Shown: positions 1 to 64,000, counted from the stretch's first letter. The stretch is 64,000 nt of DNA from Trypanosoma brucei (GCA_000002445.1 CH464491.1:608001-672000); one strand, 5' to 3'. Numbers and translations: made by a program. Notes: generated by a model not told the origin, from the sequence alone.

Positions 1-976
1 CCATGACTACGCATCTTCTTGCGGGTGGAAACGGAAGTATGTGTGTGTGTGTGTACACACTCGATCACATGGAAGGAGGAAGTTAAAAAAAAAAACAGCA
101 GGAAATTTAACGTGAAGAATTTTTTTTAAATATTGTTAAAGAAAAAGATGCAAACACTTTCCGGAAAGTGAGTGAATGCCCCGGTAACGTCAACAACAAT
201 AATAATGACGAGTGTCATTTTTGTCTTTCTTTTGTTCTTTGGTACTTATCCTTTTACTCTTGCTCTTTGTTTGTTTCCTCTTATGTGGAGCGCTTGTATG
301 TGGAATATATTATTCCCTGATACGGGTGGGAGTAAAAAGCAACTGGCAAGCGACCAAGAGGTTTTGTCTTTTTTTTTAAAAAAAAGAGAAAAGTAGAGCG
401 TGGGTTGCTTTACAAAATTTTGTGAAATGTCTGCGGAAACGGGTCGGTTGCTGGGGGAGCACAAAGGATAAAAAGAATGGGTGCTGAAAAGAAAAAAAAA
501 ACTGTATGCATTTGTGCTCGCGTAAGAAGCGTTTTCAAAAAAACATCTATCTTGGAAAGTTACACACAACATCATCCTTGTGTTACTTTCTGATGTTGTT
601 GTAAACAAACTTTTGCACCACGTTTTTTTTTTTTTTGGGGGTGGTGGTGGGAGGTTTGCTTACTTTTTTTTCCCCCTTCCCCTCCCTCTTCCTCTGTCAC
701 CGTTGCTGTTGTGTATCCGCCTGTTTATGCAAGTGGTGTGGCCACTCCAATGTTGAACAAATGTATCCCCGTCACTTCTTTCTTTTCTGTTCTTCTCGTT
801 ACCTGCGGCTCTTTCTTTCTTTGTACGTGTATAATGGTTTATCTTTTCAGTTAAATAGGATAGTAAACTCCATTCTCAGCCTCAGGCTGAGGAAGGTTTT
901 TATTTATTTTTGTAAATAACTTGGCCGTGAGAAGACATTCGTTGGTGGTTCCATTTATTTATTTCGTAGGGTTTAA

Positions 977-2314
977 ATGCAGCGGACGCTTCGCAGTGCG
1001 GCCCGTCGCAAATGGGGGCAAAAAACCTGGTCACCCACAGCTACAAACGGAGGTGCGGCACCGGCGAATGGTGTCAGCGCGCAAGAAGCACTTCAAATTG
1101 CATATCGCCCGATGCCACCCTCACAAACTGTGGAGTACGAAGAGGATTTCGGTCACAATCTAATGATTCACCGTGAGTATATTTCCAAGCGCTGTCGCGA
1201 CCGCGTGTCGTTTGAGCTGAGTGCGCTTTCCTACAGTAATTTGGAACTGCGACGTGGACAAGAGCATCTGGCGGGAATTATGAATAGGGAGCGGAGAGGG
1301 GTTTCAGTGGGTGCCTCTGGCGCTCCAGATGATCAGGTGCAGATGCAAACCGATGTGGATGCCAACTCGAGGGAAGTCTTGAGCGCACGGTACCTCTTCA
1401 ACGAGAGGCGGTTGCAGTTCTGCGATCGATTTCAGAACTTCTTTCAAAGCAAACTGGAAAATAGTGCTGCGAGTGATTCCAATGGACACGAGAAGCAACA
1501 TCTCTTCTCTCTTATGGAGGCATGCGCGGTGATATTTGGTTGCGAAACGGAGGCGGCTCGGGAAACATACTACCGCATGTTCCTGGGGTTGGATTCGGAA
1601 ACGCTTTTGGAGGAAGACGAGGCACTACGCAACCGAATCGCCGATGCCAAACTCGTGCAGCGGGTTCTCGAGAACAACAAGGGGCGGCAAGAGGTCACAC
1701 AATCGCCTAAACTTCAACAACAACAGGATCAAGGCAAACCCCTGCACGCCGTTTCTAGTGGTACAAGTTTGCTTAATGATTGCGAAGAAGAGCGCTTCAT
1801 TTCATCTATTCCCGAGCTTTCCCTGTTTGAAGACGAAACTGAGGCTAGAGCCAACGGGTTCGTCGAAGGTGAAGACGATGTCAAGGCAAACAATGGTGAT
1901 CTCACTGCCGGTAGTTTTAGCTCCCCTGCTTCCTCTGTTAATTTACCGGAGGAGTTTGAAGAATATGCCCCTCTATACAAGGCATACATTACCCACGCAG
2001 TGGGAAAAGGACCCGTGGCTTCGTATGATATATCGACACTTGGTTCAACAGGTTTGACAGCAGAGCGGCGACGATGGAGGACTCTGATGGAGAAGATTGT
2101 ACGGGAGGATTATCATACCATGACGGAAGTAGAACAGATGGATGCCATCGTGTTGAATGAGCAACTCCACACCGTAAAGTTCTTCGATTTGAAGATTGGA
2201 GATGCGATTCGTGATATATTGCAGTTGTTGCAACGGGAAACCGGCGTCGGTTCGTCGGTCAATCGCGACACACCGGTGGGTATTTCTCCCAACAACCCAG
2301 AGCGACGAGTCTGA
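977..2314 (+). CDS. hypothetical protein (445 aa), no recognisable domain
   Basis: ATG-initiated ORF in the same orientation as all neighbouring genes. Composition is acidic in the C-terminal half (EEDEALRNR, FEDETEARANGFVEGEDD). The 3' flank is pyrimidine-rich. I recognise no motif. Confidence 0.5.
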   Translation: MQRTLRSAARRKWGQKTWSPTATNGGAAPANGVSAQEALQIAYRPMPPSQTVEYEEDFGHNLMIHREYISKRCRDRVSFELSALSYSNLELRRGQEHLAGIMNRERRGVSVGASGAPDDQVQMQTDVDANSREVLSARYLFNERRLQFCDRFQNFFQSKLENSAASDSNGHEKQHLFSLMEACAVIFGCETEAARETYYRMFLGLDSETLLEEDEALRNRIADAKLVQRVLENNKGRQEVTQSPKLQQQQDQGKPLHAVSSGTSLLNDCEEERFISSIPELSLFEDETEARANGFVEGEDDVKANNGDLTAGSFSSPASSVNLPEEFEEYAPLYKAYITHAVGKGPVASYDISTLGSTGLTAERRRWRTLMEKIVREDYHTMTEVEQMDAIVLNEQLHTVKFFDLKIGDAIRDILQLLQRETGVGSSVNRDTPVGISPNNPERRV

Positions 2315-2569
2315 AATGTGTGTGATTTTTGTTTGGAAAGCATGTTGACGATTAACTTCACATTTTAAGTAAGCACGGTTTGTTGTACAAGCCCGCTTGC
2401 TCACGTTTTGTCGTTGTATGATCTTACGATTAATAGTCTACTTGCTGAAAGTGGTGTCTGTTCCCTTCCCTCCTTAATGTGTATGTGGCTAAATCGTATA
2501 TATATATATATATATTCGTCCTTTGTTTCCTTGCTCTGTTTTCTGGCGTATTTTGAAGAATATAAGACA

Positions 2570-4783
2570 ATGGCAACATCAGAAAGTTCAGGTGCTAAGA
2601 GATTTTGGGGCGTCGATTCGGAGTATGAGGTGACACTATGCTCTACAGACAGCCCCGTTCGGGCGTATGAGTCGCACATGTTTGACAAGGAAGTGCTGAG
2701 CGCAGATGGAGCTGCACACACGGCAAAAAAACCCAAAGCTGGTGATTCGCTCGGATATGATAAGCACCAGGCATCCCTCCCGCGCTTACCCATTCCAACA
2801 CTGCAGGATACGTGCGACTTGTATTTGAAGTCTATTCAGGCTCTCGTAACGGCTGAGGAGTACGTTCACACCAAGAAAGTTGTGGAAGATTTCCTGAAGG
2901 GAGGTGGAAGCGGGGAAACACTACACAATTTGCTCCTTAAATGGGACAAGGAGTGTAACCAACCGAGTTGGTTGGAGGAGTTTTGGAATGACTCTTACGT
3001 TTGTATGCGCGATCCCATCCCAGTCAACGTTAACTTTTTCTTCCAATTTAAACCTCATCCACAACACTTGCAGAATGGCCGTCATGTCTCGCAAATTGGC
3101 CGCGCCGCCAGCCTTCTGCATGCGGCAGTTGAATACTATGTATCGATTATAAATGGGACCGTGGCCAGAGAATTCGAGCGGGACGCTCCAGTATGCATGA
3201 GTCAGTACCGCTTTGTTTTCAGTACCTCGCGTGTTCCTGGATTACATCAGGACCGGAAAGTTTGTTACTCCGAAAGACCGCTCACAGAGGACGAGAAAAG
3301 GTCAAAATTTGCTGAGTACGTCGCTGCCAGCCCCACTCACTGCGTTGTAATAATCCGTGACCGCTTTTTCAAGTTAGAGGTACTTCGAGAAGATGGTACC
3401 CAATACAGCGTCGAGGAACTTATAGTGTCACTCAAGTATATCGAAGATTTCGTCACCTCAAGGCAGAACCCCGGAGCACCGGTGGGTCTTTTGACAACAA
3501 TGGACCGCACGGAGTGGTTCCACGCTCGTGAACGCCTTAAGAAACTGGGTAACGTAGGCATACTTCAAACTATCCAATCGGCCCTCATTTGTATCTGCCT
3601 CGATGGCGTCCGTGTTGTTTCACCGGAGGTGGGCGCCCGGTTGCTGCTGCATGGACAAGGGACGAACCGATGGTTTGACAGGCACAACATCATTGTTACA
3701 GCTGATGGGACTGCGGGTGTGAATTGGGAGCACTCTGTTAATGACGGCGGAACGGCATTGATGCTGGCCGACTTCATGTACAAGAAAGACTGCGAGCGCT
3801 TCTTTACAGGAGATGAGGTTGAAGCCCTTTCTAAGCGGGAAGGCGTGTCCCTTACTGTGCGGAGGATGGTCGCCGAGAAGCAGTGGAATCTTGACAAGGG
3901 AATATATGGCGTCATGAAGTCTGCGTCAGAGGATTTTAAAACATTAATTCAAAATAATGAGTTACATGTGCTACATTTTGGAAACTTTGGTGGGGCCTTT
4001 CTGAAGCGCTTTGGGATCTCACCGGATGCCTTTTTTCAGATGGCCCTTCAGTTGACATACTACCGGCTCTTTGGCCGTAACTGTGCGACCTACGAAGCGG
4101 CTACCACACGTACCTTCAGCCACGGCCGTACAGAGTGCATACGAAGTGCCAGTTCTGAAGCTCTGGACTTCTGCCGAGCGGCGTGCGAGCCATTGTTTCC
4201 CAAGCGTATCGGCTCTGCAGTACCTTCTCAGGGCGAATTCCTCCGCAAGGCAGTCGCCGCTCATGCAAATGCTGTAAAACTTGCCAAGAGTGGCCTCGGT
4301 GTAGATAGACATTTATATGGTTTGCGGGTAATGGCGCGAATGCACGGTGTTCCGCTTCCCGGACTATTTAATGATCCGTCTTACCACCGGAGTGGAACGT
4401 GGCTCATGTCGACTTCCCATTGTGGAAGCAATGCACTCGATGCCTTTGGGTTCGGCCCTGTTGTTGTTTCGGGGTTTGGGATCGGCTATATGATCAAAGC
4501 CGACAGCATAGATGTTGTCATTACTTCAAAGTGTACTTCTCATTTTACTTCTACGGTGGTGTTTGCTTCCATGCTGGAATCCTCGTTGTTTCACATGAAG
4601 ACTATACTTCAGAGTGAAGATATGAGCCGGCGAGCTGAGAGAGATATTTTACTTTTCTCTCATCCATGTGGACTGAACGACTTTCAGTTCTCTGAGAAGG
4701 AGGGCTTCATCTACGAGCACCATGTGAATGGCAGCAAAGGTGAGATGACTGATTCCATTGCTGATGCCTCACCAAATTTGTAA
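2570..4783 (+). CDS. carnitine/choline O-acyltransferase family (carnitine O-acetyltransferase-like)
   Basis: The track ORF 2408..4783 begins with TTG; the first in-frame ATG is at 2570 (MATSESSG...). The family N-terminal signature LPRLPIPTLQDTCDLYL is present. The catalytic-His motif VNWEHSVNDGGTA (EHSxxDG) is present, as is a C-terminal GFGPVVVSGFGIGY stretch typical of carnitine acyltransferases. A polypyrimidine tract plus (TA)n lies upstream. Confidence 0.88.
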   Translation: MATSESSGAKRFWGVDSEYEVTLCSTDSPVRAYESHMFDKEVLSADGAAHTAKKPKAGDSLGYDKHQASLPRLPIPTLQDTCDLYLKSIQALVTAEEYVHTKKVVEDFLKGGGSGETLHNLLLKWDKECNQPSWLEEFWNDSYVCMRDPIPVNVNFFFQFKPHPQHLQNGRHVSQIGRAASLLHAAVEYYVSIINGTVAREFERDAPVCMSQYRFVFSTSRVPGLHQDRKVCYSERPLTEDEKRSKFAEYVAASPTHCVVIIRDRFFKLEVLREDGTQYSVEELIVSLKYIEDFVTSRQNPGAPVGLLTTMDRTEWFHARERLKKLGNVGILQTIQSALICICLDGVRVVSPEVGARLLLHGQGTNRWFDRHNIIVTADGTAGVNWEHSVNDGGTALMLADFMYKKDCERFFTGDEVEALSKREGVSLTVRRMVAEKQWNLDKGIYGVMKSASEDFKTLIQNNELHVLHFGNFGGAFLKRFGISPDAFFQMALQLTYYRLFGRNCATYEAATTRTFSHGRTECIRSASSEALDFCRAACEPLFPKRIGSAVPSQGEFLRKAVAAHANAVKLAKSGLGVDRHLYGLRVMARMHGVPLPGLFNDPSYHRSGTWLMSTSHCGSNALDAFGFGPVVVSGFGIGYMIKADSIDVVITSKCTSHFTSTVVFASMLESSLFHMKTILQSEDMSRRAERDILLFSHPCGLNDFQFSEKEGFIYEHHVNGSKGEMTDSIADASPNL

Positions 4784-7581
4784 CAAACTGATGGTATCGA
4801 CTTCTGAACAGCGATGGACCTCCACGGGATGGCTCGGTAGCTTTTGTGCCCTTTACTCTTTAAATTTTTAATTATCTATCTATCTCTCTGCCTGTTTCCC
4901 TTTTTTTTTCTTTTACAGTTTTTCCTCCCTCATTATAATTATAATTTCACTTTTCCCCACACGTCGAGGGGCATACGACGTCACGATGGGTTGCCCCACA
5001 AGGCAGTCGAACGGCACTGTTTTCTTTTTTGCTTCCATGTGCATGCATTGCTCAGCTGTGCGGTAATATCATGCGTAGCGGGACATGTCTTTTTCATCAT
5101 CTTGAAAACACGGCCAAAATGTCCCTGTTATTTTCGTCTTTCCTTTCTTAAAAGAAAAAAAAGAAGGTGAAGGAAATTTTATTTCATGTTGTATATAAAT
5201 GTTTATTTGTTTATCCTTTCATCCCCCCTTTACCTTTGCAACGTTCGGATAGAAGGGTAGTCAAATTCCGCGTGTACGGATTTCTCATCACTTCTCCTTC
5301 TTATTACATTACTTGTGTTGTTTTTGCTCCTTTCTTTTCGTTAATTTGCGTGGGCAATTGCGAGGTGAACAACTAATAGATGAGCAAAAGGTAAAATAAA
5401 ATTAAAAAGAAAAATCACAGGCGAGTGGAGAAGTCGGGGTAGGAGGGGAAGCAAAGAGAAGGACGAGAAAACGATTTTATGCCACGTTTGAAACAAGCGC
5501 ACGTACGAAAAACGCAAACACGGAATAATACGGGAATATCACTTTTTTTTTTTCCTTCCATTACCCGCGGGCGTGGCAACTGGCTGTTTTTTTTTTTCCT
5601 TCCCATATGGGGGAGGATTTGTTATGCATTTTGATGTGGGATTCTTAACACTACTTTTCATCCTTGTGCTTTCTTCATGCATAATTGACACGGCGTTATA
5701 ACATATATGTATCTGTGTGTATTTGTCAATATTTCTTTCTTTCTCTTTTTTTTTTTCTCTCTTTATCGTCAAAGTTGTTTATTGCGTCAAGGCGAAAAAG
5801 TAAATCAAACAAACGAAAAAAAAAAAGAAACAAACACAAAAGGTTGTTTGTTGTTGTTGTTTTTTGAGAAAAAGAAAAATGTTCCCCGGCATGCAGCAAC
5901 CGAAGGCACTCCCCATGGGTGAGGCACATACGCAGTTTTGGACTAACTTCAATCGCTTCTTAACTACCAGTGCACTTTCCATCACCGTCTCACTTTTTAT
6001 TCGCTACTGCGAGGGACGCACCAGCGCTGTATTACTTAACGGCATTTAATATTCGAAATATAACACATAAAATAAAGCGGTCACATGTTTTTGGTGGTTT
6101 TGGAGTACACCGGAGGGAGGGATGTGGTGGAAGTGAAGGGATTTTCTTTTTTTTTTTCAAAAAAAATAAAGAAAAAGAAATAAAAAAGGTTTTTGAGAGC
6201 AAAAACAACTGAACAGAGAAGGGAGGATGAAATGAGCGGATTGTTAGCGAAGGGGAGGGGGGGAATGTAAAGGAAAAGTGAGCTCGACAAATGGTGGAAT
6301 TATTAGGTTGAGAAGTGTGTGCATGTAAGGTTGGGGTAAAGAGAAGAAAAAAAAAAAGAAAAAAAATAACAATAGTAATAATAAATAAATAAACAAAAGG
6401 ACACCAAATAGTAAAGAGGTTGAGAGGGTGCAAACTTGTCGAAGCACGTGAGAAGGGGCTCACCATATCATTGGTGGATGACTTTATCCCACTTTGTAGT
6501 ATTCGTGCTGAAAACTCACAGTATATTTCGTGGACTTAAAGTTTCCAATTGTACGAGTGAGTCTCCCCAACTCTAATCTGTCAACCGTTTCTTTTTTGTT
6601 TCTTTTTTTATTTTTTATTCTTCGTTTTTGTTTTTTTTTTATTTACGTTTGCTGCGTGCACATTTTGTTTTATGAATGTGTGTGTGTGTGGGGGGGGGGG
6701 AGGAGGAGGGGTCTGTGCAACAACTCAAATAACCAGTTCCACATCCAGAGCTGTTGATAAAGAAATATTAACGGCAGCCGCTTACTCTTCTGAGTTCGTG
6801 CTTTCTCCTTGCTTTATAATTTTGTACCAAACTTTTGTGGACACGAAGTGGAATAAAATAATAAAACAAGGAAAAGAAAGGAAAAACACAAGAGGGACGA
6901 TGTTTCGGATGTTTTTGTTTTCATCATTTTTATTCCTCCGGTGTTGTTGACCATTTTCTTTATGCAATTTTCCGCCTTATTCCGCTTTGTTCCTCCATTC
7001 TGCTGCCCCGTAATATCGATTTCTTTTTTTGTTTTGTTTTGTTTTTTTGTCTCTGCTTTTTTCCCTCTATTTACCTACTTTTCATTTTGTGTCGTTTTTC
7101 CTTTTCTTTCTTTCTTTATATTTCTTTATATTTATTTCCTTTTCTTTCATTTGATTATTATTGTTATTTTTTTTTTTTACCGTTGCAACGCTCGCAATGT
7201 TTGTGATTCCCCAACTATGCACAGAGGCGTTACGGTTTTGGACTATTTTAGCGAGTGAGTTGAATAAGCGTAACGGAACAACAGTGGAACGATAGGAATG
7301 GTAAGACCGAATACAACATAACACAACTTACCATAACGTAACGTGACAGAAAAGAAAAAGAAAGAAGTGCAACGGAAATTAAAAGGAAAAAGCGGAAGTG
7401 AACTTAAAGCAGCATAAGTCAAATTTGAGTGGACATATATATTATTTGAAGTACAGAAGAGTCAAAGAAAGGAGAGGGAGAAGGTTATCACACCAAAGCC
7501 GAGCGCATAACAACAACAGGAGCAAAACTATTACTATCAGGGTGAATAGACTGATTTTGAAGGGAGAAAATATTGCGGTTT

Positions 7582-8052
7582 ATGGTGAGCGAAGTGATGG
7601 TTGAGTTGCATGACTTTGTGCATGGTGGCGGCTTGCAGGACAGTTCATATGTTCCTTTGAACTCGCCGTTGAGGTTGCGGTTTCAGTACAGCGTGAGTCA
7701 CACCGTGGAGAAACCAAAGTGGGCTCTTACATTTGTCGCTGATATCGCTGATAAGCGCCGTGTTGTGGAGTTACTGCCCCCAATGAATGTAAAAAATGAG
7801 CTGATGCACGAGCCTTATAAAACATATGATGGCGTGCCACCGCTTTCACCAGGGGAGCGATACGTGGCGGAGTTTCAAATTGAAACCATGAATTTGACTG
7901 GTGTGGAGAGGAAATATCTCGAGCATGTCGGCGCGTTGCAGTTGGTGCTTATGTCAGACACGAAACGTGTGTCGGAGCTAACAGTTGTTGTTCAGGTGAA
8001 ACGGAATGATTCCGGTGAGTTGATGCGACGAGTTCTAAGCCCTATGGTGTAA
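7582..8052 (+). CDS. hypothetical small protein (~156 aa)
   Basis: The track ORF 7573..8052 starts at TTG; the first ATG is at 7582 (MVSEVMVELHDF...). The sequence is non-repetitive and protein-like, on the same strand as the unit. No domain recognised. Confidence 0.35.
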   Translation: MVSEVMVELHDFVHGGGLQDSSYVPLNSPLRLRFQYSVSHTVEKPKWALTFVADIADKRRVVELLPPMNVKNELMHEPYKTYDGVPPLSPGERYVAEFQIETMNLTGVERKYLEHVGALQLVLMSDTKRVSELTVVVQVKRNDSGELMRRVLSPMV

Positions 8053-9574
8053 GGCAGGGGTTTTAGGGTTAGGATTGTTCGGTTTTGTGCGTGTAGAGCA
8101 CAATGGTGAAAATGGTGATAATAGTAAATAACAATAATAGCGTGAAATAAAGGGAAAGGAAGAGAATCTTTTTTCTTTTTTCGGTTTTTTTTTGTGTTTC
8201 GGTTGTTGTCTGTGATGCGATTCTTTTTATTCTCTTCTTAGTCGTGCTTTGGTGTGCGGTTGCGCTGGCGGAATATTACCCCCTTTCTCTTTCTCATTCT
8301 CATTCTCCTCCCACCTTACTTTTTTACTACCTTCTGGGAGGATACTGTTTTGAATCACTTGCATTCCTCTCCTTAACATTTCGATACGAGGTGTTTTTCT
8401 TTGCCTCTCGGCACTCCATTTACCCCTTTGATGTATGTCATTATTAACTCTACGCAGTAATTTCCCCATTTTTGAAATCTCTTTAATTATTATTCGTGTT
8501 TTTGTACTCCTCCACCATTATTATTTTCTCTTTGGTTTATATATAACACATTCACTGGGAGTGCGATTATTTAAGGAGAGCGAATAATACGGTAACAACT
8601 CGGCCAACACTAACGAATAAAAAAAAGGAAGGGAGCAAATTCAGACGCATCGAAAAGAAACGGGACTAAAAGCACTTATCATCTGTCTTCCCAAAGTTCA
8701 GCAAAATGCTTCTAGGAGGTTTTGTTCCCCGCCGCTTCTCGCAGTTTAACCGCGACCCGTGTTGGATGTTCTTCATATTTTCTGTCGGCTTCTGGCTGGG
8801 CGAATATCCGGCGATGATGATCAAATATAATGCCCGTGACCTCGTGTATGACCCGCACCGGTACGTATGGTCCCACCATGACGACCATCACTAAACCCAG
8901 CTGCGTCCAAGGAGGGAAGGAGGAAAAAAAAAACAAACAAACAGACAAACTCTGAAGCTTACTGCAGTGAGTTAACCCGCCCGTTTTGTCTTTTTTATGT
9001 GATCATGCGTATACATATATATATATATATATATATGTGCGTTATTGCGTTTGTGTGTTTAGGGAAGTGGTACTTTGTTTCATTGAAGTGTAGAATGGAT
9101 GGGGTAATAGAAGTGTGCAGGTTTGGGGTGGAAGGTCAAAAGGGGACGAGGAGGGAAAAGAAGCCCTTAGAGTAACGGGAAGTGCTGTGTTTATTAGCGT
9201 ACACACAAATGCGCACAAACGCTACTGTTGCTGTGATTTTTATCGCCTCAATTTCACATTGTGGGCTCTTCCTTTGTTGCCTATGTGCTCGCCCTAGTTG
9301 TGCGTTGTTGTGGTGAAGCATTTGAGTGTGTAGTAGCCTCTGTAATAGTCGGTTGCTTATTTGTTCGTATGTGTATTGGTGTCTTCTCTGGGAGCCTCAC
9401 TTCCTCCTTTCGTTAATAAGTGATCATAATTTGTCCAAAGAAAAAATAAACCGTGAAAAAGACATAAAGGGGAAGAGAACAGCAACCGAACAAATAAGAG
9501 ATAGGGGTAGAGGGCAAAGAAGGAAAGAAAATATAAGGAGAAAAACAAAACAAAAATAACAACAACACATAGCC

Positions 9575-10300
9575 ATGTACAATAACGACTCGGCGGCAGG
9601 CGGCGACGCGTTGCAGGAGACTTGTGTGGACGCCATAACCAATATGGCGCGGCGCCTTGACCCCCAAGCACTCACAAAGGTTACCCAGTCGCTTCAGGAC
9701 ATGCTGGAGGAGAACCGTCAGCAGGTCGCGAACCGACGTGGCCGGGGGGGTTATCAGCAACACCAGCACCACCAGCAGCCACATCACTTCGGGCACCGTG
9801 GCAACGCGCGTCCGCCGCACGCAAATCGTCAATGGGGAAGCAACAATAACAGCAGGAACTACTATCAGTCTTCCAACGGTTACGATAACGGTAAATACCA
9901 GCGCGGTGGGCGTCCTCACCAGCACAACGACTGGAACGCGTCAAGTCGCCGCCATCAATCTCGGGGAGGTGGACGGGACTACGGTAACAGAGACGAAGAA
10001 CGGGTGTCAAACACAAACAGAGATCACAGTAACAGAGACGGGGACCGAAGCCCAGTCGCAGGCAACCGTTCTCCACCACGGGGACATCGGGAGGGAGCGG
10101 GTGCTCGCTCGAGTGGTCCCCACAACAGCAAAGTGGAGGAGGAAAATGAGCGGGGCGCGACCGAGAAACCATGTGAAGGGGGGAATGAGCGACCTCATCA
10201 CGGCCGGCACTGGGGCGGAGGTCGTGGAGCGGGTCGGGTCCGTCGCGGAGAGCGTCGACCCAACGGCCATAACGATGCCAAGGCAGATGGGCCTTCCTAA
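9575..10300 (+). CDS. hypothetical RG/Q/H/N-rich low-complexity protein (241 aa)
   Basis: ATG-initiated ORF. It is rich in RGG/RGGGR and NR/HQ stretches reminiscent of RGG-type RNA-binding tails. The frame assignment is ambiguous because GC-rich sequence also leaves two overlapping ORFs open (9657..10526 on +, and 9681..10409 on -). Confidence 0.4.
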   Translation: MYNNDSAAGGDALQETCVDAITNMARRLDPQALTKVTQSLQDMLEENRQQVANRRGRGGYQQHQHHQQPHHFGHRGNARPPHANRQWGSNNNSRNYYQSSNGYDNGKYQRGGRPHQHNDWNASSRRHQSRGGGRDYGNRDEERVSNTNRDHSNRDGDRSPVAGNRSPPRGHREGAGARSSGPHNSKVEEENERGATEKPCEGGNERPHHGRHWGGGRGAGRVRRGERRPNGHNDAKADGPS

Positions 10301-11129
10301 GGTTGGGGTTGAGAGAAAAGTAGTTGGGGAATGCCTTCCATTTCTTCCCCACATAAATTATTTTTATTTCCTTTGGTCTACCAGTTTCTTCCTCCTTCCA
10401 CCCGCACATATATATATATATATGTATTTATATATACATATGTGCATACATATACTTCTGCATCTTATCACTCCTGGTTCTCTTACCAGCGGGCTCCGCA
10501 GAGAGGCCAAGAGGGAAAGGATGTGAGAAGAGATGGAAGCGGGAGGGAGACGCATAAGCCATCGCAGGTAAATAATGGGGGGGATGATAAACGTGTATCA
10601 CCTTTGCTTGACTATGTACATGGAGGTAATGTGTTTGTGTCTATGTGTGCGCTGAGAAGTAGGATTTGATGGAGGTAAGCGAAAGAAAGAAATAAAAAGG
10701 ATGACCCCTGCACTGGGTGGCATTTGAACTGACTGGTCCAATAGAAAGATGAGCTATGGGGAAAATGCGGTGGTGAGAAGTAAATAATGATGCAGGTGAG
10801 AACGAGAGAGGGCACAGCATAAATAGGAGAGGTAGTGAAAGGACTTAAAAGGGAGAACAGGTAAGAAGACACGTTCGCAGAGATGAAGGTAAATCCGATG
10901 GTGAAAATGAGCGGAAAGAAGCGGAACAAACAAGCGCACTGCGATGCAAACTTTCGATGTATTTGGTGCTTCTGCGATTGGAGAAAGGAAAAGATGGATT
11001 TAATGAATGTGTCAGTAGCATTTGTGGTTGGCCCACGTGTTTGAGGAGGAGAGTTGATAATATGCTAGTACAAAGCGACTTCGGCAACGGGAACCACTGG
11101 AAGAGAATCGATAGGAAGGCAAATGGACT

Positions 11130-11151
11130 TTGTGTGTGTGTGTGTGTGTGT
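11130..11151. repeat. (GT)n microsatellite; a second (GT/GC)n run lies at about 11261-11290
   Basis: tgtgtgtgtgtgtgtgtgtgtg and, further on, tgtgcgtgcgtgtgtgtgtgtgtgtgcgtg. Confidence 0.9.
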
Positions 11152-12192
11152 ATCCACCGCATTTCACCGGATTCCCTCCATGATTTGCCGCAGGCAAATC
11201 TCCATAACTTCCTATTTCCCCCCTCTTTATTTCCATTTCGTGTTTGTTTGTTTATTTGTCTGTGCGTGCGTGTGTGTGTGTGTGTGCGTGTCTTTGGTCC
11301 AGCCACTTTGTCTTAAGGGAGGTGATTAAGTCACTTTTTTTTTTTGCGCGTTGTTTTTATTCATTTCTTTTGTTTTGTTTTTGCGTAGCCGTGCGCCAAG
11401 CTGTCTGTTTGTGGGTAACTTTGCTTATCAATTTCGCTCATCTTGCGAAATGTGGAGGAAAGAAAATATGAAGGCTATTTTGTCCTTTGCATGTGTACGC
11501 ACGCGAACTGGCATGTCTCTTTGTTTTTTTAGGCCTTCACCTGGTCGGTGTCGTTGTGTTTTGGATCCGTTGTTTTCTCCACTTTGATTGTGTTTGATTT
11601 TTTTCTTCGGTTGTCCAGCAATGTTATCCTCTCTTTATTGTTGTCTTATCAAATGCGTTGATTCCCAGGCAATAAGCACGCGCCCGTGTTTGTTTGTTTG
11701 GTTGTTTTCCTTTTTTTTTTTTTAACAAGGCTGAGGCATGCAGGGTCGCTTCCAAGAAGGAGAAGGCGGTGAAGCTGCCGTGCCAATGGAGGAAAATGTT
11801 GAGATTATTTAAGTTGGTCCGACGGTGTTCAACCTCGCACGTCCCGCACATATATTTATTCATATATATTTACTTTGCTCAGCCCTACCCTTTTCCTTCA
11901 CTTCATTTGTTTACTCGTTCTGGTCATCTTTTCCCTCTCATTCCTTCAAAGTCGGCCTGGTGGCACTATTTATCATCACAACACGGACGTTTGCACGCAC
12001 GCATACACAAACAAACGAACGAACAAACAACCACGCAAAAGCACTAAAATACATACGTATATATTTATGTGTGCGTTTCGTTTAGTATCTTTTTCCGTGT
12101 TGATTTTACTTTTGCATGAATTTACGCACCCGTTTCTTCCCTCTCATTCCCCACCTCAATCAACTTCATAGTGATAACCAAGGAGATAGTTT

Positions 12193-12894
12193 ATGATGGC
12201 TGAATCAAGCGCGAAAGAGATGGAAGCGAATCAGGTTTCCGCGGCTGGCGATCAAACCGCTAAGGCTGATGATCGATATGTTATTATTGACAGGGGCGTT
12301 AAGCGACATTTGCTCAATCGCCCGTGGACACTTTGGTATGATTCGGTTTCTACGTATGATTGCAAACAATGGGAGCTTTCTCTTATCGAGGTGATGACGG
12401 TACGCACGGTGGAGGATTTCTTCGCGATGCTTCACTACTGTAAACCTCCCCATGTCCTCCGTGTTTCAGCACAGTACCATTTTTTCCGTGAGGGCGTTAA
12501 GCCAATGTGGGAGGATCCCAACAACAAAGCTGGTGGGAAGTTGTGGGTGAGCCTCGATGATAAAACCATGACGGACAAGAGTGGAGCTGCAGGTGGCGGA
12601 AAGACGAGAAAGGATAATGGTGCCGATGCGGATAAGAAACCAGAACTGGACACCGTTTGGGAAAATGTGCTCATAGCTCTGGTAGGTGAGTATCTTGATT
12701 ATGGTGTGGAGGGAGAACACATTATGGGTGTCGTGTTGACAAAGCGGAAATACTGCAATCGCATTGCGCTGTGGCTAAAAGACGCATCGGACTCCGACGC
12801 CGTTGCTGCCATTGAAAAGCAGTTGGTGAAGGAGGCGGGTTTATTACCCGCAACGAAACCCATCTTCACAGCCCATGGCGCTAGCAAGGCCTAA
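12193..12894 (+). CDS. EIF4E1: eukaryotic translation initiation factor 4E (cap-binding protein)
   Basis: eIF4E signature motifs are present: HLLNRPWTLWYD (the HPLxxxWTLW cap-binding Trp pair), FFREGVKPMWEDPNNKAGGKLW (the FKxGIxPxWED and GGKW motifs), and ENVLIALVGE. At 233 aa it is the size of the small kinetoplastid EIF4E1-type protein. The symbol is inferred from my memory of T. brucei chromosome 11 synteny. Confidence 0.85.
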   Translation: MMAESSAKEMEANQVSAAGDQTAKADDRYVIIDRGVKRHLLNRPWTLWYDSVSTYDCKQWELSLIEVMTVRTVEDFFAMLHYCKPPHVLRVSAQYHFFREGVKPMWEDPNNKAGGKLWVSLDDKTMTDKSGAAGGGKTRKDNGADADKKPELDTVWENVLIALVGEYLDYGVEGEHIMGVVLTKRKYCNRIALWLKDASDSDAVAAIEKQLVKEAGLLPATKPIFTAHGASKA

Positions 12895-12945
12895 AGAGGA
12901 GAGGAGAGGAGGAGGAGGAGGAGGAGGAGAGGGAGGGGGGAAAAA
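12893..12945. repeat. purine (GGA/GAG)n tract immediately after the eIF4E stop codon
   Basis: agaggagaggagaggaggaggaggaggaggaggagagggaggggggaaaaag. Confidence 0.85.
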
Positions 12946-15900
12946 GAAAAGGGGAAGAAATAGATGTGTGAACCACAGGGATGTGGAGGGAAGAAGAGGG
13001 GAATTTACGCGCCTGTGGTTAAGAGAAGGTTGAAAAGAAAGGCAAAACAAGAGAGAAGGGAAATGTGAGAAATGTGTATGCATGTAAGTGTGCGCGATGT
13101 GTGTGGTGGGTGGTTTAGCTGATGCTTTAAAAGTTTCGAAGGTGTGCGCTGAAAACAGAGAAGTGCTGCGAGGGATAGAGGAGAAGATACATGAAGTTGA
13201 GAACAATGTCGAAAACAAAAACAAAATAAAAATGCGGGGGACCAGTTGGAGATTGGTGGGGTGAGGAAAGAAGAGACGTGAGGAGAGGGAAACGCTACAC
13301 AAAAATGGGTCTGAAAGACTTGTGGCTGTGAACAAGAATAAAAGACCTTAGATGATGCACCAGAGCTAAGGAGAAATGTCAGACGACTTACAGCACGCAC
13401 AGAGAACAATCAGAGTCAACATTCCGCATATATTTCTCTTGAATTTGGTTGTTGATTAATGGAGGACAATTCATTACAGGATGGAAAAGAAGATGTGTGT
13501 TTGTGTGTGGGAGAGAAAGGGAGAGGAGAAAAGAAAAGAAAAGAGACTTGTGTTTCCGTAGATTTCAACAACGGGAGAAGGAAGGAAGGAAGGAAGGAGG
13601 TTGCGAAATGTACGAAGAGTGACTCTCTTGATATATGAACGAGGCGGAAGGAACTGAAGCGAAGCGGCGCCATCGCAAAAAAAAAAAGAAAGAAAAGAGG
13701 GTCACTAGCGGCTGATTATGACGTTATTTCATGTGGAATGAAAGGGAAAACCGATAGGTATAAGAAGGTATGGATGTGCGTTTCTTCTTAAAACTTCGGC
13801 TCCCTCCACGGCGTACCACATAATAACGTTACATATTCGTCTAACTATTAATTTTTTTCTCTCTGTTCTCTTCACTTGTGTATTATACTGTGCTGTGTTG
13901 CGTTCCCACCTGAATGACAAGTTCCCCAATCTCCACTTTGTGCCTCACTATTTGTTACTAACAGAAGACAATCGGTGTGCGATGTGTTAAGAAACGCATG
14001 AACTCATCGAAAACTTTCGCTGTTGTAATATGAAAAGAGAGGAGGTAAAGAAAAGAAAAAAAAAGGAGAAATAAGAGATGTTATTGAACGAAGTACAATT
14101 GATAAGTGGGAGCTATGGGATTTTTTTTTTTTTGGGGGGGGCCGCAAACAAATGAAGATAATGGAGCGTACCGGTAATTTATGTGTGGAGAAGTAAAGAA
14201 ATGTCGGCTGAGTCGCGTGGTGCTTTTTCTCTTTTTTTTTGCTCTTTTTTTGTTTGGTTATGTTTCGCCTTTGTTGACTCTCAGTTATTTCATTACATTT
14301 ATTGGCGCTTTACTTCTCACTCTTTCCCTCCCTTAACTTCAGTCATCACAAAAGCCGTCTCCGTTTCATTTTCGCCAACTGGTAGTAAAAGAAGGAAACA
14401 AATGGTGAGGGAAAGGAGAGTGTAGAAACCAAAAATAAAAAAAAAGAGGGGAAGGGGAGAAAACAAAAAATAGTGGTGGGTTCCGCAGCGCTGACTTTTT
14501 GCATTCCTCTGTCACTTCTCTTTCTTTTGTTCTCTTTTCTTTTCTTTTCTTTTCTTTATTATTATTATTATTCTTCTTCTTCTTCATTCTTTCTCTTTCT
14601 CTTTTTCATATTTAACCACCGTTTTGTTACGCGCTTTCTTTGTTACTCCCACATTCCACATCCCTCTTCCCTTCTTTTTTCTTTTCCTTCTTTCGGTGGG
14701 TCTTTTTTCTTTTTTTTTTCCTTCGGTGTTCGCACTTGTGTTTTGCTGAAATATATTTATTTGTTTTTATCTTCTCTCTCTCTCTCTCTTTCCCTCCCTC
14801 CATCCTTTCCCAACCTCGTACCTCATCTAATTTCACACCATATGCACATTTTTGTGATTTTCTTTTTCATTTTCTTTTTATTTTATTTTACGTGTATGTG
14901 CGTATGTGCTAGTGTTGGTGTTTGGTGGTGGTGGTGTGGGAGGTGAAGAAATAGATAAGGGAAGGGAAGGGAAAGCGGATGGTGGTGTATTTTGTGTCTC
15001 TTTGCTTGTGTTTTCCACGAGATGAAAATGTTATTAGGCATTAGGACACAATAAAAAGACGCGTGGGACATATTTGCAAAGACAAGTGCGGCACGTTTTG
15101 TGAAATAAATGTTCACTGGCTGCAGTTCCGCTTATGGCTTCCGTAATGATTGTGGTTGGTATTACTTTTCTTTCTGGTTCGTAAAGCTGTTTTGTTTTTA
15201 TTATTATTCCCCCCCCTTTTCCTTTTCCTTTTCCCTTCTTCTCCTCCTCCTCCTCCTTCCTCTTCCCTCCTTCTTTGCGCTGTGCAGTTCTGGCTTTGTG
15301 TGTGGTTGTGTGTCTGTGGTGCATAAGCCTTGCATAACTGAATGAAATGAATGCAGGGCAAGAAATACCAAAAAAAAAAATAAAGAGAGAAGGAAGAAAG
15401 CAAGAAGAGCAGTTAGAGCAGTTGCTACCGTACACTTCATGTACCATAAGCAGCCTGTTAGCTTGACACCGAAAGTGGGCAGGAGTCATGAGACGGTCGA
15501 GGAAATTGGTTAACTTTTTCTCTTTTCTTTTCTTTTTAAATGAGTTGTTGTCGTGGTTGTTTATTGTGGCTTTTTCTTTTACTTTTTTTCTCGACTGGGT
15601 ATGTCCGAAGCAGGAAGATGGGAAGTATTGCCATCTTTTTCTTCCTTTTCTCTTGGCCTCTTTATTTATTATTGATTCGGCTTCATCGTCACCCTTTCAC
15701 GCGGTGTGAGTATGACGAAGGTGTGCGTGTCGCTGCAACCGGCGGAGTGGAAAATTATTTATTTATGCTTTTCTTTGCTTTCATTTACGATTCTCTTATT
15801 ACTACATGTACTGTAAAAAACTGTTCGTTTTCTTTCTTTTGCATTTCTCTTTTCTTCCATTGTCTTTCTTTTTTTTTTCGCTTGTTTTAAATTTTTATTG

Positions 15901-16295
15901 CTATATTATGCTCTCCCTGTTCCCTCCCTCCCCCAATAAGTAACCAAATTTATACACGCCAACTATCTGAGGCGGAGCAAAAATATTTGAGAAGAAACAA
16001 CAATTAAACATATTTCTTTTTTTTTTAAAAAAAAGAGAGGAAGAAAGCAAAGCCTGTAGGCAAGAGAGGAGGAAATCATTAGGAAGGAGAAACCAACAGG
16101 CCCCGTAAAAGATTTCCTCCTTTTTTTTTAAATTTCCAAAAAAGTGGCTTCTGTAAAAAGAAGCGTTTGTGTGCAGGTACGAAAGGTGTGTGGACAAAAA
16201 CTTGCGAGAGTAAACTCTGAGAGGGAGAGAAGGGGATTGTGTGTTTGGGACCAAAAGCAAGAGGTAATAGAGGAAAGGGGAAGGGATTAAAAAAT

Positions 16296-18725
16296 ATGTC
16301 TACGGAAGCAGAGGATGATCAACTACTGGCGGAGGCAGTAGCCACGAATAAAACCAGTGATACGGAATTGGCAAGTCCGTTAGGTGTGGCTTCTAGCGGC
16401 GATGGGATCAACACATTGTTTCGATTCTCTCATGCAACATCGGAGAAGGTCGCCACCGGATGCGCTACGGATTGGATGTCTGATAGATTATTAGCAGTTG
16501 CCCAAGGGCTCAAGACAATTGTACCGAAAGGAACATGGGAGAGCTTAGGCAGCGAAGAGGAGGTTATTGAAGAGAATGGCTATAATGTGAAGAAACGGCC
16601 TCAGGTTCGTGTAGCATTTGAAGTGCGACGAGACATTCTTCTGCATCAACGCCTCGGAAATGCTAATTACTTGACAAAGGAGGCAAGTGAAGACAGTCGC
16701 GACCAACGTGGAACTGTAAATGCGCTGTATGAAATTATGAGGGATGAAGTGGATGCAAGTGTTCAGGCAGTGGCACCGGTGATGGACCGACCTTCGCAAA
16801 CACCCTTTTCCCGCAAGGTTGATGCTACTGTTCAGGCGGAACCGACGCTGGTGGATATGTGCATCCGTGGTACACCATTGCCGCCAGTAGACATGTCAGC
16901 TATGAGGGGATTCTTTTCAAAGGTTCTCCCACGCACGTTACACTGCCTTCTGCAAAACTACGAGATTCCCATCTACCAGGATGATTTTGCTATGTTTTCC
17001 GAGGATTACGCTATTGTCGGTTCTCGTGACGATATTGTGCTTATTGAGAGGGGTAACTACACTCACACCACCATGAAGGACTTGCGCGTGTCTTCCATAA
17101 GCTGGCGCAGCTCTAGAAGTAAAGATGATGTTGTGTGCATAGCGTCAGTTGCACGGCACAACCTTGAGCAACGCATCGAGGCTGAAAAATTATGCGAAAC
17201 TGTCACCAACCTTGTGTGGGACTTCGCAGACCCCATGCATCCCTATGCACTACTCGAAGCTCCTGTTGAAATACAGGTCGTGCGCTTTAACCCATTGAGA
17301 ACAAATCTAATTGCGGGTGGAGCAATGAATGGGCAACTATTCCTATGGGATCTTGACAAAATTTCGGGTTCAGCTGCGGGTACAAGGTCTCCAAAGGACC
17401 GGACACTCGACCCAACTGCAGCAGCCCGCGCGGAGCACGGTCCCAAAGATATTCCTCCAATGCCGATGAACGTAAAAGGTGTAACCATGAGGCGTGATGG
17501 AGATGTTCTGGTACCTCATTTGCAACCATGCCAGGCTTCACGCATGGAGCTATCACACCGTCGGGCTGTGCACGACATCCAATGGCTTCCTAACGGTTTA
17601 GAATGTGCCTTTGGTGGAAAGCAAACGGTGACTCAAGAGGGGCGACAGTTTGTGTCCTTGAGTGATGACGGCTATATGTGTGTGTGGGATATCCGTCCCG
17701 AATACCTTCCTGCTGATAAACTCCGAAAGATGAAGCACCAAGGTCGTATTGGCGGTGAGGATTTTCCATGGGTGCCACTCCTCCGTTTCCAAATGTCGAA
17801 ACCGGGTGGTGGTGGGGATGTTGCGGGTTTCCGCTTCCATGTCGACGGTTTGCAGGCTTCGGAAACACCTTCCTATCGTGCATGCTGTGGAAGTTTGCAC
17901 GGTGAGATTGCTGTCTGCAGTATGTTAGTGCCTGACGAACGACGTGATTTTTCTGCCGGTTCAGAGGATGTTCGTGTCGTGCAGCAGCTGCTCCGTGGGC
18001 ATGCTGGCCCCGTGTACAGTATACAGCGCCATCCTACGATCAGTGACGTCTACCTGACATGTGGGGATGTGCAGTTCAAAATATGGCGTGTGGGAACTGA
18101 ATTCCCCATTCTAACATCGCCGCAACATGACACAGCCATAACGTGTGCGCGCTGGTCGCCCACACGTGTGAGTGTTCTCGTCGTTGGTACTGCCGACGGT
18201 AAGATATTGGTGTGGGATTTGCTCGATAGAAACAGTGAACCTCTGCTTGTTCACCAGCTGGTGCAGGATGCCATCACTGTTATTAATTTTAAACCGGCCC
18301 CGGCGTCAGTTCCGGCCACTTATGTTCAATACGTTGCCATCGGCACGAGTGTAGGTTCCTTCCATTGGTACGCCCTGCCAAAGGTGTTGTCACGCGGTCC
18401 GAGCGGGGAGCAACGGCATTTCCGGGCGGTGCTCGAACGTGAGGTGCGGCGCGTGCTTTTCTTCCAGTGGCGTTGGTCCGAGAGGAACCGTGAGCGAGAC
18501 CGTTACGGCCACGCGGCGCCGAAGATGAGAGACCGGGACCACGAAACCCCAGCTGCCATCACCGCCGACAGCAACTGGGGAAATGAAGACAACTATTACG
18601 CCTACGATCATCACAGGGACGCAGAATTCCTGGCAAAGGTTGAAGCCTTCAGGCCGGAGGAAGATACCATGTCCCTGAGCGAACTTGACGGCGACGGTGC
18701 GGATACACGGGCCTCACCAATTTGA
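16296..18725 (+). CDS. WD40-repeat protein, dynein intermediate chain-like (possibly axonemal)
   Basis: The track ORF begins at GTG (16239); the first ATG is at 16296 (MSTEAEDDQ). WD-repeat cores are visible (LSDDGYMCVWDIRPE, ADGKILVWDLLDR, DVQFKIWRV, GHAGPVYSIQRHP). The motif NPLRTNLIAGGAMNGQLFLWDLDK resembles the GGxxNGQIxxWD signature I associate with dynein intermediate chains. Confidence 0.6.
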   Translation: MSTEAEDDQLLAEAVATNKTSDTELASPLGVASSGDGINTLFRFSHATSEKVATGCATDWMSDRLLAVAQGLKTIVPKGTWESLGSEEEVIEENGYNVKKRPQVRVAFEVRRDILLHQRLGNANYLTKEASEDSRDQRGTVNALYEIMRDEVDASVQAVAPVMDRPSQTPFSRKVDATVQAEPTLVDMCIRGTPLPPVDMSAMRGFFSKVLPRTLHCLLQNYEIPIYQDDFAMFSEDYAIVGSRDDIVLIERGNYTHTTMKDLRVSSISWRSSRSKDDVVCIASVARHNLEQRIEAEKLCETVTNLVWDFADPMHPYALLEAPVEIQVVRFNPLRTNLIAGGAMNGQLFLWDLDKISGSAAGTRSPKDRTLDPTAAARAEHGPKDIPPMPMNVKGVTMRRDGDVLVPHLQPCQASRMELSHRRAVHDIQWLPNGLECAFGGKQTVTQEGRQFVSLSDDGYMCVWDIRPEYLPADKLRKMKHQGRIGGEDFPWVPLLRFQMSKPGGGGDVAGFRFHVDGLQASETPSYRACCGSLHGEIAVCSMLVPDERRDFSAGSEDVRVVQQLLRGHAGPVYSIQRHPTISDVYLTCGDVQFKIWRVGTEFPILTSPQHDTAITCARWSPTRVSVLVVGTADGKILVWDLLDRNSEPLLVHQLVQDAITVINFKPAPASVPATYVQYVAIGTSVGSFHWYALPKVLSRGPSGEQRHFRAVLEREVRRVLFFQWRWSERNRERDRYGHAAPKMRDRDHETPAAITADSNWGNEDNYYAYDHHRDAEFLAKVEAFRPEEDTMSLSELDGDGADTRASPI

Positions 18726-19020
18726 GGATGCAGCAGGAGGAGCGGGAAGACACAAGGTAACATCAACAAGCAAATCTGTCCCTACTGCACCCTTTTGTTT
18801 AAGGGAAAGAGGGGAATGTGGGAGATCTCGAGTGGCCCATGATGTTGCAGGACAGTGCGGTAAGACTGGAGTAGGGTGATGAGCACGTGTCTTTCTCCCG
18901 TGTGTGTGTGTGTGGAACCTGTGGTGCTTGGTGTGTAGGGAGCAGCGGCTCCAATACCTGCTTCAGACTAATAATGCGAGAGTGTTGGAAACCTCAACTA
19001 TAGCGCATCATGCTAGCTTA

Positions 19021-19070
19021 CATATATATATATATATATAATATATATATATATACGTATATATATGTAT
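19021..19070. repeat. (TA)n microsatellite, ~50 bp
   Basis: catatatatatatatatataatatatatatatatacgtatatatatgtatg, in the spacer between the WD40 and BRO1 genes. Confidence 0.9.
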
Positions 19071-19498
19071 GCATCTGTGTGTAGAATGCTACTTTAAGGG
19101 GGCTACGTTCTCTCGGTTGAGTGTACAGTCTTATACATACAAATGCGTCGAAGCGGGATAATGGGCATACACATAGAGTGTTGTTTTCCCCCCTCCCCCT
19201 TACTATTTCTTTTTTTTACTATTATTTCCCTACTCTCCTTTTGAAGCAGATGGATGTGCGCCATGTGAATGCGGGGATGTACTATGTAATGTAGTTGAGC
19301 CTGGAAGGTCGGCTGCTTCGACATTGATTCGATTGTACATCTCTTTCACCTCGCATATTATTCAGCAACCAACTTGTCGGCCTTGTATCGAAAGCCAATA
19401 CATGTACGTATCACAACTATTAGTACTATTTTTTCCACCTTGTTTGACCTATTGAGCGGTTGCCACAGGTGTATCGTCTAGGAGTTTGTGGGGTTCTG

Positions 19499-19590
19499 AT
19501 TTTCTGTTGTTGTTGTTGTTATTGCTATATTTTTTTTTTTTCTTCTCTACCGTTTAAATTGTTTATTTTCGCTCTCTACTCTTTCACTCG
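19499..19590 (+). promoter_or_regulatory. polypyrimidine tract upstream of the BRO1-domain gene
   Basis: ttttctgttgttgttgttgttattgctatatttttttttttttcttctctaccgtttaaattgtttattttcgctctctactctttcactcg. Confidence 0.35.
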
Positions 19591-19732
19591 TGCACGTTTC
19601 AGCGGGCACGGGAAAGGAGGCGGAAGAAAGAAAGTGATTTGTAAGGGTGAAAAGAGGAAAGTGTGTGAAGAGGAGTGAGCCAAATAGTAAAAGCAATCCA
19701 GACGTGAGGAGGTTTTGATTTGTTTGAAGAAA

Positions 19733-22321
19733 ATGACTACATTTGAGCACCTACCTGATTTACTACCCCTTTTACCGTTCCGTCGGGGGAAGAAAGACTC
19801 AGTTGATTGGACATTGTGCATCCGATACATTTCCAGCAACTTTACCAGCAATTACACCTCCAATGTGGAATCCGCACTTCGTCAAATGAATTCGTTTCAC
19901 CACACTATCGTGCAAACTTGTCATGAGGATGCCACGCAAGCACCTACCGAGAGCTTCATTGAGGAGAAACTCACTCCGTATTGCAAGCTGGTGGCGATGG
20001 TTCAGTCCCATTTGCCTTTACATGGGGGTCTGGTTCACGGTGATTTACGCTTCATTTGGTACGACAGTTTTGATGGAACCAAATATGAATCAAAAAACGC
20101 GAACCTGGAGTTGCTTTCTTGCGTCTATAATCTCGCTGCCTCGTGGGCTTATATAGGGGCCCAGCAGACTCGAGACGGGCTTGTGGATAAACTGAAGGTG
20201 GCATCTAAGGCATTCCAGAATGCCACCGGGTACTATGAAATGGCTGAAGGGCTTTTGAGTAGACTCCCACCGGAACTTGCAACTGGCGACCTCACACATG
20301 AGTCACTATCTTTGCTGAAAAGAATTTGTGCTGCCATGACGCATCACTGTGCTTACCTGAAGGCAGAGATTGATATGAAGGACAACCATTCCGTGCTCTC
20401 AAAGATTGCGCGCGAGGGGGGAAAAGTGTATCAGATAGTTGCTACATCCCTGAAGGAAAGCGCGTGGTACACAAATAGTAGAAGGGGGAGTAAGGCGGTG
20501 CTGCTTGAGCAGGAATTACGGACTTTGTGTTGCGTGTTCAATGCGCGGGCCCACCTACACGTCGCTGAAGTACACTCCAATGCAAATGATCAAGGAATCG
20601 CCGTCGCTCACTTTAATGAGGCCCAGAAACATCTGCAGCAAATAGAGAAGTTACACAGTGTCGAGTTGCGGTCATGGATTAGTAGCATCATTAGCAATGT
20701 GAATAAAGGGAACGAGAGGGCGCTGTCAATGAACAACACAGTTTATTTCTGCCGGGTGCCGAATGAAGTGGAGCCACCGGCGGGCCTTCCACGGCCGTTG
20801 GGCAAAGCAACGGAGCACCAAAGTTTTTTTGCATTTGAATCTACGCGCGAAAATGATCCATTATTTGGTATTGTTCCCGCGCACATTGCTTCCACCGCCG
20901 CTGGGTGGCGTGACCGGCAGAGGAGTCTTGTCTCTGCTTGTTCCACTTCCTCCAGATCAACACGAAAGAGGGCGGCAGAGCTTTTACAGCGACTCGGCGT
21001 GACCGCCGTTATTGAAGTGCTTTCCGGGGAAACCAAAGACCGCGGCCGAGTGCCGGCACAACTGCGCAGTAAAATCGAGTCCCTTCGGCGAAATAAGGCG
21101 GGCGAGGCTGTCAACATCGTACAGACGCTGGTAAACATGGTAAAAATTTGTGACAAAATTTATGTCTCGGTACAGGAAGTGGTGAAAAAAGTAAAAAACG
21201 AACTCGAAGAGGAGCGTCGGCGGGATGCACAATATATGGAGACATACGGCAATAGTATGTGGCGTGGTATGTGCTGCTCCGCATCTGAGGTGCAGCAGTA
21301 CCACTCCATCCAAGTGGCCATTGGGAAGTATGAAGAGGATCTGCAACGCGAGTTGGTAGAGCCATTTGGTCAAGCAAAAATTGTCTTGGATGAAAACTTG
21401 AAGTGTCTAGGAAGGTTGGACTGGCCTATGGAAGATTTGGATGCCCTTATGCCTTTTACGAAGACTGAGGACGTCCGTCAACAGAGTGAAAAAGTGCTGC
21501 AGCAAATCGAGAGACTAAAGAAGTTGACGGCTTGCATACATGAACTTGAGGCGAGCCAGAACAACCGACTTCAGGAGTTGGAACATGCTCTTGAAACGGA
21601 TGACGTGGCACGTGCTCTCTCCGCTGTGGAGGAAAGCCAGTACCAAGTCGTGATGGCGAAGGAGTCGAAGAAAATAAGTGATATGATTGATGGAGTGAGC
21701 AGTAGTGTGCGGAAGGAAGAAGAGGTACTTAGGGAAATTGAGGAGGTGGTGGAAAGTTTAGCCGTCCTTCGGAGCTCGGACCCTATTCTCGAGGAAGCGG
21801 AAAAGGTGTGCAATACACTTGAGTGCGGTTGCTCTGCCTACGCTGAACTTCACCGTGACTTCAGTAATATTGTGAAAAAGGGCTCCGCTATATTGAAGGG
21901 GCTGGAGGTCGTACTCAGCAGCGCGAAGTCGTTCGTGGCGACACGCAAGTCCGAGGCGGAACAAATCCGAGTTTCACTCGACGAACAAATAGCACACAAG
22001 ATTGCAGAGCTAGAGCACAAAAAGGAAAGCGAAAGGGCTGTTGAGGAGTCACAACGGCGACAGGAGGAACTTCAACTTCAAGTTCAGCTCCTTGAGCGTC
22101 AGCTTGATCCGCAGAGGTCGGAACGTATGGCGGAGGTACTGCGACGACAGCGTGAGGCGGCAGCCGCGTTCTCAAGCACTTCCGCGTCACTTCCCCCATC
22201 AAACATGTCAGGTGTTGATGCCCCACCAGCGTATGATTTCGTTGTGAATAACGTCCACCCTAACGTGCCCACACACACCCATCCGCCGCAGTACTATGCA
22301 CCTCATAATCCCTTATCTTAG
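19733..22321 (+). CDS. BRO1-domain protein (ALIX/PDCD6IP-like, ESCRT-associated)
   Basis: The track ORF starts at TTG (19715); the first ATG is at 19733 (MTTFEHLPDLLPL...). The N-terminal ~380 aa resemble a BRO1 domain (hydrophobic start, LKKxxxVD-type opening, YYEMAEGLL). There is a long central coiled-coil (V-domain-like). The C-terminus is proline-rich with PPAYD and PPQYYAP (PPxY-like) motifs, as in ALIX-family proteins. Confidence 0.7.
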   Translation: MTTFEHLPDLLPLLPFRRGKKDSVDWTLCIRYISSNFTSNYTSNVESALRQMNSFHHTIVQTCHEDATQAPTESFIEEKLTPYCKLVAMVQSHLPLHGGLVHGDLRFIWYDSFDGTKYESKNANLELLSCVYNLAASWAYIGAQQTRDGLVDKLKVASKAFQNATGYYEMAEGLLSRLPPELATGDLTHESLSLLKRICAAMTHHCAYLKAEIDMKDNHSVLSKIAREGGKVYQIVATSLKESAWYTNSRRGSKAVLLEQELRTLCCVFNARAHLHVAEVHSNANDQGIAVAHFNEAQKHLQQIEKLHSVELRSWISSIISNVNKGNERALSMNNTVYFCRVPNEVEPPAGLPRPLGKATEHQSFFAFESTRENDPLFGIVPAHIASTAAGWRDRQRSLVSACSTSSRSTRKRAAELLQRLGVTAVIEVLSGETKDRGRVPAQLRSKIESLRRNKAGEAVNIVQTLVNMVKICDKIYVSVQEVVKKVKNELEEERRRDAQYMETYGNSMWRGMCCSASEVQQYHSIQVAIGKYEEDLQRELVEPFGQAKIVLDENLKCLGRLDWPMEDLDALMPFTKTEDVRQQSEKVLQQIERLKKLTACIHELEASQNNRLQELEHALETDDVARALSAVEESQYQVVMAKESKKISDMIDGVSSSVRKEEEVLREIEEVVESLAVLRSSDPILEEAEKVCNTLECGCSAYAELHRDFSNIVKKGSAILKGLEVVLSSAKSFVATRKSEAEQIRVSLDEQIAHKIAELEHKKESERAVEESQRRQEELQLQVQLLERQLDPQRSERMAEVLRRQREAAAAFSSTSASLPPSNMSGVDAPPAYDFVVNNVHPNVPTHTHPPQYYAPHNPLS

Positions 22322-23164
22322 CGTGTTGCGTTTTTTTTCTGGTCGAAATAAAGCTACCATCAGAAGGTGAATTTGTTCCTTCCCTTCCACGCACATACCG
22401 ACGGACCGCGGAGGCGGGGAAACATGGCAATGCATTCCCTTCTCAGAAGTTGGTGGTTCTTTATCGGTTTTCCCGGTTTTTGCTTTTGTTTTCCAATTCG
22501 CTGTTAAAAATGAAAATCAGAGTCGAAAGGTGACGAAAAGAAATGTCTGAGGGATGAAACAACTGTTAGCGACGGTAAGCTGATGCTATATTGTGACGAC
22601 TGTGGCTCCGTCACTATTGCGTAGTGTATTTTTTTTATTCCGTTGCTTGCATGTACATGTAATACGGACAGCTTCACAACTCCGAGAGTGATTTGGGGTA
22701 CTCGGAGCCGCAAGTGCACGAGTTAAGTTGATGCCTGTGTGCGTGCAAATGAGTGGGTGCTTGAGGATACTTTATGGTGTGGTTATTTTCCTATTTCCCC
22801 CCCCTTGCTATTTGTGGCCTGCAGTGCCGTCGTACGTCGTATGCGTTCGTAAGCTTCAATTCCTTTGACTTTGTTGGTGGAATTACCCCGCGATAGTCGG
22901 CATCGCTCATGTGAGGTAGAGGGAGGTGGGATTATTATCTTCTGGGGTTCTGAAACCTTCAGCAAGTTTTGCTTGTTCACCCTCTCCCTTCTGCTTGCCA
23001 TTTTCAATTTTTTCCTTTTTTTAGTGCGGTAAGGGCGACCGTTGATGAGTAGGGTTGTTTTTAAAGCAAGGTTTTGAGGATCGATAGGAGAGCAGACTGA
23101 CAAAACAAAAAGGCCGTAGAATTTTCTTTTATTTTTTGCGTAATCGTTCTGAGGCTTGACGATC

Positions 23165-26100
23165 ATGACTACATGGCTCTTCAATGTAAGTGTCTTGCAT
23201 CTGTCTGCCTCCTTCTCTGAGCCGCGACTAGCCTCCTTCGCGGCTGAGGGACAACTCGCGTGTCGTATGTTTTTCAACGGAAAACCTCTCGATCTCACAT
23301 TTCAGCCCGCATCGGAGATGATTGGAGGGGGAAAACCCCAGTCTACTTTTCTTTACCGTATCCAATCCCTCACGGTTGCTGACCTTTTAAACATGTTGAG
23401 GCAGAGGTCTGTGAGGTTTTACATCGTTCCCGTGAAAAGGAACAGTGATCCGTTAGGTAAGGAGATACGGGCGGCCTGCAGAGCGACCACGAACATCATG
23501 TGCATAGCAGAGCGTGGGGGTGGGCTGCTTGAACTTCCCCTGACATCTGCTGCTTCAAAGGAAGAAGGAAATAGTGGTATTGTAGGTACTCTTTCGGTAT
23601 GTATTGCTTTTGATCAGTTAGCGGAAGTGGAGTTACGTCTCAAGGAGTTTTACGTCTCGGGCTTGGAAAATGGGATATATGGATTGCATTGTCGTCTTGC
23701 CCCCTTCAAGGAGGGTGTTGTGAGCAAGTTGACGCGGGCGCTGTCTGGCACCGCTCGGTGGACTGACGCCGAAGTGCCTATGGCGAAGTATCGGGGTGTG
23801 CTGCGTAACTTAAAAAAGCATCAGTTTGCTATAGCTGTTTATTTGATAGATGGCAATAATAACGAAAGGCCAGTCGCGTCGTTTGAAGTGGATTTAGCAA
23901 TCAAAAATACAAGTGCGTCCTGCAAAGAGATAACAATCCCATTCTCCATGAGTGATGGAAAGACATCAACAACGGTGAACGGGGCTCTTCAACTGAGCGG
24001 GTTACCGACCTTTGAGGACGAAATGCAAAAAATATTACGAGCAGGTCCGGCATGCGTTGACACTGAAGATGAAAAGAAAGAGAAAAACAAATTCTCAGAT
24101 CCCGAAGGGGCCAAGAGCTCAGAGGCCGAGAGCACCACAGAAATTGATACAGAAAACTCAAGTATGGGTCGCCATCTCCCCGAATATTCGCAGGGATCGT
24201 CCCCTCCAATTGTTTCGCGCACATCAACCCCTACAAGAGCGTCACCACGGGATATTTCTTCCCCACCTAGCGAAGATCAAGATGCTGAAGATTGTCGATT
24301 CAGCTTTCCGAGTAAAAACAGCATTTCTGCCCTTTGGCACTCTGAAGCAGATCTGGAATCTCCAACACCGCCACCTGAGAAGGACATGGATGTGCATGGT
24401 GATGTTCCACCGCCAACACCGCCACCTGAGAAGGACATGGATGTGCATGGTGATGTTCCACCGCCAACACCGCCACCCGAGAAGGACATGGATGTGCATG
24501 GTGATGTTCCACCGCCAACACCGCCACCCGAGAAGGACATGGATGTGCATGGTGATGTTCCACCGCCAACACCGCCACCTGAGAAGGACATGGATGTGCA
24601 TGGTGATGTTCCACCGCCAACACCGCCACCCGAGAAGGACATGGATGTGCATGGTGATGTTCCACCGCCAACACCGCCACCCGAGAAGGACATGGATGTG
24701 CATGGTGATGTTCCACCGCCAACACCGCCACCTGAGAAGGACATGGATGTGCATGGTGATGTTCCACCGCCAACACCGCCACCCGAGAAGGACATGGATG
24801 TGCATGGTGATGTTCCACCGCCAACACCACCACCCGAGAAGGACATGGATGTGCATGGTGATGTTCCACCGCCAACACCGCCACCCGAGAAGGACATGGA
24901 TGTGCATGGTGATGTTCCACCGCCAACACCGCCACCCGAGAAGGACATGGATGTGCATGGTGATGTTCCACCGCCAACACCACCACCCGAGAAGGACATG
25001 GATGTGCATGGTGATGTTCCACCGCCAACACCGCCACCCGAGAAGGACATGGATGTGCATGGTGATGTTCCACCGCCAACACCGCCACCCGAGAAGGACA
25101 TGGATGTGCATGGTGATGTTCCACCGCCAACACCGCCACCCGAGAAGGACATGGATGTGCATGGTGATGTTCCACCGCCAACACCGCCACCCGAGAAGGA
25201 CATGGATGTGCATGGTGATGTTCCACCGCCAACACCGCCACCCGAGAAGGACATGGATGTGCATGGTGATGTTCCACCGCCAACACCGCCACCTGAGAAG
25301 GACATGGATGTGCATGGTGATGTTCCACCGCCAACACCACCACCTGAGAAGGACATGGATGTGCATGGTGATGTTCCACCGCCAACACCGCCACCCGAGA
25401 AGGACATGGATGTGCATGGTGATGTTCCACCGCCAACACCGCCACCCGAGAAGGACATGGATGTGCATGGTGATGTTCCACCGCCAACACCGCCACCTGA
25501 GAAGGACATGGATGTGCATGGTGATGTTCCACCGCCAACACCGCCACCCGAGAAGGACATGGATGTGCATGGTGATGTTCCACCGCCAACACCACCACCC
25601 GAGAAGGACATGGATGTGCATGGTGATGTTCCACCGCCAACACCACCACCCGAGAAGGACATGGATGTGCATGGTGATGTTCCACCGCCAACACCACCAC
25701 CCGAGAAGGACATGGATGTGCATGGTGATGTTCCACCGCCAACACCACCACCCGAGAAGGACATGGATGTGCATGGTGATGTTCCACCGCCAACACCACC
25801 ACCCGAGAAGGACATGGATGTGCATGGTGATGTTCCACCGCCAACACCGCCACCCGAGAAGGACATGGATGTGCATGGTGATGTTCCACCGCCAACACCA
25901 CCACCTGAGAAGGACATGGATGTGCATGGTGATGTTCCACCGCCAACACCACCACCCGAGAAGGACATGGATGTGCATGGTGATGTTCCACCGCCAACAC
26001 CGCCACCCGAGAAGGACATGGATGTGCATGGTGATGTTCCACCGCCAACACCGCCACCCGAGAAGGACATGGATGTGCATGGTGATGTTCCACCGCCAAC

Positions 26101-27475
26101 ACCACCACCCGAGAAGGACATGGATGTGCATGGTGATGTTCCACCGCCAACACCACCACCTGAGAAGGACATGGATGTGCATGGTGATGTTCCACCGCCA
26201 ACACCGCCACCCGAGAAGGACATGGATGTGCATGGTGATGTTCCACCGCCAACACCACCACCCGAGAAGGACATGGATGTGCATGGTGATGTTCCACCGC
26301 CAACACCACCACCTGAGAAGGACATGGATGTGCATGGTGATGTTCCACCGCCAACACCACCACCCGAGAAGGACATGGATGTGCATGGTGATGTTCCACC
26401 GCCAACACCACCACCCGAGAAGGACATGGATGTGCATGGTGATGTTCCACCGCCAACACCGCCACCCGAGAAGGACATGGATGTGCATGGTGATGTTCCA
26501 CCGCCAACACCGCCACCCGAGAAGGACATGGATGTGCATGGTGATGTTCCACCGCCAACACCGCCACCTGAGAAGGACATGGATGTGCATGGTGATGTTC
26601 CACCGCCAACACCACCACCCGAGAAGGACATGGATGTGCATGGTGATGTTCCACCGCCAACACCGTCACCTGAGAAGGACATGGATGTGCATGGTGATGT
26701 TCCACCGCCAACACCGCCACCTGAGAAGGACATGGATGTGCATGGTGATGTTCCGATGGTTGTGGAGGGTAGTGCAAATGTTGATTCTTCATGTGTGCTT
26801 GTTTGTAGTGGAGGTGCTGAAGAAGTTGTTGATGTCCCTGCAGATCTTGAATCGGTTGATGATGAAAATGTTTATGTTTCCGAATTGCAATCCACTGCTG
26901 TTTTGAATGAAGATGTTACATTGTTGTTAGATGAATGTGACAGAATGGTGGTAGGTCGTGACGAGGGTGCCTCTGGTAGATCTGTTGGCGTGCCAACACT
27001 ACAGGCTTCTAATTTAATAGAATTTCCACCGCCATCAAATGGAAAAGAACCTGCTACCTCGAGGGAAGAGGCAGCTGATCTTCTTTTAACACGTGAGAGG
27101 GAACTGCTCGATGCGATGGAACATGAGAATGAGTGTATTGACATGCTTGTGCAGTCTCTTAGAAGGATGGATAATGCATCTGAGAAGGATAGGGCTGCTT
27201 ATTGTGCCGAAGTGGACAGGTTGCAGCAGCAGTTTAAGCTGCTGGATGAAGCGGAGGAGGAGCTGACGTTGCTGCTGGCGCGTGCCACCCAAAGGTTTAA
27301 TTTATGTCGTGAGGAACGTCGGAAATCACAGTTGGAGCTCTTGGAGGCGCGCGCGCGGAAGGAAACGTACAGTTTGGCACTTGCTATGATGGACCGGGAG
27401 TTGCGTACACAGTTTGATAACGATGGCAACCGTCGCCCAGGAGGGATGTTCCTATCCAAAAGTGACTCTTCATAA
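23165..27475 (+). CDS. large tandem-repeat protein
   Basis: This is one continuous ORF, with the first ATG at 23165 (track start 23156 is TTG). Protein architecture: a unique ~400-aa N-terminal region, then 47 tandem 17-aa repeats (PPPTPPPEKDMDVHGDV), then a ~240-aa C-terminal region with coiled-coil character (LLTRERELLDAMEHENE...LQQQFKLLDEAEEELTLL). The repeat DNA is nearly invariant, with only synonymous changes plus one Pro-to-Ser change. No stop codon interrupts the array. Confidence 0.85.
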   Translation: MTTWLFNVSVLHLSASFSEPRLASFAAEGQLACRMFFNGKPLDLTFQPASEMIGGGKPQSTFLYRIQSLTVADLLNMLRQRSVRFYIVPVKRNSDPLGKEIRAACRATTNIMCIAERGGGLLELPLTSAASKEEGNSGIVGTLSVCIAFDQLAEVELRLKEFYVSGLENGIYGLHCRLAPFKEGVVSKLTRALSGTARWTDAEVPMAKYRGVLRNLKKHQFAIAVYLIDGNNNERPVASFEVDLAIKNTSASCKEITIPFSMSDGKTSTTVNGALQLSGLPTFEDEMQKILRAGPACVDTEDEKKEKNKFSDPEGAKSSEAESTTEIDTENSSMGRHLPEYSQGSSPPIVSRTSTPTRASPRDISSPPSEDQDAEDCRFSFPSKNSISALWHSEADLESPTPPPEKDMDVHGDVPPPTPPPEKDMDVHGDVPPPTPPPEKDMDVHGDVPPPTPPPEKDMDVHGDVPPPTPPPEKDMDVHGDVPPPTPPPEKDMDVHGDVPPPTPPPEKDMDVHGDVPPPTPPPEKDMDVHGDVPPPTPPPEKDMDVHGDVPPPTPPPEKDMDVHGDVPPPTPPPEKDMDVHGDVPPPTPPPEKDMDVHGDVPPPTPPPEKDMDVHGDVPPPTPPPEKDMDVHGDVPPPTPPPEKDMDVHGDVPPPTPPPEKDMDVHGDVPPPTPPPEKDMDVHGDVPPPTPPPEKDMDVHGDVPPPTPPPEKDMDVHGDVPPPTPPPEKDMDVHGDVPPPTPPPEKDMDVHGDVPPPTPPPEKDMDVHGDVPPPTPPPEKDMDVHGDVPPPTPPPEKDMDVHGDVPPPTPPPEKDMDVHGDVPPPTPPPEKDMDVHGDVPPPTPPPEKDMDVHGDVPPPTPPPEKDMDVHGDVPPPTPPPEKDMDVHGDVPPPTPPPEKDMDVHGDVPPPTPPPEKDMDVHGDVPPPTPPPEKDMDVHGDVPPPTPPPEKDMDVHGDVPPPTPPPEKDMDVHGDVPPPTPPPEKDMDVHGDVPPPTPPPEKDMDVHGDVPPPTPPPEKDMDVHGDVPPPTPPPEKDMDVHGDVPPPTPPPEKDMDVHGDVPPPTPPPEKDMDVHGDVPPPTPPPEKDMDVHGDVPPPTPPPEKDMDVHGDVPPPTPPPEKDMDVHGDVPPPTPPPEKDMDVHGDVPPPTPPPEKDMDVHGDVPPPTPSPEKDMDVHGDVPPPTPPPEKDMDVHGDVPMVVEGSANVDSSCVLVCSGGAEEVVDVPADLESVDDENVYVSELQSTAVLNEDVTLLLDECDRMVVGRDEGASGRSVGVPTLQASNLIEFPPPSNGKEPATSREEAADLLLTRERELLDAMEHENECIDMLVQSLRRMDNASEKDRAAYCAEVDRLQQQFKLLDEAEEELTLLLARATQRFNLCREERRKSQLELLEARARKETYSLALAMMDRELRTQFDNDGNRRPGGMFLSKSDSS
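24356..26755 (+). repeat. 51-bp tandem repeat array, 47 copies, in frame within the CDS 23165..27475
   Basis: The unit is ccaacacc[g/a]ccacc[t/c]gagaaggacatggatgtgcatggtgatgttccaccg, repeated head-to-tail. The only variable positions are two third-codon positions (ccg/cca and cct/ccc) and a single c>t change (Pro to Ser) in unit 46. The periodicity leaves three + frames and three - frames open, which explains the 800-960-aa 'ORFs' in every other frame. Confidence 0.97.
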
Positions 27476-27935
27476 ACACGTCTCATTTTTTTCTCTAGGT
27501 GGGGCACAGGTGAGTAGGATTGAATATCCGGTTACTCTGCCTTTAACTTCGGAGTGGAAATGGTGCCTTTAACCGATTTTTCACCTTGTACGGTATTGTA
27601 CAGGTGTAGCTACTACTGATTTTTTTTTCACATTCGGCTGCACATTGGGTGTGCAACCGGACAATGTTTCGAAGCGGGTGCTGATTTTGGCGCTGGGGAT
27701 GAAACCACGCGACAGCATTCGCGTGAGTTTGAGGTTGCTTCGTCTATGCAAGTGACTCCGTTGCTTTCACTAATTGCTGTGGACCCCTCCTGGGGGGAAG
27801 GGACTCAGTGGGCAAAGCAAATGTCGTCTTTTTGGCTTGTTTTGATGCTACGGAAAATCGCTCCTTCCTCTTTTGTATTGTCCGCTAGAATACCCGTTTG
27901 TCACTTTGTATACCCACATTTTTGATGCAGTGTAA

Positions 27936-28030
27936 CCCTCCCTCCTTTTCCCCATTTTTTCTTTTACATTTGATGATTTCGTCCTCGAAAAAATAATACA
28001 ATAGTTGCACTAAGCGCTACAAGGTAAACC
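27936..28030 (+). promoter_or_regulatory. polypyrimidine tract plus AG upstream of eRF1 (candidate trans-splice acceptor region)
   Basis: ccctccctccttttccccattttttcttttacatttg followed by AG dinucleotides, 60-90 nt upstream of ATG 28031. This is the arrangement expected for kinetoplastid SL addition sites. Confidence 0.45.
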
Positions 28031-29389
28031 ATGGCCGACCACGAGTTGTCCGAGTCCGAGAAGGCAATTGAACGATATAAGGTGAAGAAGCTCATCCAAA
28101 TGCTCGAGAGTGCTCGCGGTATGGGCACAAGCGTCATAAGCATTTACATGACCCCAAAGGAGCAGATATCTGGCATGGTAACCAAACTGAACAACGAGTA
28201 CGGAACGGCCTCCAACATCAAATCGCACACCAACAAGCTTAGCGTTCAAAGTGCCATCACTGCCTCTCTCGGTAGGTTAAAGCAGTACAACCGACTCCCA
28301 CCTAATGGGCTCCTCCTCTACTGCGGTACCGTCCTCACGGCAGAAAACAAGGAGAAAAAACTTACACTTGATATTGAGCCTTTCAAGCCGGTTAGCCGGA
28401 GCCTATACCTCTGTGACAACAAGTTCCACACCGAAGAGCTCCACCGCATGCTGGAGTCTGATGAGAAGTTTGGATTCATTGTTGTAGACGGTAGTGGCAC
28501 AACCTATGCAACTCTTTGTGGGAGTGTGAAGGAGAAGCTGAGTTCATTCACCGTAGAGCTACCGAAAAAGCACGGAAGAGGTGGTCAAAGTAAAAATCGT
28601 TTCGCACGTATTCGTATGGAAAGGCGCCACAACTACCTTCGCAAGGTGGCCGAAGGCGCCACGCAATTATTTATAACAAACGACCGTCCAAATATCGTGG
28701 GGCTCGTGCTTGCCGGTTCTGCTGAGTTCAAGGAAGTGTTGTACCAGTCAGATCTGTTTGATCCGCGCCTGAAAGCGATCGTGGTGAAGGTTGTAGATGT
28801 TGCCCACCCGGGCGATGTGGGCCTCAATCAGGCCATAGATCTCGCGGCGGATGCGCTGTCTGGAGTTAAGCTCGTACAAGAGAAGAAACTACTTCAGGGA
28901 TTCTTCGATCAGATCGCTTGTGATACGCAGCTGTATTGCTTTGGTGTTCAGGATACCCTGAAGTGCTTGGAGGCGGGCGCGGTGGAAACACTTATTGTGT
29001 ATGAAGACCTTAACATTTACCGCTACACTGTTGTGAAGAATCGCGGAGCAGACGATGAGGAAACCTTCGTCCATGTTATGTCGGAGGAAGAAGCAAAGAG
29101 GTCTAATATACACATGCAGGAGTCCGGGAAGACACGCAATGAAATTGAACAGGAAGACTTTGTCGACTGGCTCGCGACAAACTACCGCAAGTTTGGTTGC
29201 GCCTTGGAGTTGATCACGAATCGCAGCCAGGAGGGAACTCAATTCGTCCGCGGTTTTGGAGGGATTGGAGGTGTGTTGCGGTATAAACTTGATATTATTG
29301 CTTTGCGTGATGTGGAGAAAAAAGAAGATGATGAGGAGCGCATTGCAGCGAACAATGAGGAGTTTGACTTCGACGACGACTTTATGTAA
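28031..29389 (+). CDS. ERF1: eukaryotic peptide chain release factor subunit 1 (eRF1)
   Basis: ATG at 28031. The NIKS stop-codon recognition motif is present (GTASNIKSHTNKL). The GGQ peptidyl-tRNA hydrolysis motif is present (KHGRGGQSKNRFARIR). Overall it is collinear with eRF1 domains 1-3, with an acidic C-terminal tail (EEFDFDDDFM). Confidence 0.95.
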   Translation: MADHELSESEKAIERYKVKKLIQMLESARGMGTSVISIYMTPKEQISGMVTKLNNEYGTASNIKSHTNKLSVQSAITASLGRLKQYNRLPPNGLLLYCGTVLTAENKEKKLTLDIEPFKPVSRSLYLCDNKFHTEELHRMLESDEKFGFIVVDGSGTTYATLCGSVKEKLSSFTVELPKKHGRGGQSKNRFARIRMERRHNYLRKVAEGATQLFITNDRPNIVGLVLAGSAEFKEVLYQSDLFDPRLKAIVVKVVDVAHPGDVGLNQAIDLAADALSGVKLVQEKKLLQGFFDQIACDTQLYCFGVQDTLKCLEAGAVETLIVYEDLNIYRYTVVKNRGADDEETFVHVMSEEEAKRSNIHMQESGKTRNEIEQEDFVDWLATNYRKFGCALELITNRSQEGTQFVRGFGGIGGVLRYKLDIIALRDVEKKEDDEERIAANNEEFDFDDDFM

Positions 29390-31450
29390 GACCACTTCCG
29401 TTTGGTATCGTTTTCGTGTCCGTGGACGTTGGGGCGCTCGTGCACGTTGTGTGTAATGAAGTAAATTTGAAATAGATGAGTGGTTAGCGTCATAAAGCTG
29501 TGGGTAGCAAGTAATTTCGTGTCAGACGCGTCATTTGTTTTGTCGAGTCGTTTACGGTGTGCCATCAATCGGAGTTTTTTTTTCCTTAAAAAAACTGTAG
29601 TTGATTCTTTAACGAAGGGTGCCGTGCTCCCTTACGGTGATGCGTTCATACGCTGTGCAAGAGTAAAAGGAGGGGGGTGGGGTAAGAAAGTTTGATTATT
29701 ATTATTACTACTACTTGTGGAAGGCTTTGAGTGAACTGTGGAGAAGTGTCGTGCCTAACGAGTCGGTGTTTACCCCAACGGCATGATGGCGGTGCTTCGG
29801 TAAAACTCGTACCATACGATGAGGGGAAGCAACGAGAGGCGCATAAAATGTTGAAGAAATGACTGGGTAATTAAGTATCTAATTAAAGAATACTAAATAT
29901 CTTTTGATACCGCTAGGAGTGTAACAACACGAAACCTGTGTATGTATTTGTGGTGTCGCTTTAGATACGAGTGAAGTGAAGGGAAGAAGAGGAGACCGAT
30001 GGCGTGCCGGCGGCAGTAAATGGTTGGAAAGAAACAAAAGGTGCGTTTTTGTGTCTTTTTCGGAATTGATAGTAATGAGAGGAAGTCGGGGATCTGTGGC
30101 TCTTATGATTTTTCGTTCACATGGTTCTGCAGTAACGTGTTTCAACAGTACTTTTTTTTTTCCTTGTGTTTGGAGTCTCCTCACCACTGTTTTTTCCTGC
30201 GACTTCCTCTCATTGCCCCTCCCTTTACTGTTGAGACTTTGTGGTGCGGTTGCTAGAGAGGGTTAAAGGGGAGAGGAAAAAAAAGAGAGAATAGGGATGA
30301 AGGTACTACGGGCGTTTACGTGCGACTGCACGAACGAGTCGTGGTTTGTTTCCCTAAAACATTTACGCTTCTATACGCATTAGCACGCACTCAAATATAT
30401 AGTCAAGACAACATTGGTTACTTTTTTGAGTACTGTTGCCTAACCGCTAATATTTCCCTATTTTGGACTTCTCGTCGTTGCACTCCCACACATATCTAAC
30501 TGAAATCACATCTACACACTCATCTGTCGTAGTTCCTCTTTTTTATTTTCCTTTATATGTTCTGGGATGTGGGGTTCTGTCCCTTTTCCCTGAGTTTTGT
30601 CCCGGGGGGGGGGGGGCCGAGGCGCTTTACGACCCTTGCGTTGATCTTAATTCCCCTCTCCATTATACTTCTTCGTCTTTCCATTTTCTTTTTTTGCTTC
30701 ACCGGAGGCGATCCCCCTCAAGAGGAGTTTCATTCTCTTTTGACTATATTTATTCATATAAAGGAAGTATCCGTATTTGTACTGGATGGTGTCACGTACA
30801 GCTCTTAACATGATCCAGTTGGAAGATCACTAGCGGTTGGGGAAGAGAGGGGGGGGGGCGGAGGGACATTGCCACAATTTGAAATTGTCGGGGTTGTTCT
30901 CTGTTCTCTCTTTCCCGTTTCTGTTGTATTTAATGATCATGTCCTTAGGAAAGTAGCGAATGGAGGTATTTATTGCGAATTCGTTTGGTTCGTCACGACT
31001 TAACGTGCGGTAACCGATGAATGTGGAAGAGTACAGCTTTTAATCATCGACACGTGATGCTAGGGTTGGTTGTTTGGTGTACGGGGACTGCATACAGCGT
31101 TGAAGGTGATACGAATTAAAAACTTCGTGTGGGAGCCAAGGATGCGGTGTTTGGGGATTCGTTTTTTTATTTCTTTCGTTTACGTTGTCAACTTTTGGTT
31201 TGACGCGCCGGGGTGTTCGAATACGTTAAGCGCTCCGCACCCTTCGTGCCTTTGTTGTCAGGTTCGTATCGGTAGCGTTGCTCTGTGTTGAAGTGTGTTC
31301 ATTATTATTTTTTTTTGGGGGTGGCTATTAGCTAACGGACACGCAGATATAAATGAATATATATATGTACTCATGTACCATTGTATTCATCACCAGACAC
31401 ATTTGAAGACTAACTGCTCTTTTCATGTATTTTTTCTCCTATTAAAGAAT

Positions 31451-34400
31451 ATGTATAAGCAGCACACGAACTTTGCGGCGGCAAACACTCCCCTCTTCAC
31501 GCAGCTGTTCGGTTCTGTTGCTGCAGACACCTCGAAACCACAGCAGCGAGTCGAAAAGGACACTTCAGAAGAATTTAATCGGCGTAATTCGGCGGATCCG
31601 GCTCAGCTTTCCCGTGGAAGAATTGTGGAGATGCAGTCGTCTGGAAGTAAACGTTACCAAACTGCTGATAGTGCTACTCAAACCACTCTGCCATGTAGCG
31701 AGGTTGTTGGATCAAATACCGAGGAAACAACCCAGAACTTCTTACGAGCCTGCCAACCTCAGGAAGTTGGACCGCCGCCGTGTGCTGAATTCAAACCGAT
31801 GGATGTTGAAGGTGGGGCTGATATCTCCGTGGAAGATGATGTACCTGCATGGAAGAAACCCACAATTCCCTTCCGGAAGATGATGCAAGAGTTGGAAAAG
31901 CGCTTCCACGAGCAAATGGATGTGCATCGCGGGCTTAAGTCTACGATGGAGCGCCTTGATGTTCTCCGAAGTGAAATTTCTCTCTACCAAGCTGAACAAC
32001 GCACAGCAAAGTTGGCCGAAGCATTGCACCAGAAAAATGCTTATTCGATTGAAAGAGCTGCGCAACTCTCTGCTTCCGCTTATGCTTATGCGGAATCTCT
32101 CTCTGCATTTTCTCCAAAGCCGCCTCCTGCAATCACGACTGCTCCGCCCCAGCAACAAACGAAGGCGGCTGCTTCCGAGACCACCCCGTTTCTCAAAAGC
32201 ATTTTGGAGTCTTATCAGAAGGAGCGCGAGGGCAAGACACGTGGGAAGAATGGAGAAGCCACTGATGTTCCCGTGAAGAAGGCGCTGTCTGTGGATATTA
32301 TTCGTCAGCCGGAAGAACCGCTTCCGTACAAGCGCGTATATTATGTGCCTGTTGTGGAGGAGAAACCTAATAGTGTGAGCGCCGTCAGGGAAGATGGTGT
32401 AAATGATGTTAACTCAACAGTGAGAGAAGGGAATGGAGCAGGAGCTTCCACTTCTTCCGTTAGTGTCGTTGCCGCAGGCCCTTCAGCGGCATCAAATTCC
32501 GAAATTTCTATTGAAAGCGGCGGTGTATCAGCGAACACTTCTGTGGGGAGCTCTGAAGTGGGCACGAATGTGATTTCTCAGAGCTTGGACACGGATCAGG
32601 TAAGTGAAACCAGATCCCTATCCGCTGCATCCTCCAGAAATTCACCTCCCTCTCCAACATCTTCGACACCATCCGTTAATGAGCTTTCCGCCTCAACGGG
32701 GCATTCATCCATCGCCGACGAGACTGGAAGCAGCATTAAAAGCTCTCACTCGACTAATATCCTCGCCACGCGAAATGAAGGCAAAGCGGAACCGCTGGTG
32801 ACGACACTTAAAGAATTTTATCGTGCCTGTGGAAATGCCAACCGTCTCATGCAGGCCCTACTTGGAAGAAATATTCGCCTGACAGCGGTAACGCCGAAAA
32901 AGAAAGGAGACGCATATAAAGAGAGGGAAGAGCACTCTGCCTCGTCCGAAAGTAGCGATAGCCGAAATGTGAAACAGAGTGAAAAACCCGAGTGGTTGGC
33001 TGCTTTGAAGCGCGATGTGAGAGATATTCGGAAGCTCCGACGGTTTATTGATCGCATGAAGCGGAATATTAAGTCGATTGACTGTCATCACCGTGCTCAG
33101 GAAGTGCGGCGAAAACTGTTTGTGAAAGCACAGCGGCTCGCAAAAGCACAACGACGGGTTCGGAACAACATGGATGCGGTGTCGGACGTTATGGATGAAA
33201 TCGCGGACATAATTAGAAGTGATGCCAGTGGTGCTGGTGATGAAGACGAGGTGGTGGATGATATTTCTGTAGCATTTTCTGCGGAGGGTAGCGACAGCAT
33301 CATGGATGAAGTCGATGATGAATTTAACTTCGGCGGAACGACGCGAAGTGGAGGCGGCATCTCAGATGAGGTGGATGATGAGGTGGTGGACGAGTTGCAG
33401 CAGAGTCGCTTAGGGAGTGCTGATGATGATGTCGTAACCGATGTTGTCAGTGAACTCAGTTGGGCAAAGGAGGAGAGTGATTTTGCCGAGGCGCTCGCGG
33501 AAGTGAGTGACATCAATGACTTGTTGGATGACGAAGTTCCTCTTCCTGATGAGGAATCTCTGATGGACGATGTTGTTGATGAGGATCTACCACCTGCTTC
33601 CTCTATAGAAACAGAAGGGAGTATTGAAGACCGTGTCGCGGCCGCTGGTGTTGATGATGTCGCTGATAACGTTATCAGTGGCGCCGTCGACGGCATTGTT
33701 GATGATGTTGAGGATGCTGCCTCGTCCGCCGTGATCACTGAGGAGTCGAGTGCTGATAATGCTGATGTGTCCAGCGTTATGCCGGCCTCTTCCGCTTCTA
33801 CCCGATCGTCAGAAGACACTGAGGATAGCGTGAAGCGTATGAGAGATATGAGTATGAGCAGAATTTATGATGATACAGAATCGGCGGAGAGTGCTCTTAA
33901 TGAACTAGAACGCGCTATGAGGATACCGACGAAGCAGCGCTCTCTGTCAAGTTCTGGGGCTCACCCGGTAAACTTCTTGGGGCTGGACATACAAAATGCG
34001 ATGAGTGCCGAAACCCTTGTAACCGAGGAATTAAAGGACGGATACGTGGTCAGGTCCGACTCTCATACATGGGAAAGCACTCTCCATAATGACGTTGCTT
34101 TCCCCCCTGCTCCCGCCGATATTACCCTCAGTGCTGATATAAACACGAACCCACCCACTCTGCGAAGTCTTTCCACGCCGACGAGCGTTGCTTCAGTGGC
34201 GGGTCTACCAGTGAAGGCTCCAGGTTGCGCTAATTACGAAACCGATGATATCGTTGCTCAGCTTAACTGGAAGGAACGGCAGCTGCTTCTATTTGAGAAG
34301 ATTCACCCAAAAACGATGTGGACTCAGGCAGAGACTGAGGACACACCAGCGGATGCGGAGGGGCCCGTCGAGGGTCGAGCGGGGTACCACTGGGGAATGT

Positions 34401-34516
34401 TAGAGACGCTCCTTCAGTATCGCTTTGCCCTTAATGCCGTCGACGAAGCTCATGATGACATTACTGATTACGTTGATGATTTCGAAGACATTATTTTTGA
34501 TGATTACGATGCCTAG
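31451..34516 (+). CDS. hypothetical acidic Ser/Asp/Val-rich protein (~1021 aa)
   Basis: The track ORF starts at GTG 31295. In-frame ATGs are at 31373 and 31451. I prefer 31451 because a second polypyrimidine tract (ttttcatgtattttttctcctattaaag) with an AG sits immediately upstream, and because residues 1-52 of the long version are a hydrophobic low-complexity stretch. The C-terminal third carries degenerate D/E-V-D-D repeats (DEVDDE, VDDVAD, DDITDYVDDFEDIIFDDYDA). No domain recognised. Confidence 0.65.
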   Translation: MYKQHTNFAAANTPLFTQLFGSVAADTSKPQQRVEKDTSEEFNRRNSADPAQLSRGRIVEMQSSGSKRYQTADSATQTTLPCSEVVGSNTEETTQNFLRACQPQEVGPPPCAEFKPMDVEGGADISVEDDVPAWKKPTIPFRKMMQELEKRFHEQMDVHRGLKSTMERLDVLRSEISLYQAEQRTAKLAEALHQKNAYSIERAAQLSASAYAYAESLSAFSPKPPPAITTAPPQQQTKAAASETTPFLKSILESYQKEREGKTRGKNGEATDVPVKKALSVDIIRQPEEPLPYKRVYYVPVVEEKPNSVSAVREDGVNDVNSTVREGNGAGASTSSVSVVAAGPSAASNSEISIESGGVSANTSVGSSEVGTNVISQSLDTDQVSETRSLSAASSRNSPPSPTSSTPSVNELSASTGHSSIADETGSSIKSSHSTNILATRNEGKAEPLVTTLKEFYRACGNANRLMQALLGRNIRLTAVTPKKKGDAYKEREEHSASSESSDSRNVKQSEKPEWLAALKRDVRDIRKLRRFIDRMKRNIKSIDCHHRAQEVRRKLFVKAQRLAKAQRRVRNNMDAVSDVMDEIADIIRSDASGAGDEDEVVDDISVAFSAEGSDSIMDEVDDEFNFGGTTRSGGGISDEVDDEVVDELQQSRLGSADDDVVTDVVSELSWAKEESDFAEALAEVSDINDLLDDEVPLPDEESLMDDVVDEDLPPASSIETEGSIEDRVAAAGVDDVADNVISGAVDGIVDDVEDAASSAVITEESSADNADVSSVMPASSASTRSSEDTEDSVKRMRDMSMSRIYDDTESAESALNELERAMRIPTKQRSLSSSGAHPVNFLGLDIQNAMSAETLVTEELKDGYVVRSDSHTWESTLHNDVAFPPAPADITLSADINTNPPTLRSLSTPTSVASVAGLPVKAPGCANYETDDIVAQLNWKERQLLLFEKIHPKTMWTQAETEDTPADAEGPVEGRAGYHWGMLETLLQYRFALNAVDEAHDDITDYVDDFEDIIFDDYDA

Positions 34517-34888
34517 GAGAAGAGTTCGTCAGGTGCTTCTGAAGGCCTCGCTACCTGAAGGTGCGTTGGGAAGCCGGAACATTATTGAATGCGGAGCGTC
34601 CAGCAGTGTGATGCCACTGTTGTTCTTTTATCGACTCAAAGTGCACTGTTGAGTCCAAACTTGGTGTCGGGTGAGCGTGTGCGTGCACACCTAAGACACA
34701 CCGCTATAGAATTGGAAATACACAAATGTACACGTAGACGCGCGATCTTCACCTACATTATGAATTGCACATCTTTCCATTTGCTACTCATTATTTTATA
34801 ATTATTTCACTTTGCTTTGGCACCATTCAAAGCAAATCCCATACACCTACACACTATAGATGCATATATTAGATGTTTTCATGGACTG

Positions 34889-35070
34889 CCCCGCCAGTAT
34901 CTTCCATTTGTCCCTTCCAGAGGGATATAAGAACCATTTTTTTGTTTTTTTACTTTATATGCTCATGTATTGTGTTTCCACTATAATCCTCGCCACACCA
35001 CTGTTCAGGAATAACCGATTTTGTGTACTGGCGATCCGTTACAACATTTTTTTCCCGTATCTTTTATATT
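34889..35070 (+). promoter_or_regulatory. polypyrimidine-rich region upstream of the strumpellin gene
   Basis: Long CT-rich runs (ccatttgtcccttccag..., tttttttgtttttttactttatatgctc, ttttttcccgtatcttttatattccgtcttttgcc) precede ATG 35294. Confidence 0.35.
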
Positions 35071-35293
35071 CCGTCTTTTGCCGAAGCGATATTTGAAACC
35101 GCTGAGGAGACGAGGTGCCCCCCAAAACCGCTAGCGCGCTTACTTTATTCGGTTGGTACTCCTCGCACTGGGGCATTAAATCTCCTTGATTAAGTTGTGG
35201 TATTACGTGATTGTGGTCGCTACGCAAGAAAAAAAAAACATTTACCGTAGGGTGGGGGGTGGGGGATAAGGGGGCCAATTGTCTCTAGTGTAG

Positions 35294-38200
35294 ATGAGCC
35301 AACAAAAGGGGAAGAAACATCGCTCGGACTTTCTCGATGACGACTGTGGTCAGAGTGCATTGCAGCTCGCAGCACGTGGTAGTGCAATCATCGTGGAGTT
35401 GCTTCGCCTTTCGCAACACATACCACGGGAGTTTGTGCATCCAGAGGAGTCGGAATACGCGGCGATCATAAGTGACTTCTCCTACTTCAAGGCAACAGAG
35501 GCATTCGAGGAGAACATTTCTAAATCTGAGGTGCTACTTCAGAGGGATGAGGTCTTCGGCAATACCCATGTGGAGTTTCTTGACCGCTGCTTCAAGTTGT
35601 TTCGCGGTGTATTTGGTTACGTAGTGGAACTCAACCGATTCGTGGAGGAAATACTCGATGGTATGTACGTCTCACACACTATTGAGTCCATCTTGGCAGA
35701 TATCGATGGCAAGCAAATTCTTTGTGAAATATATCACCTCTACGGAGTTATGCTACTACTGCTTGACCACAGATTTGGTGGGAAAATACGGGAGTATATT
35801 CTCGTTAGTTACATACGCTATAAGGGGACTAGTGAGCCGAACATGATGGATGTGACGAGTTTGTGCCGCACAACCGGGTACCGTTGCGACTCAGCAAATG
35901 GGCTACCGCCGAATTACCCATTATCATACTTCAATCGCGTTCCAGTTGACAAAAAGGTCGTTGGAACCATTATTGGTCGTATTCGATCCGATGACATTTA
36001 TCAGATGTCGTACAACTTTCCGGTGCCCGAGCACCGTAGCGCTGCTTTGTCTTTACAAGGAGCTGTGTTGTACGTGCTTCTTTTTTTCAAACCTGAGATA
36101 CTCCAACATGAGGGGCCCGTTATGCGTGAAATTGTGGACAAACACTTCGCTGATAATTGGATCATTAATTACTACATGGGATTCACCGTGGACCTTATGG
36201 TGGCATGGCGTGAGTTCCCAGCCGCGAGGAATGCCATCAGTGGCACTGTGACTTTGGAAAACATTGGATATTATATGACGCGGCAACGGCAGAGCATGTC
36301 GAGCGTGTACGATTCAATCGAGGAGGTTCTCCGCCAAGGAGTTCTCACCGAGCAGTACGTGTTGGACAATATTCATTCCACATTGCTTCCACTCATTCGC
36401 GAGGCGAATGTTGTGCTGCGTTGGTTTGTGCTACACACACACCGACTTGATGGCCGCAATTTCTATCATGAGAAAAGTAGACAAATTTACGAAATGATTG
36501 CTGGGTGCGTAAGGGACGATGATATCATCATGTTGCTTCTGCGCACAGCTCAGCTAGAGTTTACTCTGCGAGCCATGTTTGCGAACCTGTTGAAGCAGAA
36601 AAGAGCCCGCTGGGAATCCTCCCGACAGGAGGGGGCAATGAAAATGGCCAAATTGTCCACTTTTTTCTCGGGAAAGCACGTTTTGAGTGATGACATGTGC
36701 GACCCGCAGCTGGAGGCGTGGTTTATGGAGATATCGCAAAGAATCGAGGGTTTGGAATATGCTAACAGTACCATTGCCAGCAGGAAGATTCAAAAACTGA
36801 TAAAGGCTTTGGAAAATGTGCAAGAGTTTCATCAGGTTGATAGCAACTTACAGGTGATTCAATTTGTACAAGACACTCGTTTCCTTCTACTCCAAATGAT
36901 ACGTTACATCAATATTGAGAATAAAGTTCTTATTACCATTGCCACTGTTGGGGATGTCTCCTACGCCTGGGAGAGTATGGCATACTACAACAATTATGTA
37001 ATTGCAATGCAGTTGAAGATTAAGCAGAAACCTGATCTTGCAGTGCAGATGCGCGCAGTTTTCATGAAACTGGCGTCGCTGCTCGAGCTGCCATGCAATC
37101 GGATCGATCAAGGAGCGCAGAATGATGCACGCCTTCTAGTAGCCCTTGAAAGCACCTCTGAGTATTACTCTGGGGAGTTGGTGGCCTTTGCTCGACGAGT
37201 TCTGCACATTATCCCTACTTCCATTTTCAGTATTCTCCGACAGGTTATGGACATTCTTACCAACCACCTACATGAGTGCCCAACGAAACTGGCAAGGAAA
37301 GAAATGAAGGGGCAAAGTCAACTGAACGTGCGGAAAGCACTTTCGACTCACACAGCTGACATTGTGAAATACGCAAGCGGCATTTTGGCGATGGAAAGTA
37401 CACTTGTCGGGATTATCCAGGTGGATCCTCATCAGCTTCTTGAAGATGGCATAAGGAAGGAACTTCTTCAACAAATAACGATGGAATTACACAACTCACT
37501 TCTCTTCGACGCGAAAAAACCGCCTTCGGCCGCCTCCTTTAATGAGGGGCTTGCTCGGCTCGCTCAAAAGTTGAACGGCATTCGCGCCTCCTTCGAGTAC
37601 ATTCAGGATTATGTAAATGTACACGGTCTTAGGATTTGGTTGGAAGAGTTCTCACGGATTGTGAACTTTAACGTGGAGATGGAGTGTAATGCGTTTTTAC
37701 AAAAGAAGTTATATCCATGGGAATCACAGTATCAGTCGGAGAGTATTCCCATCCCTTACTTCGAGCCAACACCTGGTCGATCAACATACAGTTTTCTTGG
37801 AGGAATTTCGCAGCATCTCATTGCCATCACTGACCCCTCACACGCCCTTTTCCTCAAGTCATATGGGGCTTGGTTCGAACGCAACTCACTCGAGGAAGTT
37901 GTTGGCTCACGAACCTTTGCTAGCATAGGAGAAGCCATCGGTTCCATGGGGCTCGTTGCACTTGACAGGATGTTGTGTTTCATTATTGCGAAGAACCTAC
38001 AACAATTGCTGAAGACCATTCGGGCCACTTTAGAGCCGTTGGAAGAAACGGTTATGAACCTGGCGGAGGAACTTTGTTCCAGTAGCCATGACCCTAGGAA
38101 GCTTATTGAAATTTACGAAAAACTGATGAAGTTGATCAATAGCAGTGGCGGTGAGGGTAGTGTCCCCCTGGAGACGAAGGAATACAACAATCGCGTTGTG

Positions 38201-38947
38201 ATTAAGGACCACCTGGCCGAGGTGACAAAACTTATGGTGCTCGTTGGAAGGATCCAGATCATGCGTGTGATGATTGCGCACGAGCTCCGTTCGTTTTGTA
38301 AACTTAATAGCGGCTCGCTCTTTGCTGCCTTATCTACGGTTAATGAAGCTCTGCTGACAGACCTGCAGCATCACTATCATAGTCCCGATTCCCATCCGAT
38401 GCCTGGTGAAATTATAAACGCTGTTTCGCCTTTTCTGGACTGTGCTGGTATAAGTGACGCTTTGACGAAAGTGTACGTTACATCCAAACCAATCCCATCG
38501 TTTGTGTTTTACCTGATTGCTCTCACATTACGAAACATACCGCGAATGCGTTACGATGATAAACTCGCCTCCATGGTGCCGTCAGAACTCAAGTACCTGC
38601 TGGATCCTGAGGCCCTCGTCATTGCTCTTGCTTTACTCCTGAAACAATTTCATTCAGATCAGCTGGTTCTGTTTTTGAACCACCTTTCCCGCGTGGTATG
38701 TGCTGTCGTCCGAAACTTTTACGAAGATTCGCAGCAACAACAACAACAGAAACAAAAGCAAAAGAAGAAGGATAGTGGTCCACAACAAAGGCTGGATGAT
38801 ATCCTGCCCGAAGACGCCGAGAAAATAGTGCACGTAATTCACGGAGTGGCAGAAGCCACAGGGGCCCCCACCTTAGATCTTCACCGCATGTTTCCGGCCC
38901 CGCTCTCTGGAGATTTTCGGTTGCCCGTTACTAAAGGAAAAGGCTGA
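35294..38947 (+). CDS. WASHC5: strumpellin homologue (WASH complex subunit 5)
   Basis: At 1217 aa it is the size of strumpellin. Several blocks match my memory of metazoan strumpellin: GSAIIVELLRLSQHIPREF (cf. GNAIIAELLRLSEFIP); DFSYFK; DGKQILCEIYHLYGVMLLLLDHRFGGKIREYILVSYIRYKG (cf. [39 protein letters not shown]); IGRIRSDDIYQMSYNFPVPEHRSAAL (cf. IGRLRSDDIYNQ...PLPEHRSTAL); DNWIINYYMGFTVDL; LQVIQFVQDTRFLLLQMIRYINI. Confidence 0.8.
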   Translation: MSQQKGKKHRSDFLDDDCGQSALQLAARGSAIIVELLRLSQHIPREFVHPEESEYAAIISDFSYFKATEAFEENISKSEVLLQRDEVFGNTHVEFLDRCFKLFRGVFGYVVELNRFVEEILDGMYVSHTIESILADIDGKQILCEIYHLYGVMLLLLDHRFGGKIREYILVSYIRYKGTSEPNMMDVTSLCRTTGYRCDSANGLPPNYPLSYFNRVPVDKKVVGTIIGRIRSDDIYQMSYNFPVPEHRSAALSLQGAVLYVLLFFKPEILQHEGPVMREIVDKHFADNWIINYYMGFTVDLMVAWREFPAARNAISGTVTLENIGYYMTRQRQSMSSVYDSIEEVLRQGVLTEQYVLDNIHSTLLPLIREANVVLRWFVLHTHRLDGRNFYHEKSRQIYEMIAGCVRDDDIIMLLLRTAQLEFTLRAMFANLLKQKRARWESSRQEGAMKMAKLSTFFSGKHVLSDDMCDPQLEAWFMEISQRIEGLEYANSTIASRKIQKLIKALENVQEFHQVDSNLQVIQFVQDTRFLLLQMIRYINIENKVLITIATVGDVSYAWESMAYYNNYVIAMQLKIKQKPDLAVQMRAVFMKLASLLELPCNRIDQGAQNDARLLVALESTSEYYSGELVAFARRVLHIIPTSIFSILRQVMDILTNHLHECPTKLARKEMKGQSQLNVRKALSTHTADIVKYASGILAMESTLVGIIQVDPHQLLEDGIRKELLQQITMELHNSLLFDAKKPPSAASFNEGLARLAQKLNGIRASFEYIQDYVNVHGLRIWLEEFSRIVNFNVEMECNAFLQKKLYPWESQYQSESIPIPYFEPTPGRSTYSFLGGISQHLIAITDPSHALFLKSYGAWFERNSLEEVVGSRTFASIGEAIGSMGLVALDRMLCFIIAKNLQQLLKTIRATLEPLEETVMNLAEELCSSSHDPRKLIEIYEKLMKLINSSGGEGSVPLETKEYNNRVVIKDHLAEVTKLMVLVGRIQIMRVMIAHELRSFCKLNSGSLFAALSTVNEALLTDLQHHYHSPDSHPMPGEIINAVSPFLDCAGISDALTKVYVTSKPIPSFVFYLIALTLRNIPRMRYDDKLASMVPSELKYLLDPEALVIALALLLKQFHSDQLVLFLNHLSRVVCAVVRNFYEDSQQQQQQKQKQKKKDSGPQQRLDDILPEDAEKIVHVIHGVAEATGAPTLDLHRMFPAPLSGDFRLPVTKGKG

Positions 38948-39558
38948 CCACTTTTATTGCTTTCAGTGGCTCTTCTCGACAATAATCCACTTGCTCCTTG
39001 CGACTTTTTTTGTATGACCTGTCGGTTTGCTACATTACTGTTTTTTGCTTTTGCTAGTAGCTGTTGCCGTGTCTTCCCTCGGAGTTAACTTCTCTGCGAT
39101 CCCTGAGAAATGAAAAGGCTTCACTGTTTGTGTGCTACAGTTGTATCGGCTGATACGGAGGAATGAATGAAATGGATTACATAAACTTGTTCTCTGTTGT
39201 TGCACTTCTACGTTTGTGAGAGGTTATGTGCTTCCGCAATAGGAAGTGCCGCCTCCCTGCTGCCGTTGGTCCTTGCGATAATTCACCGCAAACCTATCAC
39301 CTGTGCTCCGCCCTCGTTTCGTCTATTCTTGTTTTTCGTGCGCAAACTTTCTCCAACGTGTTCCTGCACTTGCTTGGTCGTGGGTTCATTCTTTTGACGG
39401 TCTGTTGGAATCGCCCCAAATGGATGTGCGTCCAAAAGAGTTTAGGAGGGCGTTGAAGTAAGTACAAAGGGGAGGGAAGCAACCACCATCGTTAAATTTC
39501 GGCGAGAATATATATATATAAGTGGTCAAAGGCAAAGAAAAGGAGGCAAGTTGAGGTT

Positions 39559-41076
39559 ATGAATGTCCTTGAAGATCTTGAAGCTCAGGTAGCAACAGCA
39601 AGACTTAGACTTCATGAGCTGGAGGAGCGGCTGCACGAAGAGCGGAACCGAGTCAACTCGTGTGGAGCTGATGTGCTCACCTCTAGTGGCCCTTCTTCCA
39701 TTGACAATAGCGGAGGCTCTACTGCAGGAGAGACTCCGTCTTTCGTATCGTCGTCTGGTTCTTTGACGAAATCTGACGTTGAGAGGTTTTCCCGACAGAT
39801 TGTGCTGGAAGATATAGGCGCTAAGGGAATGGATCGCATTCGGCGAGGACGTGTTTTACTGGTCGGTGCTGGTGGTTTGGGTAGTACAGCTGCTCTCTAC
39901 CTTGTCGCTGCTGGTGTTGGTGAACTTTGCATTGTTGATTTTGACACTGTAGAGCACAGCAACCTTCATCGGCAGATAATACACAACACAATGCGTGTTG
40001 GTATGTCGAAAGCCGAGAGTGCGGTTCAGTCATGTTTAGCCCTCAACCCTCGAGCCAAGATTCGAGCCATCACGGCCCCCTTCACACCCGCAAACGCAGA
40101 AGAACTTGTGCGTGGTTGTGACGTTGTGGTGGATGGTTCTGACAATGTGGCGACACGTTACTTAATTAACGATGCAGCGGCGCGTTATCGTCGACCATTG
40201 GTGAGTGGCAGTGCGTTGCGATGGGAGGGGCAATTAAGTGTTTACTGCGGCGGCCTAAGCTGCCCCTGCTATCGTTGCCTCTTTCCAACGCCTCCACCAG
40301 CATCGGCTGTGGGAAGCTGTAATGACACTGGAGTGGTTGGCCCCGTGCCCGGTTGTATTGGGTGTTTGCAAGCCACAGAGGCTCTTAAGTTGTTGGCGGG
40401 TGCAGGTGATGTCCTCGAGGGTCGGCTGCTTTTGCTTGACGCCTTGCGGATGCAACTCCGCGTCGTTCGGTTGCGGGGGCGCCAGAAAGACTGCCCGGCT
40501 TGTGGGGAGGCTGCGAAACTTAACGTTGGCAAATCGCTTCAGCAACTTGCCGCGGAGCGACCAGAATATGTTATGCCATCGTGTGCCTCAGGAGCGCTGC
40601 GGAGCGCAAATATGTTGCCTGCTGAGGCCAACGTGGCTCCTTCTGTGTATTTTTCCGTGTTGCAGAAGCTTTTAAGGGGTGAAAGGATGTCGTGGATGAC
40701 CCTTGACGTACGGCCCAAGGAGCAGTACGACATGGCCCATCTGCCTCACAGTGTCTCTCTCCCATTAAAGCAACTGGAGATGTGGAAGCGTGACGGTGTG
40801 CTTCAAAACGAGTGGGAGAAATTTGTCAACAGCGTACCGTGCGCCAGCAGAGGGCCGATGGATGTCTACGTCATTTGCCGTCGTGGTATTTCATCCGTAA
40901 AAGCTATGCAGGTGCTTCTTCCGCTTCAGGAGTGGTGCCCTAAAAGTTGTGGAACGGATGTAGACGGCAAAGCAGCGATACATCAAAATCCCGGCAAACG
41001 GTTTCGCTTCATTAATGTGGATGGGGGGCTGAATCGCTACCACCGTGAAGTAGACAGAAACTTCCCCTTTTACTAA
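39559..41076 (+). CDS. MOCS3: MOCS3/Uba4-type adenylyltransferase and sulfurtransferase (URM1/MOCS2A activating enzyme, ThiF/MoeB fold plus rhodanese domain)
   Basis: The ThiF/MoeB nucleotide-binding region is present (FSRQIVLEDIGAKGMDRIRRGRVLLVGAGGLGSTAALYLVAAGVGELCIVDFDTVEHSNLHRQIIH). Paired CxxC zinc motifs are present (CPCYRC ... CPAC). A C-terminal rhodanese-like domain carries an active-site Cys loop (VYVICRRGISS). Confidence 0.85.
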   Translation: MNVLEDLEAQVATARLRLHELEERLHEERNRVNSCGADVLTSSGPSSIDNSGGSTAGETPSFVSSSGSLTKSDVERFSRQIVLEDIGAKGMDRIRRGRVLLVGAGGLGSTAALYLVAAGVGELCIVDFDTVEHSNLHRQIIHNTMRVGMSKAESAVQSCLALNPRAKIRAITAPFTPANAEELVRGCDVVVDGSDNVATRYLINDAAARYRRPLVSGSALRWEGQLSVYCGGLSCPCYRCLFPTPPPASAVGSCNDTGVVGPVPGCIGCLQATEALKLLAGAGDVLEGRLLLLDALRMQLRVVRLRGRQKDCPACGEAAKLNVGKSLQQLAAERPEYVMPSCASGALRSANMLPAEANVAPSVYFSVLQKLLRGERMSWMTLDVRPKEQYDMAHLPHSVSLPLKQLEMWKRDGVLQNEWEKFVNSVPCASRGPMDVYVICRRGISSVKAMQVLLPLQEWCPKSCGTDVDGKAAIHQNPGKRFRFINVDGGLNRYHREVDRNFPFY

Positions 41077-41537
41077 AATCCATTGATTTACCTATTAAGG
41101 TAATCGGACGTCGTGCCCCCACATCTGGTAACGCAACACATATCACATCTTTGACAAAAAAAAGAAGGGAACATAGCCCGCCAACAAGCATTTTTGTCTC
41201 TCCCCTAAAATCAACCGAACTTGTTCTTTTCACTTGCTCCCTTCTGCATGGGATTGCTTTCGTGCCTGGCGTGCACCCTGAAAATGGATGGGAAACGAAG
41301 TATAAAAGTAAGTTTATTATATAACCTTTGCGTCTTTCCCGTCTTTGGCAGCACAAACGTGCGTTTCGTTTCGTCCGATTGCTGCATCGCTCGTGCTGTA
41401 TCGGATGGCTGATTGTGCTTTGTTTCTATTACCGATTCGTCGTTTTGCAACTTTTGCTTTCTTTTACCGCTAAACTCTTCCATGAGCTTCGTTTAGGGAA
41501 GGAAAGGAGTTCAGCAAATTGTGGTTAACTGAATACC

Positions 41538-43124
41538 ATGAGCCGTCCGTATACCAAAGGAGGTGGCCCCAACCGAGCCGACAGCCGAAGGCGACGGAAA
41601 GGTGACTACGATCGTGATGTCCTCACCGATCGCGGTGGACATAATAGCAGTTGGAATGCTAAACCTGATAGAAGTCGGCGAGGCAGTCGGGGTGGTTCCG
41701 GTCCGCCGGGAAAAGGGACTGGCGGTAGTGATAATCAAGTCCCGCAGTCAACAATGATGACAACTCTGTTGGACCTTCTCTTTCAGAAGTCTTCCAGTGT
41801 CATCTTCAACCGGGAGTCTGGCATGTTAAATCTTTCAAACTTCAGTCAGTCTCAGGATCTTACTGATGTTCGAAAGAGTGTGGACTTTAACAACGTCACA
41901 TTCTGCCGGAGCCTTGTGAGTGTCATCAAGAGTCACATGGGGTCGATGCTACGGGCTGTTGCTGTCAACGACAATAAGATAACCAAATTGTCTGTTTTCT
42001 TGTCGGCGTTGGTGGAGGCTGACCTTCACATTGGGATCACAGCGTTATCGGCCACCGGGAACACCATTGACGACCTCTCCTTTATTGGACCCCTGAAACG
42101 TTTTGTTAACCTTGGTGAATTAGTTTTAAAGGAGAACCCCGTAACGAGACGGGAGGATTACAATTCAAGTGTGATTCAAAAGGTCAAGTCACTCATGATG
42201 CTTGACGACAAGGTTATTAACCGCGCACCGTTGCGCCTCCCCAACCCAATACCATCAAGCCTTTCGCAACTTCAGTTTCAGGTTTTATATTTCCTTGAGG
42301 CTGACGTTTTCTCCGCTGCGGCGGAAGGGAAATGGGATACCCTGACGGGGGTCTATGCTAAAAATGCCCTCTTTAGTGTTAGTCGTTCAGAGGAACCCAT
42401 TGCGTGCCGCATCCCATTTGATGCGAAGCACAAATCAGACACACTAAACCCAACCCAGCGCAAGGTAATGACAGACGACTTCGTTTTTTTGCGTAAGAAT
42501 GTGCCATGGCGGAATCTTCACGTAGAAATTCATTCTTTACGTTCCATCGCTTGCGGGCAAACGAAGGCTGTGAAAGCCATCAATATCCTCGGAGGGGGTG
42601 AGAGAAAGTTTTTTTCCGTATCGCATGAACTCAATGGTAATGCCAATGTTGTGTTCCTATCGGACAACATGGCGGTACCAACATGTGTCCTAACAATTCA
42701 TGGAAGGTTGTTTTGGCACTGGTCACCAATAGATGGTGGCGAAAAGATATTTGCGCGCGATGATGCCCCTTTTGTGAGTTGTTTTTTCCACCGCACCATG
42801 TCCTTAACGTTGGACCCAAACGGGACGACATGGTCGGTGCACAATGATATGATGTTTCTTCGCCCTGACCGACTCCTCCGGCAGGAAAGTGGTGAAAAGG
42901 CCCTTCCTATGTTCTTTGCGAATGATCCCATGCGAATTGAGGAAATGCGGCGTCGGTACCTTCCACAAGCAAAAACTGATGTGATGAAAACCATTGTGGA
43001 AGCCGTAAGCAGCGATGCCGACGTTGTAGGTTTTATTCAGAATTGTCTTGCGAAACTGCCACCGGATCAACTGGAAATCGCCTTGTCGGCAAGTGATGTC
43101 ATGGCAAACTTACTTGGAGGTTAA
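41538..43124 (+). CDS. MEX67b: NXF/Mex67-family nuclear mRNA export factor paralogue lacking the CCCH finger (Mex67b-like)
   Basis: It is collinear with the ORF at 52345 from the LRR region onwards. Aligned blocks include MLNLSNFSQSQDLTDV versus VLNLTQFKEIPDLTDV, GELVLKENPVTRREDY versus REIVLRDNPIANRSDY, and KSLMMLD versus KKLMPSLIGLD. The N-terminus is basic and RG-rich with no C3H motif. The LRR is followed by an NTF2-like region. Confidence 0.7.
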   Translation: MSRPYTKGGGPNRADSRRRRKGDYDRDVLTDRGGHNSSWNAKPDRSRRGSRGGSGPPGKGTGGSDNQVPQSTMMTTLLDLLFQKSSSVIFNRESGMLNLSNFSQSQDLTDVRKSVDFNNVTFCRSLVSVIKSHMGSMLRAVAVNDNKITKLSVFLSALVEADLHIGITALSATGNTIDDLSFIGPLKRFVNLGELVLKENPVTRREDYNSSVIQKVKSLMMLDDKVINRAPLRLPNPIPSSLSQLQFQVLYFLEADVFSAAAEGKWDTLTGVYAKNALFSVSRSEEPIACRIPFDAKHKSDTLNPTQRKVMTDDFVFLRKNVPWRNLHVEIHSLRSIACGQTKAVKAINILGGGERKFFSVSHELNGNANVVFLSDNMAVPTCVLTIHGRLFWHWSPIDGGEKIFARDDAPFVSCFFHRTMSLTLDPNGTTWSVHNDMMFLRPDRLLRQESGEKALPMFFANDPMRIEEMRRRYLPQAKTDVMKTIVEAVSSDADVVGFIQNCLAKLPPDQLEIALSASDVMANLLGG

Positions 43125-43180
43125 GAAGGGAATATAAAGAAGACATCAAAGTTGTAATACCAGTGCAGTCCTAGTTCGTC

Positions 43181-43210
43181 TGTGTTTGTGTGTGTGTGTG
43201 TGTGTGTGTT
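43181..43210. repeat. (GT)n microsatellite
   Basis: tgtgtttgtgtgtgtgtgtgtgtgtgtgtgtt, just downstream of the Mex67b-like gene. Confidence 0.9.
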
Positions 43211-43820
43211 TTAAGTGGGAGAAGCGACGAGTTGGAAAGAAAATATTAATCCTCCAGAAGCATGGACCCAAATAACTTTTTAAAAGGGCAGGGTACCTTT
43301 TTTTTTTTCGTGTGGTGCTTGAAACTAAAAGGGACCTGTGGCCCAATGTAAGTGCCGGAGAATGAAACAAATGGCGAGGTGACGCGTTTTAACAAACTGA
43401 CCCAGGGAAGAGGCAGTGCCACCTACTCAAGTGTGCATATATGTGCGCTAAGGTAGTTGATGGACAGGAACTAAAAAGAAAAAAAGGGGAAAAAGCAATC
43501 ATGGACTAAGGGGAGTGAAAACTAATAAAACAAAGTTTAAAAAAAATAGAGAGCAGGAAATGAAGTGTTTCCGTTTCTGCATCGCAGGATGTGGAAAAGT
43601 GCGGTTCAACGTGTCGTCCGTTTGGGTTGTCATTATCACGCAGGCACATCTCAATGATATTATCCGTGCACTCATAATGTTCATGTTTCGAGGGAATGCC
43701 ACGACGTACAAGTTGCAGAATTCACTTCGCTTATTTCTACGTCTCATTTCAACGTATTGTTTTAGTGGTAATTGATGCGAGGATTATGACTGTAGCGAAA
43801 CAAATATGCGAATGTTCAAA

Positions 43821-43846
43821 TGTGTGTGTGTGTGTGTGTGTGTGTG
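43821..43846. repeat. (GT)n microsatellite
   Basis: tgtgtgtgtgtgtgtgtgtgtgtgtg. Confidence 0.9.
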
Positions 43847-43905
43847 GGAAGCCTCAACGCTGCCGGCTGGAACTACACGCTGTTTCTCAACCGTATAAGC
43901 CAAAA

Positions 43906-43909
<4 letters not shown>

Positions 43910-43939
<30 letters not shown>
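43910..43939. repeat. (TA)n microsatellite
   Basis: tatatatatatatatatatatatatatatg. Confidence 0.9.
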
Positions 43940-43941
<2 letters not shown>

Positions 43942-45466
43942 TTGCATGTATGCATAAGATTGGAGTGGAGGACAATCAACTCGCTCCCCCCTCATCCTGT
44001 CGTAATTTTTCTCCATTTTCTTCTCCTTACCTGTTTGTGCAGTTGTATCTGGTCATGATTTTTTTCTTTCTCTCCTTCCCCCTTGTTTCTGTTGTTTCAT
44101 TCTGTGTTATTTACCTTCTGCGTTCTCTCTTTTAATTACACTCCAGAACTTGTGATCTTTTCGGCGTGTTATGTTTTGAGGAATCTCATGCACGCGGAGC
44201 GCACCTTCTTAAAATCACATGTGATAATTACTATTACAATTCTGTGGTAGCGGTTATCATTATAATAATAATAATTATTATTGCATGTGCCATCTGGTTT
44301 CAGAGAAGCTTTTAAAGGATATAAATATCCATTCAAGATGCAGCACAAGAGAACTTGTACACAAAGGTGTTAAGACATAGTCATTACATAGGGTAGCCAA
44401 GGTTCCATTCATTAGTTTACAATTTGCATTTTTAAAGGGATACAAGCGCATATTTGGTTTATTTTTGTTTTGTTTTTCACATTAGTTTCACATCTTCACA
44501 TATGTTCCGCTTTCTCTCCCGCCTCTTTTTCTTTCTTTTTCTTTCTTTCTTTTTGCATGCTCTTCTCTCTCCGTCATCTTCACCACTGAATGCTGATTTG
44601 TTATGCGGCTCGTAAGTCTCCCACCCGATTATTGGCTAACGTATAATTTGGAATTTTCACGAATACATGCACTCTTTAAATATGCTGATTTTTTTCTTTT
44701 AAAAAAAACAATAAGAAACAAATAAGTTATAAATAAATATATATATATATATTTATTTATTTATTTAATGTATTTACATATGTTTCGATGTATTTGTTCA
44801 CTTGTTTAAATTTTTTGTTTTTTTTTGTTGTTGTTGGAGGAGGAGGAGGAGGAGGGATGAAAGGGTGACGGATGTTACTTCACTGCGTTTGCCCTTAGGT
44901 CCGTTTTCATTTCAACAAAACAAAAACCTCCTCCCTTCCCTCCCTTCTGAAATGGAAAAAGAATTATGTGAGCGACGAACCAATGGAGGAATGGACGGCC
45001 ATACAAAAAAAAAAACAACACGCGCACAAAAAAAATAATAATAATAAATGGAACACACATGTACGAAGAAATTTAAACTATAACAAAGATACACAGACAC
45101 GAAAAAAAAAATAAATGAAAAAAATACAGAGATCATCAGTGCACACTGAGCGTGGGGGGTGGGGGTGCAAACGATGAATTACATTTAATTTGCACACCAT
45201 TCTCTGTGAGTCTTATGACTTCATGTCATGGCAGCGCCCCCTGAGCATATGGAAGTTTTTGTGTTTTACTTCTCGGAGCCGCTTCAACTGCGCTGGAGTG
45301 TTGTGCTGCTTTTACTGCTACTGCTTTTATAGCTTTTGCAGTATTTACTGTGGTGCTTAGCTCTTTTAGCGCCCCGGTCTAACACAATTCGCATATTCAC
45401 ACGTCAACATATTTCCTCTTTGGAGTACATAAACACATAAACACATACACGCATACACAAATATGC

Positions 45467-45493
45467 ATATATATATATATATATATATATATA
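45467..45493. repeat. (AT)n microsatellite
   Basis: atatatatatatatatatatatatata. Confidence 0.9.
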
Positions 45494-45798
45494 CGCAAGT
45501 ACTCGCATCCATACGCACAGATGCGTGCATGTATTCATGAATAAATGATTATGTGCATGTGCATATTTGGGCGTTTGTTTCCCTTTTTTTTCTCTCTTTC
45601 CACCCTCCTTCCAATCAACACCTCCTGTTTCTTACGGGAGGAGGGAACGGGTCGGAAGCGCTGTGGTTTAGCCGTTTATAATTCCTTCCTTTTTTCTTTC
45701 CCTCTTCTTTGCGCGTCAGCCAGTTGGGAAGAAATATAATGGAAGTGAAGAGTGAAACGGTAATGGAATGCGTATTTCTGCTTGCGTTTATTTATATT

Positions 45799-45800
<2 letters not shown>

Positions 45801-45830
<30 letters not shown>
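45801..45830. repeat. (TA)n microsatellite
   Basis: tatatatatatatatatatatatatatat. Confidence 0.9.
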
Positions 45831-45833
<3 letters not shown>

Positions 45834-47302
45834 GTATTTGTATGTGCTTGTGTGCGTTTATGCCTGGGGGGGGGGGCGCTGTGTTTGCTTTAATTTATAT
45901 TTAATCGCACTAATGAGACAACTCACCTCAGGAAAGCTTGTGCCAACTCTGTTACGTGTGGTAAGACACAACAAAAAAAAGTTTCGTTTCAATATCAAAG
46001 ATAATAAAATAAAATAAAATACAAAAAAAAAGAGAACGATGTAGTTGAAACAAAATCACCAAAAAAAAAATATGTCTGGTCGTTTGTGGGTTTGAGGCAA
46101 GTTATCTCGCTTCTCTCCTTTTCCTCTCTTTTTGGTTTGTCGTTCGCTTATTTCTTCCTTTCGAGAAGGATGGAGGAGAACATTCTTTCACTTAATTATC
46201 CCTCTTTATTTAATTCATTTGCTTCTTCTGTTGACATGGTGTGGTGCGGTGCTTGAGGATGCAACTAATTTATTTATTTATTTTTTAAGTGAGCCTCGCA
46301 CCGGCTGTAATAATGTGAAAAAAAAACACTTTCTCACACCAGTGCGCGCACGAAGAAGCTGAAGCAAACATTATCGCTTGCATTCGTCGGTCATTTTGTG
46401 TGGGTGAAAAGGATGACGGGTGAGAGAAGGGAAAAAAGAAAGGAAAAGAAAGAAGTAAAAGAAAAGAGAGGCGTGTGTGTGTGAGAAAAGGAGAGTTGAA
46501 GAAAGGAGGAGCGGGGAAAAGACATAACATAACAAGACAAAACAAAATAAAAACAAAACAGAAATGAGAATCCGGACGCGGTGACTTCAGAGATTCCGTC
46601 GGTCTATGATTTATTTTTCTCTTTGGGCGATCAGGCGACTGTTGCGTGTGTGGGAGCGCAAACGTATTGCCTCCTTCCAAGTGCAGTTACTCACGTTATT
46701 AGCGGTCGGTTGTTCTTCCCCCCCTTTTTTGGTACTTGTGGGGTTACAATAGAGTTGTTGCTTTCGAACGAAGGAAAGACATGCAAATCTTTTTCAAAAA
46801 AACAAAAGAGAGGAGGAAAATGATGAAATCAACAACATTCCAACAGTAAATGCATTTTAATGAAAATCGAAACCGATGCGTAGTGAAGCGAACTTTTTTT
46901 TTTGTTTTGCTTTATCTTCTTTTTATTTTTAGCTACTAACCAGCGGAGAAGGAACCTTCTTCACCCCTGAAGGTTTGGTTACTTTCTAGGCATCTTTTGT
47001 CCGACGCCCTTCCGAGGCCAATGAATCTACTGAATTGTATACATTTGTAATTATGTATCACCACTGAAGCGTAATCGGTGTGATTTTCTCTATTTTCCAT
47101 TCAACATCTGCTTCATCATATTTATTACATGCACTCTTTCTTTTTTTCTTTTTTTTCCATTGTGGTGTTTTTTTTTTTTCAACTCTTTACAAGCTCACAA
47201 AGAAATAGACGTCGAGACAGGCAGGCATAAGTATATATATATATATATATATTACCTTTTATTTTCTTTTAGTTGTACTCCTCATATTTAGCTTTGGTTG
47301 TG

Positions 47303-48010
47303 ATGTATGCTTCGCATAAAAAGGATATTAACCGCCACAAAAGTTTCCACCCACTGACGTTTCAAAACCTCAGCCGGGTGGAGCGTGGCCTCGAAAAGGA
47401 GGAAGAAAAGAAAAAAGCGAAGGAGCAACGCAATGCTGAACTTCTTCATGATCAGGAACAGCGTCGCTACGATGATCTCGTTATTTCCGCCTCCGGTGAT
47501 TCCATAGCCGCACGTGTTGCGAAGTTTAGACAAGTGGAAAATGTTTTTGCGGCAGAGGAGGATAAGCCCGCATTGCAGCCGGAGGCGGTTGCCGTGATGG
47601 GGCAGAAAACCAGTGCACTCACATTCCAAAAAGATCCATTGGAAGCGAAAAAATTAACGCAAAAACGTCAACGTGATGATGTTACCACGAAAAATGAGAA
47701 AGGCGGTAGCGAGGGGCAGAGTTTTGGCGGGGCTGGTAGAAAGGAAGAGGAGAGAAAAGTGAGTGGGAGTTTAGTGACGGGTTTCATAACAAAATCTGAT
47801 GCGGCTCAGTTGCGAAAAGAACTTGACAAACTTCAAAAAGAACGGCACGACCCCCTGCGGAGAGTTGAGCAGTTTCAGAATCGCACGGTTGCGGCTGAGG
47901 CCAAACGGCGGGCTCTTGAGGCACGTGCCGCATCAAACAATAGTCGCGGGGATTTGCAGAAAGATATCATACACAGTCGCCTGCAAGAACTGCTGGATAT
48001 GAAAAAGTGA
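47303..48010 (+). CDS. hypothetical charged coiled-coil protein (~235 aa)
   Basis: The track ORF starts at TTG 47273; the first ATG is at 47303 (MYASHKKD...). The sequence is lysine/glutamate-rich (EKEEEKKKAKEQRNAELLHDQEQRRYDDL, RKELDKLQKERHDPLRRVEQFQNRTVAAEAKRRALEARA). No domain recognised. Confidence 0.5.
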   Translation: MYASHKKDINRHKSFHPLTFQNLSRVERGLEKEEEKKKAKEQRNAELLHDQEQRRYDDLVISASGDSIAARVAKFRQVENVFAAEEDKPALQPEAVAVMGQKTSALTFQKDPLEAKKLTQKRQRDDVTTKNEKGGSEGQSFGGAGRKEEERKVSGSLVTGFITKSDAAQLRKELDKLQKERHDPLRRVEQFQNRTVAAEAKRRALEARAASNNSRGDLQKDIIHSRLQELLDMKK

Positions 48011-48608
48011 AGGGCACGAGGAGGGGGGGGGGGAAACGTGCAGTGGTAGTAGTCGTGTCATTTTTGGTAGTATCGATTAGGTTTCCGAGATGTATACATA
48101 TTTTCAGGTATGCACTCATATGTTGAAATGCCGCGTAAACCACATGTGCATTCCTTGCTGGAGCTTCAATATCTAGCGAAGGAGCTGTGTGGTATGGAGA
48201 CACATTTTGATTCCTTCACCACACACGTAGCGTGCTGCACAAAGTCGCCGGTGGTGTATGAGCTACGATTCCTTTCTCAGGGAAGTCGGACCATGAGACA
48301 CGAGTGGAGTTACTTATGATTTTGCTTGTATTTCCATTAGCCTCTAGTTTCCCACCTCTGTTTGGAATGTCAAAAACCAACTTCTGGTATGCTTTCCCCC
48401 CTCTCTTCCACACCTTCTCACGTGATCATTATCTTTCTTTATTTGCTCTCCCCCTTTTCTGTGCTCGCCAGAGGTTAAACTCTCTTTTAAGAAAGTGATC
48501 GGTTTTGTTTGTTGTTGTTTTCGAAGAAGGAAACAAAAAAAAAAAAAGAACGATCGGCGGTGGTATTGACGGTTGCACAGACAAAAAGGAAATAAAATAA
48601 ATAGCACC

Positions 48609-50483
48609 ATGCCAACCCTCGCTGTTGTGCGTGATTATCTCTTTGATTTTATCGGGAAAAGCTACACGGAGGACCAATTCGAAGACATATGCTTTCAATT
48701 TGGTGTGGAGCTCGATGATGTGACAAGTGAGCGCGAGATGTTCCGCCGTGAGCAAGGCGAAGCCGTTGCAGCCAAGGGAGAGGAGCTTTCTGATGCCGTC
48801 ATCTACAAGATTGATACACCAGCCAATCGCTACGACCTTCTTTGTGCTGAGGGAATGGGTACTGCGATGAAGGTATTTCTCGGCATGACCCCTGCGCCTC
48901 GGTTCCAATTACTCAACCGTGCAAATCCACTCTACAAAGTAACGGTGGAAAAGTCCGTGCGCAATGTACGGGATTACATTGTTTGTGCCGTGTTACGAAA
49001 CGTTCGTCTTGACAAGCGCAGCTACCGCAGTTTTATTGATTTTCAGGACAAACTCCACTTGGGTCTTGCACGACGCCGTGCGCTTGCTTCTGTTGGGACG
49101 CACGACTTGGATAAGATTAATCAGAATGAGTTCCTTTACGCCGCCCGGCCGAAGGAGAGCATACGGTTTGTTCCACTCAATCAACAGGAACGGGTGCTGG
49201 ATTGTCGGGGCAATGGCCTCGCAGAGTTTTATAAGGACGACCGACACATCTCTAAGTTTATTCCGCTTATCTCTGAATTCTCCCATTACCCCGTGGTGCT
49301 GGACGGCAAGGGTGAAAACATTCTCTCCCTTCCACCCATTATCAACTCGGACTACTCGTGCATCAGTGCAAACACCAGGAACATCTTTATCGAGTGCACT
49401 GCACCAGATCATCACAAGGCGAGTGTTTTAGTGAACCAACTCGTTTGCGCCTTCTCAACTTATTGCGAGAAGCCCTTTACCGTGGAGGCGGTGCGTGTTG
49501 TGTACGATGAACCCACTCCTGATGGCACGAAGGAGGAAGTGACTCCCAACTTGGATCCTCGACTAGTCTCCGTAGAGCAGTCGAAGGTTGAGAAACTCAT
49601 TGGCATTAAACTTAACTCAGCCAATCATATGGGTGAACTTCTGGAGCGTATGCTGCACCATGTAGCAAAGGTGGAGGACAGCACCGTAACAGTAGAAGTC
49701 CCTCCAACGCGACCTGATGTATTGGGACCAACGGACCTTATGGAAGATGTTGCGGTGGCCTACGGTTACGATAATATTACCCACAAAGAGTGCTTGACAT
49801 TTGGTGACGTGGCGCAGCAACCACTGAGTAAACTCTCGCATCTTATTCGTATCGAGATGGCTAACGCCGGTTATATGGAGCTCTTGACCTTTTCGCTTTG
49901 CTCCCGCGAGGAGGGATTTACTCGTCTAAATCGCGTGGATGATGATGTGGCCGTACATATCGCAAACCCCAAAACTATGGAGTTCCAAATATGCCGCCCC
50001 TCACTCATGCCGGGCATCCTAAAGACACTTAATGCCAATAAATCGCACCCACTTCCCCTTCGATTCTTTGAGTGCGCTGATATAGTTCTCTTGGATAATG
50101 AAAAGAACTTTCCTCCTGTCATCACCCCAAAACTAGAGTACCCCAACTGCGGGGCGCGCAATCAACGGCATCTTGCCGCCCTACATTGCTGTAGTGAGTC
50201 TAGCAGTTTTGAAGATATACACGGACTTGTGGAATTTGTCATGGCTAAACTTGGTGTTGTGCGGAAAGTGGGGGAAGAGGTTGTGGATGGTGATTCATAC
50301 ACGCTGGAGAGGAGCAGTGATGGTGCCTTCTTTCCTGGTCGTTGCATGGATGTTTTTCTGCACCGCAGTGGGCAGAAGGTGTGTATTGGAGGCTTTGGTG
50401 TTGTTCACCCGAACACGCTGAAGGCGTATGACATCCCCTTTCCATGCTCATACATGGAGCTGAATGTTCAGTTTGCCCAGTAG
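48609..50483 (+). CDS. FARSB: phenylalanyl-tRNA synthetase beta subunit (cytosolic PheRS beta)
   Basis: The track ORF starts at TTG 48573; the ATG at 48609 gives MPTLAVVRDYLFDFIGKSYTEDQFEDICFQFGVELDDVTSEREMFRREQG...YKIDTPANRYDLLCAEG. This is collinear with the N-terminus of eukaryotic FARSB as I remember it ([43 protein letters not shown]...YKIDVPANRYDLLC). A B5-like and a C-terminal catalytic-like region follow. Confidence 0.88.
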   Translation: MPTLAVVRDYLFDFIGKSYTEDQFEDICFQFGVELDDVTSEREMFRREQGEAVAAKGEELSDAVIYKIDTPANRYDLLCAEGMGTAMKVFLGMTPAPRFQLLNRANPLYKVTVEKSVRNVRDYIVCAVLRNVRLDKRSYRSFIDFQDKLHLGLARRRALASVGTHDLDKINQNEFLYAARPKESIRFVPLNQQERVLDCRGNGLAEFYKDDRHISKFIPLISEFSHYPVVLDGKGENILSLPPIINSDYSCISANTRNIFIECTAPDHHKASVLVNQLVCAFSTYCEKPFTVEAVRVVYDEPTPDGTKEEVTPNLDPRLVSVEQSKVEKLIGIKLNSANHMGELLERMLHHVAKVEDSTVTVEVPPTRPDVLGPTDLMEDVAVAYGYDNITHKECLTFGDVAQQPLSKLSHLIRIEMANAGYMELLTFSLCSREEGFTRLNRVDDDVAVHIANPKTMEFQICRPSLMPGILKTLNANKSHPLPLRFFECADIVLLDNEKNFPPVITPKLEYPNCGARNQRHLAALHCCSESSSFEDIHGLVEFVMAKLGVVRKVGEEVVDGDSYTLERSSDGAFFPGRCMDVFLHRSGQKVCIGGFGVVHPNTLKAYDIPFPCSYMELNVQFAQ

Positions 50484-51638
50484 ACGCGTGCGTGCGTAAT
50501 TCACTCGCGTTATGTTCGCTTCGGTTCCGACGAAATTTCTGTCAGTTTGTTTGGTTGATGGTGAGGTGAGAGGTGGGATGAGTGTACCGAATGGAAGGTA
50601 AATAAAGTAAATGAATGGAGCAGACCATGGAAAACTTTCTGAGCGGCATTGCATGCTTGTTGCTCATTTTCTCCCACTCACCAGTCGCATCACCGTTATT
50701 TCTCATTATCACTCGCGATTTTGTATGATTCTTATTAACATTTTTCTGCGGAAGCGCAGACCTTTTACATACTGTGAATGAGTCAGTAGGGATTTGCATT
50801 GCGAACTCGCATGGCGCGGAGATGAGAAATGAATCACATCTTAAATATATAATGGCGAAGGATTATTTGGATGAATTTCGTTCTTTAGGCGGAGTGGGGG
50901 AAGCTTATTTGTCGTTGAAGTAAGGAAGCGGTGACGGTGAATGAACCTCAGGGCAATACCAGAAACATTCATTAATGTCTTTTCATGCATTTGCATCCCT
51001 TCAAATTATCCTCCTCCCTGTCGTTATTTGAGATCCTTTATTTGACACACTGCGTGCCAATGGTGGCTGTAGATACATCCATCTCGTAGTGAGGAGAACG
51101 CGATATTTAAAAAACTCTTTCGACGTAGCTGCAAATGCAGCGAGTAGTCAGGTGAGTGAAACATGTGCGTGAAAGACAGCGAGAGGCTCCAGGAGGTTAA
51201 ACAAGACCAAAAAAGAAAGGAATAGAGAAGGAAGTTTAAAGGAAAATAAAACAATGTGGATAACGGAATTTAAGGCTGATTATAGTGGTGTCTGCACATG
51301 AGGATTAAGGGCGGAGGCAAAGCGTGGGACTTGTGTTTTTGCAATGTTCCACTCACCTCTTTCACTTACCTATCCATTTCTCTTTTTTCATTTTTATTTC
51401 TTAAGCAGAGGATATAAATGTGAGGCCCACTACCAAATCACTTCCAACCACCTAAACCGTATACGACACAGAAGTTCACAATTTGTGGTTGGCGCTTTGA
51501 TCTGAAAGAAGGCGATTTATTATTGCCGTGGGGTGTGAGGGAATCGAGAGAAAAGGAAAAGAAAAAGCAGGAAAAGGAGGAGGAGAAATAGAAGGAGAAG
51601 GAGGGAGGGATTGAGTCTCTCCTTTAAGTGTGTAAGAG

Positions 51639-51790
51639 ACTCTTCCCTCCCTTTTTTGATAACTATCACCGTATTATTCTCTGCTGCCTTTTGCTTTCAT
51701 ATTTAACGGTAAATGAATATTCCCCATTCTCTCCTCCGTCTTTGGATTCATTGTACTTTTTTTTAAAAAATTTCCCCCGCGACCGCGTGG
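51639..51790 (+). promoter_or_regulatory. polypyrimidine-rich region upstream of the CCCH-Mex67 gene (candidate splice-acceptor/polyadenylation coupling region)
   Basis: ctcttccctcccttttttgataactatcaccgtattattctctgctgccttttgctttcatatt ... ttttttttaaaaaatttcccccgcgaccg. Confidence 0.35.
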
Positions 51791-52344
51791 TGCACGCCCG
51801 TACGCAACCCATTACTGTTGTTGGTGCTGTAATTTACATACCTACATGTGGATAACCAACACACGTATACTCGTATATATATATACATACATACATACCA
51901 GCGGTAACGGCAACAACGTGTGAAATCGTTACATTGTTAACGGCGTGTGCGTAGCGGCAGACGCAGTGCAGGAAGAGAGAAGAAAAAAAGGGGGAAAGGA
52001 AAAGGAAAGAAAAGGAAAAGAAAAGAAAAAGCAGCCTCCATTTCGAATCGGTGGAGCAACCGAAGTGTGAGTGCTGAAACGCTTTGCTACGGGCAAAGTG
52101 GAAGAAGAGAAGGAAGACAGATATAAATTAAAAGAAAAAAAAGGGAAGACACGTGCGTACATTTGTATTGTGAGGAGGGGAGGTACAAAAGAATAAGAAA
52201 TATAATAATCGAAAGGAAATAAATTGAGGATCTAAAGACAAAGATCTACTCAAGAAATCTTCTCTAAAAGAAAAAAGAAGAATAGAGAAAAAAGGAAAAG
52301 AATCCAAGGCGTCAATTAATAATAAGGTGAGTTTAAAGGGTTAA

Positions 52345-54072
52345 ATGCCCAACCCATACAGGAAAAACAAGGATACATCGCGTATACCGTGTGTCTACTT
52401 TAAAAGAGGGTCATGCGCGAACAAGCACTGCCCATTTCTTCATGTGCGTGGCGGTGAAAAAGTCGGACACGAACCTGGGAAAGCACCAGGGGATGTGGGG
52501 ACAAACCTTCTTTGTACGATGTTGAAGTTGGTGTTTGAGAAACAGCAGCAGCGGGTGTATAACGCGGAAACAGGGGTCTTGAACCTGACGCAGTTTAAGG
52601 AAATTCCTGACCTCACGGATGTGGCGGGATCCATCAACTTTAACACACAGGCTTTCTGCCAGGCATTGTGTTCGACAATAAAGTCGCTTATTGTGCCTCC
52701 TCCATCAGCAATTCAACTGAAAGGCAATGGCATATTGTCGGTGTCACATCTAGCGATGCAGTTGGAAAAGGCAGACCTTCATCTGACGCTTCGTGCCATT
52801 TCATTAGAAGCCAACCTAATCAAGTCGGTTGAGTCATTGCAAGAGTTGAAGAAATTCACCAACTTGCGGGAGATTGTACTGAGAGACAATCCTATCGCAA
52901 ATCGGAGCGACTATCGGACAACTATTAAGAAATTGATGCCGTCGTTAATTGGTTTAGATGGAGAGTCCATATGTGTGCCCCCTTTAAGTTTACCGTGGCC
53001 TCAGTTCTCTCCGACGGGATACAGTGAGGCGCAGAAGCATGTGCTGCAGTTCATACAATGCGGGTTGTTAAACCCACTGGAAGGCGACGGTGCTTCCGGA
53101 GTTGCACACGGTGTAGACGCTGTTTCGGACTTGTACGCGGCAAATGCGGTTTTGACCCTCTCCCTCTCTTCGCCAGAAGTTGCTGTAAGCACGCCCATGC
53201 GCACGATGAACGGTGCGGCGGGTGTGCCGCAACAGCGGAACGTAATCAGGGATATTGTGAGTCTTCGGTTAAAACAAACTGAAAGTAATCACAACCTTCT
53301 GCACGGTGTAAAGTCGACTGTTGTTGCGCTTGGTCGGACGAAGGTGTGTTCTCAGATGGAGCACTGGTTGTACCCAAAGACCTTTAGGGTTCATCATTAC
53401 CTCCATAGCAGCGCTAGCACCGTCTTTCTTGACAATTCGTACCTCACAGGCCCGTCGCCCACAGCGATGAAAGTACCCGTGACAATAGTGACACTCCATG
53501 GCACCATGACGTGGAACAACACCGGTGTACCGGGTGATGCGACAACTATTGGCCCAATGACCATTCGGCGCAACTTCACTCGTGTGTTAAGTGTTACACA
53601 AGGGGATGCGGGACGCTGGCTAATCACTAATGACATGGTGTCGTTGTATTTGACGCCGAGTGGGTCATCTGCATCGTCGAAAAGTGGCAACGGAGTGCCT
53701 GAAACGACTCAACTGAGCGAGTGCCGCATTCTGCTCGACCCACGCAGCGACCGTAGCCGTGCGGAGGTACTCAGCCGAAAGAAGGACGTACCGGTAGAGG
53801 TGATTATGGCATTGTGTCAACACGTTGGTAACGATGCGGAGTTATTTACCGTGTTGGATGATATCCGCGGCGTGCCACTCAGTGCCTTTGAACACTGTGC
53901 CAACCTAGCAGGGGAGAATATCATGGAAAGCATTCAGATGTGTCGTTTAGTGAATCTTTTCGGGATGGCACCACAAAATGCATTGGAGATGCTTAGGCAC
54001 AATAACGGTAACTGGAGTGATACTGTTGCTGCGGTTGCTGCTACCGCGCCTGTGGCGGCAGTCCCGCAGTGA
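52345..54072 (+). CDS. MEX67: NXF/Mex67-family nuclear mRNA export factor with an N-terminal CCCH zinc finger
   Basis: An N-terminal C3H motif is present: CVYFKRGSCANKHCPFLH. It is followed by an LRR region (LNLTQFKEIPDLTDV, LRAISLEANLIKSVESLQELKKFTNLREIVLRDNPI), an NTF2-like middle domain and a C-terminal UBA-like tail. It is paralogous to the ORF at 41538. The kinetoplastid-specific CCCH on Mex67 is from memory. Confidence 0.8.
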   Translation: MPNPYRKNKDTSRIPCVYFKRGSCANKHCPFLHVRGGEKVGHEPGKAPGDVGTNLLCTMLKLVFEKQQQRVYNAETGVLNLTQFKEIPDLTDVAGSINFNTQAFCQALCSTIKSLIVPPPSAIQLKGNGILSVSHLAMQLEKADLHLTLRAISLEANLIKSVESLQELKKFTNLREIVLRDNPIANRSDYRTTIKKLMPSLIGLDGESICVPPLSLPWPQFSPTGYSEAQKHVLQFIQCGLLNPLEGDGASGVAHGVDAVSDLYAANAVLTLSLSSPEVAVSTPMRTMNGAAGVPQQRNVIRDIVSLRLKQTESNHNLLHGVKSTVVALGRTKVCSQMEHWLYPKTFRVHHYLHSSASTVFLDNSYLTGPSPTAMKVPVTIVTLHGTMTWNNTGVPGDATTIGPMTIRRNFTRVLSVTQGDAGRWLITNDMVSLYLTPSGSSASSKSGNGVPETTQLSECRILLDPRSDRSRAEVLSRKKDVPVEVIMALCQHVGNDAELFTVLDDIRGVPLSAFEHCANLAGENIMESIQMCRLVNLFGMAPQNALEMLRHNNGNWSDTVAAVAATAPVAAVPQ

Positions 54073-55969
54073 TTTTTGATTCTCTGTGGTATCTGGAGGT
54101 TTGCCGTTTCCGGAGCTTGTATTCAACTATTTATAATGGCGTTACAGCCACAACCATTTCTCTCTTCTCCATTTGTAGGTTTTACCTGGTGTGATCACCG
54201 CTGCTTGATCAGCAACCAAAAAAAAAAAAGAAAAAGAGCTGCGTTGATGTGTTCGCAACAACATCTTTAACAAGCCGTTTTTCCTCTTTGTTCAGCGCAT
54301 AAACAAAGGAATTCGGAGAAGGGAAGGAGGGAAATAAAGTTGTAACGTAGGATCGTGTAAGCAATGAAGTGCAGGAGGATGCGGTGGTGCGAGTGGAAGA
54401 GCGCTATGCATCATATTATAATAACATACGTGAGTTGGAGAGAAATGAAGGAATGGGAGTGTTGATACTGGGTGGTAGTGGTGATGCAAGAGGGGGAAAA
54501 AAAGGGATATGAGAAAACGGGTTGTGGCGCTAAATGTTCCTTTAAGTTGCGGTTGACCACTGAGCCAGACACCGTAGAGTGTTGCCATCTGTGCACTAAT
54601 AATGTGGCTGTATGGTGAAGTCCGTTGAACCGTGTGACGGTTTTCTTTCTTTTTGGCGTGGGTGGTGTTGTTATGCTTTTTTAAAAAAATTTCCTCCTCC
54701 CGTCTTTGAGGTGTGATATGGTGTGCCCAAGTCTAATGTGTTTGAGGGGCGGAAGGTACGTAAAGTAAATGTGCCTAACTGCACACGGAGAAGCGAAACG
54801 AAACCAAAATAAAAATACGATAGGAGGAACGAAAAAGAAAGGGGGAAAGAAGAAGAAGAGGAAAAAAAACATCAGATGATGACGTGGCCGCATTCCTTCC
54901 CTTTGTTTCCTACTATATACACAACGAGGGCTTCAATTACTGCGCGGTAGTTTGGATTACATTGGATTCTGCATCCCTCCATCTTAGCATGTTGGTGGAT
55001 GCACGGTTGTGTTTACACCAAAGCTACTTTTGTCTCTGGCACTGCTTCCTCCACTTCCTGAATTTTCTCATTTTGAGTTCCTGTTTACATTTGCACTAAC
55101 CTCCGTTTCTACACGAACGCAAGCAGTGACACTAGACAGATTGTGGTTTGCAGTCAATTAGTGCTTTTCTGACACGTACATTCTGTTGTGAATTTACGAA
55201 ATTTTTACAAGCGCTTCAGGGCGGTTGAGGTAACGACAGCGGGGTTTACAGCGGTGCGCCGCCAGAGGGAGGGGAAAGGGGGAAAAAAAAGGAAGAAAGG
55301 AAGGAAATGGGAAAGAGAAAAAGAAAAAGAAAGAAAATCAGCCAACAAAGGAACTGGCGACAGCGGCTTGTGTTCTAGTGACTTTTTTGACGTTTGTCGT
55401 TGTGAAGACACTTTATACGAAAAAAAAAAAACTGTGTCGTTATACGTAATCGAAAGGTACATCTACTTAGTTGCATAATGCCCACCACAATGTGTGATAT
55501 TATATCGTACTGTGTTGTACCATAACCTCATTACTCTTTCTCTATCCATTCGTATCGGCGAGGCCTCAAACCGTAAGAACCTCCGCCGAAAGGTAGTCCA
55601 CTTAGGGTTTATACAAAAAAAAATCTGTTGATAATAAGGACATCGCAGAATCAATAAACAGTTTTGTAAAGGACAAATTCAAGGATAAACTCAGGGGGTT
55701 CCCTGTGACTTCTTGTTTTCTCCCACAAGGTTTCAAGGAGGGTTGTATTTACCCTTTGTCGCGCCGAACTTGAGGGTCTCAGGTGCTCCGTGAAGACGCA
55801 GGTAGATACCCACAGGCATATATAAATATATACATATTACATATACGCATTTGTCTACACATCTGTACTTGTATACGTGGCTGTATATCCGCTCGGGGAG
55901 ATAACTAATTAGAGAAGAAAAAATATAAGTGAGGTACGATACCACATATAAAGAAAAAAGTTTCCCGCC

Positions 55970-58711
55970 ATGTCTCTTAGCGCCTTACGGTCCAAACGCA
56001 CCGTAAATGATATTTGGCCTGTCCGTTACAAACGTTTTTTTGTATTGACGGACCCTCAGAATATCATAGGAGAAACCACCGACGGACTGGCAACACTCAC
56101 AACCATTTCTTATCTACTGGAAAGGGAAGCTGCTGTTGTGGTTGCCTCATCCTTTGGCGACTTGAAGGGCATTCCTCTCAGTTTTTCAAGGGGACAGCGT
56201 GAGGAGGCGATTGAAATATTTCGAACTGAGGGTGGCATGGGATACACCAACTACTTCAACTCGCTTCCCATAAACCTCAAGGCAGAGGTTCTCAAGGTCG
56301 CAAACGGATGCGAAACACCCGTGGATTCCGTAACCCTATCTCCTGTGGAAGTAAATGGTGCATTTGCAGCGCTTTCCATACGTCAAAAGGCTGCTGCTCT
56401 TCACAATGTGTTTCCACGAGTGGAATTTTCTCAGTGCTCGACTTATGCCTTCGTGCGTGAACTCACCAATCGTTTCCCCACTGTCCCTGTGAAATTCTCT
56501 CCCGATCCGCTGAATGCCCCGATCAGTCAGCTGAAGCCGGGGGAAATACTGGTGCTTGAAAATTTAAAGTTTTACCAAAATGAAATTTCACCGAACCATG
56601 AAGAGCGTGTGGCGATGGCTGAGGTTTTGGCGTCCTACTGTGATTACTGTGTTAATGAATCCTTCGCAACAGTGTGTGCCGTCCACGCCAGTAACACCGA
56701 GTTACCCAAGATCCTCTACCATGGTGCTGCTGGTTTTTCCATGGAAAAGGAACTCGCCTTCTTCCTCAGCTTCCTCGCCCACCCTCCTCGTCCCATTGTT
56801 GTTGTTGTGGCCGGAAGGCAGTCCTCAAAAAAACTCCGTATGATTCGCAGTTTGGTTGGAAAAGTTGATAAGATTCTTGTGGCGGGTGCGTTGATCATGC
56901 CTTTCCTAGCAGCTAAGGGCCTTACAACTGACAAGTCTTTCAACAACTCCGAACGGGTGGAACGAAGGCGGCTGAATGAAGCCGCCGAAGTGGAGGAGCT
57001 GTCGGTACCTTGTGTTGGGTTTGCTCAAGAAATTATCACATTGTGTGAGAAAAACGGCGTTGAGTTGGTTTTCCCCGTGGACCACGTCGTGACAAGGAGG
57101 ATCACAAAAGCTACGGAGGACTCTGCGGCTATTGTTGAGTCAATTGCGGTCCCTTCGGATGTCTATGCTGTGGATTGCAGCGCGAACACGATCGCACTTT
57201 TTACGAAGTGTATTCGCCCTTGTCAGTGTGTCTTCTGGACTGGAACCTTTGGCTGCACGAGAATGGGCTATTCCGAGGGAACATATGCCTTCGCTAGGGC
57301 TCTGGCGCAACAAGGGAAGCTTTCTATTGTCAGTGGCAACAGTACGGCTTGTGTGGTACGGCAACTAGGGCTAACTTCCCAGTTCTCGCACATCTCAAGT
57401 GGCGGCAGCACGTGCCTGGATGCGTTACAGGGGCACCACCTTCCTGGTGTAGAGATGCTTTCTGATATTCCTGTGGCAGTGGACGTCAGGAGTTGCATAC
57501 TAGCAGACGATCTTCTCCGAAGCTTACCCCTCTTCTCGAACTGCTCTTCACACCAACTTAAGGCGGTAGCGCAGAAGTTTGTGCGGCGAGTCCATGCCTG
57601 TGGTGATTACCTGACGTATTATGGGGACAAGCACGCATGCATGTGGGTTGTTGCGAGCGGTGGGCTGGTGGCCCGGAGTGGTGACACCACACTAACTCTC
57701 CCTTCGCGTTATATCGGACGGGGACAGACGGTTGGTATGTACGGTTTCATCACTCAAAGCTTTGCAACAGATACAATTCAAGCGGCCGAAGACGAAACGG
57801 TCACATACCAGCTGACATTCTCCTCCCTCCAAGATCTCTTCAACGAGCAATCGGACCTTGCAGCGCAGCTCCTCCAAAACGTGTCAGAAACATTGCGGGT
57901 CATGGCAATTGAGGAGTATCGTGAACAGAGCTCTATTATGAACGTGCTGAGGCGTGCGGCTTTGTGCTCTCGGTTTCCCACATTCCTTGCTATACCAAAG
58001 GATTGGGGTTTCATGGAAGACGTCATTCAGGATATCATTTCGGGCACCGTGCTGAGTGGAATAACTCAAATATGCACGGGGCAAACGGCACTTTCCTCGC
58101 CTCGGACGTTTTCATTGGGTCTGGGTTCATCTACTTCCAGAGGTCACATGGTCCACTGCCTTTGCCGAGTAGTATTACGCGATTTGCTGTACCACAAGCT
58201 TATCGAGTACGGCATAATGCCTGCCACCTGCATTTCCTCCATTATTCTTTCCCCGTTTCGACTGAGGGCAATGGGTATGATGTGGAGCGATGTTACGTGC
58301 AAAGCCATGTTGGATGAAGCGCTGCTGTTGGCTGTTGAAATGTGCTCCCCTATTGCTGCGCACGGTACATTTCTTGTGGTGCAGCGCCGAATCGAAGTAT
58401 TACTGAGGCGGAAATGCGCCACCATCGTCAAGTTCTTCCTCACTGCACTGGTTGACGTCGGGTTTGGGTTCGTGTTGTTTCCGCTGACGTTTCACCGCCG
58501 TACAAGCGAAGCCATATCGCTTCCTGACCTTTTCCGTTCCAGTGTTTTTAAGCGTCACCAATGGAAAGTAGTGCTGCTTCTGGTATTACGGTGTGTGGTG
58601 CATGTGCTTTTGAATGGCGTCCGCAGAGTTCATAGGTTTTGGGTGATTAAGAGAAAATCCGAAAGTGGCTGCAACCTGACACCACAGCGGTTGCCCCGAG
58701 TAACAAAATAG
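55970..58711 (+). CDS. phosphoglycerate kinase-like protein (probable pseudoenzyme) with a cNMP-binding-like domain and C-terminal transmembrane segments
   Basis: The first ~430 aa are collinear with PGK: ILVLENLKFYQNE versus ENLRFHxEE; VNESFATVCAVHASN versus VNDAFGTAHRAHSS; AAGFSMEKELAFFLSFLAHPPRPIVVVVAG versus AGGFLMKKELxYFxKALExPERPFLAILGG; HISSGGSTCLDALQG versus HVSTGGGASLELLEG. Substrate-binding basic residues are replaced (SHLGRP becomes SSFGDL; the Arg of TAHRAH is lost). A CAP-family-like segment follows (LFSNCSSHQLKAVAQKFVRRVHACGDYLTYYGDKHACMWVVASGGLVAR). The C-terminus has two hydrophobic helices (LTALVDVGFGFVLFPLTF and WKVVLLLVLRCVVHVLL). Confidence 0.78.
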   Translation: MSLSALRSKRTVNDIWPVRYKRFFVLTDPQNIIGETTDGLATLTTISYLLEREAAVVVASSFGDLKGIPLSFSRGQREEAIEIFRTEGGMGYTNYFNSLPINLKAEVLKVANGCETPVDSVTLSPVEVNGAFAALSIRQKAAALHNVFPRVEFSQCSTYAFVRELTNRFPTVPVKFSPDPLNAPISQLKPGEILVLENLKFYQNEISPNHEERVAMAEVLASYCDYCVNESFATVCAVHASNTELPKILYHGAAGFSMEKELAFFLSFLAHPPRPIVVVVAGRQSSKKLRMIRSLVGKVDKILVAGALIMPFLAAKGLTTDKSFNNSERVERRRLNEAAEVEELSVPCVGFAQEIITLCEKNGVELVFPVDHVVTRRITKATEDSAAIVESIAVPSDVYAVDCSANTIALFTKCIRPCQCVFWTGTFGCTRMGYSEGTYAFARALAQQGKLSIVSGNSTACVVRQLGLTSQFSHISSGGSTCLDALQGHHLPGVEMLSDIPVAVDVRSCILADDLLRSLPLFSNCSSHQLKAVAQKFVRRVHACGDYLTYYGDKHACMWVVASGGLVARSGDTTLTLPSRYIGRGQTVGMYGFITQSFATDTIQAAEDETVTYQLTFSSLQDLFNEQSDLAAQLLQNVSETLRVMAIEEYREQSSIMNVLRRAALCSRFPTFLAIPKDWGFMEDVIQDIISGTVLSGITQICTGQTALSSPRTFSLGLGSSTSRGHMVHCLCRVVLRDLLYHKLIEYGIMPATCISSIILSPFRLRAMGMMWSDVTCKAMLDEALLLAVEMCSPIAAHGTFLVVQRRIEVLLRRKCATIVKFFLTALVDVGFGFVLFPLTFHRRTSEAISLPDLFRSSVFKRHQWKVVLLLVLRCVVHVLLNGVRRVHRFWVIKRKSESGCNLTPQRLPRVTK

Positions 58712-59069
58712 AGGGTATTAACGCATATTTCAGGAAAAAACACATGCCCAAACCCAGAAAGAGGGGAACTGAGCTCCACAATCTGAATAAAAGGCGATGT
58801 CACAGTTTCTCTCCACTTCATTCACACGAAAGCGTGGTTAGCGATGCGTGGACAATTTGATCTTTTTTCAGCACTTACGTGTGCATGTCCACACTTGAGG
58901 TTATCCATGGAAATTTATGTGTAATTACTGTAGTTTATGGTACGCAGTAATTTCGCGGCGAAGGCTGCCTGAAAGCCTTCTCCGTTGCCTGTTTCAGTGC
59001 AGTTGTTAGCCGAAACAGCAGATATGCCGAAGCCGTTCCTGCGAAATGTTTCACCGGATCACGTAAGAC

Positions 59070-59630
59070 GTGGAACTCAAGCGGAAATTTGACCTTCGTT
59101 TCATCGTGGCAGTAAATTCCTTTACGTCGGAGCATTCCTCCTCCATGGAGGCGTACGTCTATAACACTTTCTGGACTCGATTTGCGCTAAAGGAATATTC
59201 ACTCGACGATTTTGACTGCTACGAAAAGCACTGGACGGTTATGAATTACACCAACCCCGAGGCATTGCTTCAGTTGCATGACCATGACTTTGTGAAAGAG
59301 TTTAACGAGGAATATGCCTCGAGTGGTTACGGTGAAGCAGCATGGGAAAAAATTGCATATCCGAAGATTCTGAAAATGCTTCGTGAAGCATTTGGCATGG
59401 TGGTAACGAGGGGTGGGGATCACAGTCGATGCCGTGCGATGTATGGTGTGGATGTTATGCTACGGACGGAGCGCTGTGTTGAAACGGGCGCTTTGACACT
59501 TGAGCCTTCGTTACTCGAAATCACCTTCAGTCCGGACTGCCGTCGCGCCTGCAAATATCATCCAACGTTCTTCAATGACATTTTCCACACACTTTTCCTT
59601 AGGGATCCAACGAACATGACACCACTGTGA
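59070..59630 (+). pseudogene. tubulin-tyrosine-ligase-like (TTL domain) fragment, missing the N-terminal half; probable relic or truncated gene
   Basis: The ORF opens at GTG directly after an in-frame TAA (59064-59066). It contains the central TTL motif KFDLRFIVAVNS (cf. KFDLRxYVLVTS) and the later YGVDVML...LLEITFSPD motif (cf. YGxDxxxD...LLEVNxSPS). The first ATG (59145) lies downstream of the KFDLR motif. There is no room upstream for the ATP-grasp N-terminal half, because the PGK-like gene ends at 58711. Confidence 0.4.
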
Positions 59631-60015
59631 GCTATTTCATTGGAAACATTTTTCTTCCATCATCATTTATGTTGCATGTGGATTTCCATCAGAACTTTGT
59701 CACAGAGTGGTGTTGCTTAACATCAATTTTGTGTGAACCCAGATATATATGCGTATGTATGTGAATGTGTGTGTTCCCTTATGCCTATGCTTCTACCCTT
59801 TTTCTTTTTCCTTTCAGTAATATCTCAGCTTTCAGGATTACAATCAATAAACAAGCGGACAGAGAGGTGGCTCGGGAGGAAAGCCTTTGCGGACAGTGCG
59901 AATTTCTGATTTTCACGTAATCATTCTTCGGGGAGGGGGAGAGACTGTTATTTACTGTCTATATAAGCGTTGATCCCAAAGTAATAACAGTAAGAAACAT
60001 ATAAGATATATCATT

Positions 60016-60672
60016 ATGGGTTGTGGCGGTTCCAAACCTAACGCGGTAAGCAGAGATGTGGAGGAGAAGGCTCTGTATCTTCGTGGTATCAAAGAATCAA
60101 TCGATAAGGCAGAGGGAAACATGCTTGCCACTCTCCATGCCCTGCAGGCGTTGATGAGATCATATGAATCCACTTCATACTCATTTGTTGAGCTTGCACA
60201 CGGTACGGACGGCAATACATCATTGAAGGCGAAGACATTTGAGTCTGATATGCGGACACTAAAAGACAGTGGCATCATGCCGAAACTGCAAAAGGACCTC
60301 GGCCAGTCCGTCAGTTCCTTGGGAAAAGACATCAGGGCAAAACATGACAAAGCGAATGTGGTGTACAGAGAAATGACACAAGCCAATGACGCGTACTGCA
60401 AGTTGCGCGAGCGAGTTAACGGCATAGAGAAGAGTTACGCCAAAAAAAACAAGCCCGTAAGTGAGTGCCCTTCGTACACAAAGAATTGTAAGGAACGTGA
60501 CGTCTGCTTAGCCAGGTATGAAGGACTTAAAAAAGTTTTCCTGACGTTGGTGGAAGAGCTGAGGACTCTCATCCGTTCCTATGTGACTGCAGGGCTTACG
60601 CGATACGCCTTCTCTACTGCGGATTATGCGCAACAGTTGGTGAATAGTCTCCAGAAGTACAAATCCGAGTAA
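60016..60672 (+). CDS. small hypothetical protein with an N-terminal dual-acylation motif (MGCGGS)
   Basis: ATG at 60016. The N-terminus MGCGGSKPN fits the N-myristoylation consensus (Gly2, Ser6) and has Cys3 available for palmitoylation. The rest is a helical, charged 218-aa protein. Confidence 0.6.
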   Translation: MGCGGSKPNAVSRDVEEKALYLRGIKESIDKAEGNMLATLHALQALMRSYESTSYSFVELAHGTDGNTSLKAKTFESDMRTLKDSGIMPKLQKDLGQSVSSLGKDIRAKHDKANVVYREMTQANDAYCKLRERVNGIEKSYAKKNKPVSECPSYTKNCKERDVCLARYEGLKKVFLTLVEELRTLIRSYVTAGLTRYAFSTADYAQQLVNSLQKYKSE

Positions 60673-62012
60673 TTAGCGCAATGAGCAGAAACATGGACTT
60701 AAGATGCAGTTTTCAGACAGGCAATAAAAAGGGGGAAAGGGAAAAAGGTATACATTAAAAAAAAAAAGAGGAAAGGGGACGTGGGGACGGAAGAAACTGA
60801 TTTTATGTTCGGTTGGGATGGGCGGGTTCCATTCCAGTCCCCCCTAGTAGCGGTGAATTTTTTTTTTTTTTGGAGGAGGGGGGGGACGGGAAAATAAGTC
60901 GTTTAGGTGACAGGTGTGTGGACGAGCCGCCGTGCTTATCATTCACATTTTAAACACGGGTTCTGCCGCATTTAAGTTTCGTTTTGCTTCCGCTTTGGTG
61001 TTCTGAAGGTGATGTTTTTTTTTTCTTATATTTTGACTTATGCAATCGGGATCATTTCCTTTTTTGTTCTCGGTGTATGTGATTTTGTGTTTGGCTTCCT
61101 TTTTTTTTTTTTTTTTCTTTTTTTTTTTGGTGTTTCTTTTTCGAATATCTCTACCCCACTTTTTTTCTGTTTGACACATCGTTTAAGTTGGGCTGTGCGT
61201 TGATGATGAAAAATAGATGCTTACCGCTGCTCTTTCCGGTTTTTTTTTCAGCTCCAACGTTGCCGTTACTTGTTGTAGCATTTGTTCTATTATATTACTA
61301 GAGCTATGAATAGATAAGACATGGGAGTAATCTGCCTAATCTTTACTGTTTTGTTTTGTTTTGGTCCCTGAGTATTAGGCGTGCGTGTGTGCGTGCCCAC
61401 ATATGTATTTAAAAAAAAAAAATAGTAATGAAAGACCTACACCTGTTTGTTCCCTTTCCTCATTGTTTCCTCTTTTTTTTTTCTGAGGCACCTTACAAGG
61501 TTTATGCGAGGGGCAGGTTGTTCATTTCACACGAAAAATCGCTATTATATTAGTAAATAATGTTTGCTGTTTCCACCTCCTGGAAAAAAAAAAGGGAGGA
61601 AAAGATATATGTAACAAAATAAAGTAAGAAAATTAAAAAAAAAACAACCTTCCGAAAATACATACAGAACACGGAACATATCCGTCAGAGAGGAGCTCCA
61701 TTATTGGAACATTCTTTTTCTTGCTTTTTCGTTTATTGCAGTGCTGTTGTTCGACCGTTGCGAATAAAAGTGACTAAAAATATATTCTGTCTTCTTCCAA
61801 CATTTTTCTCGTCTTTCTTTTTTCATTCACATGGGGCACAACATGCTTTACCAACAGATGATATTTCGACGAATCAAAAGACAACAGCGCGTAAGGCACA
61901 TACAACGTTAAGGGCAAGAAAAAAAAAAGGGAGGGGGGGGGCGGAAAGTAAATAAATTGCGGCAGCATTAACCATTTAGCGGTTAAAAAGAAGGAAGTGA
62001 ATAATCAAAAAA

Positions 62013-62037
62013 ATAATAATAATAATAATAATAATAA
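62013..62037. repeat. (ATA)n trinucleotide repeat
   Basis: aataataataataataataataa. Confidence 0.85.
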
Positions 62038-64000
62038 GTAAGGGGAATAAATATGGCATTGATATTAACAACAACAATAATATAATTATTAGTATTATTT
62101 GTGAGCCGCTGCGAAGCAGGTTTCTAAATATAAACTCGCCGTTTCCACGCCGAATTTTCACATGGTGCGCGGACTCATCCGAGGTGTACCCGTGAGGTGC
62201 GGTATTTGCCGTTTAAAACATCCCTCATGTTTCTTTCCCAACTCGTTAAAAAAAATATATATATATAGCCAATGGATTTGCGTAAACTTCTGCAGACATA
62301 TCGCTCACCGCCAAATAATACCGCGGTGCAATTTCTCATACACGTGACTTGTGCTGTCGGGGAAAAGACATTTTTTTATTTTTTTTTGCACACTTCGAAA
62401 AGAAAAAAAAATTTGCGTTACCCGCTACCGCCATTCACGGCGAGGAAGCTGAGTTTGCCAGAAGATCCGTTTTCTTATCCTTTTTATTTTCTTCCCCTTT
62501 TATGTAACTGTTGAAAAACTCATTGTGCCACCTTTGTTATTCTGCAGAACACCAATGCTTCATAAGTCGACTGGGACCTTTTAATTGCTTTTCGAAATAT
62601 GGTGACGTTTTGGTTTCGTTTGCAGCATTGGGGGAGTAGAATAATGGTCATTAACTGAGGGAAAGATGTTGACGCGCTTCTTATGTTCCCTTTGGGCGTA
62701 TACTGCATGGTGATGGGTTTCTTCTTGTTCCAACAACTTGGAGAGCTTTAGAACTCGTCGCACTAGCTTCAAAATTAATAAGTGCGTTTGTTTCCCTTAT
62801 CTGCGACTTTGTCCGCTAATTCATTTTCCTTCATGCCGCAACTAAAAAAAAAAACAAAAAAACAGTAAATTTTGATATCACCGCGTTGCTACTAATGAAC
62901 GTCGGAACTGACCACTATATAACACACACAAAAATATTCCATCTTCCACCCGATGTGGAAGATGCCTTAAGAGAAATAGTGCCTGCCAATGCCTGCGATG
63001 TTATCCACGACGAAGGTTTGTCCTTCATTATTTATTTATTTATTTTAGTAGCCTATTCAACCATACCCCCACCACCACCAATTCCGCACGATAGCTGCTG
63101 CCCAACCTCCCAGCGCCCCTATGCTGTTTTATCCTTTTTTCCCCACCCGATTAAGGCGATGGCGGTCACACCCGGCGAAATCCTTTTCTCAATCCACCTT
63201 CCCCTTTGCAATGTGTGGGTCCTCTTCCCGCCGTCCAGTTCGTTAGCCTTCAAGTCTTCCAGTGCAAATGTTTTGATATAAATTATTGGGATGGGAGGCT
63301 CACCATGTTTTCCTCACGGAAAGGGAAGCCAGTTATCCGTTTCGAACCGCCATCTTTCCGCTGAACTGAGCCGCTTGTGAAGTGTTTTTTTTTTTTGTTG
63401 CAGGGATATGGCCGCATCCACGTATCGGGAAACTGGCCCTCTTTGGCCCTGAGTGTTCCGCAATATTCGATCATCCCTTTGCGCACCACCTTCCCCGCAA
63501 ATTCCCCAGCCGCGGTTCTTCAGCTGTGCTTGCTTATTTGGGCCGAGTGGAAAACCACCCGGCACCTGCACCATAACATATTCTCATTCGAACGGGGCCC
63601 AAACAGAAGGTTCGCGGGGTTTTGCACCCTTGGTTCCTACTGAGCCGGCGCTGTCACCCTTCGTCTTCAGTAAACTTGCCTTTTCACACTAAGCCGTTTG
63701 TTTCGTGTGTTGCGATGTCACTTTTATTGATTGGGAAGCGGGTGCCAGAAGGTTTGGGGGTTTTGCTTCTCTTACCCGCCCCTTCCCGCCACCACGGGAT
63801 ACGGTGAGTTCCGAGCGCACACGCCAAGTGCCGTATAATGTTGCATTCCCCAGTTGCCGGTTCTGTGGCCCGCCCCTCTGACCGCTGGAAAACGTGGTTG
63901 AGTTGTCGCTGCAGTTAATTTTCAGAGACTTCTACATTCCCGCAAGTGCATTCGATTACTTTTTTTCTTTTGTTAATCGGTGTGCTATTCGGCAATGTTG

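What the first reader, a model, noticed from the sequence alone, without database searches (positions are those of the whole stretch)
59070..59630. A tubulin-tyrosine-ligase-like domain fragment with no ATG before its conserved core, pressed against the preceding gene
The ORF contains the TTL central motif KFDLRFIVAV and the downstream YGVDVML...LLEITFSPD motif. It begins at GTG immediately after an in-frame TAA. Its first ATG lies after KFDLR. The ATP-grasp N-terminal half (~150-200 aa) is absent and could not fit in the 360 bp after the PGK-like stop. Upstream, another frame gives a short ATG ORF (MPKPFLRNVSPDHVRRGTQAEI*). That could be a frameshifted remnant. This looks like a decayed TTLL gene, or a very unusual short TTL-like protein initiating at a non-ATG codon.
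Basis: seen in the sequence. Interest (0 to 1): 0.5.

Follow-up and report, generated by a model that had tools for sequence, protein, structure and literature searches.

The report
Truncated copy of neighbouring TTLL12 gene
The short tubulin-tyrosine-ligase-like ORF is a pristine 776-base copy of the tail of an intact TTLL12 gene that lies further along the same Trypanosoma brucei chromosome on the opposite strand. It was pasted in front of the FlabarinL gene only in the T. brucei lineage and is most likely a non-functional by-product of recombination, not a decayed gene or a new mini-enzyme.

Summary
ORF 59070-59630 matches Pfam TTL positions 114-281 of 292 (E 1.5e-25) and has no ATG before KFDLR.

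The window is T. brucei TREU927 chromosome 11. The 161-aa ATG version is already annotated (XP_828323.1, "hypothetical protein, conserved").

The ORF is not a decayed gene. Bases 59078-59853 are an almost exact copy (0-3 differences) of residues 464-646, the stop codon and 223 nt of downstream spacer of the intact 646-aa TTLL12 gene. In T. b. gambiense that gene lies about 8.6 kb away on the opposite strand, across a convergent strand-switch region.

- Both ends of the copy are sharp.
- An 8-nt direct repeat (CAAGCGGA) flanks it.
- Nothing upstream resembles TTLL12.
- The syntenic PGK-like/FlabarinL spacer in T. vivax (527 nt), T. rangeli and Angomonas holds no TTL sequence. Removing the insert from T. 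brucei leaves 536 nt.

Most likely this is a recent, lineage-specific, microhomology-mediated templated copy, that is, a gene fragment. It also brought FlabarinL a strong polypyrimidine tract and AG.

With an inner inverted repeat it frames a mosaic palindrome whose arms still exchange sequence. In T. equiperdum IVM-t1 the FlabarinL cassette has been overwritten by Flabarin.

Interest is low to moderate.

The parts
55970..58711 (+). PGK-like gene (913 aa, PGK plus a weak cNMP-binding domain). It is the upstream neighbour and the syntenic anchor.
   Evidence: EAN79210/XP_828322, T. brucei TREU927.
58712..59077 (+). Recipient-locus spacer with no TTLL12 homology. It holds weak polypyrimidine tracts (58806-58823), nine upstream ATGs and the start of the short ORF 59024-59092.
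   Evidence: no similarity to TTLL12; tracts and ATGs.
59078..59853 (+). The 776-nt copied block: TTLL12 codons 464-646, the stop codon and 223 nt of the TTLL12-Flabarin spacer. It is the outer arm of an inverted repeat whose other arm is the 3' end of the intact TTLL12 gene on the minus strand, beyond the window.
   Evidence: Identity to the parent arm is 99.6-100% and both boundaries are sharp.
59070..59630 (+). The flagged GTG ORF (186 aa). Only the part from 59079 onwards (K464) derives from TTLL12.
59145..59630 (+). The annotated 161-aa ATG ORF (EAN79211/XP_828323, 'hypothetical protein, conserved').
59078..59085 (+). Left copy of the 8-nt direct repeat CAAGCGGA, at the left junction.
   Evidence: Chance of such a repeat is about 0.003.
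59852..59859 (+). Right copy of the 8-nt direct repeat CAAGCGGA, straddling the right junction.
59796..59817 (+). A 20-nt polypyrimidine tract followed by AG, inside the copied block and 200 nt upstream of the FlabarinL ATG. I infer it is the trans-splicing signal now used by FlabarinL, and that it sets the poly(A) site of the upstream transcript.
   Evidence: One search shows the sequence. The function is inferred from the established coupling of trans-splicing and polyadenylation in trypanosomes and was not tested.
60016..60672 (+). TbFlabarinL (Tb927.11.2400, 218 aa, bloodstream-form specific), the last gene of the plus-strand transcription unit.
   Evidence: PMC5078803.
62416..64000 (+). 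Left arm of a second, inner inverted repeat, cut by the window end. Arms are 1645 nt in gambiense at about 99.9% identity and about 1735 nt in IVM-t1.

Best explanation
The ORF is the truncated edge of a 776-nt piece of DNA copied from the intact TTLL12 gene, which lies further along the same chromosome on the opposite strand.

The donor stretch begins inside TTLL12 at codon 464. It runs through the stop codon and ends 52 nt before the Flabarin ATG. It was pasted into the spacer between the PGK-like gene and FlabarinL.

The event occurred in the T. brucei lineage, after the split from T. vivax. The most likely route is a microhomology-mediated template switch or break repair that used the 8-nt match CAAGCGGA. 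This explains why the copy starts just before KFDLR and why no ATG precedes the conserved core.

As a protein-coding unit it is most likely inert, for three reasons:
- It lacks the SET-like domain and the first 113 positions of the TTL profile, including the 'WISKP' stretch that the parent carries upstream (residues 419-423). I equate that stretch with the family's ATP-binding lysine motif from memory, not from a test.
- Its leader carries nine upstream ATGs.
- Its intactness only reflects its youth.

What the block probably does contribute is RNA-processing signal. It places a strong polypyrimidine tract and AG 200 nt upstream of FlabarinL.

Together with an inner inverted repeat, the block makes the locus a mosaic palindrome across a convergent strand-switch region. 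The arms of that palindrome still exchange sequence.

Shown: identity to the parent, the boundaries, absence from outgroups, the flanking repeat, and arm exchange. Inferred: the copying mechanism, lack of translation, and use of the splice signal.
For: - The 161-aa ORF falls in the same 90% cluster as the 646-aa TTLL12 (SET_TTL + TTL), and its protein sequence is identical to residues 464-646.
- In T. b. gambiense the two arms are 757 nt at 99.7% identity, inverted and 8.6 kb apart. The window arm is 99.6% identical over 776 nt to the gambiense parent arm.
- Homology ends abruptly at both ends, and nothing upstream is TTLL12-like.
- The Flabarin/FlabarinL duplication is old. The two proteins are 38% identical, and positional orthologues of both exist in T. 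vivax.
- T. vivax nevertheless has only 527 nt between PGK-like and its FlabarinL orthologue, with no TTL hit anywhere in that locus. T. rangeli and Angomonas also have no TTL sequence between PGK-like and their Flabarin gene.
- The T. brucei spacer minus the 768-nt insert is 536 nt.
- The 8-nt direct repeat CAAGCGGA flanks the block. A repeat this long occurs by chance at a rate of 0.0028 at random positions in the window.
- The same junction is seen in six of seven independent assemblies, and short-read contigs stop about 30 nt into the block at either end.
- Arm exchange: sites 59726 and 59819 show all four haplotypes among the arms. In IVM-t1 the arms are a 4.5-kb, 99.9% palindrome in which FlabarinL has been replaced by a second Flabarin copy.
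- In gambiense a 2-nt shorter junction puts the GTG/KFDLR start out of frame.
Against: - The block sits at the mirror-image position to its donor relative to the two Flabarin paralogues. That fits equally well with a very old inverted duplication kept identical by gene conversion and then lost in T. vivax.
- The 8-nt repeat has a chance probability of about 0.003, which is suggestive rather than overwhelming.
- The DAL972 junction carries an unexplained 17-nt variant, so the ancestral junction cannot be polarised with certainty.
- T. congolense could not be examined.
- The right arm of TREU927 itself was not available. It is known only at protein level.
- No RNA-seq, ribosome-profiling or proteomic data were available, so lack of expression is an inference. 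The ORF is intact in all three assemblies that span it.
Confidence: 0.72

Rival explanations
1. Relic of the ancient inverted duplication that created Flabarin and FlabarinL. On this reading the original duplicated unit included the TTLL12 3' end. The flanks have been kept identical by repeated gene conversion between the palindrome arms, while the Flabarin genes diverged under selection.
For: - The order across the palindrome is collinear: outer block about 100% identical, Flabarin coding sequences 68-72% at nucleotide level, inner arms about 100%.
- Arm exchange is demonstrably active.
- The block lies at the mirror position to its donor.
Against: - T. vivax has both old paralogues in the same positions but no TTL sequence upstream of the PGK-side copy, and its spacer length equals the T. 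brucei spacer minus the insert.
- An 8-nt direct repeat flanks the block, as expected for an insertion and not for conversion of pre-existing homology.
- There is no residual diverged homology outside the block.
Confidence: 0.15
2. A genuine short TTL-like protein (161 aa from the ATG at 59145, or 186 aa from the GTG) that acts as a regulator or dominant-negative partner of TTLL12 or tubulin.
For: - The ORF is intact in TREU927, DAL972 and IVM-t1, and is annotated as a gene.
- It retains the TTLL12 C-terminal signature LLE[IV]T..PDCxRAC.
Against: - With only 0-3 differences from the parent, intactness carries no information about selection.
- One of the few changes is non-synonymous (A to V in IVM-t1).
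- The ORF is absent at the syntenic site outside the T. brucei group.
- The fragment lacks profile positions 1-113 and the SET-like domain.
- The GTG start is out of frame in gambiense.
- Nine upstream ATGs precede 59145.
Confidence: 0.05
3. The block matters as nucleic acid. If transcription reads through the convergent strand-switch region, the two arms would form a 776-bp hairpin stem antisense to TTLL12 and feed the nuclear Dicer pathway. The block could also serve as a homology bracket for exchanging the stage-specific Flabarin cassettes.
For: - Tschudi et al. [quoted passage not shown] These include one on chromosome 11 with 1,814-bp arms in a 12-kb region.
- Cassette replacement has happened in IVM-t1.
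Against: - No small-RNA data could be mapped here.
- I could not show that their IR7 is this locus.
- The two arms are normally transcribed in the sense direction by separate units.
- The IVM-t1 event may simply be an accident, or a mis-assembly.
Confidence: 0.1
4. Assembly artefact: mis-joined reads from the real TTLL12 gene.
For: Repeats of this kind do break short-read assemblies.
Against: - The unique junction GGAACT|CAAGCGGAAATTTG is present in Sanger, PacBio and three independent short-read assemblies.
- The right junction into FlabarinL is present in four further contigs.
Confidence: 0.01

Closest known systems
T. brucei TTLL12 (646 aa; EAN79213.1; SET-like + TTL domains), one of the two TTLL12 paralogues named TTLL12A/B in the literature
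   Same: The fragment is protein-identical to its residues 464-646. It is nearly identical at DNA level, including 223 nt downstream of the stop. It shares the TTLL12 signature LLE[IV]T..PDCxRAC.
   Different: The fragment lacks residues 1-463, which hold the SET-like domain and TTL profile positions 8-113. It sits on the other strand next to a different gene. I could not determine whether the parent is TTLL12A or TTLL12B.
Partial gene duplicates (unprocessed pseudogene fragments) made by microhomology-mediated templated insertion or template switching (FoSTeS/MMBIR-type events)
   Same: A discrete copied block with sharp ends, a nearby donor in inverted orientation, a short flanking direct repeat, and no loss of recipient sequence.
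   Different: The mechanism is inferred from junction anatomy only. One strain (DAL972) has a different 17-nt junction patch.
Long, near-identical inverted repeats of T. brucei (Tschudi et al. 2012, PMC3447711)
   Same: Arms of hundreds to thousands of bases at 99-100% identity in the core of a chromosome at a convergent transcription unit.
   Different: The 776-nt outer pair is not demonstrably in their list of seven. No small-RNA evidence is available for it here.
Palindromes with arm-to-arm gene conversion (for example the human Y-chromosome ampliconic palindromes)
   Same: Patchy near-identity of the arms, shared polymorphisms between arms, and wholesale homogenisation in one lineage.
   Different: The scale is much smaller. 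The palindrome spans a transcription-termination region, and one gene pair inside it has stayed divergent (38% identity).

Membership tests
Tubulin-tyrosine ligase family (Pfam PF03133) | Significant match to the family profile | tested here: met
   E 1.5e-25 and 90.4 bits against a cut-off of 20.1.
Tubulin-tyrosine ligase family (Pfam PF03133) | Complete ATP-grasp-type TTL domain, including the N-terminal part and the nucleotide-binding 'KP' stretch upstream of KFDLR | tested here: not met
   Only profile positions 114-281 of 292 are covered, whereas the parent covers 8-281. The parent's WISKP stretch (residues 419-423) lies upstream of the copy. Nothing in 58712-59077 resembles it.
TTLL12 subfamily | N-terminal SET-like domain (PF25556) | tested here: not met
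   It is present in the parent at residues 75-215 and absent from the fragment and from its upstream DNA.
TTLL12 subfamily | C-terminal signature YGVDVM ... LLE[IV]T[FY]xPDCxRAC | tested here: met
   These columns are invariant in alignment A1 with TTLL12-named proteins and with T. vivax TTLL12.
Partial duplicate / pseudogene fragment of a resident gene | Near-identity to part of an intact parent gene in the same genome, with sharp homology boundaries | tested here: met
Partial duplicate / pseudogene fragment of a resident gene | Absence from the orthologous site in related species | tested here: met
   T. vivax (two assemblies), T. rangeli and Angomonas deanei. T. congolense was not available.
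Partial duplicate / pseudogene fragment of a resident gene | Not expressed as a protein | not testable with these tools
   No transcript, ribosome-footprint or peptide data were available. Peptides would also be indistinguishable from those of the parent.
Microhomology-mediated templated insertion | Short direct repeat or microhomology at the junctions and no loss of recipient sequence | tested here: inconclusive
   The 8-nt CAAGCGGA repeat lies at both junctions, with a chance rate of 0.0028. The spacer minus the insert is 536 nt against 527 nt in T. vivax. DAL972, however, has a variant junction.
siRNA-producing long inverted repeats of T. brucei (PMC3447711) | Near-identical inverted arms | tested here: met
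siRNA-producing long inverted repeats of T. brucei (PMC3447711) | AGO1-bound 22-25-nt RNAs mapping to the arms, dependent on DCL2 | not testable with these tools
   Only the published tables could be read. Their coordinates could not be related to the window.

The most novel reading that the evidence does not exclude
The copied TTLL12 tail and the inner inverted repeat act as homology brackets of a self-homogenising palindrome built across a transcription-termination region. The brackets allow the bloodstream-specific FlabarinL cassette to be overwritten by, or swapped with, the procyclic Flabarin cassette, as seen in T. equiperdum IVM-t1. When transcription reads through, they yield a 776-bp hairpin whose siRNAs are antisense to TTLL12. 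The 'junk' fragment would then couple the termination efficiency of two transcription units to the level of a tubulin-modifying enzyme.
Probability: 0.08. Interest if true: 0.6.

Novelty: new member of a known kind. Interest (0 to 1): 0.3.

Why it matters
- **Annotation.** A gene carried in T. brucei annotations as a 'hypothetical protein, conserved' (XP_828323.1 and its DAL972 and equiperdum counterparts) should be read as a truncated copy of TTLL12.
- **Experiments on TTLL12.** RNAi fragments, probes, primers, peptides or CRISPR guides aimed at the last 550 nt of TTLL12 or its 3' flank will also hit this locus. That may include the PGK-like or FlabarinL transcripts. Short reads there are multi-mapping.
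- **FlabarinL and Flabarin.** The two oppositely stage-regulated genes share identical upstream processing signals. This points to their unrelated 3' regions as the source of stage specificity.
- **Genome dynamics.** The locus gives a datable, small-scale example of templated copying and arm-to-arm homogenisation at a convergent strand-switch region in a trypanosome. One natural strain appears to have lost FlabarinL this way.

Tried and rejected
- **Word-indexed protein search with the ORF.** It returned only distant TTLL12 proteins from metagenomes (37-40% identity). It missed the identical T. brucei parent, which the exact-sequence look-up then found.
- **Frameshifted N-terminal remnants upstream.** By eye, 'QLLAETADMPK' seemed to echo the parent's 'ELLRAVETGPK'. 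tblastn (best E 0.39, elsewhere in the protein) and dinucleotide-shuffle controls showed nothing above chance, so I rejected this.
- **Solved structures.** A PDB sequence search with the parent gave no hit at E<=0.001, so domain mapping rests on Pfam coordinates. I did not run structure prediction because it would not discriminate between the hypotheses.
- **RNA genes in the strand-switch region.** No tRNA genes and no Rfam families were found.
- **Direct repeats.** The repeat finder for direct repeats in 54000-64000 found none, because the partner arm lies outside the window and is inverted.
- **Gene identifiers.** Literature searches for Tb927.11.2390 and Tb927.11.2420 found no paper. These numbers are inferred from the neighbours Tb927.11.2400 and Tb927.11.2410 and are not confirmed. 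TTLL12A or TTLL12B could not be assigned.
- **The published chromosome-11 inverted repeat IR7.** Whether IR7 (PMC3447711) is the inner repeat could not be settled, because their coordinates refer to an older assembly.
- **DAL972 junction patch.** A search for a donor of the 17-nt patch found none.
- **First null model for the 8-nt repeat.** It was contaminated by a 51-nt tandem array, so I repeated it without the array.
- **Ungapped arm comparison.** A 1-nt indel in IVM-t1 made the ungapped comparison misleading, so I redid it with an alignment.

Full report
**What is at the coordinates**

The ORF 59070-59630 exists as described.
- Its GTG is at 59070, one codon after an in-frame TAA (59064-59066).
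- KFDLRFIVAV lies near the start and YGVDVML...LLEITFSPD near the end.
- The first in-frame ATG is at 59145.
- The PGK-like ORF ends at 58711.
- A 22-codon ATG ORF lies in another frame at 59024-59092.

Pfam scores the ORF as TTL family at E 1.5e-25, but only over profile positions 114-281 of 292.

**Where the window comes from and what the ORF is called**

Exact-sequence look-up shows the window is Trypanosoma brucei brucei TREU927 chromosome 11.
- The 913-aa PGK-like protein is EAN79210/XP_828322.
- The downstream 218-aa protein is EAN79212.
- The 161-aa ATG version of the flagged ORF is already annotated as EAN79211/XP_828323, 'hypothetical protein, conserved'.

According to PMC5078803 the 218-aa gene is TbFlabarinL (Tb927.11.2400), which is bloodstream-form specific. 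Its 38%-identical paralogue TbFlabarin (Tb927.11.2410, 222 aa) is procyclic specific. That paper places Flabarin on the complementary strand, about 12 kb away in TREU927. It does not mention any TTL sequence.

**The parent gene**

The 161-aa ORF falls in the same 90% cluster as a 646-aa protein (EAN79213) that carries a SET-like domain (residues 75-215) and a TTL domain (residues 336-637). That protein is a TTLL12. From KRKFDLRF onwards, the flagged ORF is identical to residues 464-646 of this protein.

In T. b. gambiense DAL972 the gene order is:
- PGK-like (+)
- the fragment (+)
- FlabarinL (+)
- about 7 kb of non-coding DNA
- Flabarin (-)
- TTLL12 (-)
- a dynein heavy chain (-)

The locus is therefore a convergent strand-switch region, and the fragment and its parent are inverted relative to each other. 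In gambiense the two arms are 757 nt at 99.7% identity and 8.6 kb apart. The window arm is 99.6% identical over 776 nt to the gambiense parent arm.

**Anatomy of the copy**

Base-by-base alignment puts the copied block at 59078-59853. It comprises:
- codons 464-646 of TTLL12,
- the stop codon,
- 223 nt of the TTLL12-Flabarin spacer, including a 20-nt polypyrimidine tract (59796-59815) followed by AG.

Identity drops from about 100% to nothing recognisable at both ends.

The 366 nt between the PGK-like stop and the block show no similarity to TTLL12. The best tblastn E is 0.39, to an unrelated region of the protein. Local alignment scores against the parent's upstream coding sequence lie inside the dinucleotide-shuffle distribution. 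There is therefore no frameshifted N-terminal remnant, and the short upstream ORF is recipient-locus DNA.

**An insertion rather than an old relic**

The Flabarin duplication is old. T. vivax has a PGK-side copy (242 aa) and a TTLL12-side copy (237 aa) on one contig, in convergent orientation. Similarity scores pair each with the T. brucei gene in the same position.

Despite this, T. vivax has only 527 nt between PGK-like and its PGK-side Flabarin. No TTL similarity appears anywhere in that locus in two assemblies. T. rangeli and Angomonas deanei, which have a single Flabarin on the PGK side, also have no TTL sequence there.

In T. brucei the spacer is 1304 nt, and removing the 768-nt insert leaves 536 nt.

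The block is flanked by an 8-nt direct repeat, CAAGCGGA, at 59078-59085 and 59852-59859. A repeat this long at comparably placed random positions in the window occurs with frequency 0.0028.

The sequence is exactly what a template switch would produce:
- the nascent strand leaves the recipient at CAAGCGGA;
- it continues on the donor at its own CAAGCGGA (codons K464-R465 of TTLL12);
- it copies 768 nt;
- it returns to the recipient at the CA of the same 8-mer.

The fragment begins just before KFDLR because that is where the microhomology happened to be.

**Is the junction real and uniform?**

The junction GGAACT|CAAGCGGAAATTTG is present in TREU927, T. equiperdum IVM-t1, T. equiperdum OVI and three short-read assemblies. 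The short-read contigs all stop about 30 nt into the block, as expected at a repeat edge. The FlabarinL contigs likewise start about 30 nt before the right edge.

Only DAL972 differs. It has a 17-nt variant patch that is 2 nt shorter, and I could not find a source for it. In DAL972 the GTG/KFDLR start is consequently out of frame with the TTL part. Only the ATG ORF is shared by all strains.

**The wider structure: a mosaic palindrome that is still exchanging sequence**

In gambiense the left and right halves of the locus are collinear in mirror image:
- outer block at 99.7% identity,
- Flabarin and FlabarinL coding sequences at 68-72% nucleotide identity,
- 3' regions without detectable similarity,
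- inner arms of 1645 nt at 99.9% identity.

Window 62416-64000 is the left inner arm.

Among six available outer arms there are only a few variable sites. Sites 59726 and 59819, which are 93 nt apart, show all four haplotypes, and alleles are shared between arm types. This requires exchange between arms or alleles.

In the T. equiperdum IVM-t1 assembly the arms form a 4.5-kb, 99.9% identical palindrome with a 306-nt centre. There the FlabarinL cassette has been replaced by a second, identical Flabarin gene, with the outer boundary at the same junction. T. equiperdum OVI retains both genes. If the IVM-t1 assembly is correct, the outer block and the inner arms have served as homology for a cassette conversion.

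**How it most likely works**

- *Shown:* the fragment is a young, lineage-specific partial copy of TTLL12.
- *Inferred:* it is not a functional enzyme and probably not a protein at all.

The reasons for that inference are:
- It lacks the SET-like domain and the first 113 TTL profile positions, including the parent's WISKP stretch.
- Nine ATGs precede 59145 in the spacer.
- With only 0-3 differences from the parent, its open frame says nothing about selection. One of the few changes is non-synonymous.

The imported polypyrimidine tract and AG, 200 nt upstream of the FlabarinL ATG, are likely to be used for FlabarinL trans-splicing. By the known coupling of the two reactions in trypanosomes, they would also set the poly(A) site of the upstream transcript. 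In that case the TTLL12-derived ORF would lie in a 3' UTR or in a short orphan transcript. This step is inference and needs spliced-leader and poly(A) mapping.

**Comparison with what is known**

The fragment belongs to the TTL family by profile score and to the TTLL12 branch by its C-terminal signature LLE[IV]T..PDCxRAC, which is invariant in alignment A1. It fails the test for a complete TTL domain and for the TTLL12 SET-like domain.

It is best filed as a partial gene duplicate made by templated copying. It sits in a palindrome of the kind whose arms undergo gene conversion.

Tschudi et al. (PMC3447711) described seven long, near-identical inverted repeats in T. brucei, and all convergent transcription units, as sources of DCL2-dependent siRNAs. 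One of the seven is on chromosome 11, with 1,814-bp arms in a 12-kb region. Whether that is the inner repeat here could not be established. I found no paper that mentions the fragment.

**Verdict**

The kind of object is well known. This instance seems not to have been described. It has practical consequences for annotation and for experiments that target the TTLL12 3' end. It also marks an actively homogenising palindrome at a transcription-termination region. Interest is low to moderate (0.3).

Noticed in passing
window 62416-64000 (cut by the window end); L001 13277-14921 and 15700-17344: A second, inner inverted repeat at the centre of the convergent strand-switch region. Arms are at least 1645 nt at about 99.9% identity. 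It may be the chromosome-11 repeat 'IR7' (1,814-bp arms) reported as an siRNA source in PMC3447711, but the coordinates could not be matched.
   Followed up: partly
L006 9934-14430 and 14737-19235 (T. equiperdum IVM-t1, CM010682.1): In this assembly the locus is a near-perfect 4.5-kb palindrome. FlabarinL is replaced by a second identical copy of Flabarin (222 aa). This is either a natural cassette conversion that deleted a bloodstream-specific flagellar gene or a long-read mis-assembly.
   Followed up: partly
L002 9065-9081 (T. b. gambiense DAL972): The left junction of the copied block carries a 17-nt variant (CAAAACGAAGGAATCGC in place of CAAGCGGAAATTTGACCTT, 2 nt shorter). It is not seen in six other assemblies, and no donor sequence was found nearby. 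It could be a real lineage-specific rearrangement or a sequence error.
   Followed up: partly
L003 and L008 (T. equiperdum OVI contigs): T. equiperdum OVI encodes an exact copy of TbFlabarinL as well as Flabarin. PMC5078803 stated that FlabarinL is missing in T. equiperdum. The assembly breaks at the edges of the repeat.
   Followed up: yes
L013 (T. rangeli) 6579-10825; L014 (Angomonas deanei) 3849-11029: In species with a single Flabarin, the gene lies on the PGK-like side of the strand-switch region. By position, T. brucei 'FlabarinL' therefore occupies the ancestral site, and the gene named Flabarin (next to TTLL12) is the relocated inverted copy. By sequence, however, Flabarin scores closer to the T. 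rangeli gene.
   Followed up: partly
L014 16393-17190 (-), Angomonas deanei: A 265-aa gene matches only the SET-like N-terminal part of TTLL12 (residues 2-233, E 6e-20). No TTL domain follows it within this 21-kb stretch.
   Followed up: no
window 24362-26754: A very regular tandem array of 47 copies of a 51-nt unit (98% matches) lies inside the long ORF 23156-27475, so it encodes a 17-residue protein repeat. It creates long spurious ORFs in other frames and on the opposite strand.
   Followed up: no
window 60680-62400: The stretch after FlabarinL holds no ORF of 90 aa or more and is rich in homopolymer A/T and pyrimidine runs. It shows no similarity to the corresponding stretch after Flabarin, although the two genes share identical upstream sequence.
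   Followed up: no
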